From contig DF237518.1 in the NCBI GenBank assembly GCA_000708835.1, positions 1-57,875 on the forward strand: DNA of 57,875 nt. Direction: 5' to 3'. The stretch comes from Klebsormidium nitens. Taxonomy: Eukaryota; Plantae; Klebsormidiophyceae. How positions within the stretch are numbered: position 1 is the stretch's first letter; the number at the start of each line of letters is the position of its first letter. The translations under genes and the position numbers were made by a program. The notes under the pieces are model-generated. The model saw only the letters and a program-made list of their open reading frames with translations. It was not told the origin of the DNA and ran no database searches. Below are positions 1 to 57,875 of this stretch, in pieces.

Positions 1-185
1 GGACCAGACGTGCCTGATACTGTAGACGCTCATATTGACTTAGTTTGCTAGTTATAGTCTAGGTGACAAAGTAGCAGACCCCTGGACTGATTGCAGGACA
101 CAGGGCAGATTTGCTAGACTATAAGGAGGAAAAACCAACTTGTAAGATTCATTCACTTCCATTTCGCTTGCATCAACGCTGTTTC

Positions 186-1465
186 ACGACAATGAACAAG
201 GGGTATAGGGGTCGGGGGGAACGGCCCCTTGGGCCTTATACCTTGTTTCATTGCGCACATCATCGATCATCATTCACCAAGGTAAAAATGATGATGATGA
301 ACAAAATGAACAAGGAGTATATTGGAGGGGGGACAGCCCCTCGGGTCTTATACCCTGTTTCATTGCCCTCATCATCATCATCATTCACCAAGGAAGAAAT
401 GATGATGATGAACAAAATGAACATGGGTATAGGGAAAGCTGGGGTTAAGGGGAAATGATGATGATGAAGGCAATGATTAGGGGGTATAAGGGGGGCTGAC
501 TCCAAGGGGAAATGATCATGATGATGGCNNNNNNNNNNNNNNNNNNNNNNNNNNNNNNNNNNNNNNNNNNNNNNNNNNNNNNNNNNNNNNNNNNNNNNNN
601 NNNNNNNNNNNNNNNNNNNNNNNNNNNNNNNNNNNNNNNNNNNNNNNNNNNNNNNNNNNNNNNNNNNNNNNNNNNNNNNNNNNNNNNNNNNNNNNNNNNN
701 NNNNNNNNNNNNNNNNNNNNNNNNNNNNNNNNNNNNNNNNNNNNNNNNNNNNNNNNNNNNNNNNNNNNNNNNNNNNNNNNNNNNNNNNNNNNNNNNNNNN
801 NNNNNNNNNNNNNNNNNNNNNNNNNNNNNNNNNNNNNNNNNNNNNNNNNNNNNNNNNNNNNNNNNNNNNNNNNNNNNNNNNNNNNNNNNNNNNNNNNNNN
901 NNNNNNNNNNNNNNNNNNNNNNNNNNNNNNNNNNNNNNNNNNNNNNNNNNNNNNNNNNNNNNNNNNNNNNNNNNNNNNNNNNNNNNNNNNNNNNNNNNNN
1001 NNNNNNNNNNNNNNNNNNNNNNNNNNNNNNNNNNNNNNNNNNNNNNNNNNNNNNNNNNNNNNNNNNNNNNNNNNNNNNNNNNNNNNNNNNNNNNNNNNNN
1101 NNNNNNNNNNNNNNNNNNNNNNNNNNNNNNNNNNNNNNNNATGATGGCAATGAATAGGGGGTATAAGGGGGGCCGACTCCAAGGGGAAATGATGATGATG
1201 AGGGCAATGAACAAGGGCTATAGGGAAGGATGGGGTCAAGGGAAAACGATGATGACGAGAGCAATCAGTAGGGGGTATAGGGAAGGCTGGGGTCAACTTT
1301 CAAGGGGAAATGATGATGATGAGGGCTATGAGTCGGGGGTATCTAGGGAAGGCTGGGGTCAAGGGGAAATGATAATGATGAAGGCAATGAGTAGGGGGTA
1401 TCTAGGGAAGGCTGGGGTCAAGGGGAAATGATGATGATGAGGGCAACGAATAGGGGGTATAGGGG
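186..1465 (+). repeat. Minisatellite, roughly 55-60 bp degenerate unit with (ATG)n core (AGGGGAAATGATGATGATGAGGGCAATGA...GGGTATAGGGAAGGCTGGGGTCA)
   Basis: Unit recurs on both sides of the 529-1140 N-gap; the ORFs here are repeat-derived. Confidence 0.9.
529..1140. other. Assembly gap (612 N)
   Basis: Run of N inside the minisatellite. Confidence 1.
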
Positions 1466-1919
1466 TATATATAGTATGAGGATGATGTAAGTAAGTACAT
1501 CCCTACATATACGCAATTTTGATGAAATTGAGGAACTTGTATATATTCACGGCCCATTAGTACTTTCTCGAGACGAGATGGTGCGACAGAGGATATACTC
1601 CTAAAATCACGCCTCCAATAAAATCCGAGAGTATGAACAGTCGTTTATTCAGTTCGACAGAGACGCGTTTTTGCACCACAGTCCCACGCAGTTACTAGCT
1701 GCGTTGCCCCGGAGTTCTACGCCACAGTCCTCCTAGTCGAGGCAGAAGTGGAGGCTGGTGACGCCCACGAACGGGAAAGGACAGAGGATTGGGGAGAGGA
1801 CATATCTTTGGGTTCGAGCTTCCGCAGTCACGAAAGGCAACGGACTGCCCCAAGGTCGAAGCGAAAACCGCTCCCTCGACTGCCCCCAGAGGAGCAGTGG
1901 CAGGCCGTGCTTCTCTAGC

Positions 1920-4900
1920 TGCAGATCGCCGAAAGCCTAACTCTGGAGCAAAAGAAGCAGCTGCTCGAAGTTCTAGCGCGTCACCCCCACGCCTTCTCAA
2001 AGGATCCCTCCGATCAGGGTTGGTAAAGGGGTACACCCACACTGGGATTGCATGACACCGGGGACATCAAACCCATTCGGGAAGGGCCCCGAAACCACAG
2101 TCCTTTTGAAAAAGACAAAATAGACAAGCAAATGAAACCTATGGAAGACTACAACGTGGTCCGCATGTCAAGCAGCCCCTACGCAGCAGCTGTTGTGCTT
2201 GCACGAAAGAAAGGTGGCAAGTGGCGTTTCTGCGTCGATTACAGGAAAATCAACCTGGCAACTGTGCCCAATTGGTACCCTTTGCCGCGCATCGAGTCCA
2301 TCTTTGACAAATCGGGGCGAGCGACTTACTTCACTTCGCTTGACGCGCAGGCGGGGTACTAGCAAATTCGGCTGCACCCGAAGGATGTTCAAAAGACAGC
2401 TTTCCTCACACACCGCGGCCTGTTCGAATTCCTCCGAATGCCGTTCGGCCTGACGGAAGCCCCTCGGATTTATCAAATGGTCATAGACCAAACCCTGCGG
2501 AAGGAAATTAGGGGGCCCAAACCCTGCGTGACGCAATACCTGGACGACACTCTGCTCTACTCCGACGACTTCGCAGAGCACCTTTCGGCGCTGGACAACG
2601 TTCTGACACAGCTGGAGGCCATCGACCTTAAGCTTTTCAAGTGCCACTTCGGTGCCAGCGAAACGGAGCATCTCGGGCACCTGACCCGGCGCAATCAACT
2701 CTTGCCCACGCCGGAGAAGGTCCGCGCAATCAGAGATTGGTACGAACCGATCAACCCTACGGAAATCAAAAGTTTCCTAGAGATGTTGGGCTACTACAGG
2801 ATCTCCGTTCCCATGCAGGTTCCCACAGCTGGCAAAGCCGCTTACGAGTTGACGAAGATCGGAGTCCCCTTTGACTGGGGTCCGCATCAGGCGGAGAGCT
2901 TTAAGCTCCTCAAACAGGCCCTGATTGATGCGCAGGCATTCACTCGGCCAGACTTCGCTAAGCCGTTCAAGCCGTTCCTTCCGGACACGGATTATAGCAA
3001 ACTTGGTATCAATGCAAACCCTCAGCCAGCTAAACGAGGAAGGTCGAGAGTGCCCAGTCGCATTCGCTTCTCGCGCACTTCACGGCGCAGAAGCCCACTA
3101 TTTTGTCACGGACGGAGAGCTGTTGGCTATGGTCTAGGCGATAATAGACAAATCCCGCTCTTACCTTTTTGGGGGTTCTACTTTTACAGTACGGGTCGAC
3201 CACAACCCCCTCGTATGGCTCCACCAACAGACCGGACTCACAGGGCGCCTCGCCCGCTGGCATTGTAAGCTGCTGGAGTTTAACTTCACAGTTATCTCCC
3301 ACCCGGGTCGGCTCCACTCAAATGTGGACCCCCTCTCCCGCAACCTGGTGGCAACACTACTCTGGGACCAGGACGAAGACCCCGACGAGCTCCCCAGCTA
3401 TGCAACATCGGATTCCGAATACCCACCCTCCCTCCCTCAGGTTTCTCTATGCGAAGTCGCCTGAGACGTCGACTTTAGCATACTCACCTTGCACACCGGA
3501 CGCAGACTCTCATATGGACCTTACTCACGAAGCTAGAGGTTCCCCGGTAAAATTGCTTGGGAAATGCGGGGAACGACACGGCGAGCGACTAGGAGAACGA
3601 GTCTGGCAAAGACAGCGCTAGCAAACGGGAGGAGATATCTTTTCACCCGCGCAAGTTGTTTGAGGAGGAGGACGAACTCCTCATAATGGAGGAGGACTCA
3701 CTTTTCAAGATTGGGTGGCTCCGGAAGGACTCATGGTCCTGACCATCCTTCCGGGGGAAACCACGACTTTGGAGTTTCCAGAATAAATGCAGGTACCCAC
3801 GGAAACTCCGGCCTGGGCGCCCACGGTTTTGGATCAAGAAAAAATGGTGGAACAGCTGACAAGAGACATGGATAGGCATCTTGGTTGGGACGCACAACAA
3901 ATCCTGGAGGCAGCAACACGCGAAGGTGAAGCGGAACTTCCGAAGACTAAGGGTTTCGATGCCGACGTTCCGCAGGTCTTGATCAGGCGCAGGAACTTTA
4001 TGCGCAACGGGGTACTGAATACCCCTTTGGCAGAGAACACTCTGGTGGAAAGAGTGGCCATAACAATCCTCACCAGCTGCCCGACCGCGGACCCCGAGGG
4101 GGTACTAAGCGAGGCCAAAAAGGCCATCCTGAACATGCAGCAAGATTGCAGGGAGAACGTGGTTGTAGCTGTACGAGAGAACCTCTTAGCCAGGGAGGGC
4201 CAGAATCCTAGCGAGGGGATTAAGGTCAACCCGGATGAGGCCAGTGCTGCCTAGATGCAGACCTTCTCTCTGGAGCACTTTCCCCGGCCAGAGCCAGAAG
4301 ACTTCTTGTGCGGAGACGCAGAGGTCATAGAATGGCTGTGCCGCGGACAACTGCCAGCGTTTACGGAAATTACGGCCAAACAGCGCAAAGAAGCGCGCCG
4401 CCAAATCGGGGACAGGGCTCGCCGCTTCTCATTCGAAAAAGGCAGGCTGTGGAAGCTCAATGCGCCCCCAAAGCGCATGAACCAAGTGCAGGAGCGGGTC
4501 CGCAGGCGAGCCGTCTTGACGGAGGAAGAAAAACAAATGGTGTTAGAGTAGGTGCACAATTAGGGAGGACACCCCTCTATTCGAAAGACGAGGAAGCTTT
4601 TGCAGGCACTATTCTTTTGGAAAGGAATGTACGAAGACGTGCGCGACTTCAACAAATCATGTGCCGCCTGCCAGTTCGCCAACCAACCAACGACGGAGCG
4701 AACGGACGGCCGGAAGCTGGCAAGTACGGAGGTGGACCTACGACTTGAGAAAGTCGGCTTCGACTTGCTCGGACCGTTTCCCCAAACAACAGAGGGATAC
4801 TATGATACAAGTACGTCTACATTTGGTACGACTACTTCTCCGGCTGGATTGGTGCATGGTTGGGCAAGACTAAGTAGTCTGTGGAGGTCGCTGAGTTCTT

Positions 4901-5690
4901 GAAAGTGGACCTCTTTGCGGCCCACGCCTGCCCGGCGCTCATAATCATGGACAACGACGCGCACGTCGGAGAGGTGAAAGACCTTTGCCAGAGAATGGGA
5001 ACGCATGTGCAGGTGATCGTATACCTGACTCTACCTGGATGAACTGCAGAGCGGAATCTTTTGTGAAAGTCTTTACCAAGAATGTCCGCAAGTTGGTAAT
5101 TCAATATTGGCCTGACTGGGTGTCTCACATCTACGAGGCCTTATTGGTCCTCAGGGTGTGCTACCGCAAGGCCACAAGGATGTCGCCGTTTGAGATAATC
5201 TACGGGAGGCAACCGGTCCTGCCAGCGGAGCGACTGCTCGCGGCACGATTCCGGATAAGCCAACCCTCCACTCCAGAGGGGGAAGAAAGGGCAGAGCACG
5301 ACTTCGACACCTCAGTGCAAGGAATTGGCGAAATTCGACGAGTCAACATCCTTCTGCGGCAAGCACACCAAGCCAATATGCGGGCGACCGCCGCAGCGAA
5401 TAGGGACATAATGCAGGTAAAAGCGGAAGCCGCTTACCAGAGGCGCTAGCACAGGGGCGTCTACCGGGTCGCCAACCTCAAGCCAGGACAGTTGGTCATC
5501 ATGAAGAAAGCGAAACGCGAGCACAAGTTTGACACGGGGTGGGAAGGACCTTACAAGTTCGCCTACTTCTTTGACGAAGCTGCACAGGTTGCAGTACTGG
5601 AGGACCAGAACGGGCAGCGCTAGATGCGCCACATCGTTATGCTACACCCTTATGAGCCGCGGGCAGTGGTTGGGGAGTAGGACAACACTA
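1920..5690 (+). pseudogene. pol: Decayed Ty3/gypsy pol (RT - RNase H - spacer - zinc-binding/integrase), 5'-truncated
   Basis: RT: KWRFCVDYRKIN, LDAQAGY, MPFGL, QYLDD (2537-2548). RNase H: CPVAFASRAL..AEAHY..TDGELLAMV. Zinc-binding: FFWKGMYEDVRDFNKSCAACQ. Integrase: VGFDLLGPFP, IIYGRQPVLP, WEGPY near 5545. Many stops and frameshifts. Confidence 0.93.
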
Positions 5691-5752
5691 CAAGAAAAAC
5701 CACAGCTGGGCGCAGTCGAAATCCCCGACGCGGCAGCTTAAAATCTAGCGAC

Positions 5753-8700
5753 ATGAGGAGTCGCGGCCGCGAACCAAATCCACGGGCCCAAAAATCCCTC
5801 CGTCCGAACAAACCAACATTCAATATAAGAAGGATAGTTTCGTTAGTACGGATCCGTACATCGAGGTCTCCGCCGGAAGTCGAAGTGCAGGGTGCGGAGA
5901 ACTACGCAATCATTAGCGGCGGTTACACGCTTGGGCGGATTTTTCAAGGCCCTTTTCAAAGCGTGTCGGCCATTATTGGAGGCATCGCCCGACCACCTCG
6001 CACGATCCGAAGCTGACGACTGCATTAAAGCGAAGGGTCGTCACGATCGAGGCTCAATAATACAGGTTCGGAGTGCAACCGGATCCAAATTCGAGGCCTC
6101 TACGGTTTCTCCCCTATTAGCTGGCCAACCGCAGGCAAAATGGGGCAGAACCTTGACAAGTCTCTGAGAGCTCCACTGAGTGAACCTCTGGATTCACCAG
6201 TGCAGGCAGGGGACTTGAAGCGGGAAAGGAAGGAAGCAAAATGAGAGAAGACTCCACTCAAAACTTCATTTCCAAAACGCAGAAAAAAGGAAGGAGCAGG
6301 CAGCACAGAAACTCCACCCTCCGAACCAAGGCGCACTCCAAAGCAGAACAGATTGCTTGACTTGTGGTCCGCAGCAGGCGCGAAGCATCAGAAGAAAGCG
6401 CAAGAGGTTGCAGGGGTGGGGATGGCTGACAAGGGGCCAATTCCCAGCAGCAGCAATGCTGCAACAGTGCAGTACACCGGGGATGACATGCCCCGAGTGT
6501 GGCGGCCTAGTCCAGAGGCGTCTTTTCCGCATGGGGTCTCTCCCATCACAGGGCTAACCGAGGAGAAGTTGCAGGGGGAACTGGCACATGCCCTGGAAGG
6601 GATTGCTGCCGCCCGATAGGAGGAAGGAGAAGGTGACCTCTCCTCCCGGACTCAGGCCGTAATTGTGATGAGGGATGAGTTCTTCTTCAAGAGCTTCAGA
6701 ATTCTATTGTATGCCCCTCATATCCTCCCCAGGTTGGTGCTTGCGAGTTACAGCGAGACGCTGGATTCTGCAGTAGCAAAACAGTACCGGGAGCACCGGA
6801 AGAGCTTACTCAAGCCTTCCAGTTTAAACAGAGGCCCATCGTGGAGGAATCACTTGAAGGGAAGGGGGAAGCCCTGACTGAACGTGATGTTCTTGTTGCA
6901 GAATGGGGAGACATGCCCTTCGAGGCGACTCCGGAGGAAATGAAGCAGCCGTTGTCAGAATTGATGGCGGAAGGGGAAGAAAGTGCTCTGCAGCGTGCAG
7001 CAGGGATGGCTGCATGGCCAGGGGTATTGGGGACCGCCTCCCCTACCGGGGGAGAGCAGGCCCAGCTTAAGAAGGGGAAAGAAAGGTGGGGGAGAAAGAA
7101 AGGGAGTCCATTCCAGAAACGGAGCTCCTTTATGTCAAAAAGCCACAAGCAATAGCTCCCCCTTCTCGGGAGAACCCCCCGACAATTCCCCCTGCAGGCC
7201 CAACTCCCCTGGGGGCTTCCCCCGACCTTCCGACGCTCACCGGCCTGGCCCTCCATTTGAAGGGGCTAAGCGAGCAGCAGGTGGCGGATCAGTTTGCCCA
7301 ACACAGGGAGGCCCATCGGCTGGCGGCTCCGCCACGTGTCAAAATCCTTTCCGGACAGCAGTTGTCCTACCAATTCCTTGCAAGCAATATCCCCGGGCTC
7401 AACCAGATTGTAAATGAGGGACCTCGCACTCTCCGGATTTCAAAGGGGAACCCCATGGCACGAATCACGGGGTTGACGCAGGGGGGTTGACGCAGGCAGT
7501 GGCGAACAGTTTCGACTCCTTGTGCCGCAACTTCCCAATGGGGAAATTGTAACGGCGAAACCTCTCTACAGCAGCCTGACGTGAGCATCTTTTATGCGAA
7601 TTGCCGCCCAAATTGTGCAGGGGCCCAAACCTACAGGGGAGTCCAAACCCTGGCACAGCAGGTAAACCGCTGCATCTTCAAAACGGAAGCCTCTGCATAA
7701 TCCCTCGAGCGGAATGACTTCTCTTGGGGTTTCCTATCCAAGCACGACACCAAAGGCCACGATGATAGTCAGCATGCTGCGGGAAAAGGGGAAGGCAACA
7801 GAGTTCTGGGACTCCGCTGACACAATCTTCACGAGCGTAGGGAAGGTGGAGGCAGGGACGGAAGCGGCGGCGACGGTCGTGGGGAAGGCTTTAGACACGG
7901 GGACAAAGGCCTATCACGTCCTTCCCCACTTCTTCGAAGTGGACCTCGTTACTGAGTTCCCCCCGCCTCTGAGCGGCGGGGGAAAACATCTCAAATTCTA
8001 CATGTTTGAGATCCCCCAACCCGCCTCCGTCAAGCTTAACCAACTCCGCCCCGGCGACCCCCTTTTCCACATCAACCCCGAAACAGATGATCTCATCGGG
8101 GCGTGGATGATGACGGCAGTCGGCATTCCGCCAAACAAGGACGGAAGTGAGGTCACAGAGGAACTTCTGTCGTCTTTGCCGGACAAAGATGCTCTGGCAG
8201 CATACTTTTTTGTAGACCCGGCTGCGCCCCTGCCTCCGCGCGGTTGGACGCGCGCTGGGCTTACACCAGATACATGGGCTCCTACGAGGGCGCGGACGGC
8301 TCCTGGATGTCGTTCTTCATTCCCACAGCGTAGCTCCGCGCGCCATCCGCTACCACGTCATGGAGCATAAGCCGGGAGCCCCGGGGTTGGGGGAAGGAAA
8401 ATACACGATGCGCGAGCTGCGCGCGCACGTGTCCCCTGCGGCCATGTTCGGGACTCCGGCGTTATACCCCATCAAGACGCGACGAGGGCCCCTCCAGATC
8501 AGCCTCTACTCGAAGTGCTTCAGCATGCTGGCTGGACGGCTTTTCCCTGATCCCTCAGCTCTCATCAAAGACGGGAAAAACATCCAGCCTCTTCGGTGAT
8601 TCCCTGACCTCACCGTTCCCCAGGTGCTGAGGCCCCTGACCCATCCTCAAACCCCCTGGGCCTTCCAGGTCTAGGCCTTCTCCGCTTATGACGCACGATT

Positions 8701-10958
8701 ACGCCACAGTGATTTCGTGCACTTCAACCCTGATGAACCGCTGCCGGAAAGTCCGGAGCAGCCGGGTAAGTCCACCCGGAAAGAGAAGAGAGAACAAACA
8801 CCCGGACCCACTGCACGAGGTTCCGCGGCCGTGACCGCGGCCGCGATTGTGGCCGCAGCGGGGCCAACGGTCACGCCTGCCTCGGGGAAAGGACGGGCAG
8901 AGGGACCAGTTAAAGAGTCGGGCGCAAAGAGGGGTAAGAAAGAAGTAACCCCGACCGGAGCTGGGCCCTCGTCTGGGCCCTCGGCTGTGCAGGTGACCGG
9001 GCCTGCACGTCCCCTCCCTGCGAGCCCAACGGCCTGGCAAGCGGTACGTCTTCACACTAGGGCAACCCCGGATCGATCAAATAACTGGCCGGCTGAACCA
9101 GGGCGGGGCTTCGGCGCTGGCAGACAACGTCACGACTTACCTCATGACGGAGCTGCCCCGACTGATCGACAATCCCCCTTTTTCCGGGGTAAATCTCACC
9201 ATACCTGGTGAGGTTTACCCCGGAGGGGTTCGCTAGCACCTCGGTTGGGGCGCGTAACCTCCTCCCCCCCTGAACCTCCAAATAATCGATGCAGTTAGCG
9301 ACTTGATCGCGGCTGCGACGTCGGTGTCGCAAGACCTCGCGCTCTTGTTCCTCTGCGTGCAGACGGAACTGGTGCAGGGTGCCCCGATCGGGGCCAGTTT
9401 GGCCCCTTTTTGGAACATGATGAATCTCCCCGAGGACGAGGAGACGGAGTCGGAAGACGAGGAACAGCAGCGGAGCGGCGGCGAGCCACTTCACCCCGGG
9501 GTTTCGCAACACAGCACGCAGGAACAAGGGGGTGGAGGCGGAACCAGGGCCCGGGGAGCAGGGTCGGGGCAAAGAGGTGGTCCGAAGCAAGCGCATGCGC
9601 CGCTTGGGGGAAGACAGAAAGAGCTTTCCCTCTCCCCAACGTGTTTCCCCACGACCGCTCCCCGACGCCGAGACGCATGACGGGTAGCAGGAGCCCCAGT
9701 CCCCGCGGCCGCCGCAACTTCGGGCGGTCTCCCTCTCCCCGACGCGCCTATATGACTTTTTCGAGCTCTCCAGACCGCTCGGAGTCGCCTTCCCCCTCTT
9801 CTTGGCGCGCCCGTTCAATTGGCAGCGCCTTGCAGGAGCACGCGGCAGCGTCCCCGCGCAGGCCGACCGCGAGGACCACCCCGATCAACGGCCACGTGGC
9901 ATCCCGTTGCGACCCGAGAGCTGGCTGCGACCCGGATGACTTATTCGATTACTTCACGGAGGAGGAGGTCGACTACGAGCCCACGCCCGAGCCCTCTCCG
10001 GAACCCCTCGCAGTGACGCAGGATGACGTCATCCCCCCGTGGGCGACGCTTCTCCCGGCGCAGAACGCCGCCCCGTGCACCAGCGCTTAAGGGGCCCGGT
10101 GCGGACTCCTAAGCGACGCCCCATCACCGAGCGTCTATCTGCTCCTGCTTAGGGAGAGCGAGTGCCGGTTGCAGATCGCCTCGGGCCGACTAACCGACCC
10201 AATCTTCCGGGTCGACTTGACGCCCCAAACCCCTCTCCCTCAGGCGAGCTTTCTGAGTGAACCTCTGGGGACCGACTGTTGGCTCTGGCCGCAGAAACAG
10301 AGGACCGGGAGACCCCTGCGTTGAGCAGCAAGCTGGAGGGGATCCCCTCCCCGACTCCGGCCCCTCTATCCCGTGTTCGAGACCGCTCCCCTTCCCGAGA
10401 CGAGAGCGTCAAACCCAAGCGCTCCCGGTTCGAACAACCCCCTGAGGACTCATCAGCGCTTGGCGCAGCTCTAGCTCCTCTACATTGCCGCTCAACGACG
10501 CCTTCAGCAGTTGCAGCTCATCGCCAAAATGTGCCAGGGGGTCTCGCTGCAACGACCCCGACAACATTTCTCTGGGGCGGGCACAAGACCTGAATTGGAT
10601 GGAGGACATTCAAGCGGAGATCGCGGATGTAGAGGCCAAGGTGTACAGTCAAGTGGGAGGCGGATTGCGCCAAAGCGCGCGAGCTGGCGCAGGCGAAGGC
10701 GGCCGCAATCTCCTCTGTCTCTACGGTCACCCTCGGGGCGGAGTTCGGGCAGTCCAAGGGGAAGCGCCCTGCGAACAGACGCGGGGGCAAGGGAAAGGAG
10801 GGGGCTTCGCGCCCCCTCTCGGGGAAACAGAATTTGGGACAGTATGGGTCTCGGTTGACCCCTCTGAAGAGGTCGTCCACAACTACCTCGATCGTCACCA
10901 CGGCTGCGATTCGACCTCCTTTCGGACGGTCTCCCGGAAGTCGCGCTGGGACGTCTGA
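5753..10958 (+). pseudogene. Chain of frameshifted ORFs of unknown function downstream of the gypsy integrase (probable accessory region)
   Basis: Overlapping + strand ORFs (6841-7155, 7086-7490, 7714-8370, 8360-8599, 8717-9211, 9303-9680, 9410-10090, 10279-10593, 10485-10958) abut with frame changes; no family motif recognised. Confidence 0.45.
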
Positions 10959-11103
10959 TCTTCTTCGTCTTCGTTTTCAATCTACACATGATATGTAAGT
11001 CTCTTTTCCTTCATAATAAATCTAAGTTGGCCCAGCGCTGGGCCTTTTTCCCTGCCTCCCGTCCGGTGCGGACACAATGTCGCACCCCCCATTTTACCGT
11101 AGA

Positions 11104-11231
11104 TGTCATGCGATATGGGCTCGACATGCGATTGGGCTCGGCAAACTAGAGCGGAACGTGTGCATCGGTAAAGCGTTAAATTTACATGATGTATCATGCG
11201 GGACTTATGGACTTCATATTCATTCATTATC
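11104..11231 (-). repeat. Terminal repeat segment B, copy 2 (128 bp)
   Basis: Matches 12230-12357 with about 5 substitutions by eye. Confidence 0.95.
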
Positions 11232-12227
11232 AGGGACGGAGGGTTTCTTTCAAGAGAGAAGCCCTCAGTGAGGGTAGAAGTTATGTTGCTGAACAAGTTG
11301 AGATCTTGGAGTCACTCATGCTAACATTCAAGGCTATCCTCACCTTACCCGCATTGTCCGTCCTTGAGGCACAGCCCGCAAGAACGGTCGTGGTGCGCAA
11401 TCAGTGTTTTGGATATCCAAAATGATCAGGCAAGAGCAAACGACAAACATGGGCACATGGCACTTACTGATTGAAAGATGGCGTCGCCGGAGGCGTGAGA
11501 CATTCTGAGATGAAACGAAGATGTAACGCTGAAGGCTTATAAGGCCGGTTAAATTACTGTCGTGTTCGTACTGTTATTCTGGTTAAGTTCTCCGTGAGGT
11601 CCTTCTGCTTCCGTGGTGTTGTCGTCGCTGGTACGGTAGTGCTCCTTCGATTTTGCCGGTAGTACTGGCAACTGGTTTGAGTGCTCAAGGCACTCGGATA
11701 CGGGGTTGAACGCTCAAGGCGCTCGGATGCTGGGTTGAACGCTCAAGGCGCTCGGATGCTGGGTTGGGCACGGGTGCCCGCTGGTGATGGATAATTGACT
11801 TGAATGAAAGTCGAATTGGAAATGGCGATGCCAATTGACTTAAGTACCTCGTGGAGACTTGCTTGAGTTTGGATGTCCAAAAGCATTGTCGTGGTGGAAA
11901 TGGATGGCATGCTAATGTTGGGTTCGTACCAGGGTCCGTCACGGTTACACGACCGGTAACATAGCCGGGTATGTACCCTTAGAACGTTGTGGAAACGTCT
12001 TGGGATTGAATCCGGCAATTATAGAGATTTAGCGAATGCAACTGGTTAATGGACGTCCAATGGAATGCGTCCGTTTGTCATCCTGTTCTAGCTTGTTCGT
12101 TAGTTAAGGCATGGTTATCCTAATCATGAACAGGTCTGCTTAACCTAGTACTTGCACGCTTGCGCCACGTGTTGCACGCTTACAGGCTAGTCGAGTCGAT
12201 CTGGCATCGAGGGCATATGGCATGACA
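11232..12227 (-). repeat. Terminal repeat segment A, copy 2 (about 1 kb)
   Basis: Collinear with 27258-28244, with one 9-bp indel near 11300 and scattered substitutions. Confidence 0.95.
11678..11764 (+). repeat. 3 x 29-bp tandem repeat inside segment A (TGAACGCTCAAGGCGCTCGGATGCTGGGT)
   Basis: Three contiguous units without spacers; also present at 27695-27781. Confidence 0.9.
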
Positions 12228-12229
12228 GC

Positions 12230-12357
12230 TGTCATGCGATATAGGCTCGACATGCGATTGGGCTCGGCAAACTAGAGCGGAACGTGTGCATCGGTAAAGC
12301 GTTAGATGTACATGATGTATCATGCGGGACTTATGGAATTCATGTTCATTCATTATC
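12230..12357 (-). repeat. Terminal repeat segment B, copy 1 (128 bp), directly after the PPT
   Basis: Direct repeat of 11104-11231; separated from segment A copy 2 by the dinucleotide GC (12228-12229). Confidence 0.95.
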
Positions 12358-12364
12358 CCCCCCT
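12357..12364 (-). promoter_or_regulatory. Polypurine tract (AGGGGGGG) abutting segment B
   Basis: C7 run on + at 12357-12363; minus strand reads TTAGGGGGGGATAATG. Confidence 0.7.
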
Positions 12365-12624
12365 AAGCCACCGAGTTGTCCCAACGAGGGATAAGGCTTG
12401 TGACTGTACAGGAAATAACGAGTGGAAGGTTCGACTGCCCACGTGCATCGGTTAATTGGTTCTAGATTACGGCGGTGTGTTCATTGGTTTATCCTATCTT
12501 TCTTAATTAGTGTACCTAACGAATTGCCTGACTCCGTTGCCACCATACGAGTATGGCATCGGCTCTGACCCAAGATCGCGGAGCGGGGGCTTGGGAGCGG
12601 GTAGTTCCTTAGATATCACTACTG

Positions 12625-12894
12625 CTATATGTTGCCGTATCTTGCTACAAACCTGCGTGCACATGTTGTTGTGCAATCATTTTCTCCAGCGCTGACTTTT
12701 TTTTCAATGAACTCGAGCATGACATTCCTCGGGGGAGTGCTCATGCGGCGTGTAATTACAACGTTCTTGGGATAGTGCTCTGCGCAGTCACGAAGTTCCT
12801 GAAGTAATTCGGCCCGCGGACACTGTAGCAGTAGAAATTGACGCATAGTACTTGGTGTGCAATGCATCTCATTGTTTCGTTCGAGTACTTCCAA
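12625..12894 (-). CDS. Short accessory ORF between the two PPT-like tracts
   Basis: 89-aa ORF starting 5 nt after the upstream ORF stop; may be a frameshifted continuation of it. Confidence 0.3.
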   Translation of the reverse strand: MEVLERNNEMHCTPSTMRQFLLLQCPRAELLQELRDCAEHYPKNVVITRRMSTPPRNVMLEFIEKKVSAGENDCTTTCARRFVARYGNI

Positions 12895-12899
12895 CCTCT

Positions 12900-13220
12900 T
12901 TATACATTGTACTCTCTATACATTTTATCTATGAAAGCATACCATTGGTAGTTGGCATGCACCAAAACGTTTACCAGATCATGCCACTGATTAACTCGCC
13001 AGGCGAATAGTGCTTTCTTGTTTGGCCAGAAGCCGTGTTCCCACTTACATGCGGTCATTTTTCTTGTGTTGTCGTAGGAGACGTCATCAGGGCATGCTGG
13101 TGGTATGGGTGTGTTGTCAATAGGCGCGAGCTCGTTAAACGGTATGGGCTCGGGCGGTGGTCCCCAACCTGATGAGGTTGGTTGTTGGGTCGTTTCCTGA
13201 GGCGCCGAGCTGGACGCCAT
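12900..13220 (-). CDS. Trp-rich accessory ORF (106 aa), unknown function
   Basis: ATG start shortly after the upstream G-tract; Pro-rich N-terminus then CKWEHGFWPNKKALFAWRVNQWHDL. Confidence 0.45.
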   Translation of the reverse strand: MASSSAPQETTQQPTSSGWGPPPEPIPFNELAPIDNTPIPPACPDDVSYDNTRKMTACKWEHGFWPNKKALFAWRVNQWHDLVNVLVHANYQWYAFIDKMYREYNV

Positions 13221-13255
13221 GTTTTCCGCAGATATAATACAGTATCTTTGTTATT

Positions 13256-13264
13256 CCCCCCCTT
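13256..13264 (-). promoter_or_regulatory. Second PPT-like tract (AAGGGGGGG) just after the pol stop
   Basis: Minus strand AAGGGGGGGAATAA, near-identical to the tract at 12357. Confidence 0.55.
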
Positions 13265-13273
13265 ACTGAGCAC

Positions 13274-13423
13274 TCACACTACACAGCGTGGGCAAAACCA
13301 ATCTCTTTTGGGAATTCTACTGACCGGTGGATTTAAGCAATCCATGTGATAGCCTTCGCTGCAAGAATCGCAGATCAGCATCTTAGATGGTCGGTTGGTT
13401 TTCTTGCAGATTTGACAGGCCCA
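13274..13423 (-). pseudogene. PHD finger (C4HC3) at the pol C-terminus
   Basis: WACQICKKTNRPSKMLICDSCSEGYHMDCLNPPVSRIPKRDWFCPRC. Confidence 0.95.
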
Positions 13424-13429
13424 GTCCTC

Positions 13430-14540
13430 GTCGTATCCTGAAAGCGTAGTGTCCATTGTGAGATCAATGGTTGGATTATGACAGGGGGCACAATTCTCAA
13501 CGTGGTCTTTGATGGTTCTACCATCTCTTCCTTGTAGCCTGAGCGCACCACTCGGTAAGACTTTAGTGATTCGCAAAATGAGTCGGCCTACATTGACGTC
13601 GAGAGTGTCAACTTCCTGCGACGCAGATAGACTAGGTCCCCTACCTCAAACCGTTTAACCTTGGGGCTCCATTTCCCAGTGCGGGTCTTGGCGTACCACA
13701 GGGTGTCTCTGTGTTGTGCGGCTTGAAGGTTGCTAAAGGCAATCGGCATTGCCTTTCGAAACTCCTCGGCGCGGTGGGCAATGACGTCTGCCCGGGTTTG
13801 AGGGTCATCTAGGTTGACCGGGGTGTTGATCATGTCTCGGAGGCTAGCTCCCACTACTGGGTGGCGCCCAAACATTAAGAAGTAGGGGGAGTAGTCTCCT
13901 AGTGCAAGCTGCTTGGACATGCGGTAGCCCATGGCGATCCAAGGCACCCATGTATCCCAGGTGTCAACTGCGTGAGTTAGTACGTATTTACGAACGGCTT
14001 GTTTTGTGGTTTGAACGGTTCGTTCTGCCAGGCCGTCTACTTGTGGGTGATCCCGTGATGTTTTGCGGTGATCAATAAGAAGTTCCTTGCACAGTGTGTC
14101 AAATTCTCCCTAGAATTCTGACCCTTGGTCGGTGAGTACTTCTGCTGGTGCCCCAAAATGGGTGCATACTTGGAGAAAAGCCTTGGCTGTTTCTTCTGAT
14201 GTGTTATCAATCAGTGGAACCAGTTCTATCCACTTAGAGAAGTGCTCTATCATTACCATGATGTACCAAACCCTGTTGCTGAAGGAGGGAGTGGACCTGC
14301 GAGGTCACAACTCCATCGGTACTCTAAGCCCATTATTGGTAGGGGCTTGAGCAGTGAGTCTTTCACATTAAAGCTGGCTTTAACGCGATCGCATACCTGG
14401 CAGCTTGCTACCAACTGAGCTACCCGCTCATGCATGCCTGCCCACCAAAACGTGGGTTCTAATAACGAGTAAGTTCGTTTAACTCCGAAGTGGCCTAATT
14501 GGCGATGAATGTTGTGTACCAGTTCGGCCCTTGCTCCGGG
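13430..14540 (-). pseudogene. pol: DDE integrase with H2C2 zinc-binding domain (frameshifted)
   Basis: HRQLGHFGVKRTY..FWWAGM..SCQVCDR; RWSCDLAGPLP; core near 14040-14260 reads VLTDQGSEF..HPQVDGLAER; YSPYFLMFGRHP. Confidence 0.93.
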
Positions 14541-15463
14541 TGGTGGGACTCTCTTTGCGAGCCCATCGTTGGTTACTTTGATGAGGGTATGGTTGTCAAA
14601 CTTACACCCCTGCGCTGTGCGCCATATTCTGTCCCGTTCCTTGCGGGTTGTGTGGCTTGGGTAGGTGCAATTATCCTGCAGATATTGCATAGTGTTTGCG
14701 TCAGACCAGATATCAGTGATGAGTACTTCGCCCGAGTCGTCACCCAGGAGGTCTCCATCTTTATTTGTCCCTTGAAAGTGTGAGTTGTCTGATTCCTCTA
14801 TGTCATTAGTTGATTCAGCTAGGGGAATGACTGCGTCGGTGCCCGTGACGCCGGTAGTTGGCTCAGCTACCAAGCTTGCCTCTGATGGGGGAAGTGCTGA
14901 CTCAGATTGGGCTTGTGAAAGGGTCAGCTCAGAAGATTCGCCAGATAGAATTGCAGTTCCCTGAGTGACATGAAGATCGGGGGCGGCTGTTTGATCTTGT
15001 GCTTCGTGCGTTGGGTTGGCATTTGCTGGAGATGAGATGTCAGCACTCACCCTTGAGGCGAGTTGCCTTGAAGCGCATGCCTTAAGCTTCATGACGTGGC
15101 CTGTAGTTGGCAGGTCCCCCGTCGAAAATCTCTGCACGGGAAAGAAAGCAACGTGGCTTGTTGTTTCTGTGTTCAGGTCTCTGCTCTTTGAGCCTGCATG
15201 CACATGTCGGAATGCATGATGGAAAGGCTGGACTTCTCTATGGATTGATCGTCCCTGGCTGCTTTCAGTCGACTTAGCAGTCCATTGGTGACTGGCAATT
15301 CTAGCTAAGTAAGCAGCTATGATATTGGGCGCGTCAACCAAGGGTGGCTTGTGCTCTGTCACAATCCCCTTTGCTCCCATGGTCTTCGGACCATTGTGAG
15401 CCCCAATGTCTTTCTGACTAGTGACACATGGTTGCCATGATTCTGTGGTGATCATGGGTTCTT

Positions 15464-16007
15464 TCACTGACTCAAGCGGCTGAACGTGGTCCATTCTGGC
15501 GCCGGTTGAATCCTCTTCAGACGGAAGTGGGTGCGAGATAACCCGTCTGCATCTAGGTTTCTAATTCTTGACCTGTGTTTGATGTAGATGTCATATTCTT
15601 GAAGAATATTAGCCCACCTGGCGTGCATTCCTCGTAGCTTCTCGTTGGTCATCAGCCATTCCAACGGTTCGTGATCTATAATCAGAGTATACTTGCGGCC
15701 GTACATAATATCTGAAGTGGGAAACAGCCCAGACCGCTGCTAGGCACTCACCATGATAGCTCGAATAGTTCCTTTCCGTCTTGTTGCAACTGCGACTGGC
15801 ATAGGCAACCACATACTCGTTGCCGTCATCATCTCGTTGTGTGAGTACTCCTCCCAGCCCCTGCGCACTCCAATCGGTGTGCAGTTCAAACTCTCGGTTG
15901 AAATCGGGCCTGCGTAGGATGAGGGCTTCAGTTAGGTGTTTCTTCAGGGTTTCAAACGCTTCCTGACACTCAACTGTCCAGTCGTATGTAACTCCTTCCT
16001 GTAGCAA
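15464..16007 (-). pseudogene. pol: RNase H (Ty3 type, frameshifted)
   Basis: ELHTDWSAQGLGGVLTQ, VAYASRS, ERNYSSYHGECLAAVWAV, IIDHEPLEWL, DADGLSR. Confidence 0.95.
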
Positions 16008-16037
16008 GTGATTCAGGGGACTTGCTATCTTACTGTA

Positions 16038-16931
16038 TCATTTGACAAACTTGCGGTAATATCCCGCAGTTCCTAGTAAGGCTCTTAGTGCACTGACGTC
16101 TGGTGAAGGTGGAATTCGCAAAATAGCCTCAACCTTCTCTTCTCGCACGGCAGTCCCTTCGGAGACTATTAGATGCCCTAGGTATCCGACATCGGGTTCT
16201 GCTGTTCGCATTTTCTTGGGCTGGCACTTCAGTCCCCTTTCCCGAAGTCGCTGGGATACTTGCGTCAGGTGTGTCAGGTGTTCTTCAAAGGTTCTGCTGA
16301 AAATGATGAGGTCATCAACATAACAACGACAAAACGCTCTTTTTGCACGAAGGGTTTGGCCCATGACCTTTTGAAAGAAGGCGGGTGCATTCTTTAATCC
16401 AAACGGCATAACTAGCCACTCGTATAACCCATCTGCTCCCCAGAAAGCCGTCTTGCAGCGATCTTTTTCTGCAATCCGGATTTGATTGTAGCCCTGGCGG
16501 AAGTCGAGTGTGGTGAACAGCTTAGCGTTGCCTAGGACATCAAATATTTCCTCTGGTGTTGGTATCTGGTAGTGATCAGTAACACTTACCCTATGAAGGC
16601 CGCGATAGTCACCGCAAGCCCTTCGTTGTGTCCAGTCTCCATTCTCATCCTTCTTTGGTGGCATCGTGATCGGGGAGGCCCATTGTGATGTGGATGGTCT
16701 AATGAGTCCATTCTTGAGGCGTTTGGCTACTTGCTGTGCGAGATCCTCTTTTTCTGTTTGTGCCAGGCGGTATTGATGTTTGAACACTGGCGTTTCATCG
16801 GTGACTGGGATTTCGAATTCTACTCCAGGTATCGTGGTCATCTCCTTCATGCTGAAGGCAAAGATGTCCCTGAAGTTGTCTAGAAGTTCTGTTAGCTGAC
16901 TCTTTTGTTTGGGTGTCAGGGACTGTCCCAT
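16038..16931 (-). pseudogene. pol: Reverse transcriptase
   Basis: SQWASP, CGDYRGL, FTTLDFRQGYNQI, MPFGLKNAPAFFQ, CYVDDLIIFS, YLGHLI. Confidence 0.97.
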
Positions 16932-17543
16932 GGGCCAACTCCATTCTTCTGTTTCCTCTGCAGTCTTATCAGTAGCTTCTTTGCTCCCTGCAGGTGCTTT
17001 GCTCCGACATGTAGTTACTGGTTCAGGTGAGTTTGTGTTAGGTGGGGTTTTCTCAGTTAACCCTTACTTGCTTGTGACTCCTGGTCTGCTCAGCACTTGT
17101 GTTGTATCTGAGCCTGAGTTGAGAGTCTTGTGCTCGCTTGGCGAGCATTCCCTGCCCTTCCCTGCGCGTCTCAGTTGAAGTCTGGCTTCTTGTCTGCTGA
17201 GAGGGTGATCAGGGCGCTCTGCGCTTGTGTTCAACTAGCTGTCATTGCTTCCTTCCAGCGTCTTCTCAAGGTTGCCGGTTGTTTTCAAGCGGTCGTTGGC
17301 GAAGCGAATTTCGTTCTGATAGTGGTCTCCCCCCCCCCTTGCATAGGGAATATATCATCATGGGCGTTCACTATGCACTCGTGTGCGGAAATTGGGGTGT
17401 GATACAATTGAGCGTTGATTAAGTGTAGCTAGTTGGTAAAGCTCATTGTTTGATATGAGTCTGGAAGTAGGTATGTGGCTAGTTTGTGCTAGGTGAGTCA
17501 CGCTAGCGGGTCGGAGCTTGGTTAGCTGTGACTCGGCGCGCCG

Positions 17544-18530
17544 TCAGTTGAGGAAGAAGGTGTGTTGAAAGACCATGATGGCTCCCATGATGAATTTTAT
17601 TTGGAACATGTCCATTGTTCCTCCTAGCATGGGCATACAATCTGCTTCTGAGACTCGGTGATGATTGCTTGTGCCGACCATGAATCCCATGGCGGCCTCG
17701 CGTTCATTGGCCGTGGGTTCCTCCAGCTGTCCCGTGTTAATATTTGTGAGTAAGCTGTGCCCGTTATTACGGTAGGCATGGGAACCTTTGACCGTGACGA
17801 AGTGGAGAATGCCCGTAGTGGCTTCCCAATTTCATTGACTACATAATTGCCGGGCACTGATTCATGCGCGGCTAATCGAGCCTCGTGATGAGGCTCCTGG
17901 ATGTCGCTAACTGACTCGATTAGTAAACGTGTGGGCTACCGTATTCTCCAATAGTTTATCAGGAACTCCATTTGTCCAAAAGCGCCGATGGCGGTGCGCG
18001 TATGATCCAACGGCCACAGCGTCAAATGCTACACCATGTCCTAATATTCCTTTGACTATGTGATTATATTCATGGGCGACTTGTGCGTCGCAATGATCCG
18101 TTGCATCCACATTTTCAAACAGCCAGACACATGGGCCATGATATTTATACACTGCGCAGACTATCTCTACGCACTTGTAAAATAGTGCAGTGCGCGTGTC
18201 GCGCAGACCGAGTGGTCGCGTGGCTGCCGAGGAGAACCCTTGGCATGGAAATCCAACAATAATAATATCTGGTGGCTCTAGTGTAGCTATGTGTTCATCT
18301 GTGACTTCTAACAGATCCGGTGGGAGATGGTTATGACTATTTACCACTGCATCTTCCGAAATGAGGTGTGGGAACAATTTGGCGAGAGTGGCCAGCCGTT
18401 GCTCAGCCACGTCTCGGCTGCATTCTTCCAATTCACATGCGTAAACTTTTCTAATGTTTATGCCTGTGCGCACGAGACTTTTGTCGCTGCGCACAGTCCT
18501 GAACAGAGTTCCAAAACAACTAGGCCGTGG
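17544..18530 (-). pseudogene. C5 cytosine DNA methyltransferase domain (DNMT3-like) between protease and RT, about 3 frameshifts
   Basis: Motif I LVVLELCSGL (about 18490-18525); IV IVGFPCQGFS (about 18233-18262); VI WLFENV (about 18108-18125); VIII AHRHRRFWTN (about 17972-18001); IX EEPTANEREAAMGF and X MLGGTMD in a frame not in the ORF track (about 17716-17600). Confidence 0.92.
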
Positions 18531-18883
18531 CTATTTACAACCGACTGTTCATGAATGTCTACAAGATTAGGATCCAATGGAGATCCAAAACGAGCTTCTA
18601 ATTGGAGGGCCGGCTGTGCCGGCTCTGTCAAACTACGTATAGTTCGCTGAAACTTAGCAAGTATGCTATGTGTTTCTAGCTGATCTCTAAACTCTAATTG
18701 GAGCCGGGTGGCTCTCTCCTCGTGCGGCGTCACGGGCGCAGGAACTGGTCCGGTGCACAACTGTACAATGCTGATGGGGGCCTGGGAGCGCGTGGCGTCG
18801 TCAGGCGCCCTGCATATGACAAGGTAGCTTAACTAATGCGTGAGCTTGTCGCAGCGCTGATGCAGGTGTTGACCAAGTCCACA

Positions 18884-19340
18884 TTAAAAATGGATGGAAG
18901 TTCCGCGGTGGTTGCGTTTTCTTCCCACCACATGGGGTAATACGTAACGGTTTGGTGATGGGTTTAATGTTAACCCGATTCTACCAATTACGCTCATTCC
19001 TATCAAAGTTTCTTTGGTCTGTGAAGGAACTATGGTTAGTTTAACCTGGACGGTGGTCGCGGCGGAGGTTCCTGGATCAACAGAAATTTCGACTGTGTCC
19101 CAAGTGCGATCAACGGGTGCCGTGGTGACGGCATCCGCTGTGATTAAGCTGATGGCTTTTCGTTGTCGCATTTCTGGCGCAATTCCCAACTTTTTGGCTG
19201 TCCAATTGGAAATTATAACACTTTCGCAGGCGGTGTCAACGGTTAACCATTCCAGAGCAACACCGTTAATCAGGAAACAGGGGTTAGGTCCTGAATTGTC
19301 TATCCTAGGTGCGTGGTTAATCCTGACACACGTTCTGAAT
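18884..19340 (-). pseudogene. Retropepsin aspartic protease
   Basis: Upstream extension of ORF 18884-19189 reads FLINGVALEWLTVDTACESVIIS (DTA at 19229-19237); later ETLIGMSVIGRIGL. Confidence 0.8.
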
Positions 19341-19881
19341 GGCTGACCAATGACATTTTGTTTGATTTGGCATACTCAATTGGGCTTAAGAATTGTTGAA
19401 ACGACCGCGCGTGCTGTTGGGCTGAGTTGGCTTGCTGGACTGGGAGATCGCAGAAAGCCAACGGCGGTGCGTAAATTCTGTGCCTTATAGCAGAAGGCTG
19501 TTTTACTTCACACCAAGTGTAATGTCGGTGAACACCTGACGCGGTAGCATGCAGAAACTGTGATGCTAAGCACAGTCGCATGAACAACGCAACAGTCTGC
19601 CACGCGGTGCGAAACCCTTCTGTGATTTCCACATCCGTAATTGGTTTTTGAAAACTGTAAACCAATGGCTCTGGCTCTAGCAGCCAGCGAGATTTGACCA
19701 AAATTTTCAGTCCTTCCTCCAACAAAGTCAAAAGTTTGTTGGGGAGACTGTGGGCGGATGTCAAATGAAACTCTAATTCTAAATCGGCTGTTAATTCTAA
19801 TAGTCGATTCACAGCCTGCCTCTGAACAAGTGGTAATCCTCTGGCTGTGGAAGCTGGGGTTAGTTCTGAGGTGGGCAATTC

Positions 19882-22019
19882 TCATTCTTGGTTCAAATCT
19901 TGTTCCCGTGACGATTTGGCTTGGTGGGCTGTCCATCGTGATAGCCAAAACATTTTCAAATTTTGTATGGCTGTCCAAAACGTATGCGTACTCACCACAG
20001 CTTGGTCGTCGTTGTCGGGATCGTCGTCATCGTAGCGGCGGCGAAGGGGTCCCCTGGCAGGCGGGTACAGCTCCTCAGGGTCGATGGTGGCCAGCTCAAC
20101 AGGGGCTAGCAGCTTTTTCTTCTTGCGACTGGGGGGCTGCTCCGTGTCGGCCTCGGCCGCGTGGGCGACGAGCTGCTTGCGTGGGAGGCTCACGTCCTGG
20201 CGCTGGCGGTCCTTTCTCTTCTTCTTGCGCGGCGGTGCGTCCGCGCTGTCAGGTACCGGCGTCTCACGGACCAACTCCGTGTCCGTTCGCGTCGTCTTCT
20301 TGACGCGCTCCACAGGTACAGTGGCGTCCCTGTCCACGCTGATGACGGAGCGCGGGGACTTGGCGATGGGGCCTTTATTGCCCTTGCAGCGCAGCGGCAG
20401 GGGAGAGTCCTCCTTTGGGCCTGGGCCCCGGAGTCTGACGGCGATGCGCCGTCCTTGGCGGTCTAGGCCGCCGAGTGGGTGTTGTCCTGGGGGGTCTGCT
20501 GGTCGCGGGGGCCCAGGTCGTGCCCCAAGACCTCTGCGGTGGCGGCGGCGTCTCCCGCGGTCTCCTCCAGGTCAGGGCCGCCCTGATCCTGCAGGTCGGG
20601 GGCGTCCTCCGCTCCCTAGTCCTCGGGCTGGTTCTGGCCCTGGTTCTCCGGCTGACCGCCCGCAGCGGCCTGAGTGGCCGGGATGTCTTCTTCGTAGAGG
20701 GGGGCGTTCGGCCCCATGACGTTCTGGTACAGGGCGGTGACCATCTTGCGCAGGGGGATGGGGCGCGCTGGTTTGATGGGCCGGCCGGGGTGCTGCGCGT
20801 CCCAGTTCTGCTCCATCTCCTTGGCCTTGTCGATGGACAGGATGCATCGCTCGACCGAGGCGGCGTCTTGCATGGGGAAGAGGTGGTGCTCGACGGCGAT
20901 GATCCGCTTATCGATCTTGCCCGCGTGCTTTTCCTTGTTCTTGAGGGGGATGCGGCGCTGGATGAGGCACATGATGAACCCGATGTAGTCCTTCCTCCAC
21001 TGGTCCGTCATCTTCCGGAACTCGGGCAGGTCGTCGTCGTTGGTGATGACGTGGGTCTTGTGGAAGGGGCTGAGGCGGTCCTTTCCAGGGAGCGCCTGGC
21101 GCGGCCGCTGCATAGCGTTGAGGCGGTCCCGCAGGACCAGAGTGTCTTCTGTGCAGGGGGGCGGGTTCTCTGCATAGGGGAAGATGGGAAAAAGGTCATC
21201 CCACTCTTCCTCTTCCACTCCGGTCAGGTCCTCGCTGTCGGTTCCCTCCGTTTCCGAGGGAACGTAAGCGTCTCCCGAGCTATCAGAAGGACTTTCCTCT
21301 ACGGGCGATTCTGATTCTGTCCCTGAGCATGCATCTGAGCCCTCTGATTCTGACGACTCTGACGTCATGGCATTGTCCTGGACATTCATTCCTGCCACCA
21401 CTTCCGAGGGAATGTCAAGTTCCTCTAGTTCAGAAACGTCCATGATGTCGTGGGTGGGTGGCGGCTGTGACCCACTGGGCTCGCTCGCATTTTGCATTTC
21501 CGGCTTTTTCGGGTTCTGGGGTTCCTCAAAAGGCAATTCTACGGACTGCCCACCTGCTGCATTGCTTTGCTCCTTGTCCTGCGCACGCCTCTGCGCGGCG
21601 CCAGATGCCTCTGCAGCGGTCCCCCGCTTTCCCCGCTCCTCCTGATGCCTGGGCCGAAGGTTTTGTGCCATGGTGCGTGGGCGCTGTGGCGAAATGATGT
21701 GCTGGTGGCAGGGAGTAACCGCTGACTCTGCGGTTAAGCTGAGAAGAGAAGTGGCTGCCTCCGCAGCCCTTGTGGACAAGACAAATGGTGAACTGTCCCT
21801 GGATAGGGTGACCGCTCCGGAGGGAACAATTGGCTGGGTAGGCTCAGCCATGTCTTGTAGCAGAATTTCTTCAAGCCGAATGGCAGACTTGTAGTCGACT
21901 GTCAAGTCGACGTTTCCAAGCTTGGATGTAAGTTTGCTAGTCACTTTGTGACATTGGGGCATGCTCGTGCATGAGTCCGCAAGACTCGCACGTGCTGCCT
22001 TTTCCAGGTGGATTGTCAA
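19882..22019 (-). pseudogene. gag-protease linker ORF containing a GC-rich inserted coding segment (about 19996-21290)
   Basis: 467-aa ORF 20616-22019 and 151-aa ORF 19882-20337; abrupt switch to G/C-ending codons after an acidic Ser-rich stretch. Confidence 0.6.
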
Positions 22020-22250
22020 GGTACTTGATTCCTTTGGACATCCACCAGACTCAGCTGCTGGTAACTAATGTGGGGCTTCTAGCAAGTTTGGTGTTAATAG
22101 TTAACTTGATTTGAGCCTCTTCTGACTCAAGTCCTGAACTAGATTGGGCTGACGAAGTAGACCCTGTGGGGTCTAGGCGTCATTGCTGCTAACTGAGCAA
22201 TTTGTTTGGCTTGTTCCTCTGGTGACAGTGACAGTGACTGGAACCCAAAA

Positions 22251-24473
22251 TTATAACCACGGGGATCCCTTTTTGAGCAGAGCCTGGAATTCCGGGTGGG
22301 GATTCTTGTAGCTATTGGGGTTTGGTTCTGCTGGGGGTGTCCTAGGACTGCCTATTAACTGTGGATCAGCAGGATCCTTCCAATATTCATAATCCTTATG
22401 ATGTTTATTGGTTACGATTGGTGGTAGCTTGGCCACTTCTTCTAATTCCTTGGTCATTTTAATACTGCGCATATGTTTTTCACGTTCCTCCTTCCTTCTT
22501 TGGGCGTCAGTTCTGAGTTGATCTTTCAAGTTTCGGTATGAAATATGGCATTTCTCGAGCCTCAGCTTTTGTAATTTCTAGGGATCGAAAAGTGTCCGAT
22601 TTTGCAGTGTAATTGATAGTGTTACTATTGTCGTCATTTCCCCCCCCTCGCATTGGAACGAAATTTCTCAATCTCCTTGCTGGGGCGAAAACTTAATGGC
22701 ATGTCGGGATTCCGCCTGAGAAATTGCGTTTCAGTGCGCTGTCGAGAGTATTTCTTTTCTGTCCGCTTTCGTTCACGCTTTTTGGTGACAGTTGCCGGTT
22801 CTGGTTTGGTTAATTTGTCTTTATTTCGCTTGCGCTGAGCCGCTTTGGCTTGTGTTTCATCATGTATTTTATTTTCGAGATTTTCCAAATCAAATTCGAA
22901 TTGTTCAATCCTGTCTTGATATTCCACAGCCTGCGCGCGCGCCTGCTTGACATGTATCGGTAGGGGATTTTCTGATGCTATTTCATGGGAACTGGCGGGG
23001 CTGGATCCTCGGGAGGAATATGCGTTTGAGATTTAATGGCGCTTTTCATACTCTTTCCAGAGTTCCTTTTTCTGTGCGCTGTCATTGGTCCCTCGGTTGT
23101 TCCGGCAGCTGTGAACGGCTGCGGAACTCCGAGTGGGTTGATTACGTGGCCGGGTGGCCAGCTCACTGTCAGGATGTAGTGCGATGCATTTAGATGAATC
23201 ATGTGTGTTTATCCGATGATGTGTACACCATGGTTTGCCGGGTATGTGTTGATTGATAGGTCCATTTGTGACAGGTCGGTTTGGACATTGGGCAGCTTGG
23301 TGCCCCTGGCATCTGGTGACATCTCAAACATGGGCCTGGTTGAAATGAAGTGGGCGCAGTCTGCGCTGTCTTTGCACTTGTTTTATGGGGGTTACTCCGG
23401 CAGTTGGCTGCTGAGTGCCCTGTACGTCCGCAAACTTTACACTTGGGCTTGTTGCTCCTATATTTATTATCAATCTGAGGATGGTTATTGTTAGTAGAAC
23501 TATTTTTAGACGTAATGGTCTTTGGATTTAATAACTTCTCTTGGTTTATAATCTTCTCAAGCTTTTCAGCCTCTGACCGTACTAGTTCTACTGTCCATGT
23601 GCTAATGTCTTCATATTGAAACTGTAACTTTGTACGCAACTTAGACTGTATGTTCCACGGCAAAGCATTGAGTAGCTTCTCAGCTGCCTTCGTCTGTGGT
23701 TGCTTAAGGTCTAATGCTAATTTGGACATACGTTGACTAGCTGTAGTAATTGATTCATTCTCCTCCACCTTGAAGTCTCCATAGGCTTGTATCTTGGCAG
23801 CCGAATCCTTTGGATATGCCTGCAAAAGACGAGCCCACAATTCAGTGACTGGATCGCCCAGAAAGGTTGTAATTGTTAGAGGTTCTGGTGGCAAAACTAG
23901 CCGGACAGCCGTTCCGCGTTGTTCTGCGGTCTGAGCATCCCATGCAGTTTTGGCCTGTTCCTAAGTGAGTTTGCCTCTAAGGTAGTTGGATTGCAACGCC
24001 GCATTGTGTGTTGCTAACTCCTCTTCCTTTTCTGTGAGGAGGGCAAGGCAAGTATCATGGGCTGCCCCGCCCGTTTTGAACATGATCACATGAAATTTGT
24101 TAGTGGTGGTCAGCCTGTCATAACCTGCTTGCAACTTATGTGTGGCCTCGCAGGCTGCATAAGTTGAACGTAGGTTGTCCAAAGTGACAGATGATTTTGG
24201 CTCTCCTGTGAACTTATGATTAAATGAATCAAGTTCCTTGAGTGCCATCTTTACTGTGACGGATGATCCTGAGTTTGCTAAATCAAATTTTTCAGACGCG
24301 TCAGTGGCCTGAGTGACAGCAGAGGTCTCACCTCGTACGCTTCTTTGTCGGCGGTTCCCCCACTGGATAAAGGGTGGCCGCGGCCCTTCGGTCTTGTACG
24401 ATGAACCTTGGGCGTAAGGATTCTGAAGTTCTCTGCGGAGCTGGTATCCGTCTTCAGAATTTAAATTGGACAT
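22251..24473 (-). pseudogene. gag: gag (frameshifted) with zinc knuckle(s) and coiled-coil tail
   Basis: CKVCGRTGHSAANC (23400-23441), second degenerate knuckle CLRCHQMPGAPSC, capsid-like DFKVEENESITTASQRM..LLNALP; K/E/R-rich coils at 22251-22927. Confidence 0.75.
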
Positions 24474-25654
24474 GGATATCCTTTGTTGTTTCGGATATCC
24501 AAAATGTCGTTGCCGAAACTGTTTTGGGCAGCAACAATTGTGCTTGGGTGTCTGTCCAAGTCTACTAGGTTGACCTTATCCTACTGCAGAAGCTTATTGA
24601 ATTCTGCCAATAGGGACTACTTTCCAATTACTGCTTTTCCTTTGACCTTTTGGCGTTTGCTAAAAGGGATGATGCGGACAACAGAAAACTGTCACCTGTG
24701 GCTATGGATGCGGTACTTTATAACTACAGGGGTCTTATCTACTTCCGAACGCAAGGGGTGGGTACACTCCCCTTGAGCTTGCCAGTCGTGTTTATCCTTC
24801 CAAGATTCCCTTTTCAGGACGCACATCTAGTATGCTAACTGGACTCTATCACTAGCTGTTTCACATAGACTCTGAAAAGCTCAGAGCCTCAATGTCCACT
24901 CAACCTGACAGGGGGTTATAACTTTGTCAGGGGCAAATTAAAACAAATCCTGCTCCAGTGGGGTGATTTCCACTTTAGACAAAGAGCGGCATTGGCTAGA
25001 CAGCCAATGTCTCTGGTCCCTTGGATTTCCTGCGCAGTCGACAAATGGCAGCCAACAAGCAGTAAATGAAAGACTCTTCAATCAACTAATTGTAGTCTCA
25101 GGTAATTTGGGTCCAATCCCACCAGTCAGACAATAGTTCTCAGTAACTGACACAACAAAAAGGCAGCGCCTTTCTGGATCACAACCATCCGCACGTGTGG
25201 TTTTTCCGCACGATAACATTTTCACTCTACAAGTCAGTCTGTAATGTCACCCGCGCTCTACCGAGTAGTCGGCGAACCGTACATCGGGTTTTCAACGAGT
25301 GCAAATTTTCGGGGACTTCACCGTTTTTCGGAGTCCGAATTTGCCCGTAAACAGGGGCAAATTGCGATATTGCACCTATATGAGAGAATATTTTTGGCCG
25401 TAGGTCGAAATTGAAAATTCTGTGCAGTGGCTGTCTCCAGGACATCCCCCTGATGGTCTTCAACATTTTTTACGGACTTGAATTCCAAACAGTAGAGCTC
25501 TGCCCAGGCCTAAATATGTCTAAATATTGATTTTGCACTCAAAACCCCTGAAAAACCCGCTGTGAAATCGACATTTGCGTCGCAACCTTATCGTGAGGAG
25601 TTCTTGGCGCAGCCCGCTTTTCTCGGGATGGTTGTGATATTTTTGGTCCTTACC

Positions 25655-26311
25655 TTATCCCTGAAGTAGGGGTTCGTAGTAGTTGTAGGTCTTTGTCTTC
25701 CAGGGAAGGCCCTTGTAATGCTTCTGGTGATGTGGCTGGTACGGCTGAGGGTGCGGCGCGTACTTGGGAAACAGCTGCGGCGGGCGATAAGGGGCCAGTT
25801 GGTAGTGGCCTTTGTACGCCAGGTTATTGTTATCCAGTCGGGTGAAGACAAACGGGTTGTGGTACGCCGGGCCCTGATGCAGCCTTCTTGCCGCGGGGGC
25901 AAAGTGCACACGTCGGTTGCCTCCGAAGCCTGGGGGCCTGGGAGTGTCGGTGCGGTGCTGCTTGCGCCAGTTGGCGTTGTGGACCACTGGGGCAGGGGCA
26001 GGGGCAGGTTTGGGGACCCGGTTAACAGGACGGCGGTGCGGGTTGTTGACGGGGACGGTGTGTTGGCCGCTCCGTCGCTGACGCCGCGGCTTGGAGAGGC
26101 GGATGTCCGGGGTTTCCCTGATGGCTTTGTACACCCCGTGTTGTTTGGTGGTGACGTAGCGGTGTTGAAGGCCGGTCTTCCGGGCTGCTAAGCGGTGACG
26201 CTCAACGGCCTTGGTACCGTCCAGGGCTACGTGTTGGGCAAACAGGGTATCCGCCCGCGTGACAGCGTGCTGCAGCCGGGCTTGGTCGATATCGTCAGTC
26301 TGGGCTGCCAA
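25655..26311 (-). CDS. GC-rich ORF (218 aa) in the long leader, unknown function
   Basis: Open 218 codons, Pro/Arg/His/Tyr-rich; reading frame and start uncertain. Confidence 0.3.
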   Translation of the reverse strand: MAAQTDDIDQARLQHAVTRADTLFAQHVALDGTKAVERHRLAARKTGLQHRYVTTKQHGVYKAIRETPDIRLSKPRRQRRSGQHTVPVNNPHRRPVNRVPKPAPAPAPVVHNANWRKQHRTDTPRPPGFGGNRRVHFAPAARRLHQGPAYHNPFVFTRLDNNNLAYKGHYQLAPYRPPQLFPKYAPHPQPYQPHHQKHYKGLPWKTKTYNYYEPLLQG

Positions 26312-26345
26312 CTGTTGCTCTGGGGTGGGCTCACGACGGTCCTAG

Positions 26346-27222
26346 TCAGAGCTGCCAGGTGCTGATGTTGACCTTCAGGCTGCTGCGAAACGCTCTGGAC
26401 GGGCGTCCAGGGCACTGATCTGAGGTATGGAGGATTGAGTTAGGCCCGCAGCGGTTACACTGGGGCAGACTGGAATGATGGGGAGATGAGGGCGGTGTTG
26501 AAGATAGGCTGGGGACGACAGAACTCCGCCGGCTTTTGATGGCGGGGCTGATGGGGGCGTCGACACGCTCCAAGAGTCCGGGAACACTCTTTGCGTTCTC
26601 CTCCCAATTGGAGTTCTGTAGGTGGAGAATGTGGTTAGTTGTTCCAGGCGTCCGATGCACACTGGCAGCGGACACGCACCAAGTAGAATCCTGAAATGTC
26701 CAAAACTAATAGGACTGAATGGATGTTTGGATGTCCGTTCACTGTAATCTGTCGCTGTATGATTCCGGCTATGACTGGTCTCCAAAGGTCCTTCTGGACT
26801 GTTAAGCGCTGTGTGCCGACAGAAGGTCCGACAGGATCGTCCGTAAAGGTTGTCCTGAGGGGCCGGGTGAGTAATACGAATGCAGACACACTATTCCACT
26901 CCTGCGCTGAAGACTGGCACACTGGACAAGCGAGTGACTTCCAAGTTTCTAATTGCGGACCAATGTAATGTCTGATATCGGCGTAAAGTTGGTCCACCCC
27001 ACAGAGATCGTCCCAGATCCTGTGCTGATATGGATATTCACTTAGATCCCCCACAAGACCTGACTGGCGATACTGCCACGGCAGCTGCTGATCTATTCTC
27101 CGCTGAACCGCAATGGCAATTTCTAGTCTATCCGATTCCCACAATCCAGTTGGGTTTCCAACACCAAAGTTTGTCAATCCAAGCAGGCTAATTCCTACTG
27201 TGGAACTCCGAGAAAAGCTCAT
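26346..27222 (-). pseudogene. Decayed upstream ORF with a zinc-knuckle-like motif
   Basis: 195-aa ORF starting 35 nt inside the element, plus adjacent frame with CNRCGPNSILHTSDQC (26412-26459). Confidence 0.35.
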
Positions 27223-27242
27223 TCACGCGACATTTCTGCCCT

Positions 27243-27257
27243 GACTTTCATTCAAGT
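27243..27257 (-). promoter_or_regulatory. Putative self-priming primer-binding site (ACTTGAATGAAAGTC)
   Basis: Immediately follows segment A on the minus strand; perfect 15-nt reverse complement at 27815-27829 inside segment A; no TGG tRNA-type PBS present. Confidence 0.75.
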
Positions 27258-28244
27258 AGGGACGGAGGGTTTCTTTCAAGAGAGAAGCCCTCAGTGAGGG
27301 TAGAAATTATGTTGCTGAGATCTTGGAGTCACTCGTGCTAACATTCAAGGCTATCCTCACCTTACCCGCATTGTCCGTCCTTGAGGCACAACCCGCAAGA
27401 ATGGTAGTGGTACGCAATCAGTGTATTGGATATCCAAAATGATCAGGCATGAGCAAACGACAAACATGGGCACATAGCACTTACTGATTGAAAGATGGCG
27501 TCGCCGGAGGCGTGAGACATTCTGAGATGAAACGAAGGTGTAACGCTGAAGGCTTATAAGGCCGGTTAAATTACTGTCGTATTCAAACTGTTATTCTGGT
27601 TAAGTTCTCCGTGAGGTCCTTCTGCTTCCATGGTGTTGTCGTCGCTGGTACGGTACTGCTCCTTCGATTTTGCCGGTAGTACTGGCAACTGGTTTGAGTG
27701 CTCAAGGCACTCGGATACGGGGTTGAACGTTCAAGGCGCTCGGATGCTGGGTTGAACGCTCAAGGAGCTCGGATGCTGGGTTGGGCACGGGTGCCCGCTG
27801 GTGATGGATAATTGACTTGAATGAAAGTCGAATTGAAAATGGCGATGCCAATTGACTTAAGTACCTCGTGGAGACTTGCTTGAGTTTGGACGTCCAAAAG
27901 CATTGTCGTGGTGGAAATGGACGGCATGCTAATGTTGGGTTCGTACCTGGATCCGTCACGGTTACACAACCGGTAACATAGCCGGGTATGTACCCTTAGA
28001 ACGTTGTGGAAACGTCTTGGGATTGAATCCGGCAATCACAGGGATTCAGCGAATGCAACTGGTTAATGGACGTCCAATGGAATGCGTCCGTTTGTCATCC
28101 TGTTCTAGCTTGTTCGTTAGTTAAGGCATGGTTATCCTGATCATGAACATGTCTGCTTAACCTAGTACTTGCACGCTTGCGCCACGTGTTGCACGCTTAC
28201 AGGCTAGTCGAGTCGATCTGGCATCGAGGGCATATGGCATGACA
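27258..28244 (-). repeat. Terminal repeat segment A, copy 1
   Basis: Direct repeat of 11232-12227; begins TGTCATGC on the minus strand; lacks segment B on either side. Confidence 0.95.
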
Positions 28245-31200
28245 TAGATTCCCTGCTAACGGCGGGGTTCCGACCATCAGATCGCCGTCGGAGGTCCCGA
28301 AAACGTAAGCTTGACACTGTGATTGGCAGAGACTGAGAAGCATCAAGCATGTCAAGTCCAAGTCATGCTTGAAGTATCTCACCCCGAATCAACAGGTCGG
28401 GATAGCCTGTCACACGGCACACCTCCTTTAGCATCCGATGAACGTCGCACTTTGGAGCCTGGAGTTGGATACAACTGGGTCCGAACCGGGTACCAGGTTG
28501 AATACCCGTGGGTTCAGCGTGGGTACAAACCGCTGTGTACTACCGACCGATGCGCGTCGCTAAACAGTGATCTGCGACAACTTTCTTCTAACTTCAACTT
28601 TGCCCAAAGTTACCAGCAAAAACGATTTTATAATTGCGGCCGGCTGAGGTGACCGTCCGGGCGCTCTTTAATACGGTCTGCAGGTTTGAAGTTTGGCCGA
28701 ACGGTCGGGACGCGGCCGTACCTGATTCTGAGATTTTTGCAACGTGTCGGTCGACAAACTGATCAAATCAAGCATTCATTAATGAACCGTACCACGTGCG
28801 TACAGTATGTTTGAAACTTAGGTACTGTGTGTCAGGGGAACAGGGCCCGTGATCGTTTGCCGGGCACTTTTAAGGTCTACAGATCATACTATAATACTCG
28901 CCTACCGGCCTTTGATTTTGACCGGTAGGCCGGCCGCCCAAAATCTGTACCGGGGTCTGCCGGCGCTTCTCCACCCAGCCTGGTTCAGTTTACATTCAGT
29001 ACTAGTCACCAGTGTGCTCCAGCACCGGGACCTCGAAGGTGTACATCTTTTAAGTACTTGGGCCAAATTTAATGAAATTTAGTGAAATTTAGGCCGCAAC
29101 GCGGTGAACCTTCAGTGTTAGGATTCGCTCCACGGTACACTGACTAAGGTTTCAGATAGGAAACAGCCTTAGTTCGAAAAAGAAGTGTTGAGCTGGCCAA
29201 TCAGAAAGCCGTAGTTGGCAATGTCGCACCCTCGGACATCCGGCCGCCCGCGGGAGGCAGGGAAAAAGGCCCTGATCCCGTACTCAGATTTCTTATCCTT
29301 CTCGCTCCGGGACGAGCTCCCAGCGAGGGAATAGAGAATACAGCTGTGCTCTGCCCTCTGTGGATGTCCCACCAGGGTTGCGCGCGTATAGGATTGTGAC
29401 ACGTGGCGTGCAGACACTTGCTGCTGCTGCAGAAACATGTGTGCGCGCTAAGCCGCGGCGCGATATAAGTTCGACTCGCACGAAGCAGAGTTTGGCACGG
29501 GGAGTCTTTGGTGACCACGTGCGATTGCGGAGAGCCGCTCGATGAATAAAGAGTCTAGAACTACCGTAGATCGATAAGAAGGAATCCAACCGTTGGTCGA
29601 TACAAGTTAGAAGGCTTTGCGGAGAGAGACTAGCCCTCCGCTTTAGTAACGTGACTGGGCAAAGGAACTCAATATCTCATTGAGAACCTGCGCTAAGTCG
29701 TGTTTGGTCTATCGTGCAGGTTCTCTATGGGGCCTCCTTCCGGAGTCTTTTACGAGTCCTGGCGACCTGCGTCATACATAAATAAGGGTCTTTTGGACGT
29801 GGGGTAGGGCCACACAACACTTTGGCCAGAATCGGTAGAAGTTGAAAGATTTGTGGAACTTTAGCTCGTTCCTTGTGTTTCAGATTTCCTAGCTTTTGAG
29901 ATAGAGCGCAGAGGCGCTAAGAAGAGCAGGAACAGGAGATCCATAGCAGCACAGCCCAAGGGGCTAGTGCGCTGTGTAAGCACTAAGTCATTCTGTGTGG
30001 CTTTAAGGCATGACGCCTTGTTATGTTCCAGGTATTGTTGCCCCTCATTGCATGAGTGCTGCGTGACTACCGTCACTGCGCACAGTCTCCGCAGGAAGAA
30101 TGCTCATGGCTAATCAGGGAACTACCCTTGTGATGGTATAACATGAGATGTGCCCCCGAGCACAAGTCAGTGAGTGCATTGCTTGTGTGAGTGAATGAAT
30201 GATGAATGAAAGCTTCGCATATGTAATTGCAGTCTAAAAGTTGCCCAAAGCAAGTGTAATGGGACACTTGTGCATTTGCTGGAGAGCTACTAGGTTCCGG
30301 AGAGCTGTGGTTTGAAAGGCACACGCTACGCACACAAATTCCGCTGCGCAGGCGACTTACCGCGGCTTACCGCGCAGGCCTTGAGCTGGCCGCGTCGCGC
30401 CGCACGCACTAGTGCGCCGAAACTCGATCGCCCCTGCCACGTGGCACTAAACCCCGAGAGTGGGCAGTGGCCGGAGGGGGGGTGTTCTCTAGAGAATAAA
30501 CGGGGTCTGAGTCGCCCGAAATAGGATTGGATGCAACGTCATTTGAATCGTCACTTCTTGACTTCCTATTGATCATTCGGACGGTCATAATGAATCGATC
30601 TTTGTATCAAACGGTCATCCGGGGGCCACTCGATGATCTGATTTCGTCTTACAAAACCGATCATACCCTCTCTTATATCTCCCTCTTTACCACTTTTCTT
30701 CTTTTTTTCTCTCTTTTCTCTCTTCTTTCTCCATGTATCTTGGCTGTGAGTGGCTGTGAGTGGGACCCCACCTGCGATATACTAGATAATACCTATGTAC
30801 AAGGCCGAAAGTACGATCTATACACTGAAGTGCTGAGGAATGTACCAATTAAACCGTGCCGCCGAGCTGCCCATGCGTCGCAGGTTAGGTGGTTAGTCAG
30901 TTAGGGTTGGTCAGGAGCCGCCTCGGTCGAGTCAGAGCCCATAGGCAATGTAGTTAGGCAGTCAGTCAGCGAGTCAGTGAGGAGATTAATATGTTCCGGC
31001 GACCAGTTAGTCTGGTCAGGCTCCATTGAAATCGTCCGAACTACCCCCTATTGTAGCCTACAGCTAGTGCATGCAGCTAGCATTGTCCACGATTCCGCGT
31101 GTGGACTGAATAAGCGGGCCCTTCTATAGGGGAAGGGAGGGGGCCCTAAGAGGATGATGATAACTAGGCAAATCGGCGGGCCGTTTTTGGGAATAGCAGA

Positions 31201-31544
31201 GCATGCGTGAAGGACGCTTCGCACTGGCTGAAATGCACCCGAGAGTCTTGACTGGATTAGGATGAGAAAAAGTGGAAGCGGCAAAAGCTTGGTGTCACAA
31301 GTGAGAAAGCTTGAAGGCCCGTCGATCGACCGGCCTCTACTGGACGCCTCCGAAGCACTTTGGGCCTTGTTCTGGACCCGGCCTACCTGATGATGAACTT
31401 AGAGGGAAATAGATAGGGGGTATATACACCTACTATAGCGTTCGAGGATGACTTGTGTATATAGTGTATATATATGACCCTCTATATAAGCAATTGAATG
31501 ATGAAAGTGAACACCTTGTGATTATTCATGCGGGCCCCATTGGA

Positions 31545-32865
31545 GATGATCCGATGTTGAGAGGCGTGAGAGTTCCTTTGCTAGCCTTTGCGGACGACGT
31601 AGTCCTCCTTTCCACCAGTGCCGCAGGCTTGCAGAGGAAGTTGGAACTTTTGGAGGGTTTCAGTCGCCGGACGGAACTTCTTGTAAACTTGCAAAAGACG
31701 GAGGTCGTCGTTTTTGGGGGAAAAGTCGAAGCACAGAAAGCGAAGCACGAGTTCCGTTATGGGGGAGAGCGCGTAGAGATCGTTGAGAGTTACCGCTATC
31801 TCGGTGTCCAGTTTCACTGCAATGGAAGTTTCCGGCAAGGGGTCCAATTTCTGGCGGAGGCGGGGCGGAAAGCGGCGTTTGCAATGGACCGGAGATGCAA
31901 GGAGCTGGGGCTACGGAAGATCAGCACGAAGCTTGGCATCTTCGATACCCGCGTGAGTCCAATTCTTCAGTACGGGGGAGAGGTGTGGGGTCCGGGGTAT
32001 GGTCGGGAGTGGGGATGGAATGGGGATGGGGACTGTTTGGAGACAGTGCATCGTCTTTTCTTGCGAAGTCTGCTGCGAGCTCGAAAGTCGACTCTTTCAA
32101 AAGCGGTTCTTGGAGAGATGGGCCGGTTTCCGCTTGCCATTGTGAGATGGGAGCGGGTTTTCAGGTTCGTCAATCGGACTTCTGCTCTTTCAAGCGACCG
32201 ACTAGCAAGGTTGGCTCTAGAGGAGTCAAAGGCGATGTGGGCAGCGGGCCAAGGGGGTTGGTACTCAAAAGTCATGGAGAAAGCGAGGGAGTTAGCGACC
32301 GACGAGCAACTAGAGAAGCGGGGTCTCGACGTGAAGATGCTGCGCGACTTCTCCGAGATGGCTTACATGCAAGATCTCCGAGAGGATCATGGGACCAAAT
32401 ACGAGACATACTTTGAGGTGGTCAAAGAAGGTTACTCGTTTGAGCCGTATTTGGATAACATAAGTAGCTTCCCTTTTCCCCACACATTGGCTAAGTTCCG
32501 GATAGGTTCCCACAATCTTGCTGTCGAAACAGGAAAGTGGCAAGGCATAGCTAGAGCAGAAAGACTTCGCATAGTGTGCGGCGCAGATGCAATAGAAGAC
32601 GAATCTCACTTCGTATATGATTGTGTAGCTTACGAAGATCTGAGAAGAATCTTCCATTCCATATTCGACAATAGGGGCACGAAGAGCCTTAGGGCTTTCT
32701 TGAATGGAGAGGACAAGATTGCGGTAGGCAAGTATCTCATCTTTGTATGGAGAGAAGAGCTAGGTAGCACTTTGAAAAGTTAAAAGCTTAGTGTAGTGAG
32801 GACTGTCGTCGACTTAGCCGATCACGGCTCCGAACCGACGTTAAACAAACAAATCAAATCAAAAA
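31545..32865 (+). mobile_element. 5'-truncated non-LTR retrotransposon (LINE, RTE-X/L2-like ORF2 3' end)
   Basis: LLAFADDVVLL (FADD 31587-31598), YRYLGV, C-terminal AKFRIGSHNLAVETGKW..IEDESHFVYDC; 3' tail AAACAAACAAATCAAATCAAAAA. Confidence 0.9.
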
Positions 32866-33769
32866 CAGTACTTACTCGTCTTCACACCTGAATCCAAGAT
32901 TTATTCAAGATTCACATGAATGTTGGAGCAATGAATGGAAGGCCTTGGTTCGTATACAAAGGATTTGTGGTGATCCTGCAGCGAGGGCCGGGCTCCAAGA
33001 TCATAGTCATCATAGTGTCTGTTTAGCATAGCTTCATTCATTCAAGATTCATAAGGATCCTGAACGAGTCCTGAACACATGTTCTCTTTTCAAAACGCCG
33101 CAGTCACATGGACCATAGGCAGTACATATGGGCAATTGTATGAGCTTTGAACGTCTAGCTACCCTACCCGAATCTAAGTCATGCTACTCGCCAAACTAGC
33201 CGGGCACCAAGTCATGAATGATTGAAACTAGAGCGGAGTTGATCTTTATCAAGTGCTGCCCTTAAAGTTCGAAATGCTTTCCGGTGTCCTTAAACCTTAA
33301 CGTCTTTAGTGGTGTTTCATCCAAAATTTACTTGCATGACAATGATTCATGCGGCTTAAAGTCGCCTACCCAGAGCTTCAACTTGAAAGCCATTCGAACA
33401 TGATTCAAAACTGAAATGGATCACGGCTTGGCCTGAATGTTCCATGTGAAAGGTTCACTGGACGATCAAAAGTAGATCTGAAGGCAAGCAAATGACCAGA
33501 TTTAAGGAATAAGGAGGAAAAGAAAGGAAAAGAAGGAACGAAAACGGGTAATACGAAACTTTCCAAAACGACAAGACGAAAGCAAAAAGATCACGAAAGC
33601 GTAAAAGCAGCTAAATGCTGTTATGCTCTGAATTCTTTGCTTTTCGTAATGACTTCATGGACCGAAGTCATCAAGTGAGTCAGAAACGGGTGAAACTGAT
33701 TGCAAAGCACAGAAGCTGGATGATTGTAGCAATGTCTTTCTGATATAGCAGTGCGTTGATTAAGCTGTG

Positions 33770-34520
33770 TCAATAAAGGCTATCATTGAAGCTTAGCAAC
33801 CTGTCAACAGATAATTTATGCAGAATGGTTGCCTCATTGTAGAGTAGTATATCCCACTTGTTCCACCCTTCTAAGTGCAACCTGATGTTTTCGGATATGT
33901 CAGATGTTGCACGGATTGGGACAGATGTGTTTTCAAAATTTGTTGGATTGTATGTATCTGTCCGAATCTTGGGTTGCTTGATTGTCAAGTTGAAAATGCG
34001 TGCCACTACTGGAGCCAAGGGATAGACCTGGTTTAGTCTTTCCGTAACAAATACCAAGGCGAATGTGCTCCTTAGATGAGATAGCGCACATCGAAAGTGA
34101 ACCTCCGTGACCTCCTCATCGCTTGTTGTAAAATGCATATTAGGCCCAACCTTGTACCGACCGGTGGTCCCCTCGTTGCAGAGGAGACGCGTTTGATGAT
34201 TGTTTTTTACAAAAAAAAGAAAGTTCGGGTTGAGCACAAGGTCCTCCCAAGTTGTGCCGTTCAGATATTCTGGAGCATTTCTCAAAAAGTGGTTAACATG
34301 ACTAACAACCCGAGCAATGGGCTCCCTCAACTGTGTAACATATGTAAAAAATCCTTTGTGCCCAATGCGATGGATGCCATATGGTATATGTCCACTAATA
34401 ATTCGAGCGCCACGAAATGCTGTGCGCACGCGGTCTTGCTCCACATGGCGCAAGTCAAGGAGGTGACTCTCGTAATCTCCAGATATAAAAGGAAGACAAT
34501 CTGGTTGCACCCACTCTGGC
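33770..34520 (-). CDS. Sulfotransferase-like host gene, last exon (HS 6-O/Gal-3-O sulfotransferase-like)
   Basis: YVTQLREPIARVVSHVNHF (3'-PB motif), NNHQTRLL, VTERL, NKWDILLYNEA; T-rich AG acceptor near 34521. Confidence 0.8.
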
Positions 34521-34944
34521 CTGAAAAAAAAATGGCACTCAAACCTTTAATTTTCACAAATTTCAATGCAACGGTTCTATAAAAGGGTGATTGAACTCCG
34601 TGAGTGCAAAAAAAAAAACAAAAAAACAAAAAACCAAAAAGCGACCCCTCACGGAACGATATCTCAATCTTGTCACAACGACATAGCACACCTCCAAGAC
34701 CGCTCGTTCACCTAAGCGTCCTTCAGAAAGCATGGTGTTTGGAGCTTCATTTGCAATGAGCGTCCTTGGAACAGCACGGTGTTTGGACCTACAACAACTC
34801 GTCTCCCCTCGTCAAGTACTCTTTTCAAACTTGCACAGTTGGTTTGAATAGCCCATGAGACCGTAGGTTGCAATGAAAGACAGCTCATGGATACCTTGAA
34901 GCAGCGAGTAGCAAAGAGCAACAAGGAAAAACAAACGACCATAC

Positions 34945-35304
34945 TTACGCATCCCACCCCCTCATGTCCAAACACTGGGGATCGAAAACAGCTTCATTTA
35001 GCAACTTGTAAAGCCGGTTGCAATGCTGCTTCAGGTTTTCTGGAAGCTTTAGCTCCTTTTGCAAATGAGGACTGCATTCTGCCTGATTCCGAGTGCTGAA
35101 AATAGCTTGTAAACCAGTGCTGCCAGTTTTCATGATGCGGAGGACAAACACAGTTGCCTTTCTTTGAATAAAAGCTTTCTGGACCTCCTTCAGAGGCATC
35201 ATGATGTCCCGGGAGTTGAGTCTTTCTAACAGGAGCCCAAGTGGGGCTTCTTTGCTGGCGGGGAAGCTGGCACTGCATAATACAGAAGAAGACAGTTTTT
35301 GCAA
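34945..35304 (-). CDS. Sulfotransferase-like gene, upstream exon with PAPS-binding loop (boundaries approximate)
   Basis: TVFVLRIMKTGSTGL resembles the 5'-PSB motif. Confidence 0.65.
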   Translation of the reverse strand: MQKLSSSVLCSASFPASKEAPLGLLLERLNSRDIMMPLKEVQKAFIQRKATVFVLRIMKTGSTGLQAIFSTRNQAECSPHLQKELKLPENLKQHCNRLYKLLNEAVFDPQCLDMRGWDA

Positions 35305-37719
35305 TGGTCAATTCAAAGGTGTCTATTTTTGAAAGGATTTTGAAAGGGCTGTGTTTTGTCATTCAGTTTATTAGTGCATAGATCTCTGAATGACAGAAGA
35401 GAATGGTCATTGAATGGCCAACTTTAACGAAGACAACAAAGTTTTGTGATAAGTGAAAAGAAGTGAGGCATTTTGTTTCTGTGTTTAAACCTCCCTGTGC
35501 ACATTGGACCAAATGGACAATGTGAAGCTTTGCTGATGTCACTGTTGCTGAAGGCAGCAGAGCATCTTTAGTCAGGGGTGACATGAATGAGCCCTTCATG
35601 AATTGTTTCACAGACACTCAATGCACAAGAAAGGAGCTATAGTTCCTTAGCTAATAGTTCCTTTCCTGATATCATACGCAGCATCCTCAGCATGCATAGT
35701 TCTTTTTTGTGCTCCACTTTGAGAAGATTCAATAGAAATACCGGAACAGCTTTCAAAACCATATAAAGGGAAAAATAAAATAAAAAAGGATTGAGCACTC
35801 TGTTACAAGTCAAACCAAATTTGTTATTGACAGCAATGTGCAGAGAATCAAGAACCAGATACAGTCTTGTAGAAGCTATCTCCTTCTTTCTGGTATAGAT
35901 GCAGATGATTTGTACCCTTCTAATCAAGCATGAAATGACTAGCAGTTGTATATGACAGAATGACAGAGAGACAGGAAAGGCCTTTAATCTGCTAGCAGTG
36001 GGTGGCATACCTTTCAGAACTCTGAGCGGTACAAGTCTCCTGCCAGCTGTGTCTCCACATCAAAGAGCTAAGAGCAAAGCCTACTATTAGCAGACATAGA
36101 GCTAACTGCATCTTGAGCACACCATATGTGTTCATTGTTTACCAGCTTGGCACAGGTGTACAGTTCAGCTCCGTTTCAGTTCAGGGAAAAACTTCGGCTA
36201 TCAAGCTATTCGGTATCTGAAGGCTGAAGCAAACAATTCGTTAGCAACCTCCGACTCCGAGTAGCTGCGGCCTTCATCGAGTCCTGCAGTGCACGGTCAG
36301 AATCTACGACCGGCCCTTGCTGCGGGATGCATGGATCGAAGGACAAGTTCCAGAGGCGATTTATCAATCACGAAAAATGGCAATGCAGTCGCTCAATGCC
36401 CGTTTGTTAGTGTTCTACCTACCGGTCCTAGCTCGGCCGGCGCCCGGGCAGAATTGAGTGCGCCGATCGGACGGTCACGGTGCGGTTCGGGCGGCTAATC
36501 TCAACCGGGCTATGTCTGCTGCATGAAGAGTGTGACCGGGGCAGTCTCGGATGTGGGAACTTGGAGAACTTGAGTCTTGAAGCCAAAATATAAGAATCGT
36601 AAATTGTAATTGGCGCGTACTTTCCAAGTTCTGCAACTTTGGAGTCATGTATGAGCCGTATTCGACAACTCTCGGTGATTTCGGCAACGGTCTGTGCAGG
36701 CGGAAACGGGAGAGGACGAACAGGGGTAATACAAGGCAATGCCACGCCTGACGGCGTTTGCTGGCATTGCCAAAAAGGCGGACAGCCTGCAGTTTGCAGT
36801 CCGAGACCCCCACGTACGGTACACCGGTTGGTAATTTGTCATCAAGCGCGCGCAAGCAGAACAAGTTTCAGGAGGTGACCTATCGGTCACAAAAAAGGCG
36901 ATGCCACCTCCACTGTTGACGGTCGGTCGCAGGTTTGACCCAGGGTTTGATTTCTGGCCTGGGCCGGCCGCGCCGTCGACTCTCAAGTGCGACAATGCGC
37001 CGCGACGCCATTTGCTAGCTAGCTATGATACGATGCAATGAGACCTTCTTTCCTTTCATGTGTTATTCCCGATCCGCAAGGTTGGCCATGTCCCGGTTGT
37101 ACGTACGATTACAATGAGTATATAATACAATGCTTTGACTCAATTGAATCAGCCTGGGGCCCGAATCAGTTGAAACTTTCATTTGAAATGGTCAAAGGGT
37201 CCAACCCAAGCCTACAAGCCTCCGGACATTCCGGACGATGCATGAGAGTCATGACCACACGGAGATCAATCTTATGATTGGATCATGCAGTGTTCAAGGT
37301 GAGGATTGGGTGCTGCAACCTTATAGTGTCAAGCCTATTGTAACAATTGACCCCCAATATTGTTCGCACTGGTGCACATTATAGCAGCTTATTGAAATGA
37401 TTTGTAGTGACATAAACATGCACACGGGCCATGCACACCGACCAGAGTTTTACGGAACGACAATCTGCGGCTGACCGTTTCTGTAGCTCGTTGCAAATGT
37501 GTTTGAACGCACAAGTATTAATCACACACTCAATCGTCACAAAGCCTTAGCATGTGGCATCAATATGAATTTCCCGATGATACCTCCGCAACTTTCCGAC
37601 CCTGCCTGGTTTGTGCCGTGCACACGTGACAAGCTATTGTTCAATTACTGAGAAATTGATATGCAACTCAAATATTGACTCCCCGACTCATACAACGTAT
37701 GCAGCCAGATGCAACTCTA

Positions 37720-39291
37720 AGTTTGATCACCTTCACCAAGGCGCAAACCTCTTCCGGGAAATCTTGAGATAGACCGAGCTTTCTCTTTTTTTGAGTGATC
37801 TTCTGCAGGTGTTGCTCGTTAGTTTTCTCTCCAGACGTTTCCGTATCCAAAGCGTGCTTCAATAGTGCTCGAATGCAACTCTTCCTGCCACTTCTGAACC
37901 TGAAGTTTCCGCTGTTCTTCATAAACCCGTCGTTGTACCTGTGGATCTGAAATGAGCAAGAAAGAAAGACGCCTGGTAAACTTAATAGGCATTGAAAGAT
38001 CAAGCTGGTGTGATCAATCATTTGCTCGTCACAATTGCGGCCCGCAACTGACGAGTCACGGTTTCTTGAACCGATTCGGATCATTGCCAGTTGTACTTCA
38101 AGCCTTGAATCATTGCGAACACTTTACAAAAGCAGATTTGAAGAGTAGACGGATCTCAGGCCTCCGCCTTCTCATTGAAGCTTTGAGTGGAATAAGTCTG
38201 AGCAGATCATAGCTTTCCGCCTGCAGTGCAACAAACGACGTCTATGGAGCTGGCTATGTATCTATGAGTAAGTTCAGGAATGGATGCCAAGCTTGGTAAC
38301 TGCCTTACCAATCTGTTGACCTCGTCCAAACGAATTTGCTTCCACTCCCAACCGTTTCGCTTTTAAGACAATATCCTTCTCACGTTGCTTTTGAATCTTC
38401 TCTGCATCGTTATGTAGCTTGTTTTTTGCAGCAATATCCAGCTCGTCTTGCCACTTGCGCGTTCGGACTTCCCGCTCCTCATAATACAAAGTTTGGCCTG
38501 ACCGCGGCATATCTGCATGAGATAATCCAACAATATAAAGATCCAACCTAGCTGCCGGGCTTCTAAATAAGTTGGACAAGAGATACACAAACATTCACAT
38601 AAAAAGGGCTCCATATCAAAACATCAACCATAGATAGGTTTGAATCTATGAAGGTCATCTGGCAGAATTCCACTTTCGCAGCAAGATCTAACTGAGTCCT
38701 GAGAGCTTGTTGTGATGTACATGTTACAAGTATTTGTCATTGAATGCCTGCCAGACTCTTGCACGGTCCACGTTCAATTTAGCTTGCAGCCGCAACTTGC
38801 AGACACGTGGACGTTCGAACTTGTGCACAGTTGAATTTGGAACTATATCAAGCTTCCCCCAAGCTTCCCATTACTGTCGGATGATTAAAAGATTTCCAAA
38901 CTACAGGTAGTTTAACCAGTCTGTTAATAGGGTCTAGAGGCTACGGAAGTTCCTAGAACATCAGAAGATCTCTAGCTGTAGGCATCACATTCGACGTGTT
39001 AGTCCCATTTTAGTGTGATCGACACTGATCAACTGATGATGCACAAAGTCACTCACCTTGACGTGAGAACTGACATTGCACCCGGGCCCAAGCCCGCCTG
39101 GCAGCTTGTCTTCGGCATAACAGCTGGATAGAGTAAAAGCCAAACAGGCTCAGTAGTATCCCAATTGTCACCACAAACGCTGTGATTGTAAGGCTGGCCA
39201 AGCCTCCTTCAGGCCCCAGTCTAGCATGTCTTGCGCCTCGTTTGCGCAGGGTTCGAATGCGTGGCCAACGGGCCCATGGCGTTTTTTTCAA
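37720..39291 (-). pseudogene. Multi-exon gene remnant: TM-anchor first exon (39057-39291) and two paralogous coiled-coil exons
   Basis: Hydrophobic LTITAFVVTIGILLSLFGFYSI followed by GTGAGT donor at 39056; exons near 38490 and 37950 follow CAG acceptors and share the motif YEE.R....KWQ.EL. Confidence 0.4.
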
Positions 39292-39550
39292 TCACTTTTT
39301 AGTAGTTATCATGCGGCTAGGTGGTCTGGCTGCCTCAACCTTCAATCATTCAATGGCTGGCCCACAAATGGCCTCAATGCTATCAATGGCCCCAACCTGG
39401 CAACTCGTCACGACGTAACTCAAATTCTGATGTGATGGCATTGAATGTTGTGCACAATGTTTGAATGTTGGTAGGTTGCCTTCCAGACTTCAACACGGCG
39501 GCTTGCGAGGCTCGCCGGTCCCCTTACGCTCCACTAAGATTTCAATGAAT

Positions 39551-39820
39551 AGGCCTATCTTGGACCCGGAGGTCGCAGAGTCACGGTGAAAGTCGCGGAC
39601 GAAAGTCGCGGAAAGTCGCGGAACGTCGCGGAGCATTGCAAGCATCTAAACATGAAACTTGCTTCAAAACATGTTTTCCAAGAGTTTATAAGGTTGCGGT
39701 GAAGGTTGCAAAGTTCGCGGAACAAAGTCGCGGAACAGTCGCGGAACAGTCGCGCAGAATCGCGAAAAGTCGCGCAACGTCGCGGGCAACTCTGGCAACC
39801 TCCGGGCCCAGGATAGGCCT
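39551..39820. mobile_element. MITE-like non-autonomous DNA element
   Basis: Imperfect TIR of about 33 bp (AGGCCTATCTTGGACCCGGAGGT.. / ..ACCTCCGGGCCCAGGATAGGCCT), internal GTCGCG repeats, flanked by ATGAAT on both sides. Confidence 0.75.
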
Positions 39821-40422
39821 ATGAATCATTTCAAATGTTGCGGGCTTGTTGCCACAGCGGCCGGGTTTCAGGAGAACGGTTCCCTTTAGGCAGCGGGGAC
39901 TGATCTGGCAGGGACTGTGACTGATGATTGATCCCTGCCCCGTCCCTGCCATGCAAGCTAGGCTGATCGATGATCGATCGACACGGTACCTACTGCGGGG
40001 ACTGACCGGTCCATGTTGACCGTAAAGTGGTACCTACCTCCCACAGATTGATACCTTGGTAGATACCTAGTACTTACTCTAAGGCACAGCCGGGCGCGAC
40101 TTAAGGTACAGTACCGGAATTACCTACCAGCGCGGTACACCGGGTACCATCTTCCAGGCCGGTTGATACTACCTACCTAGGTTACTTAGATTATAGGTAC
40201 CATGAGGTTCAAACCGTCGATGACAGGGTCGGCGGTCGCACGTCCAACTCTGGCAGTGCCAGTGGACGTGACGTCGTGACGGTCACTGCGCGACGGTCCT
40301 ACAAGGACTCGGGAGTCAGGAGTCAGGAGTCAGGACTCGGGAGCCTCAGGAGCTAGGACGGTAGGTATCCGGGTATACGGTACCTCCTGGTATGGAGGTA
40401 CGGTACCCCTACCGTCTGCTGG

Positions 40423-40846
40423 TGTAATCGAGAGCTCCCTTAAGCAATATAAGGGATCCTGATTACTACAGTGGAAGCGCTAGGTAGCTAAGAGTTGAGA
40501 AAAGTCTTGACAATAAAATTGTCCTCAATCCGGGGTCGGGGGAATGAGGTCCACAAGTGGAGAAATCCACTTTCATAGCTTGACCCAAGCTGCTCATGTG
40601 CATACATGAGCTCAGTCTGTGCGTACAGTCTATATAATAGTAATAGTATGACTTGCTGCAGCTCAGCAGTCTTGGATGAGCTTTAGCTAAGCTAAGCTCA
40701 TCTTGTATAGCCAATAGGAATCGAGTATTCTTTTATAAGATCATGTTACCGTTATAGGGGTTATCCTGTAAGTCATCGGGATAATCTAATTAAGTCTATC
40801 CTGATATCTACGGCTATAAATGCCTAGACGTGATCCACGTGTTACA
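40423..40846 (-). repeat. 3' LTR of chromovirus A
   Basis: Matches 45556-45979 with about 7 substitutions by eye; preceded on the minus strand by PPT AAGGGGGGGACTGC (40847-40860). Confidence 0.98.
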
Positions 40847-40858
40847 GCAGTCCCCCCC

Positions 40859-41080
40859 TTAAGTACCAGCAACGTCCTCGTTGCTGGGGTCTAAATTCAC
40901 TAAGTGGGCGTCGACCCACTGGGCCTCATGGAAGGGCTGGTCCCGGTAGGTTACTAAGTACTGGGTGCGTTGCCGGGGTCCGCGGCCGACGGTTCGTTCG
41001 TCTACAACACTGTCGATAGGGTGTTGGGGGTTGTCGGCGGTGAGTACCGGAGGAGGGGGTGGCGGGTCGCGGTCGGTGAA
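40859..41080 (-). pseudogene. Chromodomain, separated from pol by a 1-bp frameshift
   Basis: Alternate frame reads [37 protein letters not shown]; the paralog at 55434-56507 has the domain in frame. Confidence 0.85.
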
Positions 41081-44000
41081 CGGGTCGGGTCGTTTGGGTG
41101 GTAGGGTTTTAGCTGGGATACGTGGAAAACCGGGTGGATGGTCATGTGGTCGGGTAGGTCTAGTTTGTACGCAGCTTCGGAGATAGCTTGTTGTACAGTG
41201 AAGGGACCGGTGTATTTGGGTGCTAGTTTGCGTACTTGGGAGCGGGTAGGGAGCGACAGGTGGGCGGTGGATAGATAGACTTGGTCGCCGGGTTGGAAGG
41301 TAAGTGGGCGGCGACGCAGGTCGGCGTACTGTTTTTGTCGGTTTTGGGCGAGTACGAGGAGTGTTTTGGCGTTTTGTAGGGAGGTGGCAATGTTGTCGAG
41401 GAATTGATCGGCGGCGGGTGTATCGGAGGAGGGTGGTTTGAGGAGGTTGGAAGGTGTGAGGGGGTGTCTACCGGTGTTGAGGTAGAAGGGGGAGTGACCG
41501 GTGGAAAGCTGTACCGAGTTGTTATAGGCGAACTCGATAGGGGTAAGGTGGAGGTCCCAGTCAGAATGCCGGGCGTTAACGTAGGGTCGGAGGGCTTCCT
41601 CGATGACCCGGTTGACGCGTTCGGTTTGACCGTCGGTTTGGGGGTGGAAGGCGGTGGAGAAGGAGAGTTTGGTACCAAGGAGCCTGAAAAGGGTACGCCA
41701 AAAGTTAGAAGTGAACCGGGGGTCCCTGTCAGAGATAATGACGCGCGACAAGCCCTTATGACGGAAAACATTATCAAAATATACTCGAGCGATGGCAGGG
41801 GCAGTGGTGTCATCAGAGATGGGTGCGATTTTTATTTCTTTAGATAACCGGTCGACGAAAACAGCAATGCCGGAATTTCCTCGAGTGGTTTTAGGTAAGC
41901 CCGCAATTAAGTCCATAGTAATTTGCTCCAACCGCTCCTGGGGGATAGGAATAGGCTGTAAGAGTCCCCCAGGGCGGCGGTTGCTGGGCTTGTTGCGTTG
42001 GCACGCGTCGCATGAGCGTATGTAACGCCGGACATCCGCTTGGAGGTCCGGCCAGTAGAAGGTGCGGTTGGTGAGTTCCTCAGTCTTGTCCATACCTAGA
42101 TGGGCAGAGACGTTACAGTCGTGGTTAGTACGTAGTACGCGTGTGCGGAGTTCAGGTACAGGAGGGATGTACAAGCAGCCGGAGTTATAGAGCAACCCAT
42201 CGTCAAGCGAGAACGAGGCAAAAGCAATGTCAGCCAGGATCATGCGCGAGACAGCCATCTGGGCATAGGGGTCAGCGGTGGTAGCAAGGCGGACATCGGT
42301 TAGGAATGCCCGGTCGGGGATCAAGGATGACACTGCTGCAAGGACGAGTTGGTTAGTGGGAGGCTCCGGCTTGTGGTCCGGGCGCTGGGAGAGGGCGTCC
42401 GGTACAATGTTGAGCCGCCCTTCCCTGTACGTGAGGTTGAGGTTAAATTGTGCGAGTTGCTCCTCCCACCGGTGGTGGCGGGAGCGCATGTACTCGAGTT
42501 TGAGTGGAAAAAAGAGTGGTCGGTGGTCGGTACGGACGGTGACCGGGCGGCCTAGTAGATAATGCCGCCACTTGTGCGTAGCGTGTACCAACGCCAGCTG
42601 CTCCCGGTCGCGAGCGGAGTAGTTGCGCTCAGCGCGGTTGAGGCGCTTCGACTCGAACGCGACCGGTTGCAGGTTGGTACCGTTGGTACCTTGCAAGAGT
42701 ACACCACCAACAGCAAAGTCAGAGGCGTCGATGTCAAGTGTACAAGGTAGGTCAGGGTGAAAGGGGCGTAGGATCGGTGCATGGGTTAGCTGAAATTTAA
42801 ATGAATGGAACGCGTGGTTATGCGTTTCCGTCCACTCGAATTTTGCACCCTTCACCAGCAAATCAGTCAGAGGGGTAGCAATGCGAGAAAAATCGCGAAC
42901 AAATCGGCGGTAAAAGCCCGCTAAGCCAAGAAATGAGCGAATATCGCCCGGGTCCTGGGGTTGAGGCCATGCGGTTACCGCCGCAACCTTGCATGCCTCC
43001 ATTGACACCCCGTCAGCATTTATGACGTGGCCGAGGAAGGTAACCTCGGTACGCCATAATTCACACTTGGACTCCTTGGCGAAGAGAGTGTGCTTGCGGA
43101 GACGTGTGAACACCTCCCAAAGAAGGCGCTCGTGTTCCTCTGCAGAGTCGGAGTAAATGAGAATGTCGTCAAGAAAATTGACAACGCCCCGGTCAAGCAA
43201 ATCCCGGAAAACACTCTGCATCAAATCCATGAAAGCGGCAGGGGCATTAGTCAGACCGAAGGGAAGGACAAGCCATTCAAAATGCCCATATCGAGTCCTA
43301 AAAGCAGTCTTCGATACGTCGTCAGAATGGATGGGAATTTGCCAATAACCGGAGCGCAAGTCGATTTTAGAAAAGAATTTAGCACCGTGGAGTTGGTCGA
43401 TGAGGTCATCGGCCCGGGGAAGAGGGTACGCATTTTTAACGGTTTGTTTATTAAGTCCCCGGTAGTCAATGCAAAAGCGCAAGCCCCCGTCCTTCTTGGG
43501 GGCGAAGAGGACGGGGGCCCCCCAGGGAGAGTTGCTCGGGCGGATGAACCCCTTTGCAAGGAGGTCATCCAGAGTGCGCCGCAACTCCTCCAACTCTGAG
43601 GGAGACAACCGGTAGATGGGGCGATTGACCGGGGTAGCGCCCGGTTGAGTTTCGATGCGGAACGGCATACCCCGGTCAGGAGGTAGATTGCCCGGTAGGT
43701 CCTGAGGGAAGAGGTCGGGGAATTCAGTCTTAAGTCGTTCGCACCGTTCGTACTCAGGTGCATTTGCGGTGGCGGTCTCAGGAGTAACGTTTGGAACGAC
43801 TTGAAAGACCGGTGATTTTGTTTTTCGGAGTTTGTTAATCTGGACGGAGTTAAGCAAGCGATCGCCAAATTCCTTTCGCAATGCACGCTTGCCGGGTTTA
43901 CCGGCTTCCAGCGTTACAACCCGGCTTGCATGCACGAAGGAAATGGTACGCCGTAACCAATCGACAGACTTGTTACCCGACTCTAGCCACGGAAGACCCA

Positions 44001-44400
44001 AGATGATGTCATATGTTACATCTGTAACGGTGAAATGTAGGTCCTCGGAATACTCAGAACCGACCGAAAATGGCACGGCTTGAGTAGTCCATTTGACCGG
44101 TTGCTGTGAACCGTTGGCTAGAGTTACGGGCTCCAAGCTATCGTCAGACCGTAAAGCGATGTTCAAACCACGCGCAAACTCAGATGACATCACAAGGTCA
44201 GAGCAACCAGAATCAATCAAAACCCTGCATGCACGACCTAGGACCTGACCACGTAGAAAAATCAAGCGAGAAGATTTGGGTCCGGTAGGACCCGAGGTGG
44301 GTGGGTTAGCCTTGCGGTTCCTGGGGAGGGACTTGCGGTCCCTTGCAGTGTTGCCACCAGTGGACGTCCCGGGACCGTCTACTGGGGCGTGAAGTTTTCC
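41002..44400 (-). CDS. pol: pol (PR-RT-RH-IN); frame open from 44400, probably reached by -1 frameshift from gag
   Basis: [68 protein letters not shown]; 1087-aa uninterrupted ORF. Confidence 0.97.
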
Positions 44401-45494
44401 GAGCTGCGGGGCTCGGAGTCGAGGTCGATGAGGTCAGGGTGCTCGGTGGAAGGCACCTGGTGGTCAATGTGGTTGACACCAGGGCGCTGCACGGGGGTCT
44501 GGGTGTTAAGGGGACAGTTAGTCTCGATGTGCCCGGTTTGCCTGCAACGGAAGCAACCACCAATCTTCCGTAACCGATCTCTCTCAGCATCGGTTAGCGG
44601 GGGCAGTCTGCGCCTCAGTGCATCAATCTCCATAGGAACAGGGTCAGCGACAGGGTTAGCAGGGCGGGGGAGAATAGGAATGGGGTTAGTCGAATTGAAC
44701 CGCCCTTTGGGCTGGCGGTCCAAACCGAACCCGGGGGTGAAGAGGGAGTCCATGCGGTCAGCTAACTTGACCGCTTCGTCGAAGGTGCTCGGGTCGCGCA
44801 TGGTTACTTCCATGCGTGTGCGCGGCTTGAGCCCCCGGACGAAGCGGTCGAGCAGCTCCTCGTCTTGGACGTTGGGGATCTGCATGGATAGTTCCTGGAT
44901 TTTGTAAGCGTATGTTCGCACATTGCCATCCTGTCGAAGACTCGCCATCTTGTCCCGGGCATGGCGAGTGGCATTGACAGCCCGGAACCGTGCAAGAAGC
45001 TCCTCGTGAAAGTATGCCCAGTCAGTCAACAGCTCATGCTCGGGGGTGCGCTCAAGACGCTGACAAATAAAGCGCCACCAAGTCTTTGCACCCCCTTCAA
45101 GCAACCCTGAAGCATATAACACCTGAGCATCTGCCGGAATATGCATGCCACGAAAATACCGCTCACAATCAAACAGAAAGTTCTCCACTGCACCGACAGT
45201 GGAGGAACCACTATAAGGTTTAGGTGCAGGAAGTTTGAGCTTCCCTGTTACCTCCCTGGCCATAACCGGCTCAGGGTTAACCGGGGGTGCTGGGTAGGCC
45301 TCGAGAGCTGCTGCCTGTGCTTGCGCCTGAGCCTGTGACAGGCGCAGCACCTCGCCTTGCAGTCCCGTGACGAGGCCCACCAGCTCCGCCATGGTGGCCT
45401 CCATGACAGCGGGGTCAACGACGCGGGGTTCCGTCATGGTTGTGCGGACCCCCCCCACCTTGTCGCTTGAAGGGCTTAGAAGAGAGACAAGCAA
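44379..45494 (-). CDS. gag: gag (Retrotrans_gag plus CCHC)
   Basis: [53 protein letters not shown]. Confidence 0.96.
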
Positions 45495-45537
45495 GGGTGC
45501 TTGGTAGGAGGGTCAAGAGGGAGGAGGGAGAAGGATC

Positions 45538-45554
45538 GCTTCCTCGCAATACCA
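45538..45554 (-). promoter_or_regulatory. Primer-binding site TGGTATTGCGAGGAAGC
   Basis: TGG one nt after the 5' LTR end; cognate tRNA not identified. Confidence 0.75.
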
Positions 45555-45555
45555 A

Positions 45556-45979
45556 TGTATTCGGGAGCTCCCTTAAGCAATATAAGGGATCCTGATTTCT
45601 ACAGTGGAAGCGCTAGGTAGCTAAGAGTTGAGAAAAGTCTTGACAATAAAATTGTCCCCAATCCGGGGTCGGGGGAATGAGGTCCACAAGTGGAGAAATC
45701 CACTTTCATAGCTTGACCCAAGCTGCTCATGTGCATACATGAGCTCAGTCTGTGCGTACAGTCTATATAATAGTAATAGTATGACTTGCTGCAGCTCAGC
45801 AGTCTTGGATGAGCTTTAGCTAAGCTAAGCTCATCTTGTATAGCCAATAGGAATCGAGTATTCTTTTATAAGATCATCTTACCGTTATGGGGGTTATCCT
45901 GTAAGTCATCGGGATAATCTAATTAAGTCTATCCTGATATCTACGGCTATAAATGCCTAGAAGTGATCCACGTGTTACA
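45556..45979 (-). repeat. 5' LTR of chromovirus A
   Basis: Starts TGTAAC and ends AATACA on the minus strand. Confidence 0.98.
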
Positions 45980-47232
45980 GCTGGGATCATCAGATCGTAG
46001 GTACCGTATACGGCCTGTACGTGCCACTGCCAACTTTTAGCGCACTAGCTGAGCCTCCAACTTGGGAATTTCCCGGGCTGACTTTCAAAGTATGCATGCC
46101 CGGTATGCTATACACTGGGTTGCCTACACCGTACCTGCGACTCAGGCAAATTCCATAGGAAGGTGTTCGCTCGCAAGGTCGCAGCCCGGTAAGAACTGGG
46201 GCAGCCTCAGAGTCACGGGCTCCCAGTGCTGGTACCGGTACACGGGTGGTACCTGTTCCCAGCCAGGGTAGATACCTGGCAGTACCGTATCAGCGTACCG
46301 CCGCCAAAGCCTGATCTGATGCACCGTGCAACCCGCCGGGCGATCGGGCAGTCTTGCTGTGCTACTATGCGAGTCTCGAGTGAGCGCCCGGAGACAACCA
46401 GCGTCCCGGTAGATTTTGCACGGCGTGCGCGCGCATCATCGTATACGTATGCGATTGCGATGAGGAACGTGCTTGCAATTTGAGAATTCGCGGCAATGGT
46501 TGTGGAAGCGGAAACGGTCACAGCATTTCAGGGCAAACATAAGGCGATGCCCGCGGCTAGGCGCCGCTTTAGATTTCCAAACTACAGGTAGTTTAACCAG
46601 TCTGTTAATAGGGTCTAGAGGCTACGGAAGTTCCTAGAACATCAGAAGATCTCTAGCTGTAGGCAGCACATTCGACGTATTAGTCCCCTTTTAGTGTGAA
46701 CACTGATCAACTGATGATGCACAAAGTCACTCACCTTGACGTGAGAACTGACATTGCACCCGGGCCCGAGCCCGCCTGGCAGCTTGTCTTTGGCATAACA
46801 ACGGGATAGAGTAAAAGCCTAACATGCTCAGTAGTATCCCAATAGTCACCACAAACGCTGTGATTGTAAGGCTGGCCAAGCCTCCTTCAGGCCCCAGTCT
46901 AGCATGTCTTGCGCCTCGTTTGCGCGGGGTTCGAATGCGTGGCCAACGGGCCCATGGCGTTTATTTTTTTCAATCACTTTTTAGTAGTTATCATGCGGCT
47001 AGGCGGTCTGGTTGCCTCAACCTTCAATCATTCAATGGCTGGCCCACTGCTGGTCTCAATGCTGTCAATGGCCCCAACCTGGCAACTCGTCACGACGTAA
47101 CTCAAATTCTGATGTGATGGCATTGAATGTTGTGCACAATGTTTGAATGTTGGTAGGTTGCCTTCCAGACTTCAACACGGCGGCTTGCGAGGCTCGCCGG
47201 TCCCCTCACGCTCCACTAAGATTTCAATGAAT

Positions 47233-47512
47233 AGGCCTATCATGGACCCGGAGTTCGCAGAGTCGCGGTTAAAGTCGCGGACGAAAGTCGCGGAGGGTCG
47301 CGGAAAGTCGCGGAACATCGCGGAGCATTGCAAGCATCTAAACATGAAACTTGCTTCAAAACATGTTTTCCAAGAGTTTATAAGGTTGCGGTGAAGGTCG
47401 CATAGTTCGCGGAACAAAGTCGCGGAACAGTAGCGGAACAGTCGCGCAGAATCGCGGAAAGTCGCGCAACGTCGCGGGCAACTCTGGCAACCTCCGGGCC
47501 CAGGATAGGCCT
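47233..47512. mobile_element. MITE-like element, duplicated copy
   Basis: Same TIRs and ATGAAT flanks as 39551-39820. Confidence 0.75.
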
Positions 47513-47983
47513 ATGAATCATTTCAAATGTTGCGGGCCTGTTGCCACAGCGGCCGGGGTTCAGGAGAACGGTTCCCTTTAGGCAGCGGGGACTTATCTGG
47601 CAGGGACTGTGACTCATGATTGATCCCTGCCCCGTCCCTGCCATGCAAGCTAGGCTGATCGGTGATCGATCGACACGGTACCTACTGCGGGGACTGACCG
47701 GTCCATGTTGACCGTAAAGTGGTACCTACCTCCCACAGATTGATACCTTGGTAGATACCTAGTACCTACTGTAAGGCACAGCCGGGCGCGACCTACGGTA
47801 CAGTACCGGAATTACCTACCCGCGCGGTACACCGGGTACCATCTTCCAGGCCGGTAGATAGATTATAGGTACCATGAGGTTCAAACCGTCGATGACAGGG
47901 TCGGCGGTCGCACGTCCAACTCTGGCAGTGCCAGTGGACGTGACGCCGTGACGGTCACTGCGCGACGGTCCTACAAGGACTCG

Positions 47984-48014
<31 letters not shown>

Positions 48015-49078
48015 CTCGGGATGCAACACGTGGCAGCTTACTATCCTTTTTTGATGATTATAAGCCGTCGGTTGTAATCAGGTCATATCTTGCACGTTCA
48101 TTACTTAAGCCATAACGGCTAGTTATCCATAGGCACGTTGGGATGCTTGCTGCAGGTCTCTTACCTATGTTAGTCAGTCTGGGCCGAAAAAAATTCGGTG
48201 TGTTGGGGGGGTTTTCAGCCCCGAAGGGGCTGAGTTGGGGGCTTGCCCCCCAACTCGCCGCCGCTTGCGGCGGCGTACAGAGCCAACGTTTTAACGGGGC
48301 CGAAGGCCCCGACCACGCTAACGGCGGTACAGGTCCCCCAACTGCCGGCACTAATGGTACCGGTAGAACAGGTGGTACAACCGGTACCCAAGGCTAGCTG
48401 GTCCCCGAGCACTGTCACTCATACCTTGGTAAATTCAATTCTTCCGTAGAGCATTCCGCTCCACATAGGCTATGGGATTCCACATGCCTCTTTATCACTC
48501 GAACAATCTGTACCCGTCGATAAAATTTCGATATCGACATCGGACGGCTCAAATTGGTCCATCACTTCAACAGCAGTTAGAGGCTGTATTCTGCAGTACG
48601 GCCTACCGATTTGCACACATGCGCTAGCTGAGGCACGAAAGCAGATCGAAGCCAATGAACAAGTACTACCGTATACTCCAGTATCAATGATGTTTCAACG
48701 GTTTGTAGGTTCTGACAGAGCAAGAAACAGATTTGGCAAAATTTATTCAGCTCAGATTACAAAACTTGCACGAATATTGGCCCATGCGACTTCAATACGA
48801 GGCGCACAACATATTCAAAGTGCAAACCTGATTTGACTCTGAAGCTCGCATTACTATCATAGTATGAGCGCCACAACCCGCCATCCATACCGCTGTGTCC
48901 GTGGTACTATGCAAAATACAAAAATAAACAGCGCGAGCGCTTGACGTGGCGCCAATGAGCAATATGAGAAGTAGTATTTGCAGAACTTTAACCAAGAAAG
49001 CGCATGCCATTATCAAATAATGTCATGTACTGTGCAAATGGGAAGCTAAGTTTGAGACGCTCAAAGCAATTTTGTCAC

Positions 49079-52000
49079 TCAAGTTTTGTCTTTAAGAGGA
49101 CACTTATGGCCGGTCATGAAAACGTCTCGGCCTTCTGCGTTTGTACACTTCCTACATCTTTTTGCGGTTCCTAAAGGCCCAACTCTGCAGATCGTTTGGA
49201 CCCAATAGGAGGACCGACTTGACCCGCCAGATAAGTTACCCCCGCTGTCGATGGCATGCCAAAGTGACCGGCTGGATAGCATAAACCGTCACCTCCAACT
49301 ACATGCTGAAACGGATTAGCAACGCCGAACTGATTAGAGAAGGCATGGCTGCCTTCGGAATCTGAAATGCCGGTTAGGGATGGAAAGGTTGTCAGATGCG
49401 GTGACGACTGAGTGACACCTGGCTGCTTCGAAAGCTGCGCAATGCCAGACAACTCGGAGTTCTGCCCATTGAGCACTTGATATGCCTCTTTTTCGAAAGC
49501 AGCTAGCTGGCCCATCTGTTTTGGATGCACGTTGGCTACAAGGTGTGCTGTTAATGGATTGAGGCGAAGCTGAAGAAGCCTGCAGTTCCAGTCCTTAAGC
49601 ATGGCTGCCCAGTTTGTGGAGGCCCCCCGCCTGTGCTTCTCTTGCAACTCAACGAACCACTCAATTTCCCTATCGGTAAAAATTGGAGTCGCCAGATCAG
49701 CCAACTTCTTTGTGCGCAAGCCTTTGGGCCTTCGTTTCTCACCTTCTCGAAGTAGCTGGCGTGTCTCAAACGCAGAGATTCCAGACCGGGTCATATTCTC
49801 TGCAAAAGAACGGCCTCGCTTAGTCCATCTCAATCAACAAGATTGCATTCATTTAGCAACGTGCTAACCCTGCAGAAGACTGTACATCTTGAATTGTAGA
49901 CTGATCAGCTTTGCCGCCCCAGGACAGACCGTCCGCGTTAACTTAGAGAGGCCCTTTGCTCGTATTGTTGGACGCAAAGACTGACGACATGAGACAGTGA
50001 AGAGCCACTTCTAAAATCCAGAGCCAATCGACTTCCTGAGTAGTCTTACCTGCGGACACGCCAGACCGTTCCACCCTCCCGCCCCCCAGCCTGTGTGACC
50101 CGTTCAAGGAGTTATGTGCACCAGGTCCTGGGGGAAAAGCCCAAGTGTGAAAAATGTCAGTCGCGTTGATTCTCGAGAAGGAGACTATAGAAACTAAGCT
50201 AAGATGAAACCGAAGTTTCGAAGCACAGTCTTTTAGGCATTTGGCAAGACCAGATCTAGAGCTTTTTCAGGCACGAAGTTGGGATTGTTTGCAAGTACCG
50301 TACCTTGGGGCACACTTGGAGAGGGGCAGTGCTGTGCTCGAACAACACGATGATGGGCCAATCCAGCGTCTCCCCATGTAGCGTGGTGCCCACTAGGACC
50401 TTCAAGACCGTGCGCCCATTGAGCAGCGCGGGGAGGGACCAGACGAACCCCTGCGAGCGCGACGGGATGCGCGCTCGGGACAGCGCATGACTGCGCTCTC
50501 ACAGCTGCGGCATGGCGGGGGGCAAAACCAGCCCCCCCAAACACAGCGGGGCGCGCGCTCGGGTTGGCGCGGGCCGTCGCAGCAGCGGCCGGGGGGGAGC
50601 AGACCAGCGGTCCCCACCACAGCGGGGCGCGCGCGTCGACGGGCGGCGAGGGGCGTCGCGTAGCGAGGCCGGGCCGGGGGGACACGGCCAGCCGCCNNNN
50701 NNNNNNNNNNNNNNNNGCGGCGAGGGGCGTCGCGGCAGCGCCGGGGGGGACCAACTCTGCCGGCCGTGTTGCTCCAGTGGGAGATGGGGTGGCCACTGGC
50801 ACTCCGATTGGGGGCGCATCTGGTTTGAAGAGGGCAACCAGGGGCTCTTTGTTTTCTGCACATGGAGTCGAAAAAGGACAAATTCAGCTTGACAATATTT
50901 TATGTGAGGACTTGGTAAGAAACATGGAGGCCAGAGATGATAGAAAGCAACCGTTGATTGATACAGACTTTGTTGCTTAGAAAGGACAGCAGGTTCTAGA
51001 ATTGCGACACAATCAACGTCACTAAGCAAATGGAGTTCAGTCGGATGCACGATTCCAAGGTGCGGCGCTCAGATCAAAGAAATTTTGCTCACCGTCAAAG
51101 TCAACCTCAAGCAGTGAAGCACCCCCATCATCCACCACCTTCGGCAGCTCCGCCTCCTTCAACATGTCGAAGCTGCTTACTGCGTTCCCGTCCAGCCCGG
51201 CAAGAACACCATCGCAGCCAAAGAGCTCGTTTGAGTCGAAGCAGAGCACCACGTACTCAGGGTACGGGTCCACCATGTTCAGCCTTGCGCTCGCAGCTTT
51301 GATACGCTCGATGCGGCGCAGATCTGAGATGAGATAATCGCGCTGCCCACGCTTTGTGATTGCCGCTCTTCGGTTCCAATCGACCTTGTGGTCGGAGAGC
51401 TGAGCGTGGGCAAGCTGCGGGGAGTTGTTGGCGCCAGAGAGCACAAGTGCCAAGTGGCGGTGATAGCCTTCGAGCTGGCTGGAGCCCCGGATGGCTGTGT
51501 AGCAAGGAATGCCCCCCCCCCAGGTGCCGGTTTGGATGAACATCTCCTGTACAGGAAGAGGATCGGCAAGGAAGAGGCAAAGCGTGTTTAGAAAGTTTCC
51601 CTTGAAAAAGCTATGGTGCCATTTTGAACAGACAAGCATCGAAAGAGCCAATCAGAACTGCATTCAAATTCCGATCTACAAGGGCCTGCTACACTTCAAA
51701 GGAATGCATTGTCCAGACGTATAACAGCTCTGTTGCCCAAGTCAGAAGAAGTTGAAACCCTGAGCACTAGCACAATTGAAAGACTGAACCACGCCCAGTT
51801 GTGTGACTGCAAAGAGTTGAGGCACCGGAAACGACAGCTGTAACATCATGCATCACAACCCGTTGCTCAGAACACAATTCAGAATAGTTGCCAATGCAAA
51901 ATACCGGCACAACGAGAAGGAGCCACATGCGTCATAAAGCCTCTTCCTTCCAATTATCCACTTACCGCTCAGTAGGCCATCTTCGGCCAGTTTGAGGACG

Positions 52001-55000
52001 TTTATGAAGGCTTGAGTGGTGGCCTTGTTGAACAGGGTGACGCCCGTGGCCGTGTCGTACGCGTACTGGAGGCCCTGGAAGACCTGGTCCAGCCTAGTTC
52101 CCAACTCCGTGGCGGTCGGAATGACACGCCGGCAGTGCCGCTTGAAATATGCAGCCGGCTTCCTGGCAATATCCCCCTCTGACAGCCCGCTCCTCCGAAG
52201 GTAGTCCACCAGTAGGGCCTTGTCGCCTTCCACTGTCTTGAACATTGCCTGGCTCATGCGGGTCATGAGCAAACCTGCATGAAGAAACTCAAAGCTCAAG
52301 ATCCGGATTGAGATTGCAAGCACGACAAATCCACCAATAGATGCAGCTTGCAAACTTTTTGAAAAGGAGACACCCTAGCATCGAATTCATGACATAAGGC
52401 AGCATCCCCTCAGGAATTGCACCCGTGTTGAGCTGCACCTTATAAGTTTGCCAAGAGAGGAACCAGGAACCAACAAGCGTGTCAGCGTTGGGACATGAAG
52501 CATTGCAAGATGAGGGCACTCTCGCACTTTGACAATGGACCGTGGAAAATTGGATTGTGAAGATCACCTTACCTTTCAGACTATGGTCATCTGGAATTGT
52601 GCACGACACAAGCATCAGGGCGTGCAAGGGGTCGTTCAGCACCAAGTCTACCCCAAGAGAGGCCTTGACTTTTGCAGACGTCGTCCTGGGATTATCCACC
52701 CAGGCGATCTCCATGGGCTGTACACAAAGACACAAGCAGTGCTGCCAAACCTGATCTCTCCTGGTCCCATTTGCTGTCTATGAAACACAGGCCTGTACAA
52801 ATGGAGAAAGGTGGAAGCCAGACCAGGGCAGTACCCCAATAACAATATAAGCGCAGTTCCTAGACTTTCTGGTTGTCCAGCCTTGTTTAGCTCTGTTCAA
52901 ATTGGGCAGCAGCCAATTCCAACAGGAGTTACCGAGTCTTGCCGCCATCTTAGCCTGATAATGAATGCATTGGCAGTGATTATACCTGGAAGCCATGGGC
53001 CGCATATCTAGCCCGGATCTTCTGGAAGTCGCCGGAAACCTCGTCGAGAGATGTCGTCTGCGTCATCTTTTGGAACACAATCTGACCGTACTCGTTCATC
53101 ACGGTCATCACCCCAAGAAAGGCCTTCTTCCCATCCGCGGTCCTGATCATTTTGCATACCTGGAGTAGCCAAATCAAGACCAGGCTGAGTGACAATGCAA
53201 AGAACAGGCACAGTATGCTTGGGAATGTGGATCATACTAGGTACTCGCGAGATCAGTGACTTTACTCATCTCATCAGAAAGACTGCCACCCTCTCCTGAC
53301 TCCTTCCATTTGTTGTGACAGCATCGATTAATCAGCTCTGAAGTTGAGTGAAAAGTGCTTAGACTGAATTGTGGGCCAAATGAAACAAACATGACGATCA
53401 CGACCAAATCATGTATACGCCCCGGAAGATTGTACCATGTTTCTCACCTTGAACGTATGGTCCAGCTTCACATATCGCCCGTCAACATGCACCAGCTGCT
53501 GGTGAATCCACTGCTTGCGGCTCTCAAACTCTGCGAGGTAGACACTGGTCAGGTAACCAGTGCTTGGAACGTAGCTGCGGTATCCGGTGCCGGACTCAAA
53601 CTCGCCGAAGTCAGGAATGGGCGTTATTTGTGCAGGCTGGGGGGGGGAGGGGTCAGCCCCTTGAGTGGAAGAGGGACCTACGCTTGCGGGATTGGAAGGC
53701 TTAAAGAAGTTCCTAATGGACGACCTCTCGCTCTTCTGGAGAGCTTCGTGGTAAAGAAGATATGTCTCCTTGCAAGCGTAGAACTGCAGCGCGTGCGACT
53801 CCTTGATGAGTCGTGCGCATAGAGCAAAGGCAACCCCAGCAATAGTGAGCCCCTGCACCAGGTTGAAGAGCACCCGGTCCAAGGCTCCTCTATGCGTGAC
53901 GAGGAATTGCTCCTCGTACTGGCGCTGTATGAAAGGAGGTAGATCGGCGAGGACCTTCGGGTGGGCGCTTGAAAAGCAGCGGTTCTTGGACCATTGGGCT
54001 TCTGCAAAGGGGAATGCACTCGTGTCACTTGCAGGCACTCCATTTATCCGTGGGCAGAACTTCAGAAATGTTTGCAGACATCGCATGGAATTGGTCCTGA
54101 CCAACCACAGCAACCAAACAGCAACCAAACGAACCAGTGCTAGAGGAGCCTGACTTGCATGCAAAAGCTTGCGTCAACCACCAGGAAGAATGCAAGCACG
54201 TCGCCAAAACAGAAGGAACAATGCAAGTACCTTGCCATTGCCTCAGCAAACTAACATCAGAGTTCACTTCATATGTTATGCTACCGACTATGCGGAGGTG
54301 TTCGCAACTTACTTGGGCAGCCCACACACTTGTAGCGGTAGTCCAGAATGTAGATCGTTCTATCATGAGAACAAACGGCTCTGAGCTTGGTGGCAAACCC
54401 GTCTCCAATAACATTGCAGTCTTGCCTGCAGTCGGGGCATTTGACCTTATTGAACCGCTTGAAATACCTAAACCAGAATAGACGGGGATGCCAGATAGCC
54501 AATTTAATCTTCCAAATCCACCAGTCCTCTCTCTTGCTCGAGAGGAGAATGCTAGGGTTTGGGCCAGGGACAATCCAATCAGGCCACTGGCCGGGGGGGT
54601 TTACTCCGTCAACGGGCTTGCGCACTGTTTTGAGCTCTTCGGTTTTATTGCTAGAATTGACCACAATCCACAATCTGATGGACTTCTTCGTACAGATAGC
54701 CTTTTCGGTCAAACTTTGGAAGCGTCTGCGATAATCTTTTGCAATATTCAAACAAATAAGCATATGACACTTTCTGCATACCAGGGGAAGCATCCATGAT
54801 CAGCCTGCATAATGGCCAGGTCCTGAGCCAGATGCTCGCGATGCTCCACGTAGCTCAGAAAGACTGCAAAGCCCCCCCAACAGCTGGCTGTAATTGCTCA
54901 GGAAGCTCTCCCCTCCGAAGCCTAAGGCCAGCACCTCCTCTTCCTCTCCTTGGCAACCCTGCTGAATGATGTCAAGAACAGTCCTGACATGGAGTGCCTG

Positions 55001-55024
55001 AGCAGTCTCAAGCTGTTCGATCAA
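49079..55024 (-). pseudogene. Intron-containing DDE transposase (DUF6729-like; Mutator/hAT/P-type DxxH signature), superfamily uncertain
   Basis: KCPDC..YILDYRYKCVGC; LADLPPFI..LVTHRGALD; KLDHTFK; VMNEYGQI; WVDN; NDPLH; RGSSQLEGYHRHL; NWAAMLKDWN; terminal RCRKC..GHKCP. GT-AG introns at 53447-53160 and 52985-52718 join these motifs in frame. Confidence 0.75.
50697..50716. other. Assembly gap (20 N) in a GC-rich repetitive patch
   Basis: Run of N. Confidence 1.
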
Positions 55025-55266
55025 AGCACAGTGAAGTTTTTGCGCGCCAGGGTCGAGCCATCAGTCATCTCATGACGTCCATTCAGGAGTTGCGTCCATC
55101 TGACGGTGCACATTTGAATTCTGAAGTTGATCTGGTGAAACCACTCACGGTCCAGTCAGTTGCAAGACGTGGCACTCAACAAGCAATCACAGTCGAGACA
55201 CTTGGCCGTCCGAAAAAATCCGAACCACTCACGGTTCAGACAGTCGACGACTGTCTCCACTGTGAT

Positions 55267-56507
55267 TTGAAGACCTGGTCGGCCGCTCCTTTTACTGGCC
55301 GGATCTTCAGCGCGACGTCCGCCGCTATATCCGCAGCTGTCCGCAGTGTCAAGCCAACAAACCCAGCAACCGCCGACCCGCTAAGCTACTCCAACCACTC
55401 CCAATTCCCAGCCAACGCTGGGAACAAATCACAATGGATTTGATCCTCGGTTTGCCCAAAACCACGCGTGGCCACTCTGGCATTGTGGTTTTCGTCGATC
55501 GCTTGTCGAAGCAGATTTTGCTTGCTCCAGTCGGTGATGATACCACAGCACCTGTCATTGCGCGCATATATTTCGACACTGTTTTCCGCCATAAGGGCTT
55601 GTCCAGGCACATCCACTCGGACCGCGACCCCCGATTTACTTCTCACTTCTGGCGCACCCTCTTCAGGTTACTTGGTTCCAAAGTCACCCACACCACCGCC
55701 TTCCACCCCGAGTCCAACGGCCAAACCGAGCGCGCCAACCGGGTCGTCGAAGAAGTTTTGCGCCACTTCGTCCATGCCCGGCACACGGACTGGGACGTCC
55801 ACCTTACCCCGGTGGAATTCGCCTACAATTCCAAACAGGCCTCCACAAGGTTCTCACCCTTCTTCCTAACCACTGGCCAGCACCCCCTCACTCCCGGGTC
55901 ACTCCTCAAACCCCCTTCCTCCGACATCCCTGCCGTCGATTCCTTCCTCCAAACCATCGCCACCGCTCTCAATCAATCCAAAACCCTCCTCGCCCTCTCC
56001 CAAAACCGCCAAAAACAGTACGCTGACACACGCCGCCGCCCTCTTATACTCCAAACCGGGGACCAAGTCTACCCCTCCACCGCCAATCTTTCACTCCCCG
56101 GGCGCACGCAAGTCCGCAAACTTTTCCCCAAATTTTTCGGACCCTTCCCTGTCCAGCAAGTCATCTCCCAAACCGCCTACAAACTCCATCTCCCTGACCA
56201 TATGCGCATCCACCCTGTCTTCCACGTTTCCCAACTCAAACCCTTCCACGCCAATGACGACACCAGCTTTCCTGACCGGAAACCCCCACCACATCCTCCG
56301 GTCCAAAGCGACACGGGCCCAGCTCACCCCATCGACCAAATCATCGACTACCGGGAACTCCGCCGGGGAAACCGCACCAGACTTCAGTACTTAGTCACCT
56401 TCCAGAACCTCCCCCTTCACGAAGCCCGCTGGGTTGACTCGACTGTAGTCGAGGAACAGGCTGGCAACGAGGACGTTGCCGATGTTTCGGGGGGGGGCTG
56501 GCTGTAA
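55267..56507 (+). pseudogene. pol: Integrase plus chromodomain remnant of chromovirus B
   Basis: [21 protein letters not shown] upstream of [62 protein letters not shown]. Confidence 0.95.
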
Positions 56508-57875
56508 CACGTGGCAGCTTACTATCCTTTTTGATGATTATAAGCCGTCGGTTGTAATCAGATCATATCTTGCACGTTCATTACTTAAGCCATAACGGAT
56601 ACTTATCCATAGGAACGTTGGGATGCTTGCTGCAGGTCTCTTACCTATGTTAGTCAGTCTGCGCAGACTGCCTTGAGCTCGGATCTGGACATCCGAGCTC
56701 AGACTATAAATGGTGAATGTCTTCACCTTCAGGGCTCATTCTTGGATTCCTGGAATTCTCGAAAGTTGACCAGAGCCCTGCTTTCTCCTCTAGACGCTCA
56801 TCAGCCAGCCTATGCCTTGTGTAAATCGGAGCTTTTCTTAGTGAAAAGTGCTTCCGATTACACGGGAGCCTCAGGAGCTAGGACGGTAGGTATCCGGGTA
56901 TACGGTACCTCCTGGTATGGAGGTACGGTACCCTACCGTCTGCTGGGATCATCAGATCGTAGGTACCGTATACGGCCGGTACCTGCCACTGCCAACTTTT
57001 AGCGCACTAGCTGAACCTCCAACTTGGGAATTTCCCGGGCTAACTTTCAAAGTATGCATGCCCGGTATGCTATACACTGGGTTGCCTACACCGTACCTGC
57101 GACTCAGGCAAATCCCATAGGAAGGTGTTGGCTCGCAAGGTCGCAGCCCGGTAAGAACCAGGGCAGCCTCAGAGTCACGGGCTCCCAGTGCTGGTATCGG
57201 TACACGGGTGGTACCTGTTCCCAGCCAGGGTAGGTACCTGGCAGTACCGTATCAGCGTACCGCCGCCAAAGCCTGATCTGATGCACCGTGCAACCCGCCG
57301 GGCGATCGGGCGGTCTTGCTGTGCCAATATGCGAGTCTCGAGTGAGCGCCCGGAGACAACCAGCGTCTCGGTAGATTTTGCACGGCTTGCGTGCGCATCA
57401 TCGTATGCGATTGCGATTGCGATGAGGAACGTGCTTGCAATTTGAGAATTCGCGGCAATGGTTGTGGAAGCGGAAACGGTCACAGCATTTCAGGGCAAAC
57501 ATAAGGCGATGCCCGCGGCTAGGCGCCGCTTTGGTGGCATCGCCAAAAAGTCAAAGGCTTCGCACGCGCGTAGCCTGGCGTAACCCATGGTAACGTGACT
57601 TGAAGTCTGCTGTTGACCGACCAGCTCAGCTTTCACCGAGCGCGCTCGAATGGACATGAACAGACCTGTTCCGGTTACCATGTTCCCCAGTCGCCGGAGA
57701 AGCGACCCGGTAACCGTGATGTAACCATGTTACCTCAAAAACTTACTATCCTCAAAGACCCACTACGTGACTGAGCGCCCTGCGCGCGCGTGCGCGCGAC
57801 AGACACCAACCGTGCAAACACCAACCGTGCAAACCCTGTGAATCGGAATCAATCATTGGTGGCAACACCCCGACC

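Follow-up and report, generated by a model that had tools for sequence, protein, structure and literature searches.

How does a retrotransposon with a DDE integrase come to lie in the genome with its repeats split and permuted? The question is raised by an element in the window, as we call the whole stretch of 57,875 nt of Klebsormidium nitens DNA that was analysed. The element is a decayed K. nitens gypsy-type retrotransposon with a DNA methyltransferase (DNMT), and it is probably best explained as an old and now inactive member of the Klebsormidium lineage of Ty3/gypsy elements with a DNMT (KnitGypsy-Dnmt3 type). The initial annotation held that no gypsy lineage was known with such a layout. 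This was wrong, since the legend of Fig. 4c in the report of KnitGypsy-Dnmt3 (de Mendoza et al., 2018, Nat Commun, PMC5890265) notes repeats arranged like those of DIRS together with the domains of Gypsy. The odd layout is thus already known; an explanation of how it arises was not found in the literature searched.

Anatomy of the element

Read on the minus strand, the element runs from a TSD TCTA (28245–28248; TAGA on the plus strand) through A1, the internal region, a G-run polypurine tract (PPT), B1, the dinucleotide GC, A2 and B2 to a second TSD TCTA (11100–11103; TAGA on the plus strand), and its ends are TGTCATGC (5′) and GCATGACA (3′). A1 (987 bp, 27258–28244), preceded by the flank ..AATCTA, begins with TGTCATGC, finishes with ..CCGTCCCT and contains the 3′ part of U3, followed by R and U5. 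The PBS, ACTTGAATGAAAGTC (27243–27257), directly adjoins the end of A1, and the internal region of ~14.9 kb finishes with ..TTAGGGGGG. The PPT with its terminal G run (12358–12368) directly adjoins B1, and the same G run precedes B1 in all relatives. B1 (128 bp, 12230–12357), the 5′ part of U3, begins with GATAATG and finishes with ..GCATGACA; the GC at 12228–12229 lies between it and A2 (996 bp, 11232–12227), at the centre of a palindromic putative att site, GCATGACA-GC-TGTCATGC (12220–12237). B2 (128 bp, 11104–11231) likewise finishes with GCATGACA, is followed by TCTACGG.. and is fused exactly to the last base of A2, the joint corresponding to the last base of A1 directly joined to the first base of B1.

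A1 and A2 (987/996 nt) differ by 29 mismatches and one 9-bp indel (97.1% identity) and B1 and B2 by 5 mismatches in 128 nt (96.1%), a similar divergence of the two pairs being the expectation if each pair was identical at insertion. N runs are absent from the element, the Ns of the window lying only at 529–1140 and 50697–50716. The split layout described in the initial annotation, including the repeat coordinates, the A2/B2 joint and the TSD TAGA, was correct to the base.

Coding content

The coding regions, all on the minus strand, follow the order gag, protease, C5-DNMT, reverse transcriptase (RT), RNase H, DDE integrase and PHD finger. They comprise a gag fragment with a CCHC zinc knuckle (23202–23894); a broken aspartic protease region (18962–19327), located by tblastn with relatives whose homologous region gives weak, below-cut-off Pfam aspartyl-protease matches; a C5 cytosine DNMT domain (17589–18622) with GFPCQGFS and ENVD motifs, whose Pfam match, DNA_methylase, defines it to the level of C5-methyltransferase only; RT (16041–16931, RVT_1); RNase H (15612–16007, RT_RNaseH_2); an integrase with an H2C2 zinc finger and rve core (13618–14705); and a PHD finger C-terminal to the integrase (13277–13576), found likewise in L018 and L019. 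The Ty3/gypsy domain order of gag, protease, RT, RNase H and integrase is present both in the window and in an intact relative, L004, while the DNMT between protease and RT and the PHD finger after the integrase go beyond the standard gypsy set. Frameshifts have left only H2C2 and rve pieces of the window integrase; in L004 the DDE triad is intact, and alignment with the Ty3 (7q5b) and PFV integrases revealed that D, D and E are all conserved. A DDE integrase is conserved in every lineage. No tyrosine recombinase (Phage_integrase) was found in the ORFs of the window element, L004 and L022 or in the called genes at the other loci. The domain searches and the L004 triad thus bear out the earlier reading of a gypsy element with a DDE integrase and without a tyrosine recombinase.

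As regards class membership, the TG..CA termini and the TSD of 4–6 bp typical of Ty3/gypsy are present (TCTA in the window, TCCC in L004, GCGG in L022). Two complete identical terminal LTRs are not: the 5′ end is A alone, the 3′ end is B-GC-A-B, and the B-GC-A unit defined by PBS and PPT is never terminal in an integrated copy. With the DIRS order the element shares the split direct repeats A1-internal-B1-A2-B2 (PAT-like subgroup), but neither the tyrosine recombinase nor the lack of a TSD.

The layout in sister copies

Whether the sister copies are ordinary LTR elements, a check proposed in the initial annotation, was addressed with nine additional independent copies, drawn from two metagenomes and a second K. 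nitens scaffold; together with the window this is a small sample, covering two scaffolds of K. nitens and a single pair of related metagenome samples. Seven of the nine have the 3′ end PPT-B-GC-A-B, another breaks off inside A2 and the last carries B only once; the window element is not a one-off. The permuted layout is carried by L004 and L022, with the TSDs given above, and by L014 and L015, and the 3′ part PPT-B-GC-A-B also by L019, the L002 reverse element and L025 (second K. nitens scaffold); L001 shows PPT-B-GC-A and is then truncated. Perfect 4-bp TSDs flank all three copies readable at both ends (window, L004 and L022). The 5′ LTR lacks B in 6/6 readable 5′ ends, and in all copies the segment before the PBS is A rather than B, and that after the PPT is B rather than A. 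B is always short (111–161 bp), and A ranges from 310 to 996 bp. The RTs of the relatives are 53–65% identical to that of the window, so several old lineages share the layout; the window copy represents a diverged lineage, with 43–64% amino-acid identity to other K. nitens copies. These data support the view that the split layout characterizes the lineage and did not arise by a local rearrangement.

At L017/L018, PPT-B is followed by unrelated DNA and the 5′ end lies beyond the locus; this could be an A-int-B insertion, a recombinant between B1 and B2, or the other permutation. In L021, whose 5′ end is off the contig, a PPT is present but the DNA examined contains neither palindrome nor repeat, which makes the locus uninformative. 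The region upstream of the integrase zinc finger has its best homolog in L024 (GCA_030144725.1), which sits in a duplicated, complex region. A search of the metagenome contigs with the 413-aa integrase-region ORF gave no match, and a metagenome search with the DNMT alignment gave only short contigs or an unrelated 29% match, of no use for architecture.

Conserved signals at the repeat boundaries

In the 336 kb examined there are 10 occurrences of the 10-bp palindrome GACAGCTGTC, where ~0.3 would be expected, and all lie at B/A junctions of such elements. It forms the core of the putative att site and is invariant across lineages. The TG..CA ends, 4-bp TSDs and CA-GC-TG site noted in the initial annotation are supported, with TSDs in 3/3 copies readable at both ends.

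The PBS adjoining A1 is a putative self-primer site of the Tf1 type. It is perfectly complementary over 15 nt to GACTTTCATTCAAGT inside A1 (27815–27829, minus strand; A2 counterpart at 11798–11812), which would be both primer and transcript start. The PBS is complementary to the motif in A at 15/15 positions in the window, at 14/14 in both L004 and L001, at 13/13 in L014 and at 12/13 in L022. Because the PBS and primer sequences differ between copies, the changes are compensatory, and they have kept the pairing in four lineages; an ungapped scan of L015 revealed no such complementarity. In the minimum-energy fold of 27235–27829 the putative self-primer pairs with the PBS (z = −3.7). No clear TATA box was seen upstream of the putative transcript start.

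The joint between A and B is exact in the window and L022, has a 2-nt overlap in L014, has lost 10 nt of U5 in L004, and has lost 8 nt and gained 5 nt in L015. The joints thus differ between copies as end-joining products do, as expected if the joint is made anew at each insertion.

A proposed model for permuted integration

With the PBS adjoining A1 and the PPT adjoining B1, standard reverse transcription should give B-GC-A at both ends, a deduction of the initial annotation that stands, with the putative self-primer now added to it. From this anatomy we infer the transcript ends, the cleavage of the palindrome, the joining of the cDNA ends and its order relative to cleavage, and the circle itself, as follows. 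Transcription would start inside A1, ~415 nt from the TG end, and stop in or just past A2. The first 13–15 nt of the RNA would fold back on the A1-adjoining PBS and prime the minus strand, as in Tf1, and the plus strand would be primed by the G-run PPT adjoining B1. The finished linear cDNA would then be [B-GC-A]-internal-[B-GC-A], with termini GATAAT../..GTCCCT that lack TG/CA. The DDE integrase would ignore these termini and instead nick 3′ of CA on both strands of the palindrome ..GACA-GC-TGTC.. in the upstream LTR, yielding two CA-3′OH ends with 2-nt 5′-GC overhangs that would be inserted 4 bp apart in the target. Host end joining would link the original cDNA termini to each other, either before or after the integrase acts, the simplest case being that they are already closed into a 2-LTR circle; their joint would become the A2/B2 junction. 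A cDNA joined at its termini and opened at the upstream palindrome gives the provirus A-internal-B-GC-A-B, a circular permutation of the cDNA.

Taken together, the best explanation is that the provirus arises from palindrome cleavage of end-joined cDNA, most simply a 2-LTR circle, and we regard this as probably correct. With slightly less confidence, we think it likely that the whole Ty3/gypsy lineage obligatorily integrates via an internal palindromic, circle-junction-like att site, its provirus being a circular permutation of the cDNA. As a 2-LTR circle has two identical palindromes, a symmetric model predicts that approximately half of the insertions are A-B-GC-A-int-B. None of this form was found: of 10 readable 3′ ends, 8 are B-GC-A-B, 1 is truncated and 1 has a single B, and the 6 readable 5′ ends show no such case either. 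At p = 0.5, an outcome of at most 1/10 has a binomial probability of ~0.01. Of the copy forms predicted in the initial annotation, A-I-BgcA-B is recurrent and A-BgcA-I-B was not seen among these ends.

Alternative explanations

This one-sided outcome is explained by the same permuted integration without a pre-formed circle, in which the upstream-LTR palindrome is always used. The integrase would cut the palindrome of the linear cDNA 111–161 bp from its left end and insert both CA ends; the termini would be end-joined by the host afterwards, or the released B fragment would be ligated to the right end before strand transfer. That B is always short while A is variable fits this route, and the heterogeneity of the joints is equally compatible with it. 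However, the integrase would have to hold a short free fragment, and the insert-first order would leave a transient chromosome break. Moreover, 2-LTR circles are a familiar by-product of retroelement replication. Integrase cleavage of palindromic junctions in circles also has precedent (PMC1180852, PMC4372172). The sequence says nothing on the order of joining and cleavage, and we consider this route unlikely, yet deserving of real weight.

Transposition like that of DIRS, PAT and Ngaro, with a tyrosine recombinase supplied in trans inserting circular cDNA by site-specific recombination at the B/A junction, would account for A1-internal-B1-A2-B2, the split-direct-repeat layout of this group (PMC8969392, PMC5890265). 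It is contradicted by the perfect TSDs, and the TG..CA ends, the loss of the central GC on insertion, the DDE integrase conserved in every lineage, the gypsy type of RT, RNase H and integrase alike, and the lack of a tyrosine recombinase domain in any ORF scanned make it very improbable. We give equally little credence to the idea that the true LTR is A+B with ordinary linear integration, the 5′ LTR merely lacking B and B1-GC being a functionless fossil of an old LTR-LTR circle junction. A2-B2 alone does resemble a normal LTR with 8-bp inverted ends, and CA-GC-TG resembles a circle junction; but since the PBS follows A and the PPT precedes B in every copy, reverse transcription cannot rebuild an A-B 5′ LTR, and the primer motif sits inside A and B is missing from every readable 5′ end. 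Finally, a one-off rearrangement or assembly artefact of an ordinary LTR element (e.g., a tandem LTR formed by recombination, or repeats collapsed in a short-read assembly) can practically be dismissed, although other LTR elements of the K. nitens assembly do contain N gaps (L005), because the window element contains no Ns, at least eight independent copies with different flanks and TSDs, from three assemblies and several diverged lineages, share the layout, and the PBS and PPT positions would rebuild B-GC-A, not A-B, in each cycle. L005 itself, a K. nitens gypsy element from the RT search, is a different LTR element with many N gaps and was set aside.

Relation to known systems

KnitGypsy-Dnmt3 resembles the window element in its host, K. 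nitens, in its gypsy domain set with a DNMT inside pol and in its DIRS-like repeat order. Its report devotes a single sentence to the layout, with no anatomy or mechanism, and does not include the TG..CA ends, 4-bp TSD, CA-GC-TG palindrome, self-priming PBS, PPT position or joint heterogeneity (PMC5890265). New here are the putative self-primer PBS with compensatory changes and the variation of the A/B joint, which resembles end joining.

Elements with split repeats in DIRS order (PAT, TOC1 and some Ngaro) share A1-internal-B1-A2-B2, which implies a circular or end-joined intermediate. They have a tyrosine recombinase and neither TSD nor TG..CA ends, whereas the window element has a DDE integrase, 4-bp TSDs, TG..CA ends and a 2-bp spacer lost on insertion. 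In the self-priming Ty3/gypsy elements Tf1/sushi and Tcn1, the PBS complements the 5′ end of the element's own transcript and not a tRNA (Lin and Levin, 1997; Neumann et al., 2019, PMC6317226), much as the window PBS complements a motif inside A at the putative transcript start; Tf1 differs in having ordinary LTRs and integrating by linear cDNA ends.

The palindrome at which two LTRs meet is cleaved by PFV integrase, which cuts each strand immediately behind CA and leaves 2-nt 5′ overhangs (PMC1180852); HIV-1 integrase acts similarly (PMC1905944, PMC4372172). The CA-NN-TG palindrome of such retroviral 2-LTR circles, cut to give 2-nt 5′ overhangs ready for strand transfer, is the likeness on which cleavage is proposed here. 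In retroviruses, ligation creates the palindrome and cutting restores the normal linear order, whereas in the window element every LTR already contains the palindrome and the provirus would retain the ligation joint, so that the order is permuted. Integration from an engineered internal junction copy in spleen necrosis virus, reportedly obtained by Panganiban and Temin (Cell 1984), would be an artificial counterpart.

Should the proposed mechanism be correct, integrases of the retroviral type are able, in nature, to act on an internal att site instead of the cDNA termini; this would be a naturally occurring form, with a DDE integrase, of the 'circle junction as att site' model that was abandoned long ago. 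The joining of cDNA ends, usually deemed a dead end (2-LTR circles), would be a required step of the life cycle, and the split-direct-repeat layout, a hallmark of tyrosine recombinases, would have arisen independently with a DDE integrase, in convergence on the DIRS/PAT arrangement through a different enzyme. Programs that search for LTRs will set the borders of such elements wrongly, as on the 3′ side the element does not end with A1/A2, and the reverse-transcribed LTR is never terminal. The alga can be grown in culture, which makes the system testable, and the element's own DNMT and PHD finger tie integration to chromatin.

Neighbouring repeats

A candidate second A-int-B-A-B element in the window, at 38890–57532, was rejected, as these repeats are a ~2.1-kb unit duplicated in tandem, together with two gypsy insertions of the ordinary kind. 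Unlike the permuted element, an ordinary gypsy element of this window carries a PBS of the tRNA type (TGG), between normal LTRs and with a TSD of 5 bp.

Organization of the element and its relatives

Repeat finding, self-BLAST and direct reading agreed to the base with the coordinates initially annotated for the minus-strand element (11104-28244). In the orientation of the element, the 5′ flank (..AATCTA) is followed by A1 (28244-27258; TGTCATGC to ..CCGTCCCT), an internal part of about 14.9 kb that starts with ACTTGAATGAAAGTC.. directly after A1 and ends in ..TTAGGGGGG, B1 (12357-12230; GATAATG to ..GCATGACA), the dinucleotide GC, A2 (12227-11232), B2 (11231-11104) and the 3′ flank (TCTACGG..). 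The 4-bp target site duplication (TSD), TCTA, is perfect, no run of N lies inside the element, and at the A2|B2 joint the last base of A1 is joined directly to the first base of B1. A1 and A2 share 97.1% identity and B1 and B2 96.1%, indicating that both pairs are of similar age. Within A, a 29-bp unit is repeated 3.3 times (27689-27783 and 11672-11766), shortly after the putative transcript start.

The window also contains two ordinary gypsy elements, both with normal LTRs and 5-bp TSDs, which served as internal controls. The first (40423-45981, minus strand), which is nested and of chromovirus type, has 426-bp LTRs of 98.4% identity with TG..CA ends, the TSD CCAGC, a tRNA-type PBS (TGGTAT..), a gag ORF (44382-45494) and an unbroken pol ORF of 1087 aa (41005-44265) whose product is 98% identical to a K. 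nitens protein, and is young and apparently intact. The second (48015-56858, plus strand; TSD CGGGA) has a 3′ LTR at 56504-56858, a 5′ LTR recognisable over 169 bp only and a degenerate interior. The repeats at 38890-57532 were considered as another split-repeat element and rejected, being a tandem duplication with a unit of about 2.1 kb (38890-40422 plus 45982-46570, and 46571-48014 plus 56859-57532) and one ordinary gypsy per copy. RT fragments of other retroelements are present at 2438-3265 and 31455-32780 (both plus strand); the scaffold is transposon-rich throughout and has runs of N at 529-1140 and at 50697-50716.

Sister copies, with RT homologs 53-65% identical to that of the window, were taken both from K. 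nitens and from two JGI metagenome samples, where they lie on long contigs. Four related loci have both ends visible. L004 reads TCCC, A1 (TGTCAGGC..), internal part, GGTTAGGGGGGG, B1 (..GGCACGACA), GC, A2, B2, TCCC, and the same layout was found in L022 (TSD GCGG), in L014, where the first ~34 bp of A1 are missing, and in L015, where B2 extends past the locus end. Five further copies show the 3′ part only, their 5′ ends lying beyond the sequence examined: PPT-B-GC-A-B in L019, the reverse element of L002 and L025 (a second K. nitens scaffold); an end within A2 in L001, of the L004 family; and PPT-B followed by unrelated DNA in L017. None of the copies examined carries ordinary LTRs. Across the 336 kb examined there are 10 instances of the palindrome core GACAGCTGTC, where about 0.3 would be expected, and every one lies at a B|A junction. 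B is 111-161 bp long throughout; the length of A varies between 310 and 996 bp. The split layout recurs in other copies, with TSDs in L004 and L022, confirming that it is real in the window and is neither an artefact nor a one-off. The copies on metagenome contigs are themselves nesting targets: L002 carries a second DNA methyltransferase (DNMT)-gypsy in reverse orientation (11576-17178), inserted where one copy encodes RNase H, and L015 an ordinary gypsy (8559-15579).

The initial annotation was mistaken in regarding this layout as undescribed, since it was published for the KnitGypsy-Dnmt3 family of K. nitens in 2018 (de Mendoza et al., 2018; PMC5890265). The legend to Fig. 4c there notes a DIRS-like order of the repeats together with Gypsy domains. 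Given that the report concerns the same family and species, the element counts as already known. The main text and supplementary legends of that paper mention no ends, TSD, PBS/PPT or mechanism, and no other paper in the literature searched mentions the family. As far as this literature shows, the layout has been published and its explanation has not.

Putative self-priming and the A|B joint

The PBS annotated at the end of A1 is supported and is now read as a self-primer site. A motif located 415 nt into A is perfectly reverse-complementary to the 15 nt that directly follow A1, and the corresponding complementarity is 14/14 in L004 and L001, 13/13 in L014 and 12/13 in L022. The sequences differ between copies, so that the pairing is maintained by compensatory change. 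In the window RNA from the A motif to the PBS, the predicted fold places the 5′ end on the PBS. Tf1 and Tcn1 are primed by self-priming (PMC6317226), and the window element appears to follow the same mode. With self-priming, the transcript would start within A, so that R would also begin there and U5 would form the end of A. A G-run PPT adjoins B1 in all copies, and standard strand transfers would then produce the cDNA [B-GC-A]-internal-[B-GC-A], in which no templated step of reverse transcription would copy an A|B joint.

A joint made afresh at each insertion is expected to vary in the manner of end joining, and such variation was observed. In the window and L022 the joint is exact, as is its U3 side in L025; L014 has a 2-nt overlap, L015 lacks the first 8 nt of U3 and has 5 nt added, and L004 lacks the last 10 nt of U5. 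A1 has these 10 nt in both L004 and L001, and bases homologous to them stand beside B2 in L014 and L022. As the inferred transcript does not include the joint, damage there would not be inherited.

Integration and its one-sided outcome

Each end of the integrated element is one half of the palindrome, and the central GC is missing. Were both strands of the palindrome nicked 3′ of CA, two CA-3′OH ends with 2-nt 5′ overhangs would result; such ends are the normal strand-transfer substrate, and the 4-bp TSD is compatible with a DDE integrase. PFV integrase cuts the CA-AT-TG junction of 2-LTR circles in this way (PMC1180852), the same cleavage as proposed here, and HIV-1 integrase likewise cleaves the corresponding HIV-1 junction (PMC1905944, PMC4372172). 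If a circle were opened at the palindrome within the upstream LTR, the observed locus would result, with every base of it accounted for. This mechanism, put forward in the initial annotation, gains strength from the evidence for a self-primer, from the TSDs, from the invariance of the palindrome and from the heterogeneity of the joint, and is the best-supported explanation among the alternatives. The 2-LTR circle is a putative obligate intermediate; the model does not account for the one-sidedness of the outcome.

Since the two palindromes of a 2-LTR circle are identical, both permutations would be expected. The form A-internal-B-GC-A-B was found at 8 of 10 readable 3′ ends (the exceptions being one truncation and one single-B end) and at all six readable 5′ ends; A-B-GC-A-internal-B was seen at none of them. 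By our own arithmetic, at most one in ten under equal palindrome choice has a probability of ~0.01. The palindrome used lies at a distance of 111-161 bp from the left terminus of the cDNA, which amounts to the same distance from the ligation joint, and its choice by nearness to an end is a natural explanation. This end-proximal choice fits a variant with linear cDNA as the substrate of integrase and later joining of the outer ends; sequence alone gives no order of joining and cleavage.

Coding content

Every recognisable domain of the window element lies on the minus strand and is interrupted by stops or frameshifts: a CCHC gag fragment (23202-23894), protease (~18962-19327), a C5 DNMT with GFPCQGFS and ENVD motifs (17589-18622), RT (16041-16931), RNase H (15612-16007), integrase in H2C2 and rve pieces (13618-14705) and a PHD finger (13277-13576). 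As annotated before, no ORF of the element on either strand matched a tyrosine recombinase. Intact relatives code for gag (two CCHC knuckles), protease, DNMT, RT, RNase H and integrase, and the L004 integrase can be aligned with those of Ty3 and PFV, with D, D and E kept.

A PHD finger also follows the integrase in L018 (5105-5323) and L019 (12329-13351), two related loci; at this position the second ordinary gypsy of the window has a chromodomain (integrase-chromodomain ORF 55434-56504, plus strand). The combination of PHD finger and DNMT is suggestive of chromatin-directed targeting or of self-marking. In the window element, about 317 residues without assignment (14545-15494, minus strand) separate RNase H from the integrase zinc finger, compared with about 145 in L004. 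This segment has few homologs, the best being P0121 on a 12-Mb contig of GCA_030144725.1 (L024), also with a PHD finger. Between gag and protease lies a 467-codon ORF (20619-22019, minus strand; 62% G+C) that had no match in a Pfam search; its product, acidic and Ser/Pro-rich, looks like a disordered spacer.

Follow-up and report, generated by a model that had tools for sequence, protein, structure and literature searches.

A self-complementary candidate primer-binding site in a split-repeat Ty3/gypsy retrotransposon of Klebsormidium nitens

The first step in the copying of a retrotransposon is the priming of its minus strand, and the element described here raises the question of what its primer could be. 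The element lies in a stretch of 57,875 nucleotides of the alga Klebsormidium nitens (contig DF237518.1 of assembly GCA_000708835.1), which was analysed as a whole and is called the window below; all positions are counted from its first letter. Directly after the 5' repeat of the element, in the place of a site for a tRNA, stand 15 nt that are complementary to a segment of that same repeat. From the sequence features assembled here, these 15 nt are probably the minus-strand primer-binding site of a Ty3/gypsy retrotransposon of the KnitGypsy-Dnmt3 type, and the primer would be the element's own RNA.

Element architecture and the site next to repeat A1

By comparing the window with itself and inspecting the junction sequences, a single minus-strand element was delimited at 11104-28244. 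Read along the minus strand, it consists of repeat A1 (28244-27258, 987 nt), the 15-mer, approximately 14.9 kb of internal sequence, a G-run polypurine tract (12358-12363), repeat B1 (12357-12230, 128 nt), the dinucleotide GC, repeat A2 (12227-11232, 996 nt), and repeat B2 (11231-11104, 128 nt). The 5' end is thus formed by A alone and the 3' end by B-A-B, rather than by two identical full-length terminal repeats. A1, and with it the element, starts with TGTCATGC, and B2 ends with GCATGACA, which is the 3' end of the element; these are TG..CA ends, and the TAGA found on both flanks (11100-11103 and 28245-28248) represents a 4-bp target-site duplication. At the junction of B1 and A2, where the two element-end sequences are joined through GC, there is a perfect palindrome of 18 bp (12220-12237).

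The Pfam domains of the element lie in broken reading frames and follow the order CCHC zinc knuckle, C5 DNA methylase, reverse transcriptase, RNase H, integrase zinc finger, and PHD finger, with the DNA_methylase match (17907-18494) upstream of the reverse transcriptase, RNase H, and integrase. The integrase core was detected by Pfam in relatives, and in the decayed window copy the corresponding region is covered by a tblastn match of 81% identity. Two intact relatives (L005 and L091) show the same methylase/reverse transcriptase/RNase H/integrase order; L005 also contains a protease and the integrase core, and the best solved-structure match of its reverse transcriptase is the Ty3 reverse transcriptase (E = 2e-78). 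No chromodomain was matched by Pfam in the element, whose integrase ends in a PHD finger, and no open reading frame matched Phage_integrase (tyrosine recombinase). The order of reverse transcriptase, RNase H, and DDE-type integrase, together with the TG..CA ends and the 4-bp duplication, assigns the element to Ty3/gypsy. Judged by the methylase inside pol and the A-coding-B-A-B layout, both of which match the KnitGypsy-Dnmt3 type, it can be taken as a member of that type. The window copy is degenerate with broken reading frames, and therefore nothing here shows current activity. Within the element, between the gag-like and the protease/methylase regions, positions 20000-22000 have a G+C content of 62% and long overlapping open reading frames on both strands that gave no Pfam match.

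The similarity between A1 and A2 ends exactly at 27258, where A1 gives way to the 15-mer and A2 to B2. The 15-mer (27243-27257, minus strand) begins at the first base after A1, with a gap of zero bases to its end, and is flush with the U5 end. It was searched for as ACTTGAATGAAAGTC, which has three exact occurrences in the window, one on the minus strand (27243-27257) and two on the plus strand (27815-27829 and 11798-11812). Positions 416-430 of repeat A are consequently a perfect complement of the first 15 nt that follow A1 on the minus strand, in A1 and A2 alike. Since the next base is mismatched on each side, the pairing comprises exactly 15 bp. Between the two 15-nt arms lie 557 nt (27258-27814, minus strand), which are the proposed R + U5 loop. 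The upstream arm in A1 (27815-27829, minus strand) is the proposed beginning of the transcript and would provide its first 15 nt as the self-primer, while the copy in A2 (11798-11812, minus strand) would fall in the 3' R region. A preliminary description of this DNA had reported the exact reverse complementarity of 27257-27243 to 27829-27815 and 11812-11798, which was confirmed here and is reproduced by no shuffle, as well as a long R + U5 loop of about 570 nt, for which 557 nt is the value measured between the arms.

Could such a match be a chance inverted repeat without function? A1 and A2 are copies of one sequence and 96% identical, so that the arm copies in them, and hence the three occurrences, are not independent evidence. 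On the other side, only 0.16 matches to ACTTGAATGAAAGTC would be expected by chance in the whole window even when up to two mismatches are allowed, and three matches were reached in 0 of 100 shuffles. Moreover, when the 20 nt that follow A1 were searched for duplexes with repeat A, the energy obtained was -22.2 kcal/mol, a value equalled by 0 of 300 dinucleotide shuffles of A. Together with the conservation of both arms in relatives (described below), by which the chance explanation is in practice refuted, these values leave it a negligible probability.

Signs of a conventional site were also looked for. TGG, the complement of the CCA end of tRNAs, is absent from the 40 nt after A1; no tRNA gene was found in the window or in the 52 fetched loci, and an Rfam search of 27150-28300 matched no family, tRNA included. 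A canonical chromovirus nested in the window (40423-45981, minus strand) served as a control: a TGG-type site stands right after its LTR, and the longest complement of its primer site within its own LTR is 7-8 nt. This chromovirus looks intact, with 426-nt LTRs of 98% identity, the target duplication GCTGG, a gag open reading frame, and a pol open reading frame of 1087 aa. An apparent A-B-A-B array at 38890-57532 was considered as a second test case and rejected, as it proved to be a tandem unit of approximately 2.1 kb interrupted by two ordinary chromoviruses. The unit is made up of 1.45-kb and 0.68-kb parts and occupies 38890-48014 and 56860-57532; the second chromovirus lies on the plus strand, ends near 56661, and has kept an open reading frame with integrase, SH3, and chromodomain at 55434-56507. 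Elsewhere in the window, positions 1-1500 contain an AT-rich, satellite-like array with units of approximately 57-60 nt around a run of 612 N (529-1140).

Downstream of the candidate site, at a distance of 20 nt from the 15-mer, begins ORF1 (26635-27222, minus strand), whose 195 aa match no Pfam family.

The complementary arms in related elements

Relatives of ORF1 with amino-acid identities of 51-62% were found in soil metagenomes. The 15-mer is exact in L001, L002, and L004, and also in L007, and it occurs in L003 with a single G-to-A change at position 5; the U5 sequence upstream of it has diverged among L001-L004. The short contigs that carry these relatives extend only 20-110 nt upstream from ORF1, and the repeats of the relatives lie outside them. 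Four further loci (L005, L006, L091, and L090, the last from K. nitens scaffold DF237003.1) are cut off at the 5' end and stand outside the primer-site comparison. L008 was rejected as a carrier of the primer site, which is absent from this apparently rearranged contig. Within its positions 1-400, the relative of ORF1 leaves the family sequence just at the expected place of the primer site, and the contig may be rearranged or chimeric. An exact-pattern scan of the JGI metagenomes for the primer site combined with the start of ORF1 gave no match.

The other arm could be followed in L009, whose integrase is 81% identical to that of the window element and in which the G-run, the palindrome, and the repeats B1, A2, and B2 have the same layout. 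In its repeat A, which overall has a column identity of 55% with that of the window element, the arm is present as an exact copy (L009 3384-3398), being one of only seven perfect runs of at least 12 nt. The last 25 nt of the U5 of L009 are identical to the U5 end of L004, in which the primer site is the 15-mer. The exact arm in L009 and the U5 end that it has in common with L004 thus indicate that both arms are conserved in a second family, represented by L004 and L009, and the preservation of the pairing in other copies, the lack of which the preliminary description had named as a refutation, was in this way borne out.

Two other parts of repeat A are well preserved. Shortly downstream of the arm, the proposed R region holds a unit of approximately 29 nt in three tandem copies (27688-27780 in A1 and 11671-11766 in A2), and the longest block that is perfectly conserved between the window element and L009 is a 39-nt part of this array. 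A 16-nt block near the U5 end (approximately 27304-27319, minus strand; position approximately 926 of A) is also perfectly conserved with L009; it holds CTTGAATG, 8 nt that are common with the primer site, and could be an alternative partner of the arm.

By scanning the JGI metagenomes with an alignment of PHD-type integrases, 80 loci were obtained. In 29 loci (L010-L091, a count that includes the earlier-fetched L091), the series B1-A2-B2 stands directly after the PHD-integrase gene, which implies that the split repeats are a trait of the whole clade and not a rearrangement of one copy. Complete copies show the 4-bp target duplications AAGG, ACCT, and ACAA. Many of the 29 loci probably come from moss-associated samples, as the names of their contigs suggest.

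One complete element (L025, target duplication AAGG) belongs to a different family. The 16 nt directly after its A1 are unrelated to the 15-mer and are an exact complement of positions 164-179 of its own repeat A. The duplex extends to 20 bp when wobble pairs are included and has an energy of -25.7 kcal/mol, equalled by 0 of 300 shuffles. The complementarity is specific to the family: the primer sites of the window element and of L025 are matched over 15-16 nt in their own repeat and over no more than 8 nt in the repeats of other families.

A group of seven loci from moss metagenomes (L027, L039, L060, L069, L073, L076, and L088) has a common helix of up to 16 bp with an exact match of 9-11 nt, which joins a site approximately 30 nt after a TATA box to the boundary between U5 and the primer site. 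This helix is 89-92% paired in register, compared with 37-59% when it is slid by one to three columns. The single duplexes of this group are not significant, as 13-34 of 300 shuffles do as well, and the helix is AT-rich and of low complexity. Compensatory changes across relatives had been suggested as a further check on the pairing; within the moss group two pairs are changed on both sides, and the covariation is not significant (109 of 500 shuffles).

These comparisons bear on the possibility that the 15-mer binds an internal region of a host tRNA or tRNA fragment, the complement in the repeat being incidental or regulating access to the site. Three diverged relatives have the identical 15-mer and a fourth differs from it in one base, as a fixed external partner predicts, and such strict invariance across diverged relatives is equally expected of an external host-encoded primer. 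Half-tRNA primers are known in plant copia lineages (PMC6317226), and one may see in the complement of the 15-mer the 3' two-thirds of an anticodon arm whose anticodon is UUC (a tRNA-Glu mimic), a reading to which we give little weight. However, having no TGG, the site is not complementary to the 3' terminus of a tRNA, 27150-28300 gave no Rfam match, and the conserved block coincides base for base with the stretch that is complementary to the repeat. Furthermore, the unrelated site of L025 matches its own repeat strongly, that of the moss group does so weakly, and the sites of the window element and L025 match the repeats of other families less well. A tRNA-derived primer is thus quite improbable, and a self-complementary site in place of one for a tRNA, as the preliminary description had supposed, is supported by the missing TGG, by the 15-mer and arm conserved in relatives, and by the separate complement in L025.

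The G-run directly upstream of B1 is conserved in L009, L025, L060, L073, and L090. With the 15-mer flush against A1 and the G-run flush against B1, the repeat used in reverse transcription would be B+A and its U5 end would be 27258, the position already given as the U5 end in the preliminary description; the same adjacency here and in relatives agrees with it. The palindrome at the B1/A2 junction reads GCATGACAGCTGTCATGC in the window element (12220-12237), GCACGACAGCTGTCGTGC in L009 (approximately 2940-2960), and CATGACAGCTGTCATG in L025 (approximately 10340-10360). It has been altered on both sides between families and yet remains a palindrome, a perfect one in L009, which fits a functional recognition site of the integrase.

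Transcript start, leader folding and the proposed cycle

If the arm is to act as a primer, it should lie at the 5' end of the RNA. A TATA box (TATAAAAG, TATAAAG or TATGAAAG) is present upstream of the arm in relatives; from the start of the box to the arm there are 34 nt for L009, 26 nt for L025, and 30-32 nt for the elements of the moss group. On this spacing, the RNA is predicted to begin approximately with the first base of the arm, and transcription of the window element would therefore be expected to start at or near 27829. A start near this position had been proposed before; the boxes 26-34 nt upstream in L009, L025, and the moss group fit it, but the window copy itself has, at the place aligned with TATAAAAG of L009, only the degenerate motif TACTTAAG (27863-27856, minus strand), which starts 34 nt upstream of the arm and whose role as a TATA box is suggested by that alignment.

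The predicted folding of the leader is consistent with the pairing. For the 611-nt leader of the window element, the minimum-energy and centroid predictions agree in pairing the arm with the primer site (z = -3.6), and further long-range helices adjoin the arm in the predicted fold. Predicted leader folds also pair the arm with the primer site in L025 (z = -4.9) and L039 (z = -4.0). The same pairing is predicted for a composite in which the leader of L009 was joined, for folding alone, to the primer site of L004, the two loci having an identical 25-nt U5 end.

Such folds could also belong to a genuine long-range RNA structure that serves something else (for instance packaging, dimerisation, regulation of ORF1 translation, or masking of the site), with priming achieved by another route. 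The whole 611-nt leader folds better than shuffled sequences and has more long-range helices beside the arm, ORF1 starts just 20 nt after the site, and both the cleavage and the primer are inferred rather than observed, all of which would suit a structural role. Against it, the helix of the window element and that of L025 end at the very base that adjoins the U5 end, which is the geometry that a primer needs; no alternative primer site is visible, and the arm is located at the RNA 5' end predicted from the TATA box, an arrangement known from Tf1 and Tj1 (PMC4600332). We therefore regard a role confined to structure as unlikely and continue with self-priming as the preferred reading.

On the self-priming reading, a TATA-type box inside repeat A would be followed, approximately 30 nt further downstream, by the transcription start, which would lie at or close to 27829, and the first 15 nt of the RNA would fold back over the 557-nt R-U5 loop to pair with 27257-27243. 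The RNase H of the element would then cut after the paired stretch, and the reverse transcriptase would extend the new 3' end through U5 and R. From there, the steps familiar from LTR elements could follow, the plus strand being primed at the G-run that adjoins B1.

The self-priming site and the polypurine tract, taken together, imply that the ends of the cDNA and the ends used in integration do not coincide. This difference points to integration from a two-repeat circle at the internal palindrome, a step for which the support is indirect. Extending the proposal to the whole clade, we tentatively suggest, as a possibility rather than an expectation, that Ty3/gypsy elements with PHD-type integrases in streptophyte algae and bryophytes follow an undescribed cycle, in which self-priming like that of Tf1 is combined with a B+A repeat that is circularly permuted relative to the integrated ends. 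If this is true, the self-priming site and the G-run would set the ends of the cDNA and the palindrome those of integration, and a DDE integrase would open a two-repeat circle at an internal palindromic site.

The clade in question is characterised by a PHD finger and split repeats, and some members (the window element, L005, and L091) contain a methylase. The presence of the same self-priming signature in a separate clade suggests that annotation pipelines may underrate how common priming independent of tRNA is among elements of the green lineage. Programs that accept an LTR element only with a tRNA-type site and a pair of identical LTRs would be likely to overlook the elements of this clade or annotate them wrongly. 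In addition, the self-priming site can serve as an independent marker of the U5 end, and the mismatch between the ends of the cDNA and those of integration allows a direct test of the unusual integration route.

Comparison with known systems

Compared with Tf1, whose arms are 11 nt long and whose U5 loop is short, the window element has arms of 15 nt and a loop of 557 nt, a length that far exceeds the loops of Tf1-type elements and is a point against the self-priming reading. That the 5' end of the mRNA acts as the primer has been proven only for Tf1 of Schizosaccharomyces pombe; the same has been proposed for Tj1 of S. japonicus (PMC4600332), and it is predicted for the Tf1/sushi group (PMC4600332, PMC6317226). 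The likeness to Tf1 and Tj1 lies in a primer-binding site next to U5 that is complementary to a 5' segment of the element's own mRNA (a prediction in the present case), in the lack of a recognisable tRNA-type site, and in an arm that belongs to the 5' repeat and lies beyond the promoter. On the other hand, the window element has a PHD-finger integrase without a chromodomain, a methylase in pol, and split repeats (A1...B1-A2-B2), and RNase H cleavage and priming have been proven in Tf1 but are inferred here. A chromodomain at the C-terminus of the integrase, which characterises the Tf1/sushi phylogenetic group, is lacking as well. The element thus appears to be a further case of Tf1-type self-priming as a mechanistic class, recognised here by its sequence features.

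Within the green lineage, self-priming has been predicted from sequence for the Tcn1 chromoviruses of mosses and club-mosses and for the TAR lineage of Ty1/copia (PMC6317226). Like the window element, these are LTR retrotransposons of green-lineage hosts in which no tRNA-complementary site is recognised and which are predicted to prime themselves. Tcn1 elements differ in having chromodomains and ordinary LTRs, whereas the clade of the window element has PHD-finger integrases and split repeats; the searched text of PMC6317226 contains no mention of such a clade.

The repeat geometry (A1-internal-B1-A2-B2) is that of DIRS, Ngaro, and PAT elements (PMC8969392, PMC7192593), and the primer of DIRS-1 is stated to be unknown (PMC8969392, PMC7192593). 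Those elements use a tyrosine recombinase and produce no target duplication, whereas the window element has a DDE-type integrase, TG..CA ends, and a 4-bp duplication. A combination of this kind has been described in K. nitens itself by de Mendoza et al. in 2018: in PMC5890265, KnitGypsy-Dnmt3 carries Gypsy genes with a Dnmt3-type methylase inside pol, and the legend of its Figure 4 presents the repeats as arranged like those of DIRS (A-coding-B-A-B) and the genes as Gypsy-like. A term search of that paper found no occurrence of 'primer binding', and the paper appears not to analyse priming; the self-complementary site next to A1 thus appears to be an addition to the published description of KnitGypsy-Dnmt3.
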